Of a stretch of DNA of 64,000 nt, positions 1 through 64,000 are shown in pieces. The stretch lies in the NCBI RefSeq assembly GCF_018977255.1, contig NW_024704834.1:62001-126000 (forward strand), read 5' to 3'. The notes beneath the pieces were generated by a model, which was not told where the DNA came from, searched no databases, and saw only the letters and a program-made list of their open reading frames with translations. A program made the translations under genes and the position numbers. The stretch is from Callorhinchus milii (lineage: Eukaryota). Position 1 is the first letter of the stretch. Every line of letters starts with the position of its first letter.

Positions 1-240
1 ATGACCTCCTCGCACATGGCGGTCGATGTGAAGATTGTGAAGGCCTGAGGGAGCGAGCGGAGGAGGTAATGGGTAGTGGAAAAAAAGGCCTTTAGAATAG
101 TTTTTCTGTCTCCAGGATGATGTTGGAGAAGAAGGCCGTTTTCGCACGCGTCAAAGAGAGTCTGCAGCTGTGGAGATGCTCGAGCCACAGTTGGTGATGA
201 CCTGTCAGGCCAGTTTTTGCCATCTGCGCTCGAGCAGCCG
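1..240 (-). mobile_element. LINE2 ORF2 fragment
   Basis: Minus translation LERRW..TGLTGHHQLWLEHL...AKTAFFSNII resembles L2 ORF2 between endonuclease and RT. Confidence 0.65.
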
Positions 241-252
241 GGATTGAACAAC

Positions 253-622
253 CCAACATCACTGCCTTCTAATCCACATCATTACCCTCTACCCCATAGC
301 ATTGCCCTCTACTCCACATCACTGCCCTCTAATCCACATCATTACCCTCTACCCCAAATCATTGCCCTCTACTCCACATCACTACACTCTACCCCACATC
401 ATTGCACTCTAATCCATATCACTGTGCTCTACCCCACATCTCTACACTCTACCCCACATAACTGCCCTCTAATCCACATCACTACCCTCTAACCCACATC
501 ACTTCCCTCTTCCCCACATCACCGCCCTCTACCCCACATCACTGCCCTCTGCTACACATCACTGGCCTCTACCCCACATCACTGCACTCTACCCCACATC
601 ACTGCCCTCTACCTCACACCTC
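253..622. repeat. 20-bp minisatellite (CATCACTGCCCTCTACCCCA)n, ~18 copies
   Basis: Direct periodicity visible. Confidence 0.9.
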
Positions 623-2249
623 TTCAGTGATCCAGGCTGTATTTCGTGAGAATCACACCGAATTTCAGATCACGAACCTGTTAATTCTTCTGCAACTATT
701 GTGGTCAGGGACAGACAGATGTAAGTGGTTTGTGTGTTCTGCACTTGAAAACAATGACAAACAACTGGGCGGTTACATGACCATTTGATATTTATTGAAG
801 TCTATTTGATTTTAACTCACCATTTACAATCTGTTTGTTAATTAGATAAACAGTCAAGAGCAGATATCTCTCTTGTGACACATGGTGGGTGCTGTCATAA
901 CATCAATTCTCTTTTGTTTGCTCTTGTACTTTTACCATTATTTCCAAAACTAATACTCGCCGTGGTTTACAGAATCAACATAGACCTTTCTGGTTCCGAT
1001 ACAAGTTTCATCTGAAACTGGATCTATTTTTAACCAACTGACCAATGACTCATTTTAGGAGATAAAATAACATGATTGATATAATTCAACAAAAATAACT
1101 AAACAATTATGTCCAGTTATCTTATAATTTTATCACCATAAATGTTTTAAAATGACGAGAAAAGAAAAAAAATTCTTAAGCGCTATTGCAGTGTAGAATC
1201 GTAAGCATAAAAGTAAATTCAAAACAAATTAGAAAAGGATAAAAAATACAAACCATTTTCTGTGTAATATGATAACACTAGCGAAGGCGTCAGTTTACTG
1301 CAATGTTTAGAATATGCATTATATTCACCCTGAAATGCAAACAAATCATTCTGAAAATCACAGAATAATGTTTTACACAGAACACACATGGAAACTTGCT
1401 ATCACAGAAAGATGTGACACGGTTTCATATTAATCGCGTTGGTAAGTTGGTGGAACGTGTATATTCATTTTATCCACTGGTTTTCTATCTAAAGATAATC
1501 AGTAATTATTGGTGATGAAATTTCGGTTGAATGGCTCTGTAAAATAGACAATAAAAGATATTATTTGAAGGAAATAAGTTTATTCTCATCAATAACATAA
1601 TATTGATCCATTTATAACAACCTAAAGTACAGCACATTGGCTATGACAATCTCTGGGGCTGTTACTTGGGTTTCATTCACCGGCTGCTGTTTGAGAGATT
1701 GTTTCCAACTGTTTTAGTTAATGTTTCTGCCATTTGATACCACATTTACAAAGGAAGAAGGACTTTTTACGCTCAAATAGCAGAATGTGAAATTAAATTT
1801 TGATTCAGGAAAATAAATTAAAAGTTCTGCGAGTGAAGTATAGGAACAATAATCTCTGAGTCAAATAAAGAAAATAATTTACAACAGTTTGGAATGGTAA
1901 ATATAAACTAACGTTTTAGTCGCATCCAACCATGGATCACATCACTGTGAAGTTGCTGACAAGAAGTTTTTAATTTTAGTTCATCATCAATTGGCGTGAA
2001 TACATGTTTGACAGCTGCACATGATCACTGCCATTCTGTCTAATATCAGCCTCAGGTCAGGATTGTGAATTATTAAAATCACTGACCGGTACTGGTCAAG
2101 ATGTATAACCATTACAATCACCTGTAACTGTGACTACTAGTACACAGGTCACCAGGACGATAATATTAATCATTGGCGGCTTTCTATGATGTAAATAATG
2201 CTGTAAATCATGAAGACCTCAACTCACCTGTTTGATGTGGATGTTGCGA

Positions 2250-2407
2250 TCAGACGGTGCAGAGCTCAGGAGATTCCCTTTGATTCCCAATGGGAAGCTG
2301 TCGGTTCTTCTCGGTGTTATTTTCACAGTCTATATCATCATAATCATAATCACACTGACTGGAGTCAACAGGAAACAGCGGGTCACTGTCTGTGTGGTGT
2401 CCACCCT
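2250..2407 (-). CDS. Last coding exon with DYDDI motif and stop
   Basis: [29 protein letters not shown]...ELCTV*; ctctacag acceptor. Confidence 0.78.
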
Positions 2408-5400
2408 CTGTAGAGAGAACCATCATTTATTTACACGCCTAATAATAATCCCTCCAAAACCAAAAATAATAATAAAAATTGGTCATTTTCAATCTACGAC
2501 TGTTTGTGGGACATTGCTGTGCGCAATCGGCTGCAGCGTTCGCCCACAAATATACAGTCAATTCACTTTACAGTGTGTTCTGTGAAACGCTCTGGGACGT
2601 CGTCCCCACGTGAAAAGCGCTATATCAAATGCAAGGATTATTATTATTATTATTACCGATTATTTCAAGATCAGAGACACTGTGTGGGTTTGTGTTTGTC
2701 TGCGTGCTTTGTGTCTGTCTGTATGTGTGTGTGTCTGTGCGATTGTCCATATGTGTAAGTCTGTGAATGTCTGACTGTGTTTGTTGAGTTGTCTGTGTGT
2801 GTCTCTGCGTGCGAGTGTGTGTGTGTGTGAGAGAAAGAGAGAGAGAGAGAGAAATACAGACTGGAAAGAAAACCATCTTGTATTTTTGACTGTGTGGTTT
2901 AACTCCATCGCTGTAATCAAAATATCGTCACTTGAAGGGTTGGGTGTTCAAGATAGAATTCCTCCTCACTTTTTAAATTTTAATGGGATGAGTAATTTTT
3001 GAACATTCATTTAAATAATTCATGATAGTGTTGTAAACGATTATTTCCTTTACAACATCTAGGTTGTTATTAACATGACGCAGAAACAAGGATAACTGCG
3101 TTAATCGATCAGTCCAGCACCATTTTATTCGTGCAGTTATTGACACTACACGGAGCACCATTCTGTATGTGCAATTATTGGCATTACAGAGCGCCTCGGA
3201 GATGAATTCATCAAACTCTGAAAAATCCGTTTCAGATTGCACATCGACCCGTAATTATTCTGATTTTAGATATCACAGCCAAGGCCAAATATCTCCAGCT
3301 GCCCGATTACCAAGCCCTTGCTGCAAACACGTACCAACTCGCCTACACATACAGTCACTACACATTGAAGCCTATCCGAGACATCCTGACTTGAAAAGCA
3401 CTGCACAATTGTGATTCCTGTTGTCTTTATGCCATTACATTTCTGTATGGAATGGAAGATTGATGATAATTGCGACTGTGATGATGATTTTTACTCCCAG
3501 GTGTGTTGCTGATTAAATATCTCCCGCAGTAAGTTAAGACATGACAGTTCGGCTGTTACCCTGACAGAGCGAGGCTTCCGGGACAGTGTGACTGGTCAGT
3601 GCGGGGACATCAGGGTGTGTGTCAGTGACCAGGAGGAGGCCACTTTCCGCCATCTGGAAGGATCCCCTCTCAGCGTCGTCGTAATCTTCCTGAAGATGAT
3701 CTGTTAACAGGGAGTCAGTCTTACGCACTCAAACATTCAGATGGAAAAAGGAGGCAGATATCATAATAATATACAGCACAGAAGGAGGCCATTCAGTCCA
3801 TCTATTGAAAGAGCGACCAAAATTACTCCAACTCCTCCGCGCTCTCCCCACAGCCCTGCAACATTGTCTTCCACAAATGTCTATCCATATCCACCCAAAT
3901 TTGGACACAGTGGTGCTCAAGGTGTCTTATGCCTGAACTACTGAAAAATCCTGAATTTCTTTTTAGATACTTTATCTGAAGATTAAAGCTTGACTTCCAG
4001 TGACAACTGGATAAATTGAGAGCTCTTTAGCCTCTGGGTCGGAAGGTTCTGATTGCAATCCACTCGGGGACTAAGATCACACTCTGGATAACACTCCACG
4101 GCAGTGCAGTGCGTTGAGCTCCGTTTGGATGTTCAGCTGGTATTTAAATATTGCAAATCTCAAAAGGGAAATAGTTCTTAAACCGGAGGTTTGCCCCACA
4201 TTCCTCCTGATTACTGTGCATATTTTGCGCACAAATTGCCTTTCCAGTTCACCAAGAGATATACAATCACTAAAAATCACTGTAAACATATGTGAAGTGC
4301 TTTGAAACGTCTCGTCGAATTGATCAGAGGCTGTATCACATACAATAATTATTCCGCACACTCACCATCGCCATTCGGAAGATACACCTCAGCGTTTTCT
4401 TGTTCTGCATCAGATCCATTCACACTCTCCCCAGTGTAGTACTCCAGTTTACTGATAGAATCGTTGGATCCTGAAACTGAGCAAATAATGTCATTACTGT
4501 CCAGTTACGGAATTTCTTAGAGTCTAATTCTATACCTATATCAAAATACAGAAAGATACCAAAATATGAGATTTTTTTCCAAAAATCGTGGATCACTTTT
4601 CATGAATGAATATATGGTAAACCGCTCAGCAATGTAATGTAGGTCAAATGTTGGTTAAATATTATTAACATGATCTTGGAATACTGCTTCTGTTCAGGCT
4701 AAAGATTACATTTGGCAACAAGGTATGATTTTAGATATTCGTTTGGACTACAGAACCACAATAAGCATCGCTTATATTAATTTCTGTAGGATTCGTTTTG
4801 GTGAAGTAATAAAGCCCACTATCTAACAGTTATTTTACTGTATATTAAATTAACTTATAACTAAGTTCGATTGGTCAATGCTGAAATCATCGGTGATAAT
4901 ATTTGAAAATTGAAAGACCGAACAAATTGAAGTATTGAGTAGGTTTCATCTCTATTAAGTGGGTAAATTGATACAAGGCAACAAGATGTGGCTTTTTCAG
5001 TTCTCTGAATAAAAGCTTGAAATCCTATCCACAGCGCATTCAATCATTTGCATTTGCTACCAATCGGGATACTAATGTTGATGCTTTTTGTACAATGATG
5101 CGGATACAATAACCATGATTGTAAAGTATGTACCAGAGGAGCCAGACTCAAACTTTCTTCTTCTGATCGGCCGTTCCTCAATTTCTTCATAAACTGCTTG
5201 ATACAAACGAACAGACGGATACTTTTCGTCTGTTGGAAGTTGACATGTACAGAAATTAAAATATTAACCTGAAATTGCACAATGGAGTTTGAAACTGATG
5301 TGTAAATATTTGGAACATGTTACGTTAGTATTATTATTTGAAAATATCAATATATCATCGTCACTATTGCCTCATTATTCATCAGTGTACTTGTTTTCGT

Positions 5401-8400
5401 AAGTATTTGTTTCAATCGGTAAATATGACTGTGCATTTGTATTTAGGTACCTACAAATATCTACTTAGCTCTGTGTGTTGGTGTATTAATACAACTGTGT
5501 ATTTGTGATGCTTTGGGTATCTAAGTTTTTGTGTCAGTTTAACTGCTCTTTTTTNGTATCCTTTATGAAAAATATGTTATTGCGCTCAGTTTACGTTGAG
5601 GCCTAATTGTGTCTGCTGGTTTCTTTATGCATCTGTGGTTGTGTTTGAGCTACGCATTTGAACGCAAATGTTTTTAATTTTAGTTTGTGCAACTTAACAG
5701 ATACATGTGAACACAGCAATGAAATCGAGACGGTAAAAACAGGTAAGAGTATTAAGTTAACAAAAGAGACACGTGTATCAACAGGATTTTATCTGAATTG
5801 ATAGAGAAGCTCCAGGCAGTGCTGTGAGTTCAGAATCCAGTCTCACCTCTTCCTGAAGAATTACTGTCCATCCGTACAATCAGTGCAAAGAGTACCACCG
5901 CTAACAGGATTCCAAGGACGATGCAGACCACGAAAGGTATGTTGATCAGCTGGACTTTGCAAGTCAAAGACATAACATTTGTTATTTTATTGTTGTACAA
6001 CATGTGATAGTCACACTTTCGAAACTATAAAGATAAATGCTTCACACTAAACTGAACGATAACTGAAGCAAATTATTGCACGGTGTATGATATGTTGCAC
6101 AGTGTATTCAGAATAATGCCCAAACTATCTGACAAATTGTGCTGATGCAGCTCTTTTCCTGAAGTTAAACGTCTGTTAATTTCTAAAATGTAGTTATACA
6201 GTCTGTTCATTTCTCAACTGTTGACTACTGAAAGGTTATTTGACAAATACACTGGTTTAGATATATAATTTTTTTTTACGAATGAATGGCAATACCTGGT
6301 GCTAATATATAGGAAAGCTAAGCAATGTGTCAGTAAGAAGTCAAGTAATTATGTTATTTACCAAAGGATGGGGTTGGGATTGGTTGTCTGGGAGGTTTAC
6401 CTGTAAAACATCACATACACCATTAATCCTTAACAATTCAATTTCTGGCTTGAAATGAAATGAGAATTAATCTGCTTTTGTTGAGAATAATTTTAAAAAA
6501 CTCAAATTTGTCGATAAACATTGAGTGACCGGATCCCTACCGGAGCAAACCACACCGGCGTCTTCTTTGTGAACGCAGTCGCTGCGACCCGCGGATGCGG
6601 AGACACAATCCCACAGAAAGGATTCGCTTCCTCTGCAGTGAAGCTCGTCCAGCCATATCTGACCAGCGCCTTGTCCGAACCCCGCCTGTCCCACAGCCCG
6701 CAGGGCCGGGCCGCAGTCCAGCTGTCCGCACACCACACTGGCCTCTCGGATATCCCAGGAGTCGTCACACACCGTCCCCCACGTGTTATTGCTCAGTATC
6801 TCAACCCTCCCCGAGCAATCGCTGCTTCCTCCAACCAACCGCAACACCTGTCCTGAATACACAATATTCATAACACCACTGTCAATTACTCACACAATAA
6901 AATACGCATTGTTCCGTATTATTATCAACAACCCCAACCTCTTCCTTTGGTAAATATTCATCGCAGTAACTATGATTTATGGTATCAGCTTAGTAACAGA
7001 GTCCAGTAGCTCAGTGGTTAGAGCACTCGCTTTGCAAGCGAGAGACTTGAGTTCAATTCCAGGCAGAGGGCGAAACCTTGGGCAAGTTTCCTTACTCCAC
7101 ACAGAGCCTAATAATAATCCATTCAAAACCAAAGCGATAAAAAAATTGGTCATTTTCAATCTGCGACTGTTTGTTGGACATTGCTGTGCGCAATTGGCTG
7201 CCGCGTTCGCCCACAAATATACAGTCAATTCACTTTACAGTGTGTTTGTGAAGCTCTTTGGGACGTCCACCCGACGTGAAAAGCGCTATACTAAAATGCA
7301 ATGATTATTATTATTATTATTCCAAATCAATAAGCCTTCACCTTCGATAGTAATAATAACAATTTGATCGCGCATTCCACGACTGCTTTTGGGACATTGC
7401 TGCGCGAAATTCGATGAAAACAAAAATATATATATGTATTCCTCATTTCAATCCATGACTGTTTGTGAGATATTGAAGTGCATTATTGATTGCCGCGTTT
7501 CGCTCTCGAATATACAGTCATTCACTTTGCGGTTTATTGTGAGAAGCGCTTTTGCTTGTTTCGAAGACGTGAAAATTGCCGTATCTAATGCAAAGATTAT
7601 TACTATTATTATTAGTAGGCAGTCGATGCACCTTAATTTAGGTACTGTGAAACGCTTTTAGAAATACTCCTGATCTGGATGTTTTGATGTCAAATATAAG
7701 TACTACTAATTGGTTTATTTTCCATTCAGTACCTGATAAATGATGCTGATCAGGTGAGCTTCCAGGGCACTGTTTCGCACCATCCTTTTTTTTCGGAGAT
7801 TTCTCTGCATGAAATATATATTTAGAATTAAATTATTTCGAATATAAACGTAATAAATATTACCTCCGAAATGTGCATTTAGGAGCATGTTGTTACCTGA
7901 ACAAATTACACCCACATCTTCCCGATGATCACAGTTATGTTCACCCCAAGGTGGCGACGAACACTGCCACAAGAAGGATTCATTTGAGTTACACGCTATG
8001 TCATCCAACCAAATAGGTCCAGATCCTTCGCCAAATTTACCAGCATCATCAACTTCCAGAGCTCGGCCACAATCTAACTGTTTGCAGATCACCTCAGCAG
8101 CCTCGAGTCCCATCAATTCAATTCCCATGACGTCCGAGCAGACTGTGCCCCAGGTCTCATTGTAAAACACTTCCACTCTCCCCTCACAGGAGTGTTGTCC
8201 ATTGACCAGCCGCAGCATCTTGTGCTCTGTGGACCAATATTGACTTTTATCATTAATATTTTCGATTCAGTTGACCTGAGGTATCCTCTCTTTTTCAGAC
8301 TCCGCCACTGTAAAGCATTCCAGGACGACACCACATGGGATGACGCTATATAGTGGTAAATATTTGTTGTGGCTCTACACATTTTATTTCGTGTGGAGCA

Positions 8401-11400
8401 GCGTTTTTTGCATAATATGTATTATTTATGCTGGAACAAGTTAGTATAATTTGTCACATTACAATAGTCCTTTCCAATATTATCAGTTGAGAATAATCCT
8501 TATATCTGATAACAAAAAGCAATGGAGTTGATACCTCTCAACCGAACCATAGCTAATATACTTTTTGCAGGGATTTTTTTTCTGTGGTGAGGGAATATGT
8601 AGTCATATTCTGCAATGCAATCTCCCAGAATCAAATCGCCATGTATGCTCTGGAGGAGTATTGGCCAATATATGAGGATGAACTCTATTGTGACCTGAAC
8701 AAGTAGTGATAGCCTCGAGAGGATTTCCTCCTGTACGAAATTGTCAGTCTTTACCTTGATTACCCTATGTGGGTGAACCCCACTTACATCTGACTCATCG
8801 GTTAGAGCGCTGATAACAGAACCAGACTGATATGCTATCAGTAGAGTGTGATGGTGAAACACAAGGTGTTGTCATCTCTTACCTGAACACACAATGCTCA
8901 CATCTTCTTTATGACCACAGTCATGCTGCCCCCATTCAGACGAGGCACATTCCGAGAGAGCTGATTCCTTTCCTGAGCATCTCACCTCATCCAACCAAAC
9001 TTGTCCTGAGGCGCTCCCACAAGGGGCAGCAGATATTGCATCAACTGCAGATCCACATCCGAGCTGTTTACAAACAACATCCGCCTCACGTGATCCCCAG
9101 GAGTCATCACACACCGTCCCCCAGGTTTCATTGTAGTAAATCTCCACTCTCCCAGCACACGAACTCCCACGGTCCATCAGTCTGATGTGAGTATCCTCTG
9201 TTGAGCATCAACAACATTATATTTAATGACAGCATGCATCAGGCTGATCTGATCAACTTCTGTTGGTAATGAACAAAATTTATTTCACGATATAGCATGC
9301 AGCATTTTATGGAGTATAAAATAATGATCAAGTGAGTCGAGGAAAGATGTGCTGAGTAGCTAATAATACAGCAAATTATCAGTCAACTGCCACATCTTCT
9401 TCATTCAAGTATAACGTGGCTCTACCATCGCACATTGCACACAAACAACCTAAGAATAGAAAATTCTCAAATGCAAATTACAGTTAAATAACTACCATAT
9501 TAACCCTTGTGTTTGACGTAACAGCTTAACACATGTTCCAAACGTCTCAAAACGCTTTAAGGTATATCATTTAATGAGGTTTGCATGCATTTTTTGTGAA
9601 CGACATGCGGGAACCAATTGCACACAACGGTGTTCCACAGAGAGTCGTGTATTGAGTGATCAAATTATTATTATATTACTTACTTATTTATTGGAGAGTT
9701 TATCCCCCCCCTCCCCCAAAATGCCACCAGGCCATCGAGTACCATTCCACTATAAGTTAAAATCTCGCGGTGAAATTTATAATATTGATAATCATTCACT
9801 CACTTGAACACTGAACTCCAACATCACACATGTCCTCAGTTGATTGGTTTCGCCTGGACGGTTTGCACTTCAAAAGATTCGTCTCATTTCCTTGACAGTG
9901 AACATCCTTCAGCCATGGGGACCGTTCACCTTCTCTGTACACTGTGGAGTTATAGGATCTTATGGCAGGACCACAGCCCATCTGTCTGCAAACCACATTC
10001 GCGTCATTTAAATCCCAGAACTGATCCCGCACTCTCCTCCAGTCTCCATGGCGGTAAACCTCCACTGTTCCAGAGCAGGAACTGCCATCATCCACCAGTC
10101 TGAGCTGTTTGTGATCTGTTTCAAAGTTAAGTAAAACTACAGGTTTCCGATTGGGAAAACTTATCGTTTGCGTTTCAGTATTTTGCTTGAAATGAAAAGT
10201 TATTCAATCTGTTGAGTGTGAATGAACCTTCATTCTTTATTAACCGCCATTTTCTTGGCACAGCACATTAAGCACAACACATGTGGAATCATTCAATGAT
10301 ATGGGGCGTTTCTACATCATTGGATGAACAAAAACTCCCAAAAGGAAGGAATGTTGTAAGATATTTCACAAAGCGATATTGAAATTTCCATTGATTTTTA
10401 TTATTTATCACTAAAGTGCACTCACCCGAACAAAGAACTCCCACATCCCGGCTGGTCCTGGAGGATGAAGCCACTGTGGAATATGGGCAGTTCCAGATGT
10501 GTGTCTCGGTTCCCGCGCACTGAACATTATTGATCCACACAGGTCCACTGCCTTCCCCGTATTGGGAAGAGTTGTAGACTGAAACAGCAGAGCCACAGTT
10601 CAACTGTCGGCAGATGACATCGGCATCCGATATATTCCAGGAATCGTCCAGCAATCTGCCCCATGTGCCGTTATGATAAATCTCCACTCGCCCATCACAG
10701 CGGCTCCCACCGCTCTCTAACCGTAAGTGCCACTGCTTACCTGCAACGATTACAATCAATACATTCACAATGAAAACGTGTGAGAGCTGAAATGAAGATA
10801 AACATAGCTTTATCGAATTACAAACTGACAGTTCCAAAGTTACAATGTACCTGATAGTGTCCTACAAAGCTCTATGATGATGCAGAAAATATAACTATTC
10901 GTAGACTGCCATGTTAGCAATGACTAAATTTACACATATATTTTGCCCACCAGCCCAGTAACCCAGTGTAATGCACAAAATAGTATATGACGACAAGAAC
11001 CGTTAACTATACGGATAATTGGAAAAACTGATTGCAATTGTAGAAGTAAAGCATTATCGACACAGCCTGAAAACCGGAGGGTGTTCCTCATCAGCACAGC
11101 GCTACAATATGGGAGTGAGAGGTAACCGCTGTGGCTCTGGAATCTACGCTACTCCGCTCTCGTTGCGAATAATACAATTAATGTGTTTTTACAGATTCAA
11201 GCTTTACTGGTTTATTTTGAAAATCCAAGGAAGACAGGAATTTGTTTTTTTTGCTGAGTTTTAGCGTTTCAGATTGTTCTCATCTCTGATAACTAATGAA
11301 AACTCATCACAAATGTTACTTTTATATTATATCAAATTCTCCAAAGCAGACAGCGTGTTATTTTCGAAAAAAAAGGTGGCTTCGGTTAGAAAGAGTATGT

Positions 11401-14400
11401 CTCAGCTGTTTTGTGGATAATGATTATTTTGCTTAAAAAATATACAGTGACTACACTTTACATTATACTCTTTCAAGCATTTTGAGTCGCCTCAATGACG
11501 TGGTAAGGAATTATCTCAAATGTAAGGATTATTACTATTTCACTCACCCGAACATACAACAGAAACGTCATTGTTATGTGTGCAGCTGAAGATGTCCCAG
11601 AATGACACAGGACATTCCAACACTCGGGACTCGTTACCAAGACAGTTGAAGTTAGTTTTCCAGATAAGACCTGTTTCATTTCCAAACTGTGCTCCAGGAC
11701 CAGATGACAAAGCGAAACCACAATCCAATTGCCTACACAGCACATCGGCGTCCTGTAAATCCCAATAATAATCGCAGATGGTTCCTGATCTGTAATATCG
11801 CTGCAACTCAACTCTGCCAGAACAGCTGTTATTTCCACCGATTAATCTTATTGAATGATGCTCTGTAATCGAAGAATCAAATTAATATGAATTATTAATA
11901 ACAAAATGAATCCCGATAAGCAATTAATAATTGACAGAATCATTATTTGTGGAAAGCGAACAGGCGAAAACTGAAACAATGAACAGAAATGTAGAGTCGG
12001 CAATCTACGTGTAGTTTCGTGCCAGGGGACTCAGACAGTGTTGAGTAATATGAATATATCTCCAAGTATTTTGTGCGTTTTGAAAACAACACAATATACG
12101 AATATTTCGCAGCTCAAACGTTAGAATGACGTCCCAACATATTTAATAGTACCAGTTCTGTGCGCCTCTGAGAGGATGAGGACTGGAATGACAGCGCTTG
12201 CTGTGAATAGGGGAGTCTGAGAGGGTGAACAGTGACAGTAACTGCTGTGTAAACGATAAGAGGATGAGTAGGGGAATGACAATAAGCTGTGTTATGGTGG
12301 TCTGAGAGTGTAAGGAGCGACAGAAGGATGTGATCAAGAATGCTGAAACACGAGTTGTTTTCTTTGCACAGTGGTGTGTGCTGGTGCAGTCGCCCATCCC
12401 GATTTTCACCAGTGGCTTTTTATTTAAAAAGTACTCTGAAAATCAAATATTAGAGCACAATCTTTTTCTTAATGCTGCAACATGTGTTGACAATTTAGCG
12501 AAGGCTGTACCTGAACAGAAAACGCCAGCGTCTCTCTGGTGCCCGCAGTCAGGTCGACCAATAACATTCCCCGATCCTTCCCCAAAGTGAGCGTCGCCGA
12601 ATACAAATGCAGCAAATCCACATCCCAAATGTTTACAAATCTCTTCTGCCATCTCTTGGCTCAGTTGATTCCCACAAACTGTCCCCCAAGCGACCTTATT
12701 GTACAATTCCACTCTTCCCGCACAGTGGCTGCTTCCATTCACCAATCTGGGGATCTTACCTCCTGCCAATTATATCAGATTGACCATCCTCAGGGATGTT
12801 ATACATTTTCACTGCAATAAAACAATAACTACAACTTGCATTTATATCGCCGACATAATGATATAGCGCCCCACACCTAGAGGAGTGGGCAAGAGCGCTT
12901 ATCAAGTCCGTATAATCGCAAATTGTGGGCGTGTGGCATTGGGTTTTCCATGGTCAACAGCAGATATGCATGGAATGACAGGTACGGGAAAAGTGTCTCA
13001 GAAGACAAAAGAACTCTGCATATATTACTTCGAAATATATATATGATTAAAACATTCGTAATGCATCTGTTTTCGGATGGTGACGGGGAAACACGTCCTG
13101 CGGGAGGAAATGATCTGTCGATGGTGGGCATTCAGCTGGAAAATTCGGCTCGAAAAGAAATGTAGCCATCAAGTCTGTGTACGAGGACCTGCATTAAGTT
13201 TTTCGCTTTTTTGGGGAAGAGCTTGTTGAGACAAGCGATTTATGTGTTATGGTAGAAGCCAGCGCTGAAGAGATGTTTGTAGGAATCAAAAGGAAAGGTC
13301 TCGATTTCGTAATACAAAAATGAAAAAGATTAATGCTCATCAACACTGTCTATCTACGCATTCGCTTGTGGCAGCATCTTGGAATGATGAGGATTTAAAA
13401 TTCACGGATAATTCCTGATAAAAGGCCTTTCGCTTCTGTGTGACATCTAATAGCACTGTTCAGGGTTCATTATCAAATTCAATGATACTTTATTGAAGAG
13501 CATTTTTGCCCAAATTTCAAAATATGTCACCAATAAGGCTACAAGGAGGGGTTGGGGCACTGAGGAGAACAGCATGACCTTAAGCGTCAGGAGGAAAAGC
13601 CGTTTGAGTTCAGATAATAAACACATATTATCCAGCACATAGTTACATAAAGTTTGAAAATTAATTTGTTTACCTTTTGCAACTGTAATTTCACACTATA
13701 AACATCCTCAAAGTTGATGTCGCGCCATTTACGACAGGAGGATGTCTCAAACCTTTTCACAAGGTGTGCTATCAAGTTTAGTGACTACATATATTCTAAG
13801 GCAGCTCGGGAATGGTAAAACTTGTTTCAATTAAAACAACAATTTGTAATTGTGTAACTTGTCTCGGACCGGTTAACAGTGGCTGACGCCGAATTGGGGG
13901 CGTGGGAGAGGGGGGAGTGGGTGGAGGGGAAGGTGGGGTGGGGTTACATTGTGATTTCCCAAAGGAGAGATTTTATAGTACTAACCTGTCATAATGTGGA
14001 ATACAATCTCTATCAGAGTTTCTCAAACTGTGGTTTAACGAAAATACGAGGATTGAAAAAATTGATGAAATTTTTACCTGAACAGATGACGCCGGCATCG
14101 TAGGAGTGTGACCAGGAATAGTGACCCCAGGACCATGAGCGACAACCCCTCAGAGTAGACTCACTCCCGCTGCACTGAACGTCAGCTGTCACAAGGCGAC
14201 CTGAGCCTTCTCCAAAGTGAGCGCCACCTGATGCTGACAGCGCGTCTCCACAGCCCAACTCCTTACACACTACAGCCGCGTCCAACATATCCCAACCATA
14301 GCCATACACTGTGCCCCACTGTCCATCGTGGTAGACCTCCACTCTCCCGGCACACGGGCTCCCGCCATTCGCCAGCCTCAAATGATCTGCAAATAACATC

Positions 14401-17400
14401 ACCAATAACATGCCTTTGTATTTGATTTCCAATCACGCAGGATACTCATAATTAAACTAACAAAACTTGTACTTAACCGGAAGTTCTTTATCAATCCTAG
14501 TTGTTGTTGTTGTAGCTGTTGTATTTACCAACACGGTCACTGCTCCTTACGGTAAATTCTGTGAAGCTTTGGAAGAGTTGTGCAGCATTATGTTTAATAT
14601 ATTTATAATTAAATTATATATAATTATAAATTATTTTAGATATATTATATATTTTAATATATTATATTTAATCAATGATGGGAATTTAACGATGGTTTAC
14701 AGACCATGATAGATTTAATGGTGCTGCACATTCCACGTATCCTCATACGTCAGGTGACATTTATAGGCTCACGGGGATGTAGGACAATAATAATATGTTT
14801 GGATAATTGATACAAGACGAAAGGTAAACGTGCAATGAAATTGATTTGCGGATAGTTGGATGGGAGCACAGGCTGGAGAAGCGATTAAATAATCAGACGA
14901 TTTGAAGTACAGAACAGGCAGTTTAAAGCTTTGTTATTCAGGTTTGCTTAGATAGGAGAATACATAATGCAGGGAAAGGTCATTTTAGCTTTCTTTTACA
15001 CTTTATTTTTAGTGAAACAATCAGTCAATATATATTAAAGCTTTCATGCTCAGGATATGCCTTGACATTAATCGCCTTGAGCGTTCCTAAAAATATGACG
15101 ATAAAATCCAAAGAAACAATGGAAATGTTCCTCTCAATTGAACATCAACAACAACAACAAGATTCAATTTACAGAGCGTCTTTCACGTCGGGAGGACGTC
15201 TCAAGGCGCTGTACAGTTGGGTCAGGACCCAAGAAGGGGGGTAATGGTCATGGTGAGGGGAGTGAAGGGAGAGAACGAGGAGGGTGTAGAGAGTCGAGAG
15301 GGGAGCTGAAGGCTCGGTCAAAGAGAAAGGTCTTGAGAACAGCCTTGAAGGAGGAAAGGGAGGAAGCGAAGGCGAAGGCACTGGGGAATAGAGTTCCAGA
15401 TCATCGGGGCTGAGAGGCTGAAGGCCCGGCCACCGATGGTAGGGCGGTTGAGGCGGGGGATGTGGAGCAGACCGGAGCCAGAGGAACGGAGGGTACGGGC
15501 AGGTAGGCAGCGGGACAGTAGGTCAGAGAGGTAGGAGGGAGCGAGGCCGTGAATGGCCTTGTAGGTGAGGATGAGGATCTTGAATTCGATCCTCTGGGGG
15601 ATGGGGAGCCAGTGGAGGCGAGCGAGGGTGGGAGTGATGTGGTCCCGAAGCCTGGTGCGGGACAGTACACGAGCTGCAGTGTTCTGAATGACCTGCAGTG
15701 TGCAGGGAGGGCCGGGAAGGCCGACGAGGAGAGAATTCCCATAGTCCAGCCTTGAGGTGATAAAGGCGTGGACCAGAGTTTCAGCCGCGTGAGGGGTGAG
15801 GTAGTGCCGTAGTCTGGTGACATTGCGGAGGTAATGGAAGGAGGTGCCAGTTGTAGCGCGGATATGAGGGAGAAAGGACAGCTCAGAGTCGAACAGAACC
15901 CCGAGGTTCCTGATGGCTTTGAGAGGTGGAGAGTGCGGCCTTGGATGCTGATGCTGTCAGCGCCTGAGGTGCGGAGGCGCTGACGTGAGCCAATCAGGAG
16001 GGCCTCAGTTTTGCGCACTTTGAGCTAAAGAAAGTTGACTCTCGTCCAGGACTCGATGTCAGACATCGGTGGTCGTGGAGTTGAGGGTAGAGGAGGAAAG
16101 GTAGAGTTGGGTGTCATCCGCATACATGTGGAAGTTAACCCCATGTCTGCGGATGATGTCACCACAGGGGGAGCATATAGAGGGTGAAGAGGAAGGGACC
16201 GAGAACAGAGCCTTGAGGGACACCGCACGAGACAGTGCGGGGCGTGGAGGAAAAACCATTTGTGGAGACAAAGTGAATACGGTGGGAGAGGTACGACCTA
16301 AGCCACTCAAGGGCAGGGCCTTGAAGTTAGAGGTGGAAGGACAAGCCGTGGAGGAGGATAGCGTGGAAGACCGTATCGAATGCTGCCGATAGGTCGAGGA
16401 GGACGAGGAGGCAGAAGGAGCCCTGGTCACAGATGGTCAGGATGTCATTCGTGACCTTGACCAGGGCAGTTTCTGTGCTATGGGCAGCACGGAAACAATT
16501 CAGTATTGTTAAGGAAAGAAAAAAAACAGAAGCAAAGATTTAACTTGATATGTATTCAATTTGTGGAATAGATCATCAGAGCAAATACAATATCTTCTTG
16601 TCTTCTTGTACATATTTAGCACCTATCACCCGTCTTTGTATATGTATAGCGTCTTTGAGCACTTAATGGGGCAGAGCTTGACCTGAAATACTGCAACACT
16701 ATTTCTGAATCCATCCTCCTTGAGTCGACGTTGAAATAACATTAGGAAGAGCTTCCTGGAATCCTGTAGCTCAGTGGTTAGAGCACTCGCTTCGCAAGCG
16801 AGAGACCTGAGTTCAATTTCAGGCAGAGGGCGAAACCTTGGGCAAGTTTCCTTACTCCACACAGAGCCTAATAATAATCCCTCCAAAAACCAAAAACAAT
16901 AACAAATTGGTCATTTTGAATGCACGACTGTTTGTGGGATATTTCTGTGCGCAATTGGCTGCCGCTTTCGCCCACAAATATACAGTCAATTCACTTTACA
17001 ATGTGTTCTGTGAAGCGCTTTGGGACGTCCTCCTGACGTGAAAAGCGCTGTATGAAATGCAAGGATTATTATTATTATTATATTATTATTGTTATTCGAC
17101 CTTCTGTTTCTGTCTGTCGGTGTCCTACTGTCTCAGGCGCTCTGAGACATTCATAATATCAAAGAACCGACCAGCACAAAAAAAAGTCCATTCGGTCCAT
17201 CGAGTCTTTGCCGTCTCTTTCAAAAGAGCAATGTAACGTCAATCCCACTCCCCGGCTCTTTCTCCATAACCCTGCAAACCCGTTTTCCTCAAATACCCGT
17301 CCACCGCGTTTCTAAAAGTATTTATCGAATCCGCCTCGACCATTTCAGGAAATGCCTTCCAGATTCGAACAACTCGCTGCATGAAAAAAAAATATTTTCA

Positions 17401-20400
17401 CCTGCCCTCTGCTTCTTTTAGTGACTGATTTAAATCTTTAACCTCGAGTCACCGACACACCCACCACTGTATCAGTTTTTTTCCCTTTCTAACCTATCAA
17501 TTCCCCTTATGACTTTGAAAACCTCTGTTAGGTCTCCTCGTAACATTCTCTGCTCCAATGGGACTAATCTTAGCCTCTCGCTTCCACTGCACTGAACATT
17601 CAACTTCATAATGGACCTGAGCCTTCGCCAAAGTGAGCGTCTCCTGATGCTGACAGCGCGGCTCCACAGCCCAACTCCTTACACACCAAAGCCGTGTCCA
17701 GCATATCCCAGACAGAGCCATACACTGTTCCGCATTTCGTCCATGGTAAAACTTCTGATTTATCGACACACGGGCTGCCCCCTTTCGCCAGCCTCAAATG
17801 ATCTGCAAAAACATGATCTGCCATAGTATAATCAGTAAAATAGATTTGTATTTGATATGCAATCACGCAGGATAATCATAATTATAACAATAATCCTCAT
17901 AATTGTACTTAACCGCCGCATTGGCCTAAACAGACATCGTCCCTTACAGGAAGTTCTGTGAAGCGATGGAAGAGTTTTGCACTCTTTTTTAATACATTAT
18001 CCAATACAGACGAAATCATGAATGGGAATTCACAATGTTTTAAGAATAAAGTATATTTAAACGTGCTGCATCTGCGTATCCGCACATGTCCCCTGGCACT
18101 TACGTGTTCAGCACAATGTGGGAGAAATGCATTTCCCATTTGATAATTCATACAAGAAGAAATGTAAAAGTGAACGTGAATCCACGTGCGGATGGAGGGA
18201 TGGGAGAGCAGGCTGGAGAAGACGACTTGAGGAACAGAATGAAGATATAATAGTCGTGTTACTGAGGTTTGTGCAACAATAAGGTGAGGACAGACGCAAC
18301 ACAAAATGTCTTGAAGTTCTGGGATAGATCATCAAAGCAACAACATCCTCAATTTGTACGTATATAGCGACTGTCACCCAGAGTATCATCTCTGGGCAAT
18401 TAATAGGTTAGAGGTTGCCTTGGAAATCTGGAACACTCTTGCTCAATCCCTTCCCTGTGACTCCTCTTTTAGATCATATTGAAAAATCTTCCTGTTCAAC
18501 AGTGCTACGTTCAACTCTCCCTTTATCCAGGGTTGCTGTTGCTACAAGGCGGAGCGATTGTGGGATTGTTTTCAATGAAGCACTTATCATTATCCTAAGG
18601 ACATACTGTGTATTTCTATATATTTTAAATCATGCATGAAAACATGTCTGATTCCATGATTCCATCTCTCCTGAGCAGATAAAGGGAGTAAAGATAACGA
18701 ACATTGCCCGGCGGCGGAGGGCTTCGGTCCTGGGACAGCAGACAAGAAGTGTTTAATAATATAAAATAATATCAGAGTTCCTCAAACTGTGTTTAACCGA
18801 AAATATGAGGGCTTCCAACAATGATCAGGAAACGAATTATTCACCTGAGCAGATGACGCCGGCATCAGAGGAATGTGACCCAGGATAGTGACCCCAGGGC
18901 CGTGAGTAACAATCCCTCAGAGTAGACTCACTCCCTCTGCACTGAACTCGAGACGTCACAACGGGACCTGAGCCTTCACCAAAGTGAGCGCCTCCTGGTG
19001 CTGACAGCGCGGCTCCGCAGTCCAACTCCTTACACACCACAGCCGCGGCCTTCATATCCCAGGTCCCATAGCCATCTACTGTGCCCCATTGTCCATCGTG
19101 GTAAACCTCTGCTCTCCCGGCACACGGGCTGCTGCCATTCACCAACCTCACTAGACCTAAAAAAATGTCAAAAGCAGTATGTAATGTGTTTAATTTCCAT
19201 TCACACAGGATAATTCTAATTATAATAATAATCCTCATAATTGTACTTAGCTACCGCATTTGCCTGAACAGTCACTGTCCATTACGGTAAGTTCTGTGAA
19301 GCGATTGAAGAGTTATCAATGCGTTTTATCCAATACAGACGAAATTCTGAATGGGACTTTACAACAACAGCAACAACACCATTGCATTTATAGAGCGCCT
19401 TTCACGTCAGGAGGACGTCCCACGGCGCTGAATGCTTTTCAGAACCGAACAGTTTTAAAGTTGATGAAGCCACGTCTCCTCATATGACTCCCGGCACTTA
19501 CAGATTGATCGCATTATTCCGATTGTATAATTCAGACAAAGTAAAGGTTAAACGTGAAGCGGAACCGGCGTGTTGATGGTAGTACGAGAGCAGAGTGGAG
19601 CAGCCTATCAATTATTGAGCCGATTTGAAGAACAGATCGAAGGTATAAAAGTCGTGTTACTGAGGTTTGGATAAATAGGGAATTACATAAACTGGGGACA
19701 GTGTACTCAGGGAGCCTATCAACTTACATTCCAGTTAGACTCCTTTCTCAATAAGATAGTCAGTCAATATGTAAAGATTGTCGTGCTCAAATGGAAGACA
19801 CAAGTCGCCTTTATTGTTCCGAGTATTAAGGGGTTAAAATTCAAACAAACACAGAATATAGTCGTCTCCATTCAGTAATGTAAAGGAGCGAAATAGGTTG
19901 AGGGCAGACTCAACATAAGAAGCATTGAAGATGCGGGATAGATAATCACAGTAACAACAGATAATCTTGCATTTATTTAGCGCCTGTCATCCAGAATAGC
20001 GTTTCTTATCAATTGACAGCTCAGAACTTCCTATGCAACTCTGGAATATTCTTCCTCAATCCCTCCTCCGTGACTCCTCTTTTAGAACATATCGGAAGAC
20101 CTTCCTGTCCACATTACATCCGGTCACTTCTCTCTTAAACCTGGGTCGGTGTCGCCGACGAGGCGGATTCATTGTTCTCGATTATCCTGAGGACATACTT
20201 TGTATTTCAATAATTTTAGTCTAAATCTGAAAACAAGCCTGATTCAAGGATTAAAGCCTCTCCTGAGCAGAAAAAGAGAGAATAACGAAAGTCTACATTG
20301 AGTGGCGGAGGTGGGCTGAGGTTAGAGGGCAACGTGACTCCCCAAACTAAGGATTTAATAATAAACTGACCTAATGTGGAATATATGCTTTATCAGAGAT

Positions 20401-23400
20401 TCTCAAATTGTGTTTTACCTAAAATACGAGGACTGAAAATATGATCAGGGAATGAATTATTTACCTGAGCAGTAGACACCGACATCACGGGAGTGTGACC
20501 AGAACCAGGAATGGTGACTCCATATCCCTGAGCGACAATCCCTGAGAGCAGACTCGTTCCCTCTGCACTGAACATCATAAGTCACAATGGGACCTGAGCC
20601 TTTGCCAAAGTGAGCTCCTCCTGGTGCTGACAGCGCAAGTCCACAGCCCAACTCCTTACACACCACAGCCGCGTCCAACATATCCCAACCATAATAGTCA
20701 GACACTGTGCCCCATTGCCCATCGTGATAAATCTCCACTCTCCCGGCACACGGCTTGCTTCCATTCACCAGCCTCAAATAATCTGCAAAAATGCCACAAG
20801 CAACAGGTATTTGTATTTGATTTCGGATCACGCAACCTGATCATAATTATAGTAATAATTCTCATAATATCACATAACTGCCGCATTTTCGTACACAGTC
20901 ACTGTTCCTTTCAGTTAGCTATGCGATGCGATTGAAAAAGTTTACACTCTGTGTCAACGCTTTATATCCAACAAAGAAGAAATCAAGTGACTTCACCGTG
21001 CTTCCAGAACAAAACTGATTTAAAGTTGCTGCAGCCACGTGTCCACATATGTCACCTGACATGTACAGGTAGAGCGCGGTGACTGACAACGCTATTCCGA
21101 TTGTATAATTCATGAAAGAAGAAAGGTAAACGTCAAGTGATATCGACGCGTGAATGTTTGGGCGGGAGAGCAGTTTGAGAAACCTGTCAATCTTTGAAAC
21201 GATTTGAATAACAGAATGAGAATATTAAAGTCGTGTTACGGAGGTTTCTATCAATAAGGGAATACATAAAGTCGGGACAAGGAGGTCGCGAAGCATATCA
21301 ATTTAACTTCCATTTTCACTGGATATATATATATATATATATATCCCTGTCAATATATATTAAAATTTACATTCTCAGGTAGAAGACACACATCGCCTTG
21401 AGTGTTCCCACTAATAAAGCGTCGAAATTCAAACATCCAGTGGAAATTGTCCTCTCCATTTAAAATTGTCAAGGAGAGAAATAAGTTGAGGACAGACTCA
21501 AAATGAGATGATTTGAAGTTGTGGGATAGATCATCACAGCAACAAGACAATCATCTTGTACGTATGTACACTCAGAAGAGTGTCTCTGATCAACTAACAG
21601 CTCAGATCTTGCTCTGGAACTCTGCAGCATTCTTCACCAATCCCTCCTCCCTGACTCCCCTTTAAGATCATATCAGAAGACCTTCCTGTTCGAAAGTGCC
21701 TATGGTCATCTCCTTCTTTCTCTGTGCTCAGTGACATGTCGACAAGAGTTATGGGACACTATCCTGAACAAGGAAATGGGAAATAAACCGCTTTATAAAT
21801 GATAATTGTTGCTGTTCACGATTGAAGTCTGTAGACAGATGGGGCTTGTGGAGGAATGGGGGTTTAACCAGGGTATTATGTTGTACGTGAGTAGCAGCAT
21901 CGTGAAAATGATCAATTCTGTTAACGGAAGCCAATGGAGTCTGGCAAGTATAACGTCAGCAGCAAATTGCATTTACAGTTGCTGTATTTGGCGACTTTTA
22001 TGTCAGGAGAATGGTCCTCGTTATGTGCGTGCGGAGTTTGATGGTGGTTAACATACATAAAGTACATTTAAATCGATCACGTAAATGATCGATTTAAATG
22101 TATTTTGTGTATGTTACCCTGGGGAGGAACTAATTTTAAAAAGTAACCTAACACTCACCTGTTTGGTTAGCTTGACTATCGACTTCTGGGCCTGAAACGG
22201 AAAAGATATCACCAGTTAGATATTTTAGAAGATTAGTTGTGATGATGAAGCCCTTTGACCTATGCAAGTGAGAGGCCTGATTTCAATTCCAGGCAGAGGG
22301 CGAAACCTTGGGCAAGTTTCCTTACACGACACGCCTAATAATAATCCCTCCAAAAAAACAAAGCAATAATAAATTGGTAATTTTTAATCTACGACTGGTT
22401 GTGGGACATTGCTTTGCGCAATTGGCTGCCGCGTTCGCCCACAATTATACGGTCAACTCACTTTACAGTGTGTTCTGTGAAGCGCTTTGGGACGTGCTTC
22501 CGACGTCAAAAAGCGCTATACCGAACGCAAGGATTATATTATTATTATTATTATTAAGACTATTGCTAATAATAATCCTTGCATTGGACGCCGCGCCTGA
22601 TCACATCATTGAGACGTCTCTTAGCGCTTCACAGAATATAATGTAAAGTTGCTGACTTGTCTTTTGTGGGTGAAACGCGGCAACGAATGAGCACTGCGAT
22701 GTCCCACAAATGATCTAATTTCAAGCTAAATAATTCCAAAAATATGAAAATTATTTTGAAGAAGACTTATAACAACACATGAGGATGTACCCTCGTTTGG
22801 CATGGAAAACTAATTTATGGACTATATTTAAAGATCTTATAACGAATACAAAACGTACATTGATATAGCTGCGTCGGTTGGTTTACGACCTACTTACACT
22901 GTATGATAAATAATCTGCGAAGTATCTTTACTTTTGACGTGAATTTATTTGGATATTATCACAGAACATACATTCTTAAAGCATTTTACTATATGCACTG
23001 AATTCTCTGACTAATTTATCTGAAACAATCCTCATAGGTTAGTTCAATGCAACTATATATATAATAAATCAATTTAATAGTTAATAGTTTTACAGGCAGG
23101 ACAGTAAAATATAATGTGTATAAAAGCTAAATAGTGCGCCAATAAAATCACGTGTGTGTGCTGTTCTTTGCTGTATTTTAACTGATCTACAGAACACAAT
23201 GAATACTAATTTGACATTGAGGTATAACATCTCAAAATGCTGACGCAGCGCGAAGTGAGCAGATGCTGCGGCGGGAGAGATGTGGAGAAAGGTGGCCATC
23301 GTCACGTGGAAAAGGAACATTTGAGGTGGGTTTCAAAGAGCCACTGTGGATGGGGAGAGGTTGCGGGTGAAGATGCAACAACAGCAACGTGGATTAGTTG

Positions 23401-26400
23401 AGTAGAAATTGGAAGAGCTGAACACTAGTGAGCCGGTGGTGGGGAATTGATCAGTGTCCCCAACTTGCGTATGTGTGTTTGTGAGGTTGTGTGAATGTGC
23501 GTGTTTTGGGGGGTGCGCGGGAGTATCAAATCTACAACCTACTGACTCGGAGGCGAGAGAGCGACCAAGAGATAGACAGCCGGAAACGCAACCTATACCG
23601 AAATAAGAAACCTACAGCTAGAATATTTTTAATTACTAAGGTGTCACTCATTTTAGATCATTTCTGTTAATCTATTAGTCACATTGAGTTCGGCATTACT
23701 GTGGTTATATGTTAAATGTGCAGAATCGCCTCTTGTAAACACATTAGTAAATTACAGCTTCACAAATGCGACATAAAAAGTTGAATATTAAATCTGAAAT
23801 AATCAGAGAGGTGACTGCTGGCCAGAGCCTGCTGAGGACAGGGAGCGGACAGATAATAACTGTTCTTAGGGAGTTCTGTACTTTCATTAGCATCATTGCA
23901 ATGAATTCTTCCTTCTTCGTGCAAGTAATATCTAACTGACAACAATACTGCTTACAATCTCGATTGTATAAAACCTGCTTTTAAAATATAATATGTTCGT
24001 GAATATCGAAGTCCCTGAGACGCCATTGCCGATGCTATAGTTATTTCTTTTACATGGATTAAGAGTCACATTGACACAGTTTTGAAGGATTGTAAATTGC
24101 GAGCACCTGGATAATGTGAGATGTAACAGCAGATTTTCATAATTTCCGTTGCATTGAATCACAAACTCAATGACAACGGATGTTTTTAACATCCGCCATC
24201 AGATTTCTCCAGTCACAAATTGATGAACATAAGAATACTACCTCAATTCAAACTAAATATTTCCAAACAATGAAAGTTATTTTGAAGAAAACGTATATGT
24301 AAATTAAAGAGGATGTACCCTCGATTGGCATGTAAAATTGATTGATGCAATATTTTCAAAGATCTTAAAAGGGATATAAAATAATTGATATAACTGCAGT
24401 CGTGTGGTGTAAGGTCTCCTAATTTATCTAAATTTTAAATCCAACAAATCAATTTAATGCTAATTTATTTTTACTGGCAGGACAGTAATATTTGATAGAT
24501 ATTAGGTTACCTAAATAGAGCGCCAATATAATCAGATATGTTGGTCCTGTTATGTCCTTCATGTTAGTTAATCTATAGAATGAACAATAAATTGACAATG
24601 CTGGAGCGGTTTTCACAGTGAGATAACGTCTCAAACCGCCTGACACAGCGGGAAGGGAGCGGGAGCTGCGGTGACGGAGCTCCGGAAGGAGGAGAGAAAG
24701 ATGAACAGAGTCAGGTGGAAAAGGCACATTTAAGGCGGGTTTAAAAGAGCCAATGTGGAGGGGGAGAGGCTGAGGGAGGAGATGGCAGACAGCGGGACCT
24801 GAACAGCTGGACACTGGTGAGCAGGTGGTGGGGAATTGAGCTGCCGAGGGAGCAGTCAGGCCGTGGGGCTGTGGCTGATGTTCAGTGGAATGAGGCCACG
24901 CAGTGACTTAAACACCAGCAAAAAAAATACATTCAATCTTGTTCTGGCTCCAAATCCACCAGCAGATCCAATTGAGCATCTTTTATCCTGGAGGAGTTTG
25001 CTCTCTACAGCTCCTTCCAACACAAGCTCCAGACCACCCGGACCCTGTGGGTCCTGTCCTCTCCAAATAGCCATGTGAGGCAGCGCTGACAGACTGCCAT
25101 GGCTGTTGCTGGAGAGGACAAGAGCCGCAGGATCTGGTTGAGCTGCAGCTTGTGTAGGGAAGAGCTGGGGAGTCAGGCTGAGAGGGCATTAGTCAAATAA
25201 TAATAATAATAATATGGTTACTCAATCCAAGTCTGTGTTGGACACGGCTGTGCACAATTAGAAGCTGCAATTTCTCTTTAAAGTCAATTTACTTGACGCT
25301 GCATCATGTGAAAGTCTCTGAGTTGTCTTGAAGACATGATCAGTCACAATAATAATAATAATAATAATAATCCTTGCATTTGATATAGCGCTTTTCACGT
25401 CGGGAGGACGTCCCAAAGCGCTTCACAGAACACACTGTAAAGTGAATTGACTGTATATTTGTGGGCGAACGCGGCGGCCAATTGCGCACAGCAATGTCCC
25501 ACAAACAGTCGTAGATTCAAAATGATCAATTTATTATTGTTTTGTTTTTTTGGAGGGATTATTATTAGGCGTGTGGAGTAAGGAAACTTGCCCAAAGTTT
25601 CGTCCTGCCTGGAATTGAACTCAGGTCTCTCGCTTGCAAAGCGAGTGCTCTAACCACTGAGCTGCAGGACTCCACAACAACATCTGCAAGAATTTTGGTT
25701 ATTTAAATCACACGAACACACAACTGTATGACTATTATCATTATTATAATCAATACTGGACGTGAAGAAATATTTTTTAGTACATTTGCAACAAGGGTGC
25801 AGGTAGAGTGATTAATATGCTTCTCCTGCAAGTGTTCACTTATTATTTATGTTTATTTTCCTTTTTACTCCTCGTCATGTTTGTGTTCAATATAAACATC
25901 AAAGCCGCTGAGGATCAGAGAAGTGAAGCCATTCCCCGACACTGTCCTGCAAACCTGAGCTACTGCATCTCAGCTGCAGTTACAGTGAGGACAGAGACAC
26001 AGAGTCACACACACAGGGCGGCTGGGCTCTGGCTATGGTTCTGTGGATGATGGTCCCTATGTTATTGATTTAATGTATGTTTTTCTCAGGGACCTGCCCT
26101 CGGCTGTCGCTCAGTTAATGCTCTCAATCTGTGATGATCCAATCCCCCAGATCGATAACCGTCAATAGCAGCGGCGCAGGACGGGAAGCTTCAGCCGGTG
26201 TTTACAACACGGGGACTGGGAGCTGTACATAAACTCCATGTGTATTGGTTTCTTATAGAATGGAAAGGTTGTAAAATCTTTAGATTAACAAGTAGAAGAA
26301 AAAATAAAATAAATGATTTTGAAAAATGCCTAACAGTTTGTAAATATCTTTGAAACAATCAGTATTTTTTTTATCTCCGCTTCTAAATCAATGCAGAAAA

Positions 26401-27764
26401 AAATCTGCTTATGTACCGCTATCAAGTGCAAAGAGCAAATATAAAATTAAATGTCATGCACTGGAACGGGACACTTACTGATGTGTTTAACTCAATGGTT
26501 CTTCATTTATTTACGTAAATTAATTTACTTTTACTGATTGCTTATTTGCCGATGTATTGAAAAACTTCAGCTTTCATTTTATTATGATACAATCAATATT
26601 ATTTGGAAAAAAATTTAAATTAAAACTGCATGTTAAATCCCTGCATTATCAGTCTCGTGTTTCACTAAAGAAGTGTCTTTTCATTGCTCACAGCAGCGCT
26701 GATACTGAACAGGAGAAATTGTACCAGAAACAGCTTCACTGTAACAGGACCGAGTCCCTCAGCGTGAGGTCTTCACTGTCAATTGTAGTTATTGGACAAC
26801 AACAGTCAATCCTTTTCTTTTGAGTCAATAAAGAAAGTAAAATACTGAACTCAAGATAGGAATAGATTCAGCCTTCAGTCTCTGCGCTCGGGAACTCCAT
26901 CCCCCAGTACCCACGACCCGCTACCTCTTTCCCCCCAACTCTCTGCCTTTTTCCCCTCTGATGAAAAGCAACAGAACCCTATGCGGAAAAACAATATGTG
27001 AGTTGAAATCTTCCTTTACATGCCGGTAATATGCAAGTAACGTTCAATCAAAGAAGCTTAATAGAAATCTTTTTCATAATCCTTTCAAATATTTCACTTG
27101 AATTCAGGTGCCACTGTGGTCTCCACCAAAAGAAGGGAATTCAACTCAATATATGTTAGTTATTGCTGATAAACTGCTCATATTTGAACTGTAAAGTAAA
27201 ACACACCAGCAACCAAGCCAGAATAGTATTTAATGCATTATCTAAAACCATCAAAAATATTTTAAAATTCACATCACACATAATCTGCTTAGAATTACAA
27301 CACTGACCAAATATTCACATTGCTCCAGGACTCACAGGCAATCGCTTCCAATGCGTTGAATTCAATATTTAAAACAGTTTTCACTATGTCACAAATGGTT
27401 TATGTGTTTGCACAGCAATCCATTTTTCAGACATTTTTTTATTCGTGAATGATTGGGAAAATGATCATCCAAATATTTCCCATATTTTGATCAAAAATAA
27501 AACCTTTTTTTGCCCGTTTCCCTTTTTTCCACTTTAAAATTTACCAACAACATGAAACGCCATATAGCAAATTGCAATTCAGTAAATATAACTTGATTCT
27601 ATTACACGATCAGTGTGTAAAGTGGTCAACGCTAACAGAGATTAATCACCTTCCTTAATTTTTAATAATAACACATAGTATGATTATGTTGAAGATATAT
27701 CAGAAACCATCAACTTACATGTCAGAATATGGAGAAGAAGGTAGATGACCAATGACCGCAGCAT
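2250..27764 (-). CDS. Whole-gene span: WC1/SCART/CD163-like group B scavenger receptor cysteine-rich (SRCR) type I transmembrane receptor, 18 coding exons, ~1273 aa
   Basis: All exons listed below have GT-AG boundaries, join in phase 1 without stops and total 3822 nt: signal peptide, 10 SRCR domains, stalk, TM, Tyr-motif tail. Confidence 0.88.
2433..2655 (+). mobile_element. 5'-truncated tRNA-derived SINE
   Basis: SINE body and tail ending in (ATT)n. Confidence 0.85.
3560..3700 (-). CDS. Cytoplasmic exon with EDYDDAE motif
   Basis: [16 protein letters not shown]...EASLCQ; 141 nt. Confidence 0.8.
4366..4476 (-). CDS. Cytoplasmic exon
   Basis: [37 protein letters not shown]; donor gtgagt; alternative in-frame acceptor starting at 4470. 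Confidence 0.78.
5134..5229 (-). CDS. Cytoplasmic exon with VYEEI motif
   Basis: [32 protein letters not shown]; 96 nt phase 1-1. Confidence 0.85.
5847..5954 (-). CDS. Transmembrane exon
   Basis: [36 protein letters not shown]; donor gtgaga. Confidence 0.88.
6362..6400 (-). CDS. Pro-rich stalk mini-exon [13 protein letters not shown]
   Basis: ttacag| 39 nt |gtaaat, phase 1-1. Confidence 0.75.
6541..6852 (-). CDS. SRCR domain 10 exon (membrane-proximal)
   Basis: [17 protein letters not shown]...WGTVCDDSW...[10 protein letters not shown]; 312 nt. Confidence 0.94.
6998..7321 (+). mobile_element. Full-length tRNA-Ala-derived SINE with L2-type tail
   Basis: A box TAGCTCAGTGG, anticodon arm CTCGC-TTTGCAA-GCGAG, B box GTTCAATTCC, (ATT)n tail. 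Confidence 0.9.
7897..8226 (-). CDS. SRCR domain 9 exon
   Basis: [17 protein letters not shown]...[12 protein letters not shown]; 330 nt. Confidence 0.93.
8883..9197 (-). CDS. SRCR domain 8 exon (9 Cys)
   Basis: [30 protein letters not shown]...[10 protein letters not shown]; 315 nt. Confidence 0.93.
9804..10115 (-). CDS. SRCR domain 7 exon (7 Cys)
   Basis: [18 protein letters not shown]...DVGVQCS; 312 nt. Confidence 0.88.
10426..10740 (-). CDS. SRCR domain 6 exon (lacks C2/C7)
   Basis: [24 protein letters not shown]...DVGVLCS; 315 nt. Confidence 0.9.
11548..11862 (-). CDS. SRCR domain 5 exon
   Basis: [17 protein letters not shown]...[12 protein letters not shown]; 315 nt; 8 Cys. Confidence 0.9.
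12511..12762 (-). CDS. SRCR domain 4 exon, internally shortened (lacks C5/C6)
   Basis: [16 protein letters not shown]...[25 protein letters not shown]; 252 nt, open. Confidence 0.85.
14078..14386 (-). CDS. SRCR domain 3 exon (lacks C2/C7)
   Basis: [26 protein letters not shown]...DAGVICS; 309 nt. Confidence 0.92.
15140..16495 (-). mobile_element. 5'-truncated LINE2 (RT C-terminus + 3' tail), probable TSD CAATT
   Basis: [13 protein letters not shown] motif, frameshifts, (TTG)n tail; CAATT at 15135-15139 and 16496-16500; empty site in paralogous intron units. Confidence 0.9.
16758..17095 (+). mobile_element. Full-length tRNA-derived SINE
   Basis: Same consensus as 6998..7321. Confidence 0.9.
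17160..17577 (-). mobile_element. CR1 LINE 3' fragment
   Basis: [10 protein letters not shown]-type ORF2 C-terminus and CR1-like 3' UTR. Confidence 0.75.
17578..17802 (-). pseudogene. Dead SRCR exon copy, paralog of domains 1-3
   Basis: [12 protein letters not shown]...[10 protein letters not shown] then stop/frameshift; 3' part and donor replaced by CR1 sequence after VQCSGSE. Confidence 0.85.
18845..19156 (-). CDS. SRCR domain 2 exon (lacks C2/C7)
   Basis: [26 protein letters not shown]...DAGVICS; 312 nt. Confidence 0.92.
20465..20782 (-). CDS. SRCR domain 1 exon (lacks C2/C7)
   Basis: [26 protein letters not shown]...DVGVYCS; 318 nt, AG/GT. Confidence 0.92.
22159..22191 (-). CDS. SRCR receptor exon 2, 33-nt mini-exon (C)[10 protein letters not shown]
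   Basis: tttcag| ... CAG|gtgagt, open phase 1-1 exon supplying a probable signal cleavage site. Confidence 0.72.
22262..22556 (+). mobile_element. tRNA-derived SINE with partial head
   Basis: SINE consensus from anticodon arm to (TTA)n. Confidence 0.85.
25348..25673 (-). mobile_element. Full-length tRNA-derived SINE
   Basis: Reverse complement of SINE consensus. Confidence 0.9.
27719..27764 (-). CDS. SRCR receptor exon 1, signal peptide [15 protein letters not shown]
   Basis: ATG with -3 G, hydrophobic 15-mer, phase-1 donor T|GTAAGT; joins exon 2 as ...[14 protein letters not shown]. Confidence 0.7.
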
Positions 27765-30285
27765 CACAACTGGACAGTGTGATAGTGATGTGAGGGACAT
27801 CAAGCGAGTGCTGTCAACCACTACAGTCTTGACCCTCCAGCACCGGACAACAGCTCACCACAAACCAATGTCTCTGTCCATATAACCAATAGATTGTTGA
27901 TATGTATAAAATGAAGCATTCGCCTGACAAGATTCACCAATGAGCGGTGATATTACCGTATATGGATATAATTGCCCGTCTTTTCTCTTTGATCGTGCTT
28001 CCTGAGAGACCAATGGCGGAAATGTGGCTCATGAGTTGAGATGGGCCATCAAACATTTGTGCATTGTATGTGTCCATCAGGATTACAGATACTGGGGATG
28101 TGAGGGGGGTGTGGATCAATGTGTGCAGGACCCCAAATCTCTCTTGTGTTTGATGGGAGATGGACGCACAATTTGATCCACACACTTTGCAATCTATACA
28201 TTTCCATCATGTTACATTGCATTGCATGTAATAATACGCACCAATGTTATAGCGCCTGATCATTTAATTGAGACGTCTCAAAGCGCTTCACAGAATACAC
28301 GGCCAAGTGAATTGACTGAATATTTTGGGGCAAAAACGTAGCAGCAACGGCGGTAAAATGAGGAATATGAAAAGCTGTTTTATCTTGTACTGAACAGTGG
28401 AACCAGAGGACACGGCCTGCGATGAAGGAGGGTAAATGCTGAAGAAATCTTCTGCAACATTACTTCAGTGCAAGAGGAGTAAACTTGTGGAACAGTTTGC
28501 ATAGCGAGACCGTGAGGAAAAAAGTGCTTTATTTCAGGATCAGTTGAGATAGGTTTCTGCAAGAAAACAATATCTCGGGACACAGTATATGGTTTGGTAT
28601 TTGAAGCGTCTCTCCGGATGGTGGAAGGCGAACTTGAAGGACCATGGTCTTTTTCAGCCGAAGAAATTCTGATGTTCTGAAATCGTAATGCAGGTGTGTG
28701 TTGGTTTAAGAGAAACTTGCTCAAAGCCTTGTACAAAATGTGATCAGAAATACAGTTTAAATAAAATTAATTATGTTAGCACAATCATTCATTCTACTTG
28801 ATCATTTTTAAATAAAGTTTGAATGGTTATATATAATCTCTCCTTCCTCTTTCGGGTATTGAAAGGAAAGTGATCAATGTTGACCTTGTGAATGATCACA
28901 CTGTAGGCCATCACTATAGAAGGAGGGGGTGAGATGACTCTGGCTCCTGTTTAAAAATCGAGACAAGCTTAGGCATCAGCACATGAATAAAACTTTTAAT
29001 TTAAATAAAAGCTTTGGACCATAAGTTGACGTACACAGATATATTTCATACATAACTAAGGACAATGAGAAACATCTCCTAATGGTGGGCGCGGCGCCTG
29101 AGCAGCGACACAGTGAGAGTCTGTGAGTTTATTGTGGAATCTTCTCAGCCTCTGTGTCTGATCACCAGCGGCAGAGAGCGTGAGGCCCAGAGCTGCTCAA
29201 CCTCAACACACCCTCACCCAGACCTCTCCCCAGTGAAGGGACAGGTCAAGGTTTCAGTCATCCTGACTGCATTCTCAGTGTAAATGTCTGACACACACAG
29301 TGACTCTGCCACCTTCTCCCTGTGCCTTGTATAAAGCAGTCAAGATTATGAGTGCAGATCCCACAGAATATAGTCTCCCTATTTTACTGTCTAAGTGATA
29401 GTCTGTTACACGATATGAACAGACATAAAATGCAGCCAAGTCGAACTGTGTAAAAAGTACGTTGAAGTTATCCCAGAATATCAGAATACCTCCGAGACTA
29501 TTGATCGGTTTCCTATTGAATGTGAAACTCTTGCTCCAAATTTGGAGATGGGAGCGAGTCAACTACATCAGGCTCCACAGTTCAGTATCTGCCACTCAGA
29601 GCGGTTACAGCACAAACTTACAGAGGATGGAAACACTGCAGCGGATATTTACACTACACTAAAACTAGCAACACACCATGTACAACGACACCAGACTCCC
29701 GCACACATACACAAATGCATACACACACATACACACACACACACACAGATGACATAAACATATGCCGCAACGTGGAAAGCCAGATACACATCAGGTATAA
29801 AAATACAGACATAAACAAAGACAAACAGTGGCGCTCAGAATACAAACACATCTAGGCCATGAAAACAGATGCCGCACAGAATATAGTCACATCCTGCACA
29901 TCAACCGAGCAACTACAGGCGACCTGCAGCGATGTGAAGCCACATTGAACCAAAAGTTATATTCTCATCAACAACAAACAATTATTTTTTAAAATGTTTA
30001 TAAGCAAAACTCCCCCAGCATCTCCTGCAGCAATATAAGTGGTTTGACAGTATAAAACATAAGATTGTGGAATCATTTGTTGTGTGTTTACGGTTGCTGT
30101 TACCAGAGAGAGAGAGAGAGAGAGAGAGAAACAGAGAGAGCGCCAAGTGACCCAACACTCATATTATGTCTCAGAGCTGAGCCGCTCCTGAGCACAGAAG
30201 CTTCACAGGAAACGAGGGCTGCTGCTGGCACTCAGGCCTCCTGAGACATTGGGCAGGAGAGACTGGGTGCCAGAGATGCTCAGGG

Positions 30286-30519
30286 CTACAGAGGCTCAGG
30301 GCAAGAGAGGCTCAGAGCTGGAGAGGCTCAGGGCTGGAGAGGCTCAGAAATGGGGAGGCTCTGGGCTGGAGAGTCTCAGGGCTGGTGAGGCTCAGGGCTG
30401 GAGAGGCTCACGGCTGGAGAGGCTCAGAGCTGGAGAGGCTCAGGGCTGGAGAGGCTCAGGGCTGGAGAGGCTCAGGGCTGGAGAGGCTCAGGGCTGGATA
30501 GTCTTGGGGCTGGAGAGGC
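30286..30519. repeat. 16-bp minisatellite (AGAGGCTCAGGGCTGG)n
   Basis: Direct periodicity. Confidence 0.88.
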
Positions 30520-30871
30520 TTGTCTTTTTCTTTCTCTCTTTCAGTCGCCGTTGTTTAGAGCTCCTCGTGTCTCTGCTTTTCTATTTCTGGTTTATTAACC
30601 ATTGGTTCATCAGATTTTGGCCGATTTCCCCCTGTCCTCTAAGTGTAGTGACTGGGACGCGCTCTCAGTGTCTCGCCGCTTGGCTCCGTTGAAAGAAGCC
30701 GTTGGTTATCATTGGTTGAAACACAAAATCTCCCAATTTAGAAGCTGCTCAATTTTACCGTTATAATCTCTGGACTCAAAAGATTACTGTAACTCTGTCT
30801 TTGTAACCTCCAACGCCTCTTGTCTCAACCGTTATTGAGTCTGCCCTGAATGTCCATCAGCTCCACAGTCT

Positions 30872-31100
30872 CTGAGCTCCAAAGTCTGTACCCTGCCCTG
30901 GGTACCGGTGACCTCCTGAGGCACTGAGCTCCAATGTCTGTGCCCTGCATTGGGTACCCGTGTCCTCCTGGTGTTCTGAGATGCAATGTCTCTGCCCTGC
31001 CTTGGGTGCCGTTGGCCTCCTGAGGCTCTGAGCTCCAATATCTGTGCCCTGCCCTGGGTACCCGTGTCCTCCTGAGGCTCTGAGCTCCAATGTCTGTGCT
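30872..31100. repeat. 52-bp minisatellite, ~4.4 copies
   Basis: Unit CTGAGCTCCAATATCTGTGCCCTGCCCTGGGTACCCGTGTCCTCCTGAGGCT. Confidence 0.85.
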
Positions 31101-34100
31101 GCTGTGCGGTTGTCTAGTTCAGGGTGAATATAGTTTATTCTTTTAAATATTATTTCATTTCCCACTCTCTGAAATAAACTCAGTTTAATCTTGTCTCTCC
31201 TTTGTGAATTAGAAATAATCCAAAGTGGTACAGGGAAAGGCAGGCGAATTACACTAAGCACGTTTTATTTCTAAAGACACATCCAACAAATGTCTTTCTT
31301 CCGTGCTATAATTTCTAAGATACTGTGATGCATCTTTGAGGACTGAAGATTTACATTTGCTACTGATCCCGATAACATCTCAGCAACCGGTATTTTTCTT
31401 TCGTTAAGTCCACTGTGTTTGAATATGTGTATGTGTGTTTGTGTGTGTGTGAGAGGGAGAGAGAGAGATAGAAAGAGTTGCGGAGCTGTATGGGGGTGAG
31501 TGTGGTAGGTTGAAATTAACGAGGAGGACTGGCAGCGGAATCTGCAGAGGCAGATCATACAGAGAGATAAAAATTATTTTAGTCGACACGAGCTGCACCA
31601 CAGACTTCCTGGTGCTTTGCAGCGGGATCGGGATGTGAAGTCGAAGTAAATAACGGCCAATTTAACACATCCGATCAAGTTATGTAAATATTATTAATAT
31701 TAGAATTGTGAACAATGACACCAGTAATTGCAACAGCAAACAATAAACTATGTGACAACAAACCGATCATCCTGAGCGTTGCTGTGCTGTAATTACAGGT
31801 CTCTCAAACGCTGTAGGAACAAGTCACTATGGGATTTAATCCTCAGAGGCCAATGTGCTGACATCTGAGTTGTCTTCATACCCGACATCTCTGCCCACCA
31901 GAACTACCTCATGTCAATAAGTGTAATATCATTTGGTCACACACATTATGAATGACTTTCTTCTGAGCTATACATTGCTAAGGCTCTGTGATGCCACTGT
32001 GGTTTTAAATAGTTACACTTGAAACTGCTGTCAGATAACATCTGAGCTGCTGCTTCTTTCCTGCCATAACACGTGTGTTTGTGTGTATGTGTGTACAGCG
32101 AAAGGCAAAGCCAAGATTATATTAACATTAAAATTGAGTTTCTGGTGCTTTGCTGACGGACCTGGAAGTGGAAATTGAAGCAATTCCCGGCCTAATTAAC
32201 ACATTTGTACTGGAAGCCGATATCATTGTTTCCTGCTTCAAATCAGCTGTGTTTTTGTGTGTGAAAGAGAGAGAAAAAGAGACGGGGGATAGCGGGTTGG
32301 AGCAGTGGGGGTCGGAGGGGAGGTTGGGGGATGAAGACTACTGGCAGTGGAAGCTGCTGAGGCAGATCATAAAGAGAGATAAATAACATTTTATTCGACA
32401 CGGACTACACCACAGACTGTCAGGTGCTTTGCAGTAGGACATGGCTGTGCATTTGAAGTAAGTAACGGCCAAATAACACATTAGGTCGACTTATCTAAAC
32501 CCACTATTATTGCAGTTAGAATTACGTCAAATGAGGCCCAAAATGTAACAGCAAAGAACAAATATGTAACAGCAAACAGTATATACACGAGCATTTCTAT
32601 GCTATAATTACAGGCCTCTCAAACCCTGTGGATCACAGCTCTGTGGGATTTAAACCTCAGAAGCCAATGTGCTCACGTGTGTGTCGGGTTTACATCCCAC
32701 ATGTCTACCCACCAGAGCTAACTCATCTGAGTAAGTGCAACAAATACTTGATGACACATATTAGGCCTCTTCTGCCGATCAGTGGCGCATTAACACATTA
32801 GTACGAATGGTTATAATATTTACTCAAATTGGTTTAACATTGCTCTCACATGGCCCTCGATACTTGTTACAAGTAAACATGACTTATTTTGTAACATTCA
32901 CTCATTAGCCTGGGATGTATTAACATTTTCCACGACCTACACGAACAATAATAACGAAGCAGTGATGCTGATTAAGATATCATTCTATACGTTAACCTGA
33001 GCATTGCAAATGGATTGATAATATTTGCCAAAACACCTTTCGCCTTCATTTGTCTGTGTGGGCAATACGTTGAATTCATTATTCAAGTGAAGATCAATGG
33101 TTTCTGAATATCAAGCATGGTCTCTGTATAGCAGGCCTGGTTCAGCTATAATAATAATATTGCTTGGATTTGATATGCTGCATTATCACATCTTCGGGAC
33201 ATCACAAGTTGCTGCACAGAGTATAATATACAAACAGTAGAATATACTGTAAGTATTTGGATAACTTTAAACAAAGCAACATATTTGTACTTTGGGCTTT
33301 ACCAATCTGGAATTTTGGTTTGTTTTGATGAATAAAGGCTTAACGTGAGAGTTCCTCAGCCCTGCTGTTTGTCTGCTATTGAGAACATTACAATCAGATA
33401 AGGAAGCCAGTCTCCAGGCTGCAATACCTCGGGTGACCCGGGAGGAGCAGATTTTTATGCATTGGAAGTTGTACGATCAACTGTTAATCTGCAAGCACAT
33501 AATGATAAAACAAATATTAATGATAAATAATGTGATGAAGCATGCACATAATGTTTTACGCAAATTATTTTAACTGATGTGAAATCTGAAATAATTTTCA
33601 TTTCCAGGTAAATTAATGCAGATTATTAAATTAGAAAATTTGAGAAATGCCACTCAGTTTGTAGATTTCAGAGTAAGATAAGAAAACAAAATATTTTTAC
33701 ATTGGTCACAAAGGTGTAGGAATGCTGTGGTCAGCAATTTACTAACTCCAAACAATTCAAGTCAAAATACTCAATTTCTCAAAAAAAAGATTGTCGTAGA
33801 TATCACACAGGAGTTATGACGTTGCATGCCCAACATGAAAACATGGCTCAGACTAATGGATATTTCCTGATCAGATGGTAGTCCTTAAACAGAAATATAA
33901 AAGGTTGTGGTGGAAATAGCTGCAGAATGGGATGAAACCGATTGCAACCATTATTGAAGAAATCCTTTTATACAAGCACGATTGTCCATGATTTAAGTGG
34001 GCTGATCATAGCCACCGGGTGATCAAAGCCACCATCACATCCCCTAGTGATCAGAGTCACCAGGTACCGGCTGATCATAGCCTAGTCCTTAACTTCAATG

Positions 34101-37100
34101 CCCTCTGAGCTTTTTGCCCCAACCGACCGGTGCAAACTCCTTACAACCTACGAAATGATATGATTCCTCCCTTTGCCTGTTTAACGTCTACTGCCCTGCT
34201 CTGCCCATTCCAGCATTGGGGTTTCAGGCCATCTGCCCCAACTCTCTCTGGTATCATATCCCAGTGACCATTTGCCTCTCCACTCAACAAGTGATCTTTA
34301 TAACATGATTTACACTTAGCGACAAATATAGTTTGCCTTCATTTGTCCATAATGGCAATAGATTCCAGTCATACTTCAAGGAAAGATCATTATATGTTGA
34401 CACTTTTAGCCTGGTTGAGTTTGTAGCTCTCTCTCTCGCCTCTGATTCCGAATACTGTGGGTTGAAGCCCAAACACAATGTGGAATTGGGTTTTTGCCAG
34501 AATGTCTGAATGGCATATAATGGTGTATATATCGGACTGCAAACTGATATTGCCTCGACTGACACCCAGCTGCAGTGATGAGGAAGTGCTGCCTTGTTAG
34601 CAGTTCTGAGTTCTGAACATATGTTTAACAGAGATGCCCTCTGTGCCTGTGCTGCTGGATAATAATAATATGTTAATAATCCTTGCATTTGACATAGCGC
34701 TTTTCACGTCTTCTTGACGTCTCAAAGCGCTTCACAGATTATACTGCAAAGTGAATTGACTTTATGTCTGTGGGGAAACGTGCATCAGTATACCGTGATA
34801 CGATTCCAAAGTTAAGCGAGTTTACGCTTCGAGTTTCCCTTCACTCACCAAATTCGTCATTCCCTCTCCTGCTGTGTGGCGGATATTGCTGCACAAACTA
34901 TGTGCCACGGTGGGTCACAAAACGCAAACTGTTGAGCTTATCCTGAGCAGCCCTCTGAGAAATGGCTATGTGCTGATATTGTGACCATCTTAAATCATGA
35001 AAAAAGTCTATTCATTTCGGAAAACTACAAACAACGTGAAACCATTTGCATATCAGAGGATTTCTGTAAATGGACAGAATGTGGTCGATTCTTTTCAACC
35101 ACATTTTGGTGAGCACCTGGTCTGTTATCTAATTTTTCGATCATATGAACAGATTTATGTGTTTTCTTATAAATTATGCGAGAGTCATACTAATTTGGTG
35201 AAAGTTGGCTCCAGGCCGAATCTAAGCAGAAGTTCCCACTCTAAGTATTCCCTTTTTTATTATGTTTACCTCACAAAATATTCCAAACCACAACTGTAGA
35301 AAATGCAGATGCAAATACAAAGATGAAAAAGCATTTCAAGAGAAAATATTTACAATATGATATGGATTGCGTCATCTATATGTAGAGCGTATGCATTAAA
35401 TAGGGCCTATATTCTGCTGAGAAATATTGACAACCTTGTTGGATTACATTGATGAAATGAACAAAATAATTTATAAAACAATAGTTGGGAGCGTGGCACA
35501 TAGAGACTGTTATTAACTATGTCGTGATGCAAATAATACAGAGAGGTGTGGCAAGGATTGTGGCTCACAGTGTTGACCTCCAAACTGTGTCACAGTTATA
35601 GAAATATAATTGGCCGGCAGAAAGTAGAGAAACGTTTGGGAATTAACTCTTTACTCCGCAAAGAGACAGCATAGGGCCTTAGAAGTTTATAGTACAGAAG
35701 AAATGCATTAATTCGCCGTGTACTTGAAAGCAAAACAGATTTAGTCTAATTTGTAATGTGAGCAATGTGGAGGGATATGGAGAGGGAGAGAGTTTCAGAA
35801 GTCAGGTCGAGAAGGTGATGGAGAAGATGATGGATTAAATTTCAAATGGTGGGGATCAAGGATTGTTTGTGATGTTTAATCCAGGCCCATTTGTCTGTTC
35901 AGTTGAAGTTTGGAGATTCCAGGGCGATATTGGAAATCAGCACTGAGGTACTCACGGTGTTCGGGCCAACAATCCTTCTGATTATATGCATGATTTGTTT
36001 TGGATCATTGCTGGACCAAAACCGACCTCTGTGTGCGTGACAACATGAGCTGAGTTTTGGAATCCTTGTTCCCAGTGACAGGTGTTGCCCTCAAATGCTG
36101 CTGCCAGGCTATGTTGACTGGTCTGACATGCCTTATGCTCTCAGGAAGGCAAGCAGGACATCACACAAGGGAGTGCACCTAAAAAGACAACAAGGTGTTC
36201 AATATTTCCCCATTCATATCTCGAAGTCTTCACAAGCCGATGCATAATATTCGCTGTAAACTGTGGTGTCTCATTCTCTTGAAGACAAACTGATATTCGA
36301 TGGCAGGCAGAAGTATATGTCAGTGCTGCTGTTGTCCGTCGAAGGCTCATAAGCACAATGATGGGTTTCTGATAGTGATGAGTGAAATTATATTTGGTAT
36401 GAAGTTTGTTTAACGTAATTTTACTTTTGATATAAGAACTACCTGTGCAGTGTGTCTGTATAAAAGTCTGTCACTGAATATTAAAAACAGCGTAGGGGCA
36501 GCTTGTGAATATGGTTTGATTGTACCCTTTATTAACTACATGCATTTATAAAGCTTCTGTCCCTGCATGAGCTCCTCCAATCAAACTTTTACTCAATGCA
36601 CAGTATCTACTGCACTGCTCCAAGTTACTGGTGACATTTTTCTGAGACAAGGACTCTTCTACCTCCACTCAAAATGGCTTTGCTGTTTTCCTCAACTATA
36701 CACACCATCTTTCTCTAATCTCTCTGCTCCACCTTCATAATTCGGAACCATCCTATAACTATAACGAGAAACTTCACGCTTAACTATTCTAGCGTTACTT
36801 TTCGGTCGTTTCAAATTGCTCCTTCTACAGTCCACAAACATACACAAGCGATGCTGATCAGAAATTCATCCTGAGGCCTATCCTTTCCACTATCTAAAAA
36901 TTCCCACTGAGCAACATAAATCACAATCACAGGTTCATCTCCACAAGTTCATGACACACAACTGCCTTTGTCAACTCCAAATTTGAACCCATCTCCTGCT
37001 GTTATGACCGATAGATTGTCAGCCATAAAGTGGTGCAAGATCTGGCAGTTTCTTCACATCAATGTTCATCATACAGTTAATTCTGTTGTACAGATGGTTT

Positions 37101-37114
37101 TACTTGTGGCTATA

Positions 37115-37570
37115 ATAGGCCTGGACTCTGTATAACAGGAATGGTTTCTGGACAACAGGCCTGTTTTCTGCATAATAGACCTGGTTTCTGCATAACAGAC
37201 TGGTATCTGTATAACTGTTCTGGTCTCTGTATGATAGTCCTATTTTCTGTATAACAGGCCTCCTTTCTGTATGACAGACCTGATCTTTTCATTATAGGCC
37301 CGGTCTCTGTAAAATAGGCCAGAACTATGTATAAAAAGCCTTGGCTCTCTAACAGGAGCCTGTTTTTTACAGCAGGCAACGTTACTCTATTGGGTTCCAC
37401 GTCCCTCTATAATAGGCATGGTTTATATATGACAGGTTTGTTCTCTGTATGACATATCTGGTCTCTGTGAAATAAACCTGTTGTCCATACAGTGAGCCTA
37501 GTCTCTGGATGGCAGTCCTGGTCTCTGAATAACAAGCATGGTCTATGTGTAACAGGCCTGTTCAAGCTCT
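37115..37570. repeat. Degenerate 20-bp minisatellite (GGCCTGGTCTCTGTATAACA)n
   Basis: Direct periodicity. Confidence 0.8.
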
Positions 37571-38049
37571 AATAATAATATTCCTTGCATTTGATATAGT
37601 GCATTATCAGGCCTTGGAGGCATCACCAAGTGCGTCACAAAATATATTGTAAAATTGTGTAAGAATATACCGTAGCTATTTGGAAAATTGTCGTAAATGC
37701 AACCATAACAATCAAAAAAAAAACATTTATAGAACGCCTTTCCGTCGGGAAGACGTCGAATAACGCTGCACCGTTAGGTCGCGTCATAACATAACACAAT
37801 ACAAGTATCTGAGTGACTGGTTTGTAAATGCATTTTCTGTTGTTGTTTTTTCCGTGTCAGAGATATTATCAGAATGATTAACATGTTTGTTCAGTGATGC
37901 TGAATAAAACCACTGGGGATAAGAGTCAAATCTTCCCTGGAGATTTGTCACTGTTCCCATAAAGAGTTTCCAGAAAGCTGTCGTCTCAATCTGCTGCTTG
38001 AATCCAGTGCCTGACGAGGTGACCCACAACAGTGTGTCAAAAATAAAGT

Positions 38050-40151
38050 ATGGAATATTTAAACATTTATGAGGTGGAAGCAATTTGCTATCCCATTCTT
38101 GCGGTGGTCGGCGTTCCTGGTAGGATAATATCAATCAATTTTTTTATGTAAATATTTGTGCATGTTCATTAAAAGTTATTCATTGCTTAACGACAGTTTT
38201 GCCTGATTCGATTCGTAATAATCTAGACTCAGAGTGAGTGTTTCGTGCACCCCAATACCATGTCAGAAACGTTGAGCTGAAATACCAGCTAAACGTGAAT
38301 TGGGGGAGAGCTGCAGTTTTAGAATTAAAGTTGTTGGGATAAAACGGTGTATCTGTTAGCCTGTTGGAAAGCTTACACTTTGCCTCGAATTCAGAAGTCT
38401 ATGGGTTCAAGCCCTCCTTGCGACTTGAAATCAAATTGTCTAAATCACTGCTCCAATGCATTGGATGCATTGGGTGTGTTGCACTGTTGGATGTGCTGTC
38501 CTCTGGATGAAACTTTCAACCGAAATCCCAGCTGCCTGTTGAGAACGATGTTAAAGATCTTATGGCACGACAATATTTGGAAAGAGAAAGCAGTTTCTCC
38601 CTGTGTACTCACTGCCATGGTTGGTGTATGATATTGCGGTTACGTCCCCAAAATACACAGACCATCCTCTTTACAGTGTGAGCCTTGACGCATTTTGGAA
38701 CATCTCAAAGAGGTTATAAATCGCATTACCAAATCCAATTATTATTGTTATTAGTAAAATGCACAGAAACTCCCCTTTAACTTTTCCCTCTTAAGGGCAA
38801 TTAAGTGATGATGCGCTATATCAAATGCAAGAATTATAAATTTTATAACCTTAAACGGAAGATACGACTGTTCCAGTTTACATGTACTGGGACAGTATTC
38901 GAAATGAGAAGGAATTTTATTCCGTTGTCATAGCCAACAATCTCCCAGATGCAAATTGACGTTCGCTTCATTACTGCTTGTTGGAAGTGGTTGTATGCAA
39001 ACTGAGTATCCTGTTTGTTTAAAAATAAACATCCACCACACTACAAAGAATATAAATGCCCGATGTTAGACTTGATAACAATTTGTGTCAATCATAAATT
39101 GTATTAATTCGTCAACAACACCACACTCAATACTTGGGTTCAAAACAATACCAGCATCTACCAGGGCCAATGTTTGACAAGACAAATGTGTGGCATGCAA
39201 TTTGATAAATTTAGCACCAATCTGACAGTCACTACTCTTTACTTTCCTTGCAGTTAACCTGTTGGCGATTCTGATCCTTTCCCGGGGGAATTGCGGTCTC
39301 TAAAAAGGCGTCACTCTCTACTTGATATCCATGGCTGCGGCAGATCTGATGGTCATTATCACTGATGTAATATTCAATCGCATTAATACTTTTTATTTCC
39401 CCATTAGTTTCTTGTTCTACACTCCCGTATGCAGCTTCAGACTCGTTTTGATGGCCACGGCCACAAAATGTTCTGCCTGGTTTACGGTTGTTTTCACCTT
39501 CGATCGTATTGTGGCGATTTGTTGTCAGAAGATTACATATTGTTCGGTGAAAACTGCTAATTTGGTTATAACTATCGTGAGTGCGTTAAGCTGTGTACAG
39601 TGTATTCCCTGGTACTTTGCTTCTACTCCTAATGTGATAATTAACAATGTGCCATTTTATTGCACTGCAAAACCCAGCTATTTTACTTTGCCAATATGGA
39701 GAGTATTTACATGGTTTCACCGAGTTTTTACTCCTCTAGTTGTTTTTCTTTTGATTTTCCTTTTCAATGCTCTGACCATCAGACACATTTTATCAGCCAG
39801 CCGGGTCCGCAGGAGAATCAGGGTCAGTAAAATTGGAGGGAAACAGAATGATCAGAAATGGAAAAGCGAAGGGAATCCATCGTCTTACTCTTCACTATAT
39901 CGACCAGTTTTGTACTGTTATGGATGACGACTATTATCTGTTCATTGAAATGGCCAATTATAAACTTTAATTATGAAAACCGCATATATAGCTCCCAATA
40001 TATCTTCCAACAAATAGTATTATGCTTCAGGTTTCAGTTCATGTACCAACACCTTATCTATGCTGTGACACAGAGTAAGTTTAGGGAGGACCTAAAGAAT
40101 ATGGTTAGTATCCCTTTACTGCTGTTCGATGTAAATAAAAAAAATTATTGA
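38050..40151 (+). pseudogene. GPR139/GPR142-like class A GPCR pseudogene (exon 1 38050-38119, exon 2 39254-~40151)
   Basis: MEYLNIYEVEAICYPILAVVGVP|VNLLAILILSRGNCGL*; in-frame TAA at 39301; MAAADL, FTFDR, IYAVTQSKFR motifs; frameshift near 39855 and apparent disruptions near 40020-40050. Confidence 0.88.
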
Positions 40152-40799
40152 TATAAAGAATTGAAGTTCAGCCAGAAACGCATTGCTTGGTTTTGATCTC
40201 CATTTCTCATTTTTCGTGTATACAATACGCTCACAGCAGCTCAAAATGGGTCACGGAAAGTGCATTGTGTATCCAATCGAAGTGAGCAGCATTAACCGTT
40301 GCAAGGAATATGATAACAATAATCCTTCCGCTTGATGTAGCGCCATATTACGTCTTCGAGTCGTTTCAAAGAGCTTCCCACAATATGCTGCAAATTGTAC
40401 CGATTCTATGTTTTTTGGTGACCTGGTTTGAATAACCTGAGTTGTCCTTGCAACTTAATGGTGAGAGCAGTCCCTAAGGATCAGTATCTGGCATGGCGCA
40501 ATGTTGGGCAAGTTTCCTTACTCAACCCGCCTCTGTGTACCCGTCAACAAGGAGGAATCCAGTTGTTAGTCGCTTGGCGGATCACTTTACCGGGATAAAA
40601 ACATTCTCTTTCAAAAAGATTAATTAAGTCACTCGATCCACGGTTGTTTGTCAGACATTGCTGTGTACAATGGGCTGCCGCGTTTCACACAAAATACACA
40701 GTCAATTCACTTGACGGAACACTCTAAAGAGACAGAGATCCATTTGACCCAATGAGTGTATATGGCTGTAATTTCTAGTTCCAGTGTATGTGGAAACGA

Positions 40800-41418
40800 G
40801 AGATTGAGAGAGAGAGACAGGCACAGTGAGCGATGATCATAGTATCTATCTGTGTGCGTATGTGTGAGTGTGTTTGTCCAAATAAGTGTCTGAGCACGGG
40901 AGACAGTTTGTGTGTGTGTGTGTGTGTTTGTGTGAGTGAGAGAGAAACAGATTAAGACTGAGTGTTTGATAGTTTATGAGACAAATACAAAGTGCGGGAC
41001 AGTGAGAGGCTTATGTGTGGAGAGAGACGGTGTGTGTTGTGTGTGTGTGTATGCCCGAGTGATTGTGTGAGGATCGGAGACAGTGCGTATGTTCCAATTT
41101 GTTTGTGTGTATGTGTGTGCGTGTGTGTGTGTGTATGTGTGTGAATGTGTGCGTGGCTGTGTGAATGAGAGACAGAAGAGAATGCATGTATTTGTGAGAA
41201 AGAAAGATTTCGCGTGTGTTTGAGAGAAAGAGAGAAATTGTGTGTGAGAGAATGAGACACTGTGTGTGTAAGACAGACTGTGTGTGTCAGATAGAGAGAG
41301 ACTGTGTGTATGTGTGTGTGTGTGAGTGAGATAGAGAGAGACTGTGTGTGTGTGTGTGTGTGTGAGACAGGAAGAGACTGTTAGTGTGTCAGATAGAGAC
41401 ACTGTGTGTGTGTGTGTG

Positions 41419-41449
<31 letters not shown>

Positions 41450-41615
41450 GGAGATTGCGTGTGTGCGAGAGAGAGACAGAAAGGGCTTCGTGTGTGTGAG
41501 AGACAGAGAGAGACTGTGCGTGTGTGAGACAGAGAGAGATAACGTGTGTGTCTGTATGAAAGATAATGTGTGTGTGTGTCTGTGAGACAGAGAGACTGCG
41601 CGTGTGTGTGTGAGT
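40800..41615. repeat. Compound (GT)n/(GA)n microsatellite field
   Basis: Directly visible. Confidence 0.9.
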
Positions 41616-41760
41616 TGCCCCTGAATCCATCCTCCTCTAACACGAGCACAAACACTACAGATCAATATCAGAGAGTCAGGACGTGCCTCTCATTCCCAGC
41701 TCAGTCAGTGAGAGAGACAGTCACAGAGACACTGACTGTGTGGACATGTCTGTCTCCCTG

Positions 41761-41850
41761 ACTACAGCTCCCAGGATGCCTAGCGCGGCCCGACTCCGTC
41801 ACTATAGGGCTCTAAGCCGTGAGGCATGACGGGACCTGTAGTTTCCGGGC
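41761..41850. promoter_or_regulatory. Inverted pair of ZNF143/THAP11 (ACTACAnnTCCCnnnATGC) motifs
   Basis: ACTACAGCTCCCAGGATGC (+, 41761) and ACTACAGGTCCCGTCATGC (-, from 41842), CpG-rich spacer. Confidence 0.6.
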
Positions 41851-42211
41851 TCTGTGTCACAGGCAGTGGCTGCGATTCTGATGTCAAGAGAAGAGAGAGA
41901 GAGAGAGACAGAGCGAGTTAGGGAGAGAGACAGAGACCTGTGACTGACCTGCAGCAGACGTCTTCCCTCTCTCCATCCTTCCCGCTTCTCTCTCTCTCTC
42001 TCACACTCACCCTCTCTGTCTCACTCACTTTTACCATTCATCTGTCTCTCTCGCAAACTCAGCCACTCTCTCTCTCTCTCTCTCTCTCTCTGCCGCTGTG
42101 TGTGTGTGTGAGTGTGAGTGAGACAGGCTGTATGGTACAGCTACACTCATGTTGTACGGCACAGCTTCTCGCTGTGTGTCAGACTCTCTCCTCTCCCCCT
42201 CGTTTACGTGA

Positions 42212-42424
42212 TAATAATAATAATAATATAATATTTTTTGCATTTGATATAGCGCTTTCCCGTCTTGTCGACGTCCCATAGGGCCTTACAGAATATACTG
42301 TAAAGTGAACGGACTGCATATTTGTGGCCGAACGCTGCAGCCAATTGCGCTCAGCAATGTCCCATAAACAGCCATGGATTGAAAATGACCAATTTATTAA
42401 TGTTTTGTTTTGGAGGGATTATTA
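42212..42424 (-). mobile_element. 5'-truncated SINE
   Basis: SINE body and tail on minus strand. Confidence 0.8.
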
Positions 42425-43665
42425 CGCCAGCAAGCCTCACTCCCTCGCTCACCCTCAAGTAACTTCACCGAGATGCCCCGCTCCTATCTAACGCCCTCAT
42501 GGGACGTCAGAATGTCTCCTCTCCTTCACTGACAGGGACAAGCCAACTCTCTCCCTGGTAACCAATTATTGATAGGAAAGACACAGGTCTGGCCACTGAC
42601 TCCATGATGACATGTGATTGACAGGAGAGTGAGAGGCCCACTATCACCAACAATTGTAATTGTAATGACAATTGTGTGTAATTGTCTCTCTGAGACGGTG
42701 GCCTTTGTGGCCGAAAATCGCTATTATGTTGCTGGTTTATCATGTTATTGTGATTGATTTATTGTTAATTTGTTTTATTATTGTTGTTGTTCCTGTTATT
42801 ATATTATTATGTTAAGTCAGTGTATTGACTTGTGAGTATCAGTAATGTATTTCCTTATTATTGTCACTGATAGTCGTATAAACCAAAACCAACTTTCACT
42901 TACACAGCTCACTCCACGCCGGATTGACTCTATATTTTGTAGGCGAAACAAGGCAGCCAATTTCACAGACTTACCAGCCACAAAACATCTACATGTGCTA
43001 CAATAAAGCTGTGTGTCACCCATAAAACAAACAATTACTTCACTTTATATAATATCTTGTGAAGCGTTTTGAGACGTCTCGGAGACGTGATAAGACACAT
43101 TATCAAATGCAAAAGCACATTGGAGATTCGAAGCGGGTTTCTGTACTGAGACATACGGCGAAAAATAAAATCTATGGGCTCCCTGACGTTACCTTCTGTT
43201 GTTGTTCTTCATTTGTGGGTAACTGTTGGAGCCACTTTGCAGGGAGAATTTTGTGATTTGCACTTTATATCCGGCAACGTTGCTCGGCTTACAACATAGC
43301 AGTGGTTCAGCTGCACATCATCCTTTGCCATTTGATATAATGTTCAATATTAATCATTCATACAGCTTGAATTGGGATGACACAGACACCAGCACATGGA
43401 GAACATGCCGTATCCTTTCCCAATATTACAAGGAAATGAGTGAGAGAAAAAGACAGAGAATCTCGAGTGAAATTGCGAGAGATACAGAGTTTGAGAGTTA
43501 CTGCCAATGTGAGAGACACAGAGGGAAACAGATAGAGAGAGAGAGTGTGAGAGGCACAGTTGAAGAAAGAGAGACTGAGTGTGATAGACGCAGAGTGACT
43601 GAGAGTGAAAGAAAGAAAGTATGAAAAACATAGTATGAGAGAGACTGAGCGAAAGAGTGTTGCGT

Positions 43666-44850
43666 CAACAACAACAACAACAGCAACAAAATTACATCTA
43701 CAGAACGCCGATGAGTAGGACGTCCCAAAGCGCCAAAGAGTCAGGTGTCGGGGCCCGAGCATGTTTCAGGAGTATCGTAGGGCTTAGCGAAGACAGACAG
43801 GTGGGAGGGAGACCAAAGGCACGGTCGCCGAGAAGGGTCTTGAGAACGGCATTGAAAGAGGAATGAGAGGAGAAGGGAATTTGGGATGGATTTCCAGGGT
43901 GTAGGGGCAGAAAGTCTGAATGCCTGGACACCTGTGGCAGGGTGGGTCGGGCGGAAGACATGGAACAGGCCGGATCCCGATGAATGGAGGAAGCGGCCAG
44001 TTTGGTAGGGAGCCAGCAAGTCAGAGAGGTGGGATGGGGCAAAGCCATGGATGGGCATAAAAGTCAGGACGGGGATCTTGAACTCGATGCTCTGGTGGAC
44101 GGGGAGCCAATGGAGTCGGGCGTTGGAGGGAGTGTGTGAGAGTACACGAGCTGCAGAGTTTTGGATGATCTGCAGTTTGTGAAGGGAAGAGTTGGGAAGG
44201 CGATGAGGAGGGAATTCCCGTAATTAAGCCTTGAGATGACGAATGGATGGGTGAGGGTTTCAACAGCCTGAGCGGTGAGAAAGCGGCGGGGACTGGGAAT
44301 GTTGCGGAGATGGTGGGAGGCATCGCCGGTCGTGGTGCGGATATGGGAGAGAAAGGACAGTTCAGGTTCAAACAAAATTCCCAGGTTCCTGACGGGCTTA
44401 GTGAGGTTGGTTGTGCAGCCGTGTAGACTGATGCTGCTTGGGTCTGAGGAACTGAGGCGCTGACGCGAGTCATTCAGGAGGGCGATGATCTTACTGACGT
44501 TGAGTTGTAGAAAGTTGGCTCTCGTCCAGGACTTGAAGTCGGACAGGCTTTCTGAGGACAGAGTCCTGAGGAGCACCGCACAACACGGTGCCGGATTTGG
44601 ATGAGAAGCCATTGGTCTCGACGACATTGAGGCGGTGCGAAAATTAACACCTGAACCAGACTAGGACAGAACTTTGAAGAACTAGTTGGCAGGAGAGGCG
44701 GTGGTGGTGGATTGAGTGATCCACGGCGTCAAAGGAGGCTGAGAGCTCGAGGAGGAAGAGGAGGCAGAGAGAGCCCTGGTCAAACATTCTCAAGATGCCG
44801 TTTATGACTTTGACCACAGCAGTTTCCATGCTGTGGAATATCGGAGACAA
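43666..44850 (-). mobile_element. LINE2 3' fragment
   Basis: ETAVVKVINGI..LLELSASFDAVDH, NFLQLN, VRNLGILF motifs; (TTG)n tail. Confidence 0.85.
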
Positions 44851-46199
44851 CGACTTTCTCAAGGCCCTTGGATAGGAAAGGGAGGTTTGAGTTGGGCCGG
44901 TAGCTATATAACTGTATAGCTGGATAGCGAGGTAATCTTTCCGGGTGCACCCGATATCAGTTTACACTTTTACGAGAAACATCGCAAAATGAGTGAAACA
45001 AGTTAAGAGCTGTTCACCGCAATGTGGTTGATTGTTTCTCATACACATAGAACATGCCGAATTAATAACAACCCGAGATGATCTGATTCATCATGCGGTC
45101 ACAGTAGTGAGTGCCAACATTTGGGATGTTATGGTATTCAGCAAAGCACCGTTGGGTTTTGAAACCAAAATCTGCTGTTTACCAGACACGCACATTGCTA
45201 CCGAAGCGTTGACAACATTGTTTCACAACGGTTCATTTAATTGTTCAAACAATTTGGCTTCCTTGTCCATTTTTGGTCCACAAATTTGGCTTCTGACTTC
45301 ACTGGGCTGACAAAGCTACACTGATCCTTTGATCCTCGGCTCCTAATCTCGATCCTTTGATCCTCTGCTCCTAATCTCGTCGTGTGCATTTCCACTGCGC
45401 CCAAAACACAAAATGCCAACCCACATGAAAACATCACCGACAATTTACATATGTAAAGCGCTTTCTACGTCAGTAGGATATCCCAGTGCGATGGACAGAC
45501 ATGGATTTGGATCTGTGGACGATTTTGAGTTTAGGAGGTGTGGGTGGAGGGTTGGTAGATATAAGAGAGTGGCCGAAGGAGCGACCGAAGAAGAGGATCT
45601 TCAGACGGCCTTCAACGAGATAAAGTAGGGGGCAAGTTGATGGTACTGTGTGGTAGAGTCCAAAGGATGGGGGTCAAACAGGCTGAAGGCCAGACTGCCT
45701 TTAGTGAAGCGGAGGAATTGGATCAGGCCGGAGTCCGCTGACTGGAGGGAGTAAAGGTCATTTTCTACGACCTCAGCCAAATTGCCAGCCTCAGTTCGTA
45801 ACTTCCAGGTTCAATGTTCCTCTGCCCCTGCCCTGCCCAGCGGTTGAGTGAATTGCCTTATTTTAATTATGAGAATTATTATTTTTATTATTATCATTAT
45901 TATCATTATTATTGTTCTTATTGTTTTATTGTTGTTGCTATTATTATTATTTTATTATTATTATATCTGGAGCAGGATATGTTTTTAGCAATAGCCATTA
46001 TGGATATTAAAAAGAATTTCTTGTTGACAAAACTTAAGGAATTATCTGGGATGCAACAGAAGCAGACAATTGAAATGTAGTGCATAGAGTGCATTTCAAT
46101 TTCCCGAAAGGCTTTCATGAAGACCACATGAGAGGATGCTGGCTGAAATCAGTGCTTGTTGTATCATGGGGGGAGCTTGCAGATGGATTAAACAACCTG

Positions 46200-47120
46200 T
46201 AAAAAATCTGGGTTACGGTGACCGAAGAAACGCTTGAAGAGGAGAATCTTGAGACGGGTCTTGAATGAGCCAAGAAAGCGGGCCCGATTGAGTGGTAATG
46301 GGGGTAGAGAGGCTTAAGGTAATCTCCACAATAATGGGGCGGGCAAAGTGTGTGAGGTGAAGCAAGCTGTAGCCCACTGAGCTAAGGCAGTGAAATGATT
46401 GGTAGAGGTTAGCGGGTAACAGAGCAAGTGGGAGCAAGGCTGTGGAGGACATTGAAAGTGAGGATCAGGATATTGAACTGTATCCTCTGAGTTAAGTGGT
46501 GCCAGTGAAGTAATGCGAGAATTGGGGGACACAGTTTGTAGAGTTCTGGGAGACTTACAGCCTGTTTAGTAAGGATATGCGGGGGTCACCAAATTTTCGT
46601 CGTCGATTCCTGTATGTGGATGAGGATCTCGGTGGTCTGTGATGAGAGATCATGTTGCAGAAAGGCAATGTGTCCGAAATAGGGAAAGTAGTAGCTGTTC
46701 GTGGCACGAATGTGTGTCATAAAGGATAGTTGGGGGTCGAAAAGGACGCCGAGTTCAATATTGGCTCCGTGAGATACAGAGTGCATCCAAGAAGGTTGAT
46801 GCTTTCTGCACCCGAGTTGCAGAGGCGTTGACGGGAACCAAACAGCAGGGCCTCGGAATTGTTGACCGTCAAGCAGAAAAGTTTAGCTCTCATCCAGGAC
46901 TTGATGCCGATAGGCAGTGTGTGAGGAACGGAGTGTACCTGAACACTTGCCTCCTCTCCTCTTACCTAAATGTTATAAATTCTGCCTTTGAGTGTTGCAG
47001 ATCCTACATCTCACACCATATCCAGTTTGTCTGAGCAAATGGCTTCTTCTCCTGCCCTCGTACAGTCTCGTGTAGTGCTCTTCAGGGCTCTGTACTTGGT
47101 GCTCTCCTTTTCAATTTTTA
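46200..47120 (-). mobile_element. Degenerate LINE2 fragments
   Basis: LGVLFDPQLSFMTHI similarity to the L2 at 15140. Confidence 0.6.
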
Positions 47121-47405
47121 CGTGCTCGTTGTTTATAGCAGATGGGATATTTGGTAGCAGAGGGTTATGCTACAGCGGATTCCGTCGTAAAATTGAGGAC
47201 CATCTTTTCAATAGGCCCAGCCCATAAGTAAGCATAGCAGAGATTTTTCACTTCTTAAAGCTCCTGTAGATTGAGACAGAAACGATTGTTGCACAAGTTG
47301 CTAAGAATACATTCTTTCATTGACTCCTGCTCTTACTCTCTCTGCCAATGAGTCTAGATGGTAAATGTACTATCCGTAATTAATACTTTACTATTTTTAC
47401 TTAGT

Positions 47406-47734
47406 GGAGTCCTGTAGCTCAGTGGTGAGAGCACTCGCTTTGCAAGCAAGCAAGCAAGAGACCTGAGTTCAATTCCAGGCAGAGGGCGAAACCTTGGGCA
47501 AATTTCCTTACGCCACACGCCTAATAGTAATCCCTCCAAAAAAAAAACAATAATAAATTGGTCATTTTCAATCTACGACTGTTTGTGGGACATTGCTGTG
47601 CGCAATTGGCTGCCGCGTTCGCTCACAAATATACAGTCAATTCACTTTACAGTTTATTCTGTAAAGCGCTTTGGGACGTCCTCCCGACGTGAAAAGCGCT
47701 ATATAAAAAGCAAGGATTATTATTATTATTATTA
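47406..47734 (+). mobile_element. Young full-length SINE, TSD TTAG
   Basis: Absent at the paralogous site near 59425. Confidence 0.9.
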
Positions 47735-48097
47735 TTAGCTGCCTTATTGACGTCATATTGTTTCTTATACTTCTGTTCTGCCATACTGAGGACCCGTTAT
47801 ACGCAAAGAAATTTACGCAGCTCCTGCTCAAACGCTGCAACATTGACCAATGGACCCATTGCTCAATGGAAAAGGATGTGTGTATGAGATGAGACAAACA
47901 TCATGACAATGCTCAGACTTGACTGAGGTATGTTGCGTACTGAGCGAATAAACACACTCCTCTCTGCAGTTCACTATGCAGTGCGTGTCTTCCTTGAATG
48001 CACGTTGTCGTGTAAGATGAACATCCCCTGTCCCACCAGCAGTGATCTGGATTTCGGACTATCTGCCCGCCCACTCTCTGTAACTCAATCCCAGAGT

Positions 48098-48410
48098 GAA
48101 GTTCTGCAGCTCAGTGGTTAGAGCACTCGCCTTGCAAGCGATAACTTGATTTGAATTCCAGGCAGGGCGTAAACCTGGGCAAGTTTCCTATCTCCACACG
48201 CCTGACAATAATTCCTCCAAAGCAAAACAATAACAAATTGGTCATTTTCAATCCACTACTGTTTGTGGGACACTGCTGTGCGCAATTGTCTGCCGCGTTT
48301 CGCCCTCAAATATACGGTGAGTTCATTTTGCAGCACATTCTGTGAGGCGTATTAAGAAGTCCAGAAGACGTGAAAAGCGCTATGTCAACTGCAAGTATTA
48401 TTAATATATT
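48098..48410 (+). mobile_element. Older SINE, duplicated at ~58750-59064 on the minus strand
   Basis: Diverged SINE consensus shared by both duplicate arms. Confidence 0.8.
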
Positions 48411-49126
48411 AACACAGAATACCCTGAAGCGCTACGCGAGGAATGGTTTGTTAATGCATATTGTTGTTGTTATTATTTTTGAAACCAGGACTCGCTTGCT
48501 CACGCATCTCTATCATGGTCCGTATCAAGACGTTCCTCATTAACCACCCTCTTGTTTATCTTTCCCTTTCCAACCAACTTGGCAAACATCCCTTCCTCGG
48601 GTCTCAATATTCTATGTTCCATTCTATGTTCAAGTATGTGAGTGTAATATGTTTTTAACTTTACATAATCCCATGCACTACCCGCGATAATTCTGCAACA
48701 TATTCGCCACATATAGGTGCAGAAATCCCCACTGTCCAGCGCCCTGGAACGCCTTTGCGACATGGAGTGCACTGTGCACGTGTAATTTGTTGTTTTCGAT
48801 ATAGCTCTATTTGTTCTTCTTGTAACTCCTGTAAGATATTTTGAATAATATTGTTCCTTTCTTTCTGCATTTATTTTATGCTACGCTTAATTTTTTATGC
48901 GGTTTTATTTGTCTAGTTTTCAATTCACGATAACAAATTTAATCCGAGTATTACATATGCAACTCTCAAGTGAACACGTCATCTTGTTTGTTCATTCGTC
49001 TGGAACTAATGCTATCCATGATGCAATATGTATTGTCACGTTCCCTATAAGTACCAATTTAGTTCAATGTGACGGCAGTGTGTTCACTGAAGTCTCTGCC
49101 TTCGGCATCAATAAGTAACAGAGAGC

Positions 49127-51859
49127 ATGGAACATCCAACGTTATACACAGTAATTGCTATTTACTACCCCATTCTTGCAGCATTTGGAATTCCTGGTAA
49201 GTCTATTTGTTCGCAGTATTATCTATGATCAACAGGTTACTGCATTGGGTGACAGGAGATATTTATTAAAGTGGCATATCAGGTTATTCATGTTCGTAGA
49301 GAAATATGTATGTGTCGAAAGACAGTATATTTTAATACGCATAGTAGCAAATGTACCAACGATTAGAGGTCCGTAGGTCTATGAAAGTAGCATCAGTAGT
49401 GGAAAGGGATGTGTTAAAAGGTACAAAATGATTTACAAAGATTGCACAGCTCGGAAGGGGGACACTCAGATGAATCTGACCATGTTGGTGTTTATAATGA
49501 CATCTCCAAGGCACCTCCTTACCTATCCGACCTCCTCACTCCACACTCCACCACACAGCGCCTCTTGACCGTCCCTCTCACCTTCCAGCCCACTACTGGA
49601 GGTCGCGCTTTCAGCCACAACGCCTCCATATCTCTGGAACACTTTCCCTCAATACTCCCGCCTTGCCGACTCTCTCCATTGATTAATGGACCGGCTGAAA
49701 ACTTTCCTATTCGACCGTGCTTACGGCTGCCTCCCCCTTCCCAACGACTGCAGTTAGGCTTCGCCACTCTTAAGCGTTCTGAGACGCTATCCTGCAAGCA
49801 GAGCGCTTCGTAAGTGCAAGTTGTCCTCCGTGGTGCTGTTGTAATCCACAGGCGTCGTTGTACCCTCCCATAGCCTTGTATTCCTCTCTCACTAAGGTAA
49901 ACGTCTATTTTCCTCTTCAGTGCACCGAATAAAATCAACAATTCAGAGAACAACTAACACATTCTCTTTGGTCTCTGGGAAGAGCAATTTCTTCTCATTT
50001 CATTTTCTTGATTGCATCATCGCTGACTTATGCTTGTGCCCCCTGGTAACGAACTCCCCATAAAGTGTCAACAGCTTCCCAATTTAGCACAACCTACGCG
50101 ACATGACAGATCCCGAACTACCCATCCTCCCGACATCCCTGACCAGAATGACTCGATTTCAATATCTGATTTATCCACCTCATACACAACATATAAAACC
50201 CTCATTGACTAACGAATCGATTTCGTAATCCTCACCCGTACTCACAAATCAATTCAAGTCTTGTCAACTCCCTGATCTCCTTACCTCTCTGACCTGCTTA
50301 CATGGCACAACATTACCCCGCTTTGACTCAGTTGGGTTCCGTTCCATATGGTTTTTGTCCCCGTTAATTCACCATCAGTGACTGTGTTTTGAGACACTTC
50401 CCATCTCAAACTCTGCCTGAATTCCTACACTGTGTTCTCTGGATATTTATCTTCAGATTTTATTTCAATATCTTCTTTGTTGATGGTGTCAATAGTCACG
50501 TCCACAGTCTCTCCCCAGCTCCGCTAGTTTTCAACACACAGTGATGCTCAATGCGCGACAGTTATTTTAATGAAAGTTGTTTTTGCCCCAGAGTTCACAC
50601 AGGAGCACAGAATAGGAAACTGAAGCAATAATTCTACCTTTTCAAAAAACATTGCATAAGCAGCAGCTGGAGACTTGCATTCAGTCTCTTTTTAGGAAAT
50701 AAGTCAAGGATTTGGAGAGATGAGAGAAGCTTTACAAGAACAACACCAGGGATGATGGACATTGGTCATGGGGAACGATTGGACAAGTTGTGTCTATTTT
50801 CATTTGAGCAGAGAAGGTTGGTAAGGGAACTCATAGAAGTATAAAAATATGTAGGATTTTGTAAGAGTGAACAGTGACAGAGTATTTGCACCAATAGAGT
50901 ATCGCTGTCTTGCGGCCAAAGTTACAAGTTAGTCACAAGAAGAAAGAAATATGGAGCTTTTGTTGATCTTTTTTACTCAGCGTGTTGTTGGAATGTGGAA
51001 TGGCTATTGAGGTGATAGAGGCATAGCTCTTTTTGGGATTAAAGAGGAAACTGGATAAATTTTTCAAGAAAAGTGCTTTAAAAGGTGATAAGAATATTTT
51101 GGACAGTAAAACCGAACGCAAATTTTCATCTAGTGGCCAACGTGGCTCAGACGCATGCATTGCTTTGTGTTGTACAGTTCTCTGGTTTTAGTATAACTTC
51201 TCTGAATCGAAACTGGTTTCCAATCTGCTGTAATGTTTGTATCTTTTAATCCAGATATACTGCTGTTAAAACGAACCGATCATTTTGTATCTGAAAAATC
51301 AAATCGAGCCATATTGCGGGATCTGTAGAGCGAAAGCTCCACACCAAATAATTCCCAAAATATTTTACTTCTGACAAAGCTTACTTCAGATCTTCTACAT
51401 TCTTGTTATATGGAACAGAGGAATATGCTTGCAAAGCACAATAACTGTAGTGGGTAATATTATTTTACGTCAAGAATGATTACTTGTGTAAGCAAGTGTT
51501 TCAATGTTTACTATGGAAGATAAATGGTTGCACGAAATTATGAAATTCTTCTTTGCTTATGCCCTGTTATAGCCAGTTCCATTCAATGAAAACGCAACCA
51601 TATATGACACATCGTTAAATTTTTACATAGCAATTTTTATTTGTATAAGTTACGTCTTCTGCTTTTATTGCTTCTCGCAGTTAATTTGCTGGCGATTGCG
51701 GTCCTGTCACGAGGAAAGTGCGGTCTCTCCAAGTGCATCACTCGCTATTTGGTAGCCATGGCAGTGGCGGATCTCCTGGTTGTCCTTGTAGATGTGTTGC
51801 TGAATAAAATAAACAATGTGTATTTCCCATTAAATATCTTATTCTACACTCCAGTGTGT
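49127..51859 (+). CDS. GPR139-like GPCR, 5' part (exon 1 49127-49196, exon 2 from 51681), interrupted by inversion/gap
   Basis: MEHPTLYTVIAIYYPILAAFGIP|VNLLAIAVLSRGKCGLSKCITRYLVAMAVADLLVV...YTPVC; canonical splice sites. Confidence 0.78.
50715..51180 (+). mobile_element. Degenerate CR1 3' fragment (inverted copy at ~56100-56570)
   Basis: FEQRRLVRELIEV-like ORF2 end. Confidence 0.6.
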
Positions 51860-51923
51860 GTGCAATATTTTGTTTTCAGCTTCTGGCAGCAAATAGCGAC
51901 ACAACGATCAAAGGTGAAAGCCA

Positions 51924-51948
51924 NNNNNNNNNNNNNNNNNNNNNNNNN
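51924..51948. other. Assembly gap (25 N)
   Basis: N run. Confidence 0.99.
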
Positions 51949-53501
51949 CAGACCAGTTACAACCGCAGTTTACAGCAAATGTTATGCATTAGTTCGTGAT
52001 GTCTTTAAAATATGAAAGTGGCAACATTAAGCACGCAGTTGTCTTGAAATATGCTTTCCCTTGCCCGGCTATCCTTTCTGAGAGGATCAGGACCACGTAC
52101 TATGAATGACAGACCAGCCAGTGTACTTTAACAGCAGCATTTTCCAGGGAAACACCCGTCACTGTGAACAAGGGTTCTCCAACGCAGCTCATGTTATCAC
52201 GCAAACTAAAGTGACCCTTAGCAAATGATCCATAACAAATCATGCAATTAATTTGAGGGATTGTTGTGCGGGACACCGGGTGTAATTCAGTGCTGTTTGC
52301 GAATATCGCCCTGGAAACTCCAAACTTCACCTGAACAGACAAATGTGCCTGAGTCAGACATCACAAACAATCTTTTACGCCCACCATCTGACATTTATCC
52401 ATCACCTTCTCCACAAATCGACCAGTGTTGGAGACGACCAGTATTATCCATTTAACTTCTGCAACTCTCTCCCTCTCCAAACACCTCAACTTAGCTTATC
52501 CTATGTATGTACAACACACATTAAGGCTCCCTGTTCCATCTCACGTGGATCATGACTTCCTCTCCCTCTCCCCTGCTCATCTGTGCTTTCAGTGATCCGG
52601 AAACGATGCAAAATATTATCCTATGTTAAGATATATAAGGATGCAAGTAGGAGTTGCTTTCGTTAAGTGTGATAATATAGTAAACCTTGCATTTGATGTA
52701 GCGCCTGATCACATCTTTGAGACATCGTAAATAGCTTCACAGTATAAACTGACAAGTGAATTCACGGAATATTTTGTGTGTGAAACGCGGCGGGCAGTTA
52801 CGCACAACAATGTCATACAAACAGGAGTGGGTTGAGTGGCCATTTGTTTTTTTTATTTATGCTGAGTGAATTTGCGCCCCAGTCGTCCATTGTAAACCGG
52901 TATAACTTGGGACAACCAACCTAGAAAGTCAAGTGACCGGTTTGCATGTTCAAAAGGATGAGTCCGGATTGAAACAAGTGACCAATAACTGAAATGTGTT
53001 CCGTGTCTGGGTTCCGCTCCCGCTGTGTGAGAGATCAATCTCTCCAGGTGGGAAGTACAGCAATAAAGGTCCGGTTCATCAGAGATACTTGGTCCTGGTT
53101 ATCTTAGGGGAGAATAAATTCATCCAGGATCAATACAGGGGAAGACCCGTAATGCTGCGCACAGCGCTCTGATGCGCGACACAGCGTTGACAGCGCTCAA
53201 TAGTGCAAGTTGTTGAGGATGATGTTGTGATGTTTTCTGCTCCGGGGAACTTCAGGAGTCAAGAGCTGTGTCCTTGGTGAGGAAGCTGCCCCGTCACTTT
53301 TAAAATATTAGATTTACATCAGATAATGAAGCCGGTTTTGAGGCTGCAATACCTGTTCTGACCACTGGAGGATCAACTCAGTCGACCTTTCTGTTGCAGC
53401 CTGGCAGGAATAAAAAGTGACTGTGCTATACTGCACCAAGTGAAAATGTCAAATTGTTGTCAGAGACTGTAGGTCAATTACTCAATCAATATAACCAAAT
53501 C

Positions 53502-53809
53502 ATAATAATACTAATTCTAATAATCCTTGCATTTGATAGAGCGCTTTTCACGTTGCGAGGACGTCCCAAAGCGCTTCACAGAACACCCTGTAAAGTGAAT
53601 TGACTGTATATTTGTGGGCGAACGCGGTATCCAATTGCGCACAGCAATGTCCCACAAACAGTCGTAGATTGAATATGACCAATTTATGATTGTATTTGGT
53701 TTTGGAGGGAATATTATTAGGCTCTGTGTGGAGTAAGGAAACTTGCCCAATGTTTCGCCCTCTGCCTGGAATTGAACTCTGGTGTCTAATCACTGAGCTA
53801 CGGGACTCC
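53502..53809 (-). mobile_element. SINE lacking anticodon arm
   Basis: Same head deletion as the duplicate at 62425. Confidence 0.85.
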
Positions 53810-55860
53810 ACAATATATAAACAAATAAGTATATACAGAACAATATTAAACCCATTTTATTTAGAATCGTTTCCTGTTCCTGAAATATGTTTCCTTTGGT
53901 CAGTATTGTGTCTGTTGTACAAGGAAACCAATCCCCAGGTTTATACAAAACGGAAAACTTACATTTAAACAGCGGCTCTTACGCAAGTTAGCGTCCCAGA
54001 GCGCCAGAGTGAAGTCAAATCTGATGCAGAACGGGGCAGATGGGGAGTAAGCCGAACATGTCTGTGCAATTTCCATCACGACAAAGTTAGTAACAATTTT
54101 AGTGTAAGGAATTTGCACAGGTCGGTTGGGGAAAGATTCGCGGAGGGATTTAAAAGTCAGGAACAGGCGGTGATAACACTGTACATGGGTTGGCATAATT
54201 TTAACCTAAAATATTTCCAATTTTCACGATTTTAAGGGACATTCTACCATTTGTTTTTTTTATTAAATATGCATAAAAAGCAGAAGAGTTAGTTTAAAAT
54301 GCTGCTTGTATTTTGCCTGGCACCAACCTTCACCTGGTTGGTTTAAATTTCACAGAATTCATGAAAATAAAACATAAATCTCTTGATATGATACAAACAT
54401 GTGATAATTTGTCAGGTGCTCAACAACAGGAAGCTGATAAGAATCGACGACATTCTGTCCATCTACAGAAATCTTCTTATATACACATGGTTTAATGTTG
54501 TTTATATATTTTTTGCAACGTGTAGCCTCATGACATTGATTACGTTGGTCACAATATCAACACAGATCCGTGCCTCAGAGAGCTGTACAGCATATACTCT
54601 ACTGTGTGCATTTTGTGACCTTCCGTGACATACAGTTTGTGCAGCAATGACCCAGGCACAGCAGTAGAGGAGTGACGGATTCGGTGGGGTTTGGAAACTG
54701 GAAGGATAAACTCCTTTAACTTTGGAATCGTACGAAAGAATAATGATGCACGCTTCCCCACAGACTATACTATCAATTTACTTTACATTATATGCTGTGA
54801 AGCGCTTTGAGACGCCAAGAAGACGTGAAAAGTGCGATGTCAAATGTAAGGATTAATATTATTATTAACATCCAGTAACACAGGCACAAAGGGCACCTCA
54901 GTTAAACATGTGTTTAGAACTGAGAACTTCAAACAAACAGAGGTTCCCCATTACTGCATATGGGTGTCAGTCAAGGCAACACCAGTTTGCAGTCCTATAA
55001 TTCAACCATTATTGGCCATTCAGGCATTCTGGCATTGACCCAATTCCAACATGGTGTTAGGGCTTCAACCCACAACATTCTGAATCAGAGGCGAGAGAGG
55101 GGTACAAACTGAACTAGGCTGAAAGTCTCAAATGTAAAGATCTTCGCTTGAAGTATCAATGGGATTCATTGCCTCAATGGACAAATGAGGCAAACTATAT
55201 TTCTCGATTAGTGTGAATCATTTTACTAAGGTCATTTGCGGAGTGGGGAGGCAAATGGTCTCTCGGACCATTTGATCCCAGAGAGTGGGGGCAGGTAACC
55301 TGAAAGACCAATCATGTGATGAGCAGGGCAAGGCAGGGGATATTAAACAGGCAAAAGGAGGAATCGGATCAGTTTGAATGGTGTAAACAGCTTGCACAGT
55401 TCGGTTGTGGCAACCACCAAAACGTGCTTTAAAGGTACGGATCAGGACACTGGTGATATGATGGAGGCTTTGAACACCCGGTGGCTATGATCAACCCATT
55501 AAAACATTGACAATCGTGCTTGAATGAAAGGCTTTCTTCAATAATGGTTGCAATCGGTTTCATCCCATTCTCCATCCATTTCCCCGCACAGCCTTTCACG
55601 TTCCTGTTCCAGATATTTACGAAATGCTCTCGGATCAGAAAACACGAATTTTTCTCACTCATGGCTTCATGCTGGGCATGAAGCAAGTTAATTGCTTTAA
55701 GATAGTAGATTGGTTACCACAACTTTCCTGTAGCTTCCTGACAAAAGTAAACCTATTTTAGTTTGGTAATGCTTTAAAATCAACAACCTCCGCAGTGCTC
55801 CTCAAAATTTCTAATTCAATAATCTGCATTAATTGACCTGGACCAGCCGAAAATTATTTT

Positions 55861-58800
55861 TATTCCTCTGTTCCATATAACTATAATGTAGAAGATCTGA
55901 AGTAAGCTTTGTCAGGAATAAAATATTTTGGGAATTATTTGGTGTTGAGCTTTTGCTATATAGCTCTCGCAATATGGCTCAATTTGATTTTTAAATGCAA
56001 AACTAATCACTTCCTTTTAATAGCAGGTTATCTGGATTAAAACCTACATACATTATATCAGATTGGAAACCACTTTCGATTCAGAGAAGTTATAATAGAA
56101 CCAGAGAACTATACAACACAAAACAATCCATTCGGCCGAGAGGGTCTACAGTGGCTCGCAGAAGAAAATTTGTATCGGTTTTACTGCCCAAAATATCCAT
56201 ATAGCTTTTAAATGCTCTTTTCTTTAAAATCTTATCCAGTTACCCTTTAATCCCAAAATGGGCTATACCTCTATCGCAGTAATAGTCAGCCCACTCCACA
56301 TCCCAACAATACTCTGAGCTAAAAGATCACCAAAAGCTCCCTATTTATTTCTTCTTGTGATTAACTTTTAACTTTGGCCACAAGGCACCGACTCACGATT
56401 GGTGCAAATAGTTTCTCACTCTTCACTCTTTCAAACTCCTACATAGTTGTATTCGTCTACGATGTCCCTTACCAACCTTCTATGCTCCAATGAAAACAGA
56501 CCCAACTTGTCCAATCGTTCCTCATTACAAACCCATCATCGCTGGTGTCATTCTTGTAAAGCTTCTCTCAAGTCTCCAAATAATTGAGTGATTTCCTAAA
56601 AACTGATCGAATGCAAATCTCCAGCAGCTGCCTATGCAATCGTTGTTACAAAGTTAGAATTATTGCTTCAGTATCCTCCTCTACGCTCCTTTATGAACTC
56701 TATCGGCAAAAATTGCTTGCATATAAAAAAATAACTTTCATGCATGGAGCAACCCTTTGAGCTGAAAAGCAGAAGGGCTTGTCAGCAAGCTGGGGAGAGC
56801 GTGTGGAAGTGAATATTGAGTCCACCAAATAGTAAGGTATTCATATAAGATCTGAATACAGGTAACTAGAGAACGCAGTGGAGGGATAGAAGTAGACAGT
56901 TCTGGAGTCTGAGATGGGTAGTTTCTCAAACCACACCCACTGATGGTGAATTAACGGAGACAAGAATCATATGGAAGTGAAGCGAACTGAGTCAAATCGG
57001 GGTAATATTGCGCAATGTAAGCAGATCAGAGAGATAAGGAGGTCAGGGAGGTGACAAGACTTGAATTGATTTGTGAGTAACGGTGAGGATTACGAAATCG
57101 ATCCGTCAATCAATGAGCGTTTTAGTGTTGGGTATGAGACATGGTCTGAGGTGCGTAATGCAGACCATGAAATCGAATCAATCTGGTCAGAGATGTCGGA
57201 GATGATTGATAGTTCGGGATGTATCATGTCGTGTAGGTTGTGCCAATTTGGGAAGCTGTTGACACTTTACGGGTGTTCGTTACGAGAGGACACAAGTATA
57301 AGTGAGCGATGATGGGATCCAAAACAAATTGCTCTTCCCAGAGGATAGAGAGAATGAAGAAGTTGTTGCCTGAATTGATGAGATTATTTGGTGTATAGAA
57401 GAAGAAATTACGCATTCACCTGAGAAAGAGGGGGGATTTTAAGTTTGTCGGAGAGATTAATGACTTCTATGCTTTACAACAACAACACCAAGATCAACTT
57501 GCACTTATCTGGCGCTCTGCATGCAGAGTAGCGAATCACACCACAGAAGAGTGGCGGACATCCATTGGTGGAGCGGAGGGTGCGAGGGACATGCATCAGG
57601 CGCTGTGTTGTGGAGTGTGGAGTGACGAGGTCGGATAGTTAAGCACTTGCCTTGGAGGTGCCATTATAAACGCCAACATGGTCAGATTCATCTCATTGTC
57701 CCCATTCCGTGCCGTGCAATCTTTGTACCTCTTTGTATGCCTTTTAACACAGCCCTTTCCACTGCTGATGCTACTTTCATAGATTAACATACACCTAATC
57801 CCTGGTACATTTGCTCCTATGCGCATGAAAAAATACTGTCTTTCGACACATACATATTTCTCTACGAACATGAATAACCTGATATGCCGCTTTAATAAAT
57901 ATCTTCTGTCACCCAATGCAGTAAAATGTTGATCATAGATAATACTGCGACCAAATAGACTTACCAGGAATTCCAAATGCTGCAAGAATGGGGTAGTAAA
58001 TAGCAATTACTGTGTACAACGTTGGATGTTCCATGCTCACTGTTACTTATTGATGCCGAAGGCAGAGACTTCAGTGAAAACACTGCCGTCACATTGAACT
58101 AAATTTGTACTTATAGGGAACGTGACAATACATATTGCATCAGGAATGCCATTAGTTCCAGACGAATGAACAAACAAGATGACGTGTTCACTTGAGAGTT
58201 GCATATGTAATACTCGGATTAAATTTGTTATCGTGAATTGAAAACTAGACACATAAAACCACATAAAAAATTAAGCGTAGCATAAAATAAATGCAGAAAG
58301 AAAGGAACAATATTATTCAAAACATCTTACAGGAGTTACAAGAAGAACAAATAGAGCAATATCGAAAACAACAAATTACACTTGCACAGTGCACTTCATG
58401 TCGCAAAGGCGTTCCAGTTCTCTGGACAGTCAGGATTTCTTGCATCTATATCTGGCGAATATGATGCAGAATTATCGCGGGTAGTGCATGGGATTGTGTA
58501 AAGTTAAAAATACATTACACTCACCTACTTGAACATAGAATTGAACATAGAATATTGAGACCCGAGGAAGGGATGTTTGCCAAGTGGGTTGGAAAGGGAA
58601 AGATAAACAAGAGGGTGGTTAATGAGGAACGTCTTGGTACGGACCATGATAGAGTTGCGTGAGCAAGCGAGTCCTGGTTTCAAAAATAATAACAACAACA
58701 ATTTGCATAAACAAATCACCCCTCGTGTAGCGCTTAAGAGTATTATGTGTTAATATATTAAAAATCGTTGCAGTTGACATAGCGCTTTTCACGTCTTCTG

Positions 58801-60246
58801 GACGTCTTAATACGCCTCACAGAATGTGCTGCAACATGAACTCACCGTATATTTGAGGGCGAAACGCGGCAGACCATTGCGCATAGCAGTGTCCCACAAA
58901 CAGTAGTGGATTGAAAATGTCCAATTTATTATTGTTTTGCTTTGGAGGAATTATTGTCAGGCGTGTGTAGTTAGGAAACTTGCCAGGAGTTACGCCCTGC
59001 CTGGAATTCAACCCAAGTTATCGCTTGCAAGGCGAGTGCTCTAACCACTGAGCTGCAGAACTTCAGTCTGGGATTGAGTTACAGAGAGTGGGCGGGCAGA
59101 TAGTCCGAAATCCAGATCACTGCTGGTGGGACAGGGGATGTTCATCTTACACGACAACGTGCATTCAAGGAAGACACGCACTGCATAGTGGACTGCAGAG
59201 AGGAGTGTGTTTATTCGCTCAGTACGCAACATACCTCAGTCGCGTCTGAGCATTGTCATGATGTTTGTCGCATCTCATACACACATCCTTTTCCATTGAG
59301 CAATAGGTCCATTGGTCAATGTTGCAGCGTTTGAGCAAAAGCTGCGTAAATTTCTGTGGGTATAACGGGTCCTCAGTATGGCAGAACAGAAGTATAAGAA
59401 ACAATATGACGTCAGTAAGGCAGCTAAGTAAAAATAGTAAAGTATTAATTACGGATAGTACATTTACCATCTAGACTCATTGGCAGAGAGAGTAAGAGCA
59501 GGAGTCAATGAAAGAATGTATTCTTAGCAACTTGTGCAACAATCGTTTCTGTCTCAATCTACAGGAGCTTTAAGAAGTGAGAAAGCTCTGCTCTACTTAC
59601 TTATGCTGGGCCTATAGAAAAGATCGTCCTCAATTTTACGACGGAATCCGCTGTAGCATAACCCTCTGCTACCGAATATCCGACCTGCTATAAACAACGA
59701 GCACGTATAAGTTGAAAAGGAGAGCACCAAGTACAGAGCCCTGAAGAGCGCTACATGAGACTGTGCGAGGGCAGGAGTAGAAGCCACATGTGCAAACAAA
59801 CTGGATATGGTGTTAGATGTAGGATCTGCAACACTCAAAGGCAGAATTTATAACGTTTAGGTAAGAGGAGAGGAGGTATGTGTTCAGGAGCACTCCGTTC
59901 CTCACACACTGCCTATCGGCATCAAGTCCTGGATGAGAGCTAAACTTTTCTGCTTGACGGTCAACAATTCCGAGGCCCTGCTGTTTGGTTCCCGTCAACG
60001 CCTCTACAACTCGGGCGCAGATAGCATCAAAAATCTTGGATGCACTCTATATCTCACGGAGCCAATACTGAACTCGGCGTCCTTTTCGACCCTCAACTAT
60101 CCTTGATGACACACATTCGTTCCACGAACAGCTACTACTTTCCCTATTTCGGACACATTGCCTTTCTGCAACATGATCTCTCATCACAGACCACCGAGAT
60201 CCTCATCCACGTTTCCATCACATACAGGAATCGACGACGAAAATTT
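55861..60246 (-). repeat. Inverted segmental duplicate of 46591..51425
   Basis: Collinear reverse-complement similarity, also seen as paired ORF-track peptides. Confidence 0.9.
57965..58034 (-). pseudogene. Orphan exon 1 of a GPR139-like GPCR
   Basis: Near-identical inverted copy of 49127-49196; intron homology ends at 55861, ~255 nt before the exon 2 position. Confidence 0.75.
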
Positions 60247-60834
60247 CCGAACTGTGCAAACTGCTTACACAATTCAAACTGATCCGATTCCTCCCTTTGC
60301 CTGTTTATTATCCCCTGCCTTGCCCTGCTCATCACATCATTGGTCTTTCAGGTTACCTGCCCCCACTCTCTGAGATCAAATGGTTCGAGAGTCCATTTGC
60401 CTCCCCACTCCGCAAATGACCTTAGTAAAATGATTCACACTAATCGAGAAATATAGTTTGCCTCATTTGTCCATTGAGGCAATGAATCCCATTGATACTT
60501 CAAGCGAAGATTTTTACATTTGAGACTTTCAGCCTGGATCAGTTTGTACCCCTCTCTCGCCTCTGATTCAGAATGTTGTGGGTTGAAGCCCTAACACCAT
60601 GTTGGAATTGGGTCAATGCCAGAATGCCTGAATGGCCAATAATGGTTGAATTATAGGACTGCAAACTGGTGTTGCCTTGACTGACACCCATATGCAGTAA
60701 TGGGGAACCTCTGTTCGTTTGAAGTTTCAGTTCTAAACACATGTTTACCTGAGGTGCCCTTTGTGCCTGTGTTACTGGATGTTAATAGTAATATTAATCC
60801 TTACATTTGATATCGCGCTTTTCACGTCTACTTG

Positions 60835-61158
60835 TGGAGTGCTGTAGCTCAGTGGTTAGAGCACTCGCTTTGCAAGCGAGAGACCTGAGTTCAATTCCAG
60901 GCAGAGGGCGAAACCTTGGGCAAGTTTCCTTACTCCACACAGAGCCTAATAATCATCCCTCCAAATCCAAAAACAATAATAAATTGGTCATTTTCAATCT
61001 ACGACTGTTTGTGGGACATAGCTGTGCGCAATTGGCTGCCGCGTTCGCCCACAAATATACAGTCAATTCACTTTACAGTGTGTTCTGTGAAGCGCCTTGG
61101 GACGTCCTCCTGACGTGAAAAGCGCTATATCAAATGCAAGGATTATTATTATTATTAT
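60835..61158 (+). mobile_element. Young full-length SINE, TSD TACTTG
   Basis: TACTTG at 60829-60834 and 61159-61164; absent at the paralogous site near 54815. Confidence 0.9.
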
Positions 61159-62424
61159 TACTTGCCGTCTCAAAGCGATTCACAGCATAAAATGTAAAGT
61201 AAATTGATAGTATAATCTGTGGGGAAGCGTGGCATCATTATTCTTTCGTACGATTCCAAAGTTAAGGGAGTTTATCCTTCCAGTTTCCAAACCCCACCGA
61301 ATCCGTCACTCCTCTACTGCTGTGTTTGGGTCATTGCTGCACAAACTGTGTGCCACGGAAGGTCACAAAACACACACTGTACAGTATATGCTGTACAGCG
61401 CTCTGAGACACGGATCTGAGCTGATATTGTGACTATCTTCATTAATGTTATAAGGCTACTCGTTGCGAAAAATATATAAACAACATTAAACAATGTGCAA
61501 ATAAGAAGATTTCTGTTGATGAACAGAATGTAGTCGATTCTTATCAACTCCGGTTTGTTGATCACCTGGAATATCATCACATGTTTGTATGATATCAAGG
61601 GAGTTATGTTTTATTCTCATGAATTCTTTGAAACTTAAACCAACCAGGTGAAGGATGGTGCCAGGCAAAATACAAGCAGCATTTCTAACTAACTCTTCTG
61701 CTTATTATATATAGTTAACACAAAAAAACTTCCAATTCACAACTGCAGAAAATGTGTACGCAAACACACTTATGGAAAAGCATTTAAGGAGAAATTGAAG
61801 TTGATAATACGACAAGGACTGCGTGATATATTCGGAGAAAATACACATTAATAAGCCTTGTTTTCTGCAGGGAAAGATTGACTAACGTTATGGGTTAAAT
61901 TCACGAAATAAACAATATAGTAGATAAAATAATAATAAGCAACGTGGCACATATAGACTGATATTAAATATGTTGTGTTTCAAATGGTAGAATGTCCCAT
62001 AAAATCATGACAATTGGTAATATTTTAGGTTAAAATTATGCCAACCCATGTACAGTGTGATCACCGCCTGTTCCTGACTTTTAAATCCCTCCGCGAATCT
62101 TTCCCCAACCGACCTGTGCAAATTCCTTACACTAAAATTGTTACTAACTTTGTCGTGATGCAAATTGCACAGACATGTTCGGCCTACTCCCCATCTGTCC
62201 CGCTCTGCATCAGATTTCACTTCACTCTGGCGCTCTGGGACGCTAACTTGCGTGAGAGCCGCTGTTTAAATATAAGTTGTCCGTTTTGTATAAACCTGGG
62301 GATTGGTTTCCTTGTACAACAGATACACTACTGACCAAAGGAAACATATTTCAGGAGCAGGAAACGATTCTAAATAAAATGGATTTAATATTGTTCTGTA
62401 TATACTTATTTGTTTATATATTGT

Positions 62425-62732
62425 GGAGTTCCGTAGCTCAGTGGTTAGACACCTGAGTTCAATTCCAGGCAGAGGGCGAAACCTTGTGCAAGTTTTCTTA
62501 CTCCACACAGAGCCTAATAATAATCCCTCCAAAACTAAATATAATAATAAATTAGTCATTTTCAATCTACAACTGTTTGTGGGACATTGCTGTGCGCAAT
62601 GGGCTGTCGCGTTCGCCCACAAATATACAGTCAATTCACTTTACACTGTGTTCTGTTAAGCGCTTTGGGACGTTCTCCCAACGTGAGAAGCGCTATATCA
62701 AATGCAAGGATTATTAGAATTATTATTATTAT
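62425..62732 (+). mobile_element. SINE lacking anticodon arm
   Basis: Duplicate of 53502..53809. Confidence 0.85.
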
Positions 62733-64000
62733 GATTTGGTTTATGGATTGAGTAATTGACCTACAGTCTCTGACAACAATTTGACATTTTCACTTGGTGC
62801 AGTACAGCACAGTCACGTTTTATTCCTGTCAGGCTGCAACAGAAAGGTCGACTGAGTTGATCCTCCAGTGGTCAGAACAGGTATTGCAGCCTCAAAACCG
62901 GCTTCATTATCTGATGTAAATCTAATATTTTAAAAGTGACGGGGCAGCTTCCTCACCAAGGACATAGCTCATGACTCCTGAAGTTCCCCGGAGCAGAAAA
63001 CATCACAACATCATCCTCAACAACTTGCACTATTGAGCGCCGTCAACGCTGTGTCGCGCATCAGAGCGCTGTGCGCAGCATTACGGGTCTTCCCCTGTAT
63101 TGATCCTGGATGAATTTATTCTCCCCTAAGATAACCAGGACCAAGTATCTCTGATGAACCGGACCTTTATTGCTGTACTTCCCACCTGGAGAGATTGATC
63201 TCTCACACAGCGGGAGCGGAACCCAGACACGGAACACATTTCAGTTATTGGTCACTTGTTTCAATCCGGACTCATCCTTTTGAACATGCAAACCGGTCAC
63301 TTGACTTTCTAGGTTGGTTGTCCCAAGTTATGTCGGTTTACAGTGGACGACTGGGGCGCAAATTCACTCAGCATAAATAAAAAAAACAAATGGTCACTCA
63401 ACCCACTCCTGTTTGTATGACATTGTTGTGCGTAACTGCCCGCCGCGTTTCACACACAAAATATTCCGTGAATTCACTTGACAGTTTATACTGTGAAGCT
63501 ATTTACGATGTCTCAAAGATGTGATCAGGCGCTACATCAAATGCAAGGTTTACTATATTATCACACTTAACGAAAGCAACTCCTACTTGCATCCTTATAG
63601 ATCTTAACATAGGATAATATTTTGCATCCTTTCCCGATCACTGAAAGCACAGATGAGCAGGGGAGAGGGAGAGGAAGTCATGATCCACGTGAGATGGAAC
63701 AGGGAGCCTTAATGTGTGTTGTAAATACATAGGATAAGCTAAGTTGAGGGGTTTGGAGAGGGAGAGAGTTGCAGAAGTTAAATGGATAATACTGGTCGTC
63801 TCCAACACTGGTCGATTTGTGGAGAAGGTGATGGATAAATGTCAGATGGTGGGCGTTAAAGATTGTTTGTGATGTCTGACTCAGGCACATTTGTCTGTTC
63901 AGGTGAAGTTTGGAGTTTCCAGGGCGATATTCGCAAACAGCACTGAATTACACCCGGTGTCATGCACAACAATCCCTCAAATTAATTGCATGATTTGTTA

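Follow-up and report, generated by a model that had tools for sequence, protein, structure and literature searches.

The gene on the minus strand of the window, meaning the whole 64,000-nucleotide stretch of Callorhinchus milii DNA analysed here, is a receptor of the WC1/SCART type. It is likely that its three outermost domains, D1 to D3, are tandem heads resembling the WC1 'a' domain, that they belong to a set of at least 115 variants (the V domains), that their loops form a Ca2+-independent surface for binding microbes or parasites, and that V domains are borne by three kinds of body, or chassis (S, A and B), with paired functions. The WC1-'a'-type variable head is the known part of this finding; the new part, found outside the window, is the placing of such SRCR heads on Ig bodies.

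The coding exons (all minus strand) probably begin with a signal-peptide exon at 27719..27764 ([15 protein letters not shown]), which has a phase-1 GTAAGT donor and resembles the skate leader in P0144, and with a candidate 33-nt linker exon at 22159..22191 ([10 protein letters not shown]) bounded by strong AG and GTGAGT sites. D1 (20465..20782), D2 (18845..19156) and D3 (14078..14386) are each encoded by an open exon with an AG acceptor and a phase-1 GT donor; a dead V copy at about 17577..17814 is frameshifted and interrupted by other sequence before C6. There follow E5 (12511..12762), a short SRCR domain of about 81 residues that lacks the C5-C6 segment and is common to all three chassis; E6 (11548..11859), an eight-Cys domain that groups with the WC1/CD163 b/c domains (SH-aLRT 96); E7 (10426..10740), a conserved six-Cys domain that is probably 'n'-like; E8 (9804..10115), similar to E7 with seven Cys; E9 (8883..9197), a canonical domain with the acidic motifs CDD, LDE and HKED; E10 (7897..8226), with eight Cys; and E11 (6541..6852), the membrane-proximal, d'-type domain. 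An uncharged transmembrane exon (5847..5954) leads into tail exons at 5135..5230, 4367..4471, 3561..3701 and 2250..2400, the last having an approximate 5' end and containing the stop. Contigs from four runs that may be RNA cover the D3 exon with many differing letters, as paralogs would, and in two of the four they carry a 15-nt in-frame insert in loop 1; the matches listed from these runs, mostly SINE, include no exon-exon join for this gene, and no RNA record stands among the listed holders of the stretch.

This is a type I receptor in which each group B SRCR domain has an exon to itself, as in ruminant WC1 (T19), CD163c and SCART (Herzig 2010, PMC2906472; Chen 2012, PMC3511184). Its first tail exon contains YEEI, an instance of the motif Y-(Q/E)-(D/C/E)-(I/L) that the available text of PMC2906472 gives for the WC1/CD163c family, and the tail as a whole parallels bovine WC1, with AVYEEIE in tail exon 1 (WC1 YEEL type), EDYDDAE in exon 3 (ENYDDAE in WC1) and YDYDDID in the last exon (GYDDVE in WC1). 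In the tree E11 falls together with WC1 d' and the ninth domain of CD163A (98/86), so that a d' domain adjoins the membrane in both receptors. At the other end, none of 58 WC1 'a' domains has a Cys at C2, and C7 is missing too; the variability profiles of V and 'a' are correlated (rho 0.61). The V module is thus of a known kind, because WC1 'a' likewise lacks C2 and C7 and varies at the same sites. V groups with 'a' at SH-aLRT 84 in a quick tree, a careful tree lacking resolution on this point (AU p=0.062). Tandem 'a' domains occur also in goat and sheep models (P0299, P0322), and WC1 too is a multigene family. WC1-type receptors have been traced to birds and monotremes, according to the same text (PMC2906472). 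The first homolog search, crowded by multi-SRCR proteins, had no WC1-labelled protein among the matches listed.

There are differences, however, between the two families. The domain order of the gene (V-V-V, short E5, b/c-like E6, six- and seven-Cys E7 and E8, E9, E10, d') is not the WC1 order a-(b-c-d-e-d)-(b-c-d-e-d'), and its stalk departs from b-c-d-e-d'. Cattle have 13 WC1 genes, compared with at least 115 V exons in the chimaera; loop 1 is fixed at four residues in 57 of 57 'a' domains, whereas in V it ranges from 4 to 12; and the 'a' loops are rich in Asp, Ser, Asn and Tyr, those of V in Gly, Ser, Tyr and Trp (18%, 17%, 15% and 9% for Gly, Ser, Tyr and Trp), in keeping with the aromatic, Ser- and Gly-rich character first described for D1 to D3. 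Finally, most assignable V exons have an Ig chassis, which is found in none of the WC1 proteins examined.

The first-pass annotation had proposed that D1 to D3 differ mainly in three patches, that all lack C2 and C7, and that the patches occupy the canonical ligand site. All three points hold. The patches are loops: one after WGTV (SDYYG, DGYGT and YGYG in D1, D2 and D3), a second within VTYDV, VTSRV and VTADV, and a third between C6 and the following His, different in each domain. Across the paralogs entropy averages 1.94 bits in the patches and 0.73 in the framework (p=4e-7), and 1.50 against 0.58 when the V set is subsampled to 15; in four downstream domains the equivalent positions are without any such excess (0.30-0.56 vs 0.20-0.57 bits). 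Length changes in the loops are in frame. D1 to D3 have six Cys each, and none of the 114 aligned V domains has a Cys at C2. Loss of the C2-C7 pair is wider than D1 to D3, C2 being absent from E7 and E8 as well. The co-location of the patches comes from overlaying an AlphaFold model of D2 (pLDDT 94.9) on DMBT1 SRCR8 (TM 0.93, rmsd 1.4, 101 columns), which places them on the cation/ligand face of DMBT1/SALSA and CD163A. The exposed cation sites reported in the available text on DMBT1 are D1019, D1020, D1058, D1059, N1081 and E1086 (PMC7043408); at the equivalents of D1019, D1020, D1058, D1059 and E1086 an acidic residue is present in 13, 9, 4, 34 and 1 of the 114 V domains. The acidic cation ligands are mostly lost and the C2-C7 bond is gone, both of which mark the Ca2+-dependent sites of DMBT1 and CD163A. 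The DMBT1 repeats differ also in being 88-100% identical, as given in that text, and not diversified.

How are V domains carried elsewhere in the genome? A large germline diversity had been supposed, and it is borne out: 135 substantial matches on 50 contigs comprise 116 intact exons (86%), 115 of them unique, although small contigs may include uncollapsed haplotypes; 110 of the 114 aligned domains have distinct loop sets. The SRCR stalk is limited to only about 20 genes, with some 23 E7 exons and 18 full-length YEEI exons genome-wide, and the surrounding DNA retrieved for 73 of 92 V clusters has no such stalk. Three chassis lie downstream of V exons. S, that of the gene in the window, has the SRCR stalk and YEEI tail; A has one to five LILR-type C2 Ig exons, a neutral transmembrane segment and an ITIM tail, and is predicted to be inhibitory; B has Ig exons, an Arg-bearing transmembrane segment and a short tail, and is predicted to be activating. 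When chassis are assigned from the first end met within 25 kb along the genome (a proximity rule that leaves 36 of 114 V exons without a class and in at least one case crosses a leader exon), most assignable V exons precede LILR-type C2 Ig exons and not the SRCR stalk. The description 'non-Ig receptor' is therefore apt for the gene in the window and fails for the family, most assignable members of which have LILR-type Ig domains and ITIM or Arg-transmembrane ends.

By sequence similarity the Ig exons of A and B are of the C2 type found in the leukocyte receptor complex (LRC). They match Pfam Ig_2/Ig_3, LILRB2, PIR-B and OSCAR, and FCRL5 scores as well; the similarity is modest, with an E value of 2e-6 against LILRB2. 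IGSF1-like, A1BG and KIR3DX1 are among the closest Atlas clusters. Among 26 tail exons a strict ITIM is present in 20 of the 25 that can be aligned, and P0339 has three tyrosine motifs. Arg occurs in 17 of 28 short-tail transmembrane exons, 16 of these being open; the other 11 lack it, and six of the 28 have stops. A and B heads, again classed by proximity, can be nearly the same, with identities of 98.7%, 98.4% and 95% in three pairs; when neighbours are sought on other contigs, the closest belongs to the opposite type in 26 of 52 A/B exons. Gene models from databases, made independently, link V, E5, Ig, transmembrane and ITIM exons (P0339, P0480, P0331) and E5, Ig and Arg-transmembrane exons (P0372). 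The genome has one zeta/gamma-family transmembrane match, not typed as gamma or zeta. A/B genes lie mostly on short contigs, and V clusters are found in mixed orientations. A protocadherin-like model, in which leader-V cassettes feed one shared constant region, was rejected on these mixed orientations and on the clusters having their own Ig, transmembrane and tail exons.

The A and B chassis resemble the LILR, PIR and OSCAR paired receptors (LILRB3/LILRA6 in the available text of PMC3894450) in their C2-type Ig repeats, in their opposition of ITIM long tails to Arg-bearing short-tail forms, and in near-identical ectodomains on opposite types. LILR/LRC receptors have Ig-only ectodomains, however, whereas here an SRCR head precedes the Ig exons, and the variable, selected, ligand-facing domain is SRCR, not Ig. 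C2-only LRC homologues were not found in sharks, according to the available text of Akula 2014 (PMC4016189). SRCR joined to related Ig domains is known from DMBT1-like and IGSF1-like mosaics of Heptranchias, Scyliorhinus, Narcine, Latimeria and Polymixia, and SRCR is present in 31 of 150 matches. Among the matches listed, the first SRCR of these mosaics differs from V in being canonical, mostly with eight Cys, identity in the Ig domains is about 25-35%, and neither a V head nor ITIM/Arg-transmembrane pairing is seen. No account of paired receptors of this SRCR-Ig kind came to our notice.

Diversifying selection, proposed for all three patches, is clear in loop 1 only; patches 2 and 3, each taken whole, have an omega of about 1.1-1.6 with raised synonymous rates. 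With codon site models in a custom grid implementation that does not model recombination, M8 is favoured over M8a for V exons (2dlnL 358; 25% of sites at omega 2.5), and five 15-sequence subsamples give 46-81, compared with 0-8.5 for six stalk domains; 73 Ig exons give 9.2, little selection beside that on the SRCR head. Loop 1 has an omega of 2.5-3 under three settings. It shows 62 replacement and 5 silent differences among 39 independent (disjoint) pairs (pN/pS 5.0, CI 2.7-19) and 34 and 2 among pairs with identical gap patterns, and the signal is present in each chassis taken separately. Positive selection on loop 1 is robust. Patches 2 and 3 have alpha of 1.45-2.7 at omega 1.3-1.6, and the value for patch 3 drops to 0.64 in 27 same-gap pairs.

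Could such a pattern arise by birth-and-death drift in an unstable, repeat-rich cluster, with loss of the disulfide relaxing the loops and gene conversion or misalignment mimicking selection? Part of the V family may be drifting, because its framework omega is high (0.52-0.67); 19 of the 135 V exons and many Ig and E5 exons are defective, and the raised dS of patches 2 and 3, with omega near 1, is what drift would give. As an account of the whole, however, drift is improbable in view of the replacement excess in loop 1, the large intact majority with its in-frame loop indels, and E7, whose length is constant in 15 of 15 copies although it too is without that disulfide. Far less credible still is somatic diversification, with germline V exons serving as templates mutated or converted by AID in lymphocytes. 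The composition is CDR-like, V exons occur in tandem and pseudo-exons are scattered among them, all of which would suit it, but every V is a complete, spliceable exon, loop serines are encoded by TCN (462) rather than AGY (60), and WRC/GYW hotspots are sparser in the patches (density 0.070) than in the framework (0.117). Somatic hypermutation of the loops was rejected for want of any hotspot bias in the patches.

The most serious alternative, though an unlikely one, concerns the ligand: V domains may read a polymorphic host protein (for example MHC or a B7/Ig-type molecule) as KIR, LILR and Ly49 do, inhibitory forms recognising self and their activating twins altered self or pathogen decoys. 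ITIM/Arg-transmembrane pairing and LILR-type Ig domains fit this, some LILRs bind HLA class I (in the available text of PMC3894450), and CD6 binds a host protein through the same SRCR face (in that of PMC7043408). Against it, the nearest relative at domain level, WC1 a1, is a direct binder of Leptospira, according to the available text of PMC5949365; one host ligand family would not usually seem to call for over 100 variants whose loops are free in length; and selection falls on the SRCR head and little on the Ig domains.

We favour microbial recognition, with the V set likely to make up an extensive germline repertoire of paired sensors for microbes, because at least 115 variants lie upstream of three kinds of body. 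The V domain would bind its ligand at the former cation face. In S-type receptors the phosphorylated YEEI tyrosine would co-stimulate lymphocytes, as in WC1; in A-type receptors ITIMs would recruit phosphatases and damp the cell; and in B-type receptors the transmembrane arginine would pair with a zeta/gamma-family ITAM adaptor to activate it. Duplication, together with gene conversion or exon shuffling, likely carries V exons between chassis, and this exchange may keep each activating twin in step with an inhibitory receptor exploited by pathogens. Questions of ligand and signalling can be tested directly on A/B pairs whose heads are almost the same.

More tentatively, and a little short of what we would call probable, cartilaginous fishes may possess a second, non-rearranging SRCR repertoire, in which over 100 germline heads are shuffled among WC1-type co-receptor and LILR-type inhibitory and activating bodies. 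If so, a single family at the root of the jawed vertebrates would combine WC1-like and LRC-like signalling, and these genes would supply the paired receptors (NK or myeloid) missing from chondrichthyans, with variegated expression. WC1-type and LRC-type features come together here in one chondrichthyan family through a shared binding head under positive selection, and the scale is some nine times larger than in cattle. The family provides a natural library of how the SRCR fold becomes a variable-loop binder. Within the oldest lineage that has adaptive immunity, it also supplies candidate paired receptors, inhibitory and activating, and a candidate gamma-delta co-receptor.

Translation in six frames and inspection of splice sites confirm three intact SRCR exons that carry six cysteines but neither C2 nor C7 (the V domains D1, 20465-20782; D2, 18845-19156; D3, 14078-14386; all minus strand), with their loops as quoted in the first-pass annotation, together with a frameshifted, truncated dead copy at ~17577-17814 (minus). 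The variable V-exon feature of this gene is real. Candidate leader exons are placed at 27719-27764 and 22159-22191, and seven further SRCR exons (E5-E11), an uncharged transmembrane (TM) exon and four tail exons all lie downstream of D1-D3. E7 and E8 lack C2 as well, so the distal domains are not alone in having lost it. The nearest named proteins, from Callorhinchus milii, share 69-75% identity. Exon E5 (12511-12762, minus) encodes a conserved shortened SRCR domain of ~81 residues, from which the C5-C6 segment is missing entirely although six cysteines remain; it is present in ~50 copies, the 31 intact ones invariant in length. A LINE reverse-transcriptase-like fragment, read by eye, occupies 15200-16500 in the intron that separates the dead copy from D3, SINE copies are dispersed across the introns, and an inverted near-identical pair of at least 300 nt (53903-54205, minus; 62029-62331, plus) lies upstream of the gene.

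A D2 query of the genome gave at least 151 matches (150 of 439 candidates scored), from which 130 places on 48 other contigs were taken, low-identity canonical matches being left out. The window and 119 of 120 requested stretches hold 141 V-class matches, 135 of them substantial and distributed over 50 contigs; 116 of the substantial ones are intact and 115 unique, and 114 were aligned, excluding one whose insert is very long. None of the 114 has a cysteine at C2, or cysteines in loops 1 and 3 together. The proposal that variability is concentrated in three patches (loop 1 after WGTV, the VTxxV stretch, and loop 3 between C6 and H) holds across this set, with an entropy of 1.94 bits in the patches versus 0.73 elsewhere and no comparable excess at the equivalent positions of E6, E9, E10 and E11. 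Loop 1 spans 4-12 residues and loop 3 spans 10-29, giving 110 distinct loop combinations among the 114 domains; length is invariant in E5, E6, E7 and E11. The loops are rich in Gly (18%), Ser (17%), Tyr (15%, compared with 1.6% in the framework) and Trp (9%). In the V exon at G000:C36:426104 (L094), upstream of an Arg-TM exon, an acidic, in-frame insert lengthens loop 1 by ~60 residues, and two V exons on contig C774, one of them broken, have long acidic inserts in loop 3.

An AlphaFold2 model of D2, built from a 60-sequence alignment, is confident (pLDDT 94.9) and superimposes on DMBT1 SRCR8 with a TM score of 0.93 and an rmsd of 1.4 over 101 columns. In the sections of PMC7043408 on DMBT1, one exposed cation is held by D1019, D1020 and E1086 and the other by D1020, D1058, D1059 and N1081. 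In the overlay these ligand positions correspond to patches 1, 2 and 3, implying by homology that the patches share one face. Acidic residues occupy the equivalents of D1019, D1020, D1058, D1059 and E1086 in only 13, 9, 4, 34 and 1 of the 114 V domains. The sequences thus indicate that the DMBT1-type cation site has been dismantled, in keeping with the earlier suggestion that the canonical acidic site was rebuilt.

The accompanying claim of diversifying selection on the patches stands for loop 1 but not for patches 2 and 3 as wholes. Codon site models were run in our own grid implementation, not PAML, on a FastTree topology with recombination left out. For V, M8 versus M8a gives 2dlnL 358 and places 25% of sites at omega 2.5; the 2dlnL is 46-81 in five random 15-sequence subsets, compared with 0-8.5 for six stalk domains (13-31 sequences) and 9.2, at omega 1.3, for 73 Ig exons. 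For loop 1, three settings all give omega 2.5-3 (2dlnL 44-52), and the signal is present within each type of receptor body taken separately. Among 39 disjoint close pairs loop 1 shows 62 replacement versus 5 silent differences (pN/pS 5.0, CI 2.7-19), and 34 versus 2 among 27 pairs whose gap patterns are identical. The framework has omega 0.52-0.67. Synonymous rates are raised in both other patches. The omega of 1.3-1.6 in patch 2 does not reach significance; in patch 3 omega is 1.3, with a pair ratio of 1.12 (CI 0.74-1.78), or 0.64 in same-gap pairs. When the synonymous rate is allowed to vary, a few patch-3 sites and some outside the patches still score positive. AID hotspots are not enriched in the V patches.

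What bodies carry these heads? Only ~23 E7 exons and 18 full-length YEEI exons occur in the genome, and for 73 of 92 V clusters no SRCR stalk lies within the fetched DNA. In many of these, V precedes one to five Ig exons (115 matches), which score as Ig_2/Ig_3, match LILRB2, PIR-B, OSCAR, LILRA and FCRL5 in the PDB, and have nearest Atlas clusters that include IGSF1-like, A1BG and KIR3DX1. Such genes have two endings, the LILRB/LILRA pattern as outlined in parts of PMC3894450. In type A a neutral TM precedes a last exon whose tyrosines are of ITIM type; 25 of its 26 matches could be aligned, and 20 of these have at least one strict ITIM. Type B ends in a short-tailed TM exon, with 28 matches: 17 carry Arg, 7 His, 3 Cys and 1 Pro, and 6 have stops. 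By proximity, 26 V exons belong to the SRCR-stalked, YEEI-tailed type S, 33 to A and 19 to B, the remaining 36 of 114 having no label. Along the V tree these labels switch 21 times, against a minimum of 2 and a mean of 36 after shuffling; cross-type pairs are as much as 98.7, 98.4 and 95% identical. Exons are joined alike in database models P0331, P0339, P0480, P0482 and P0372, named only 'uncharacterized', 'DMBT1-like' or 'A1BG-like'. P0484 (UniProt V9KHJ3), of an accession series that we take to be cDNA-derived, is a complete leader-V-4Ig-TM-tail protein, and one zeta/gamma-family adaptor TM is present in the genome. E5 is a spacer on all three types. One or both ITIM tyrosine motifs are gone from three A-type tail exons (L168, L173 and L174, on C237, C285 and C89), which may mark decoy receptors; in the B-type exons L177, L178, L179 and L182 His replaces Arg, and three others have Cys and a stop.

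Library matches with at least 52% Ig identity number 18, and 14 of the 16 looked up are clusters with a C. milii label. Among database proteins, the SRCR+Ig mosaics of sharks, a ray, coelacanth and a teleost combine SRCR domains of canonical type with distant Ig domains, so the pairing of V head and Ig may be holocephalan. Portions of Akula 2014 (PMC4016189) report no C2-only LRC homologues in sharks and note mouse FcRLS as an Ig+SRCR mosaic. We found no description of a V-headed SRCR-Ig receptor family in a literature search that covered a minority of subscription journals and part of the supplements.

The V module belongs to a known kind, that of WC1 'a'. Among 58 distinct 'a' domains from fetched WC1-like proteins none has a cysteine at C2 (six cysteines in 52, seven in 6), and per-column variability correlates with that of V (rho 0.61 over 97 columns). 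The window gene tail carries [14 protein letters not shown] and YDYDDID, which match bovine AVYEELD, ENYDDAE and GYDDVE and fit the family motif as it appears in sections of Herzig 2010 (PMC2906472). Membrane-proximal E11 groups with d' domains (98/86). By its tail motifs and the placing of E11 the window gene is a WC1/SCART-type member. V domains without C2 also occur in horn shark, sawfish and skate proteins, and in looser form in one gar protein; most of the related domains from teleosts and birds retain eight cysteines. V and the elasmobranch domains group together (98, quick tree; 89/89, careful tree). The cysteine loss of V and 'a' may be homologous or convergent: V joins the 'a'-like set weakly (84, quick tree), and a single clade of chondrichthyan V and WC1 'a' was neither found nor rejected (AU p=0.062, 40 of 97 rows). 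A tandem array comparable to that of the V exons occurs in the goat and sheep WC1-like models P0299 and P0322, where ~ten 'a' domains stand in a row. The CD163-like proteins P0014, P0030, P0091 and P0106 of eel and loach contain numerous V-like domains whose variation falls in the same patches; eight cysteines are the rule in them and six occur occasionally. One S-type gene (G000:C29:588685-614441, L136-L138), on a 4.3-Mb contig, is divergent: V and E5 repeats alternate in it, its V domains are closer to those of elasmobranchs, and it is useful for synteny.

New in the C. milii family are its scale, its use on paired Ig-type bodies and its freedom of loop length, loop 1 being fixed at four residues in WC1 'a' compared with 4-12 here. 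The V head would bind at the former cation face, calcium-free, through aromatic and small-residue loops; the analogy with WC1 makes its ligand more probably microbial than self. Type S bodies could then provide co-stimulation through YEEI, type A inhibition through ITIMs, and type B activation through an ITAM adaptor, with duplication and conversion keeping the heads matched across these opposite signals.
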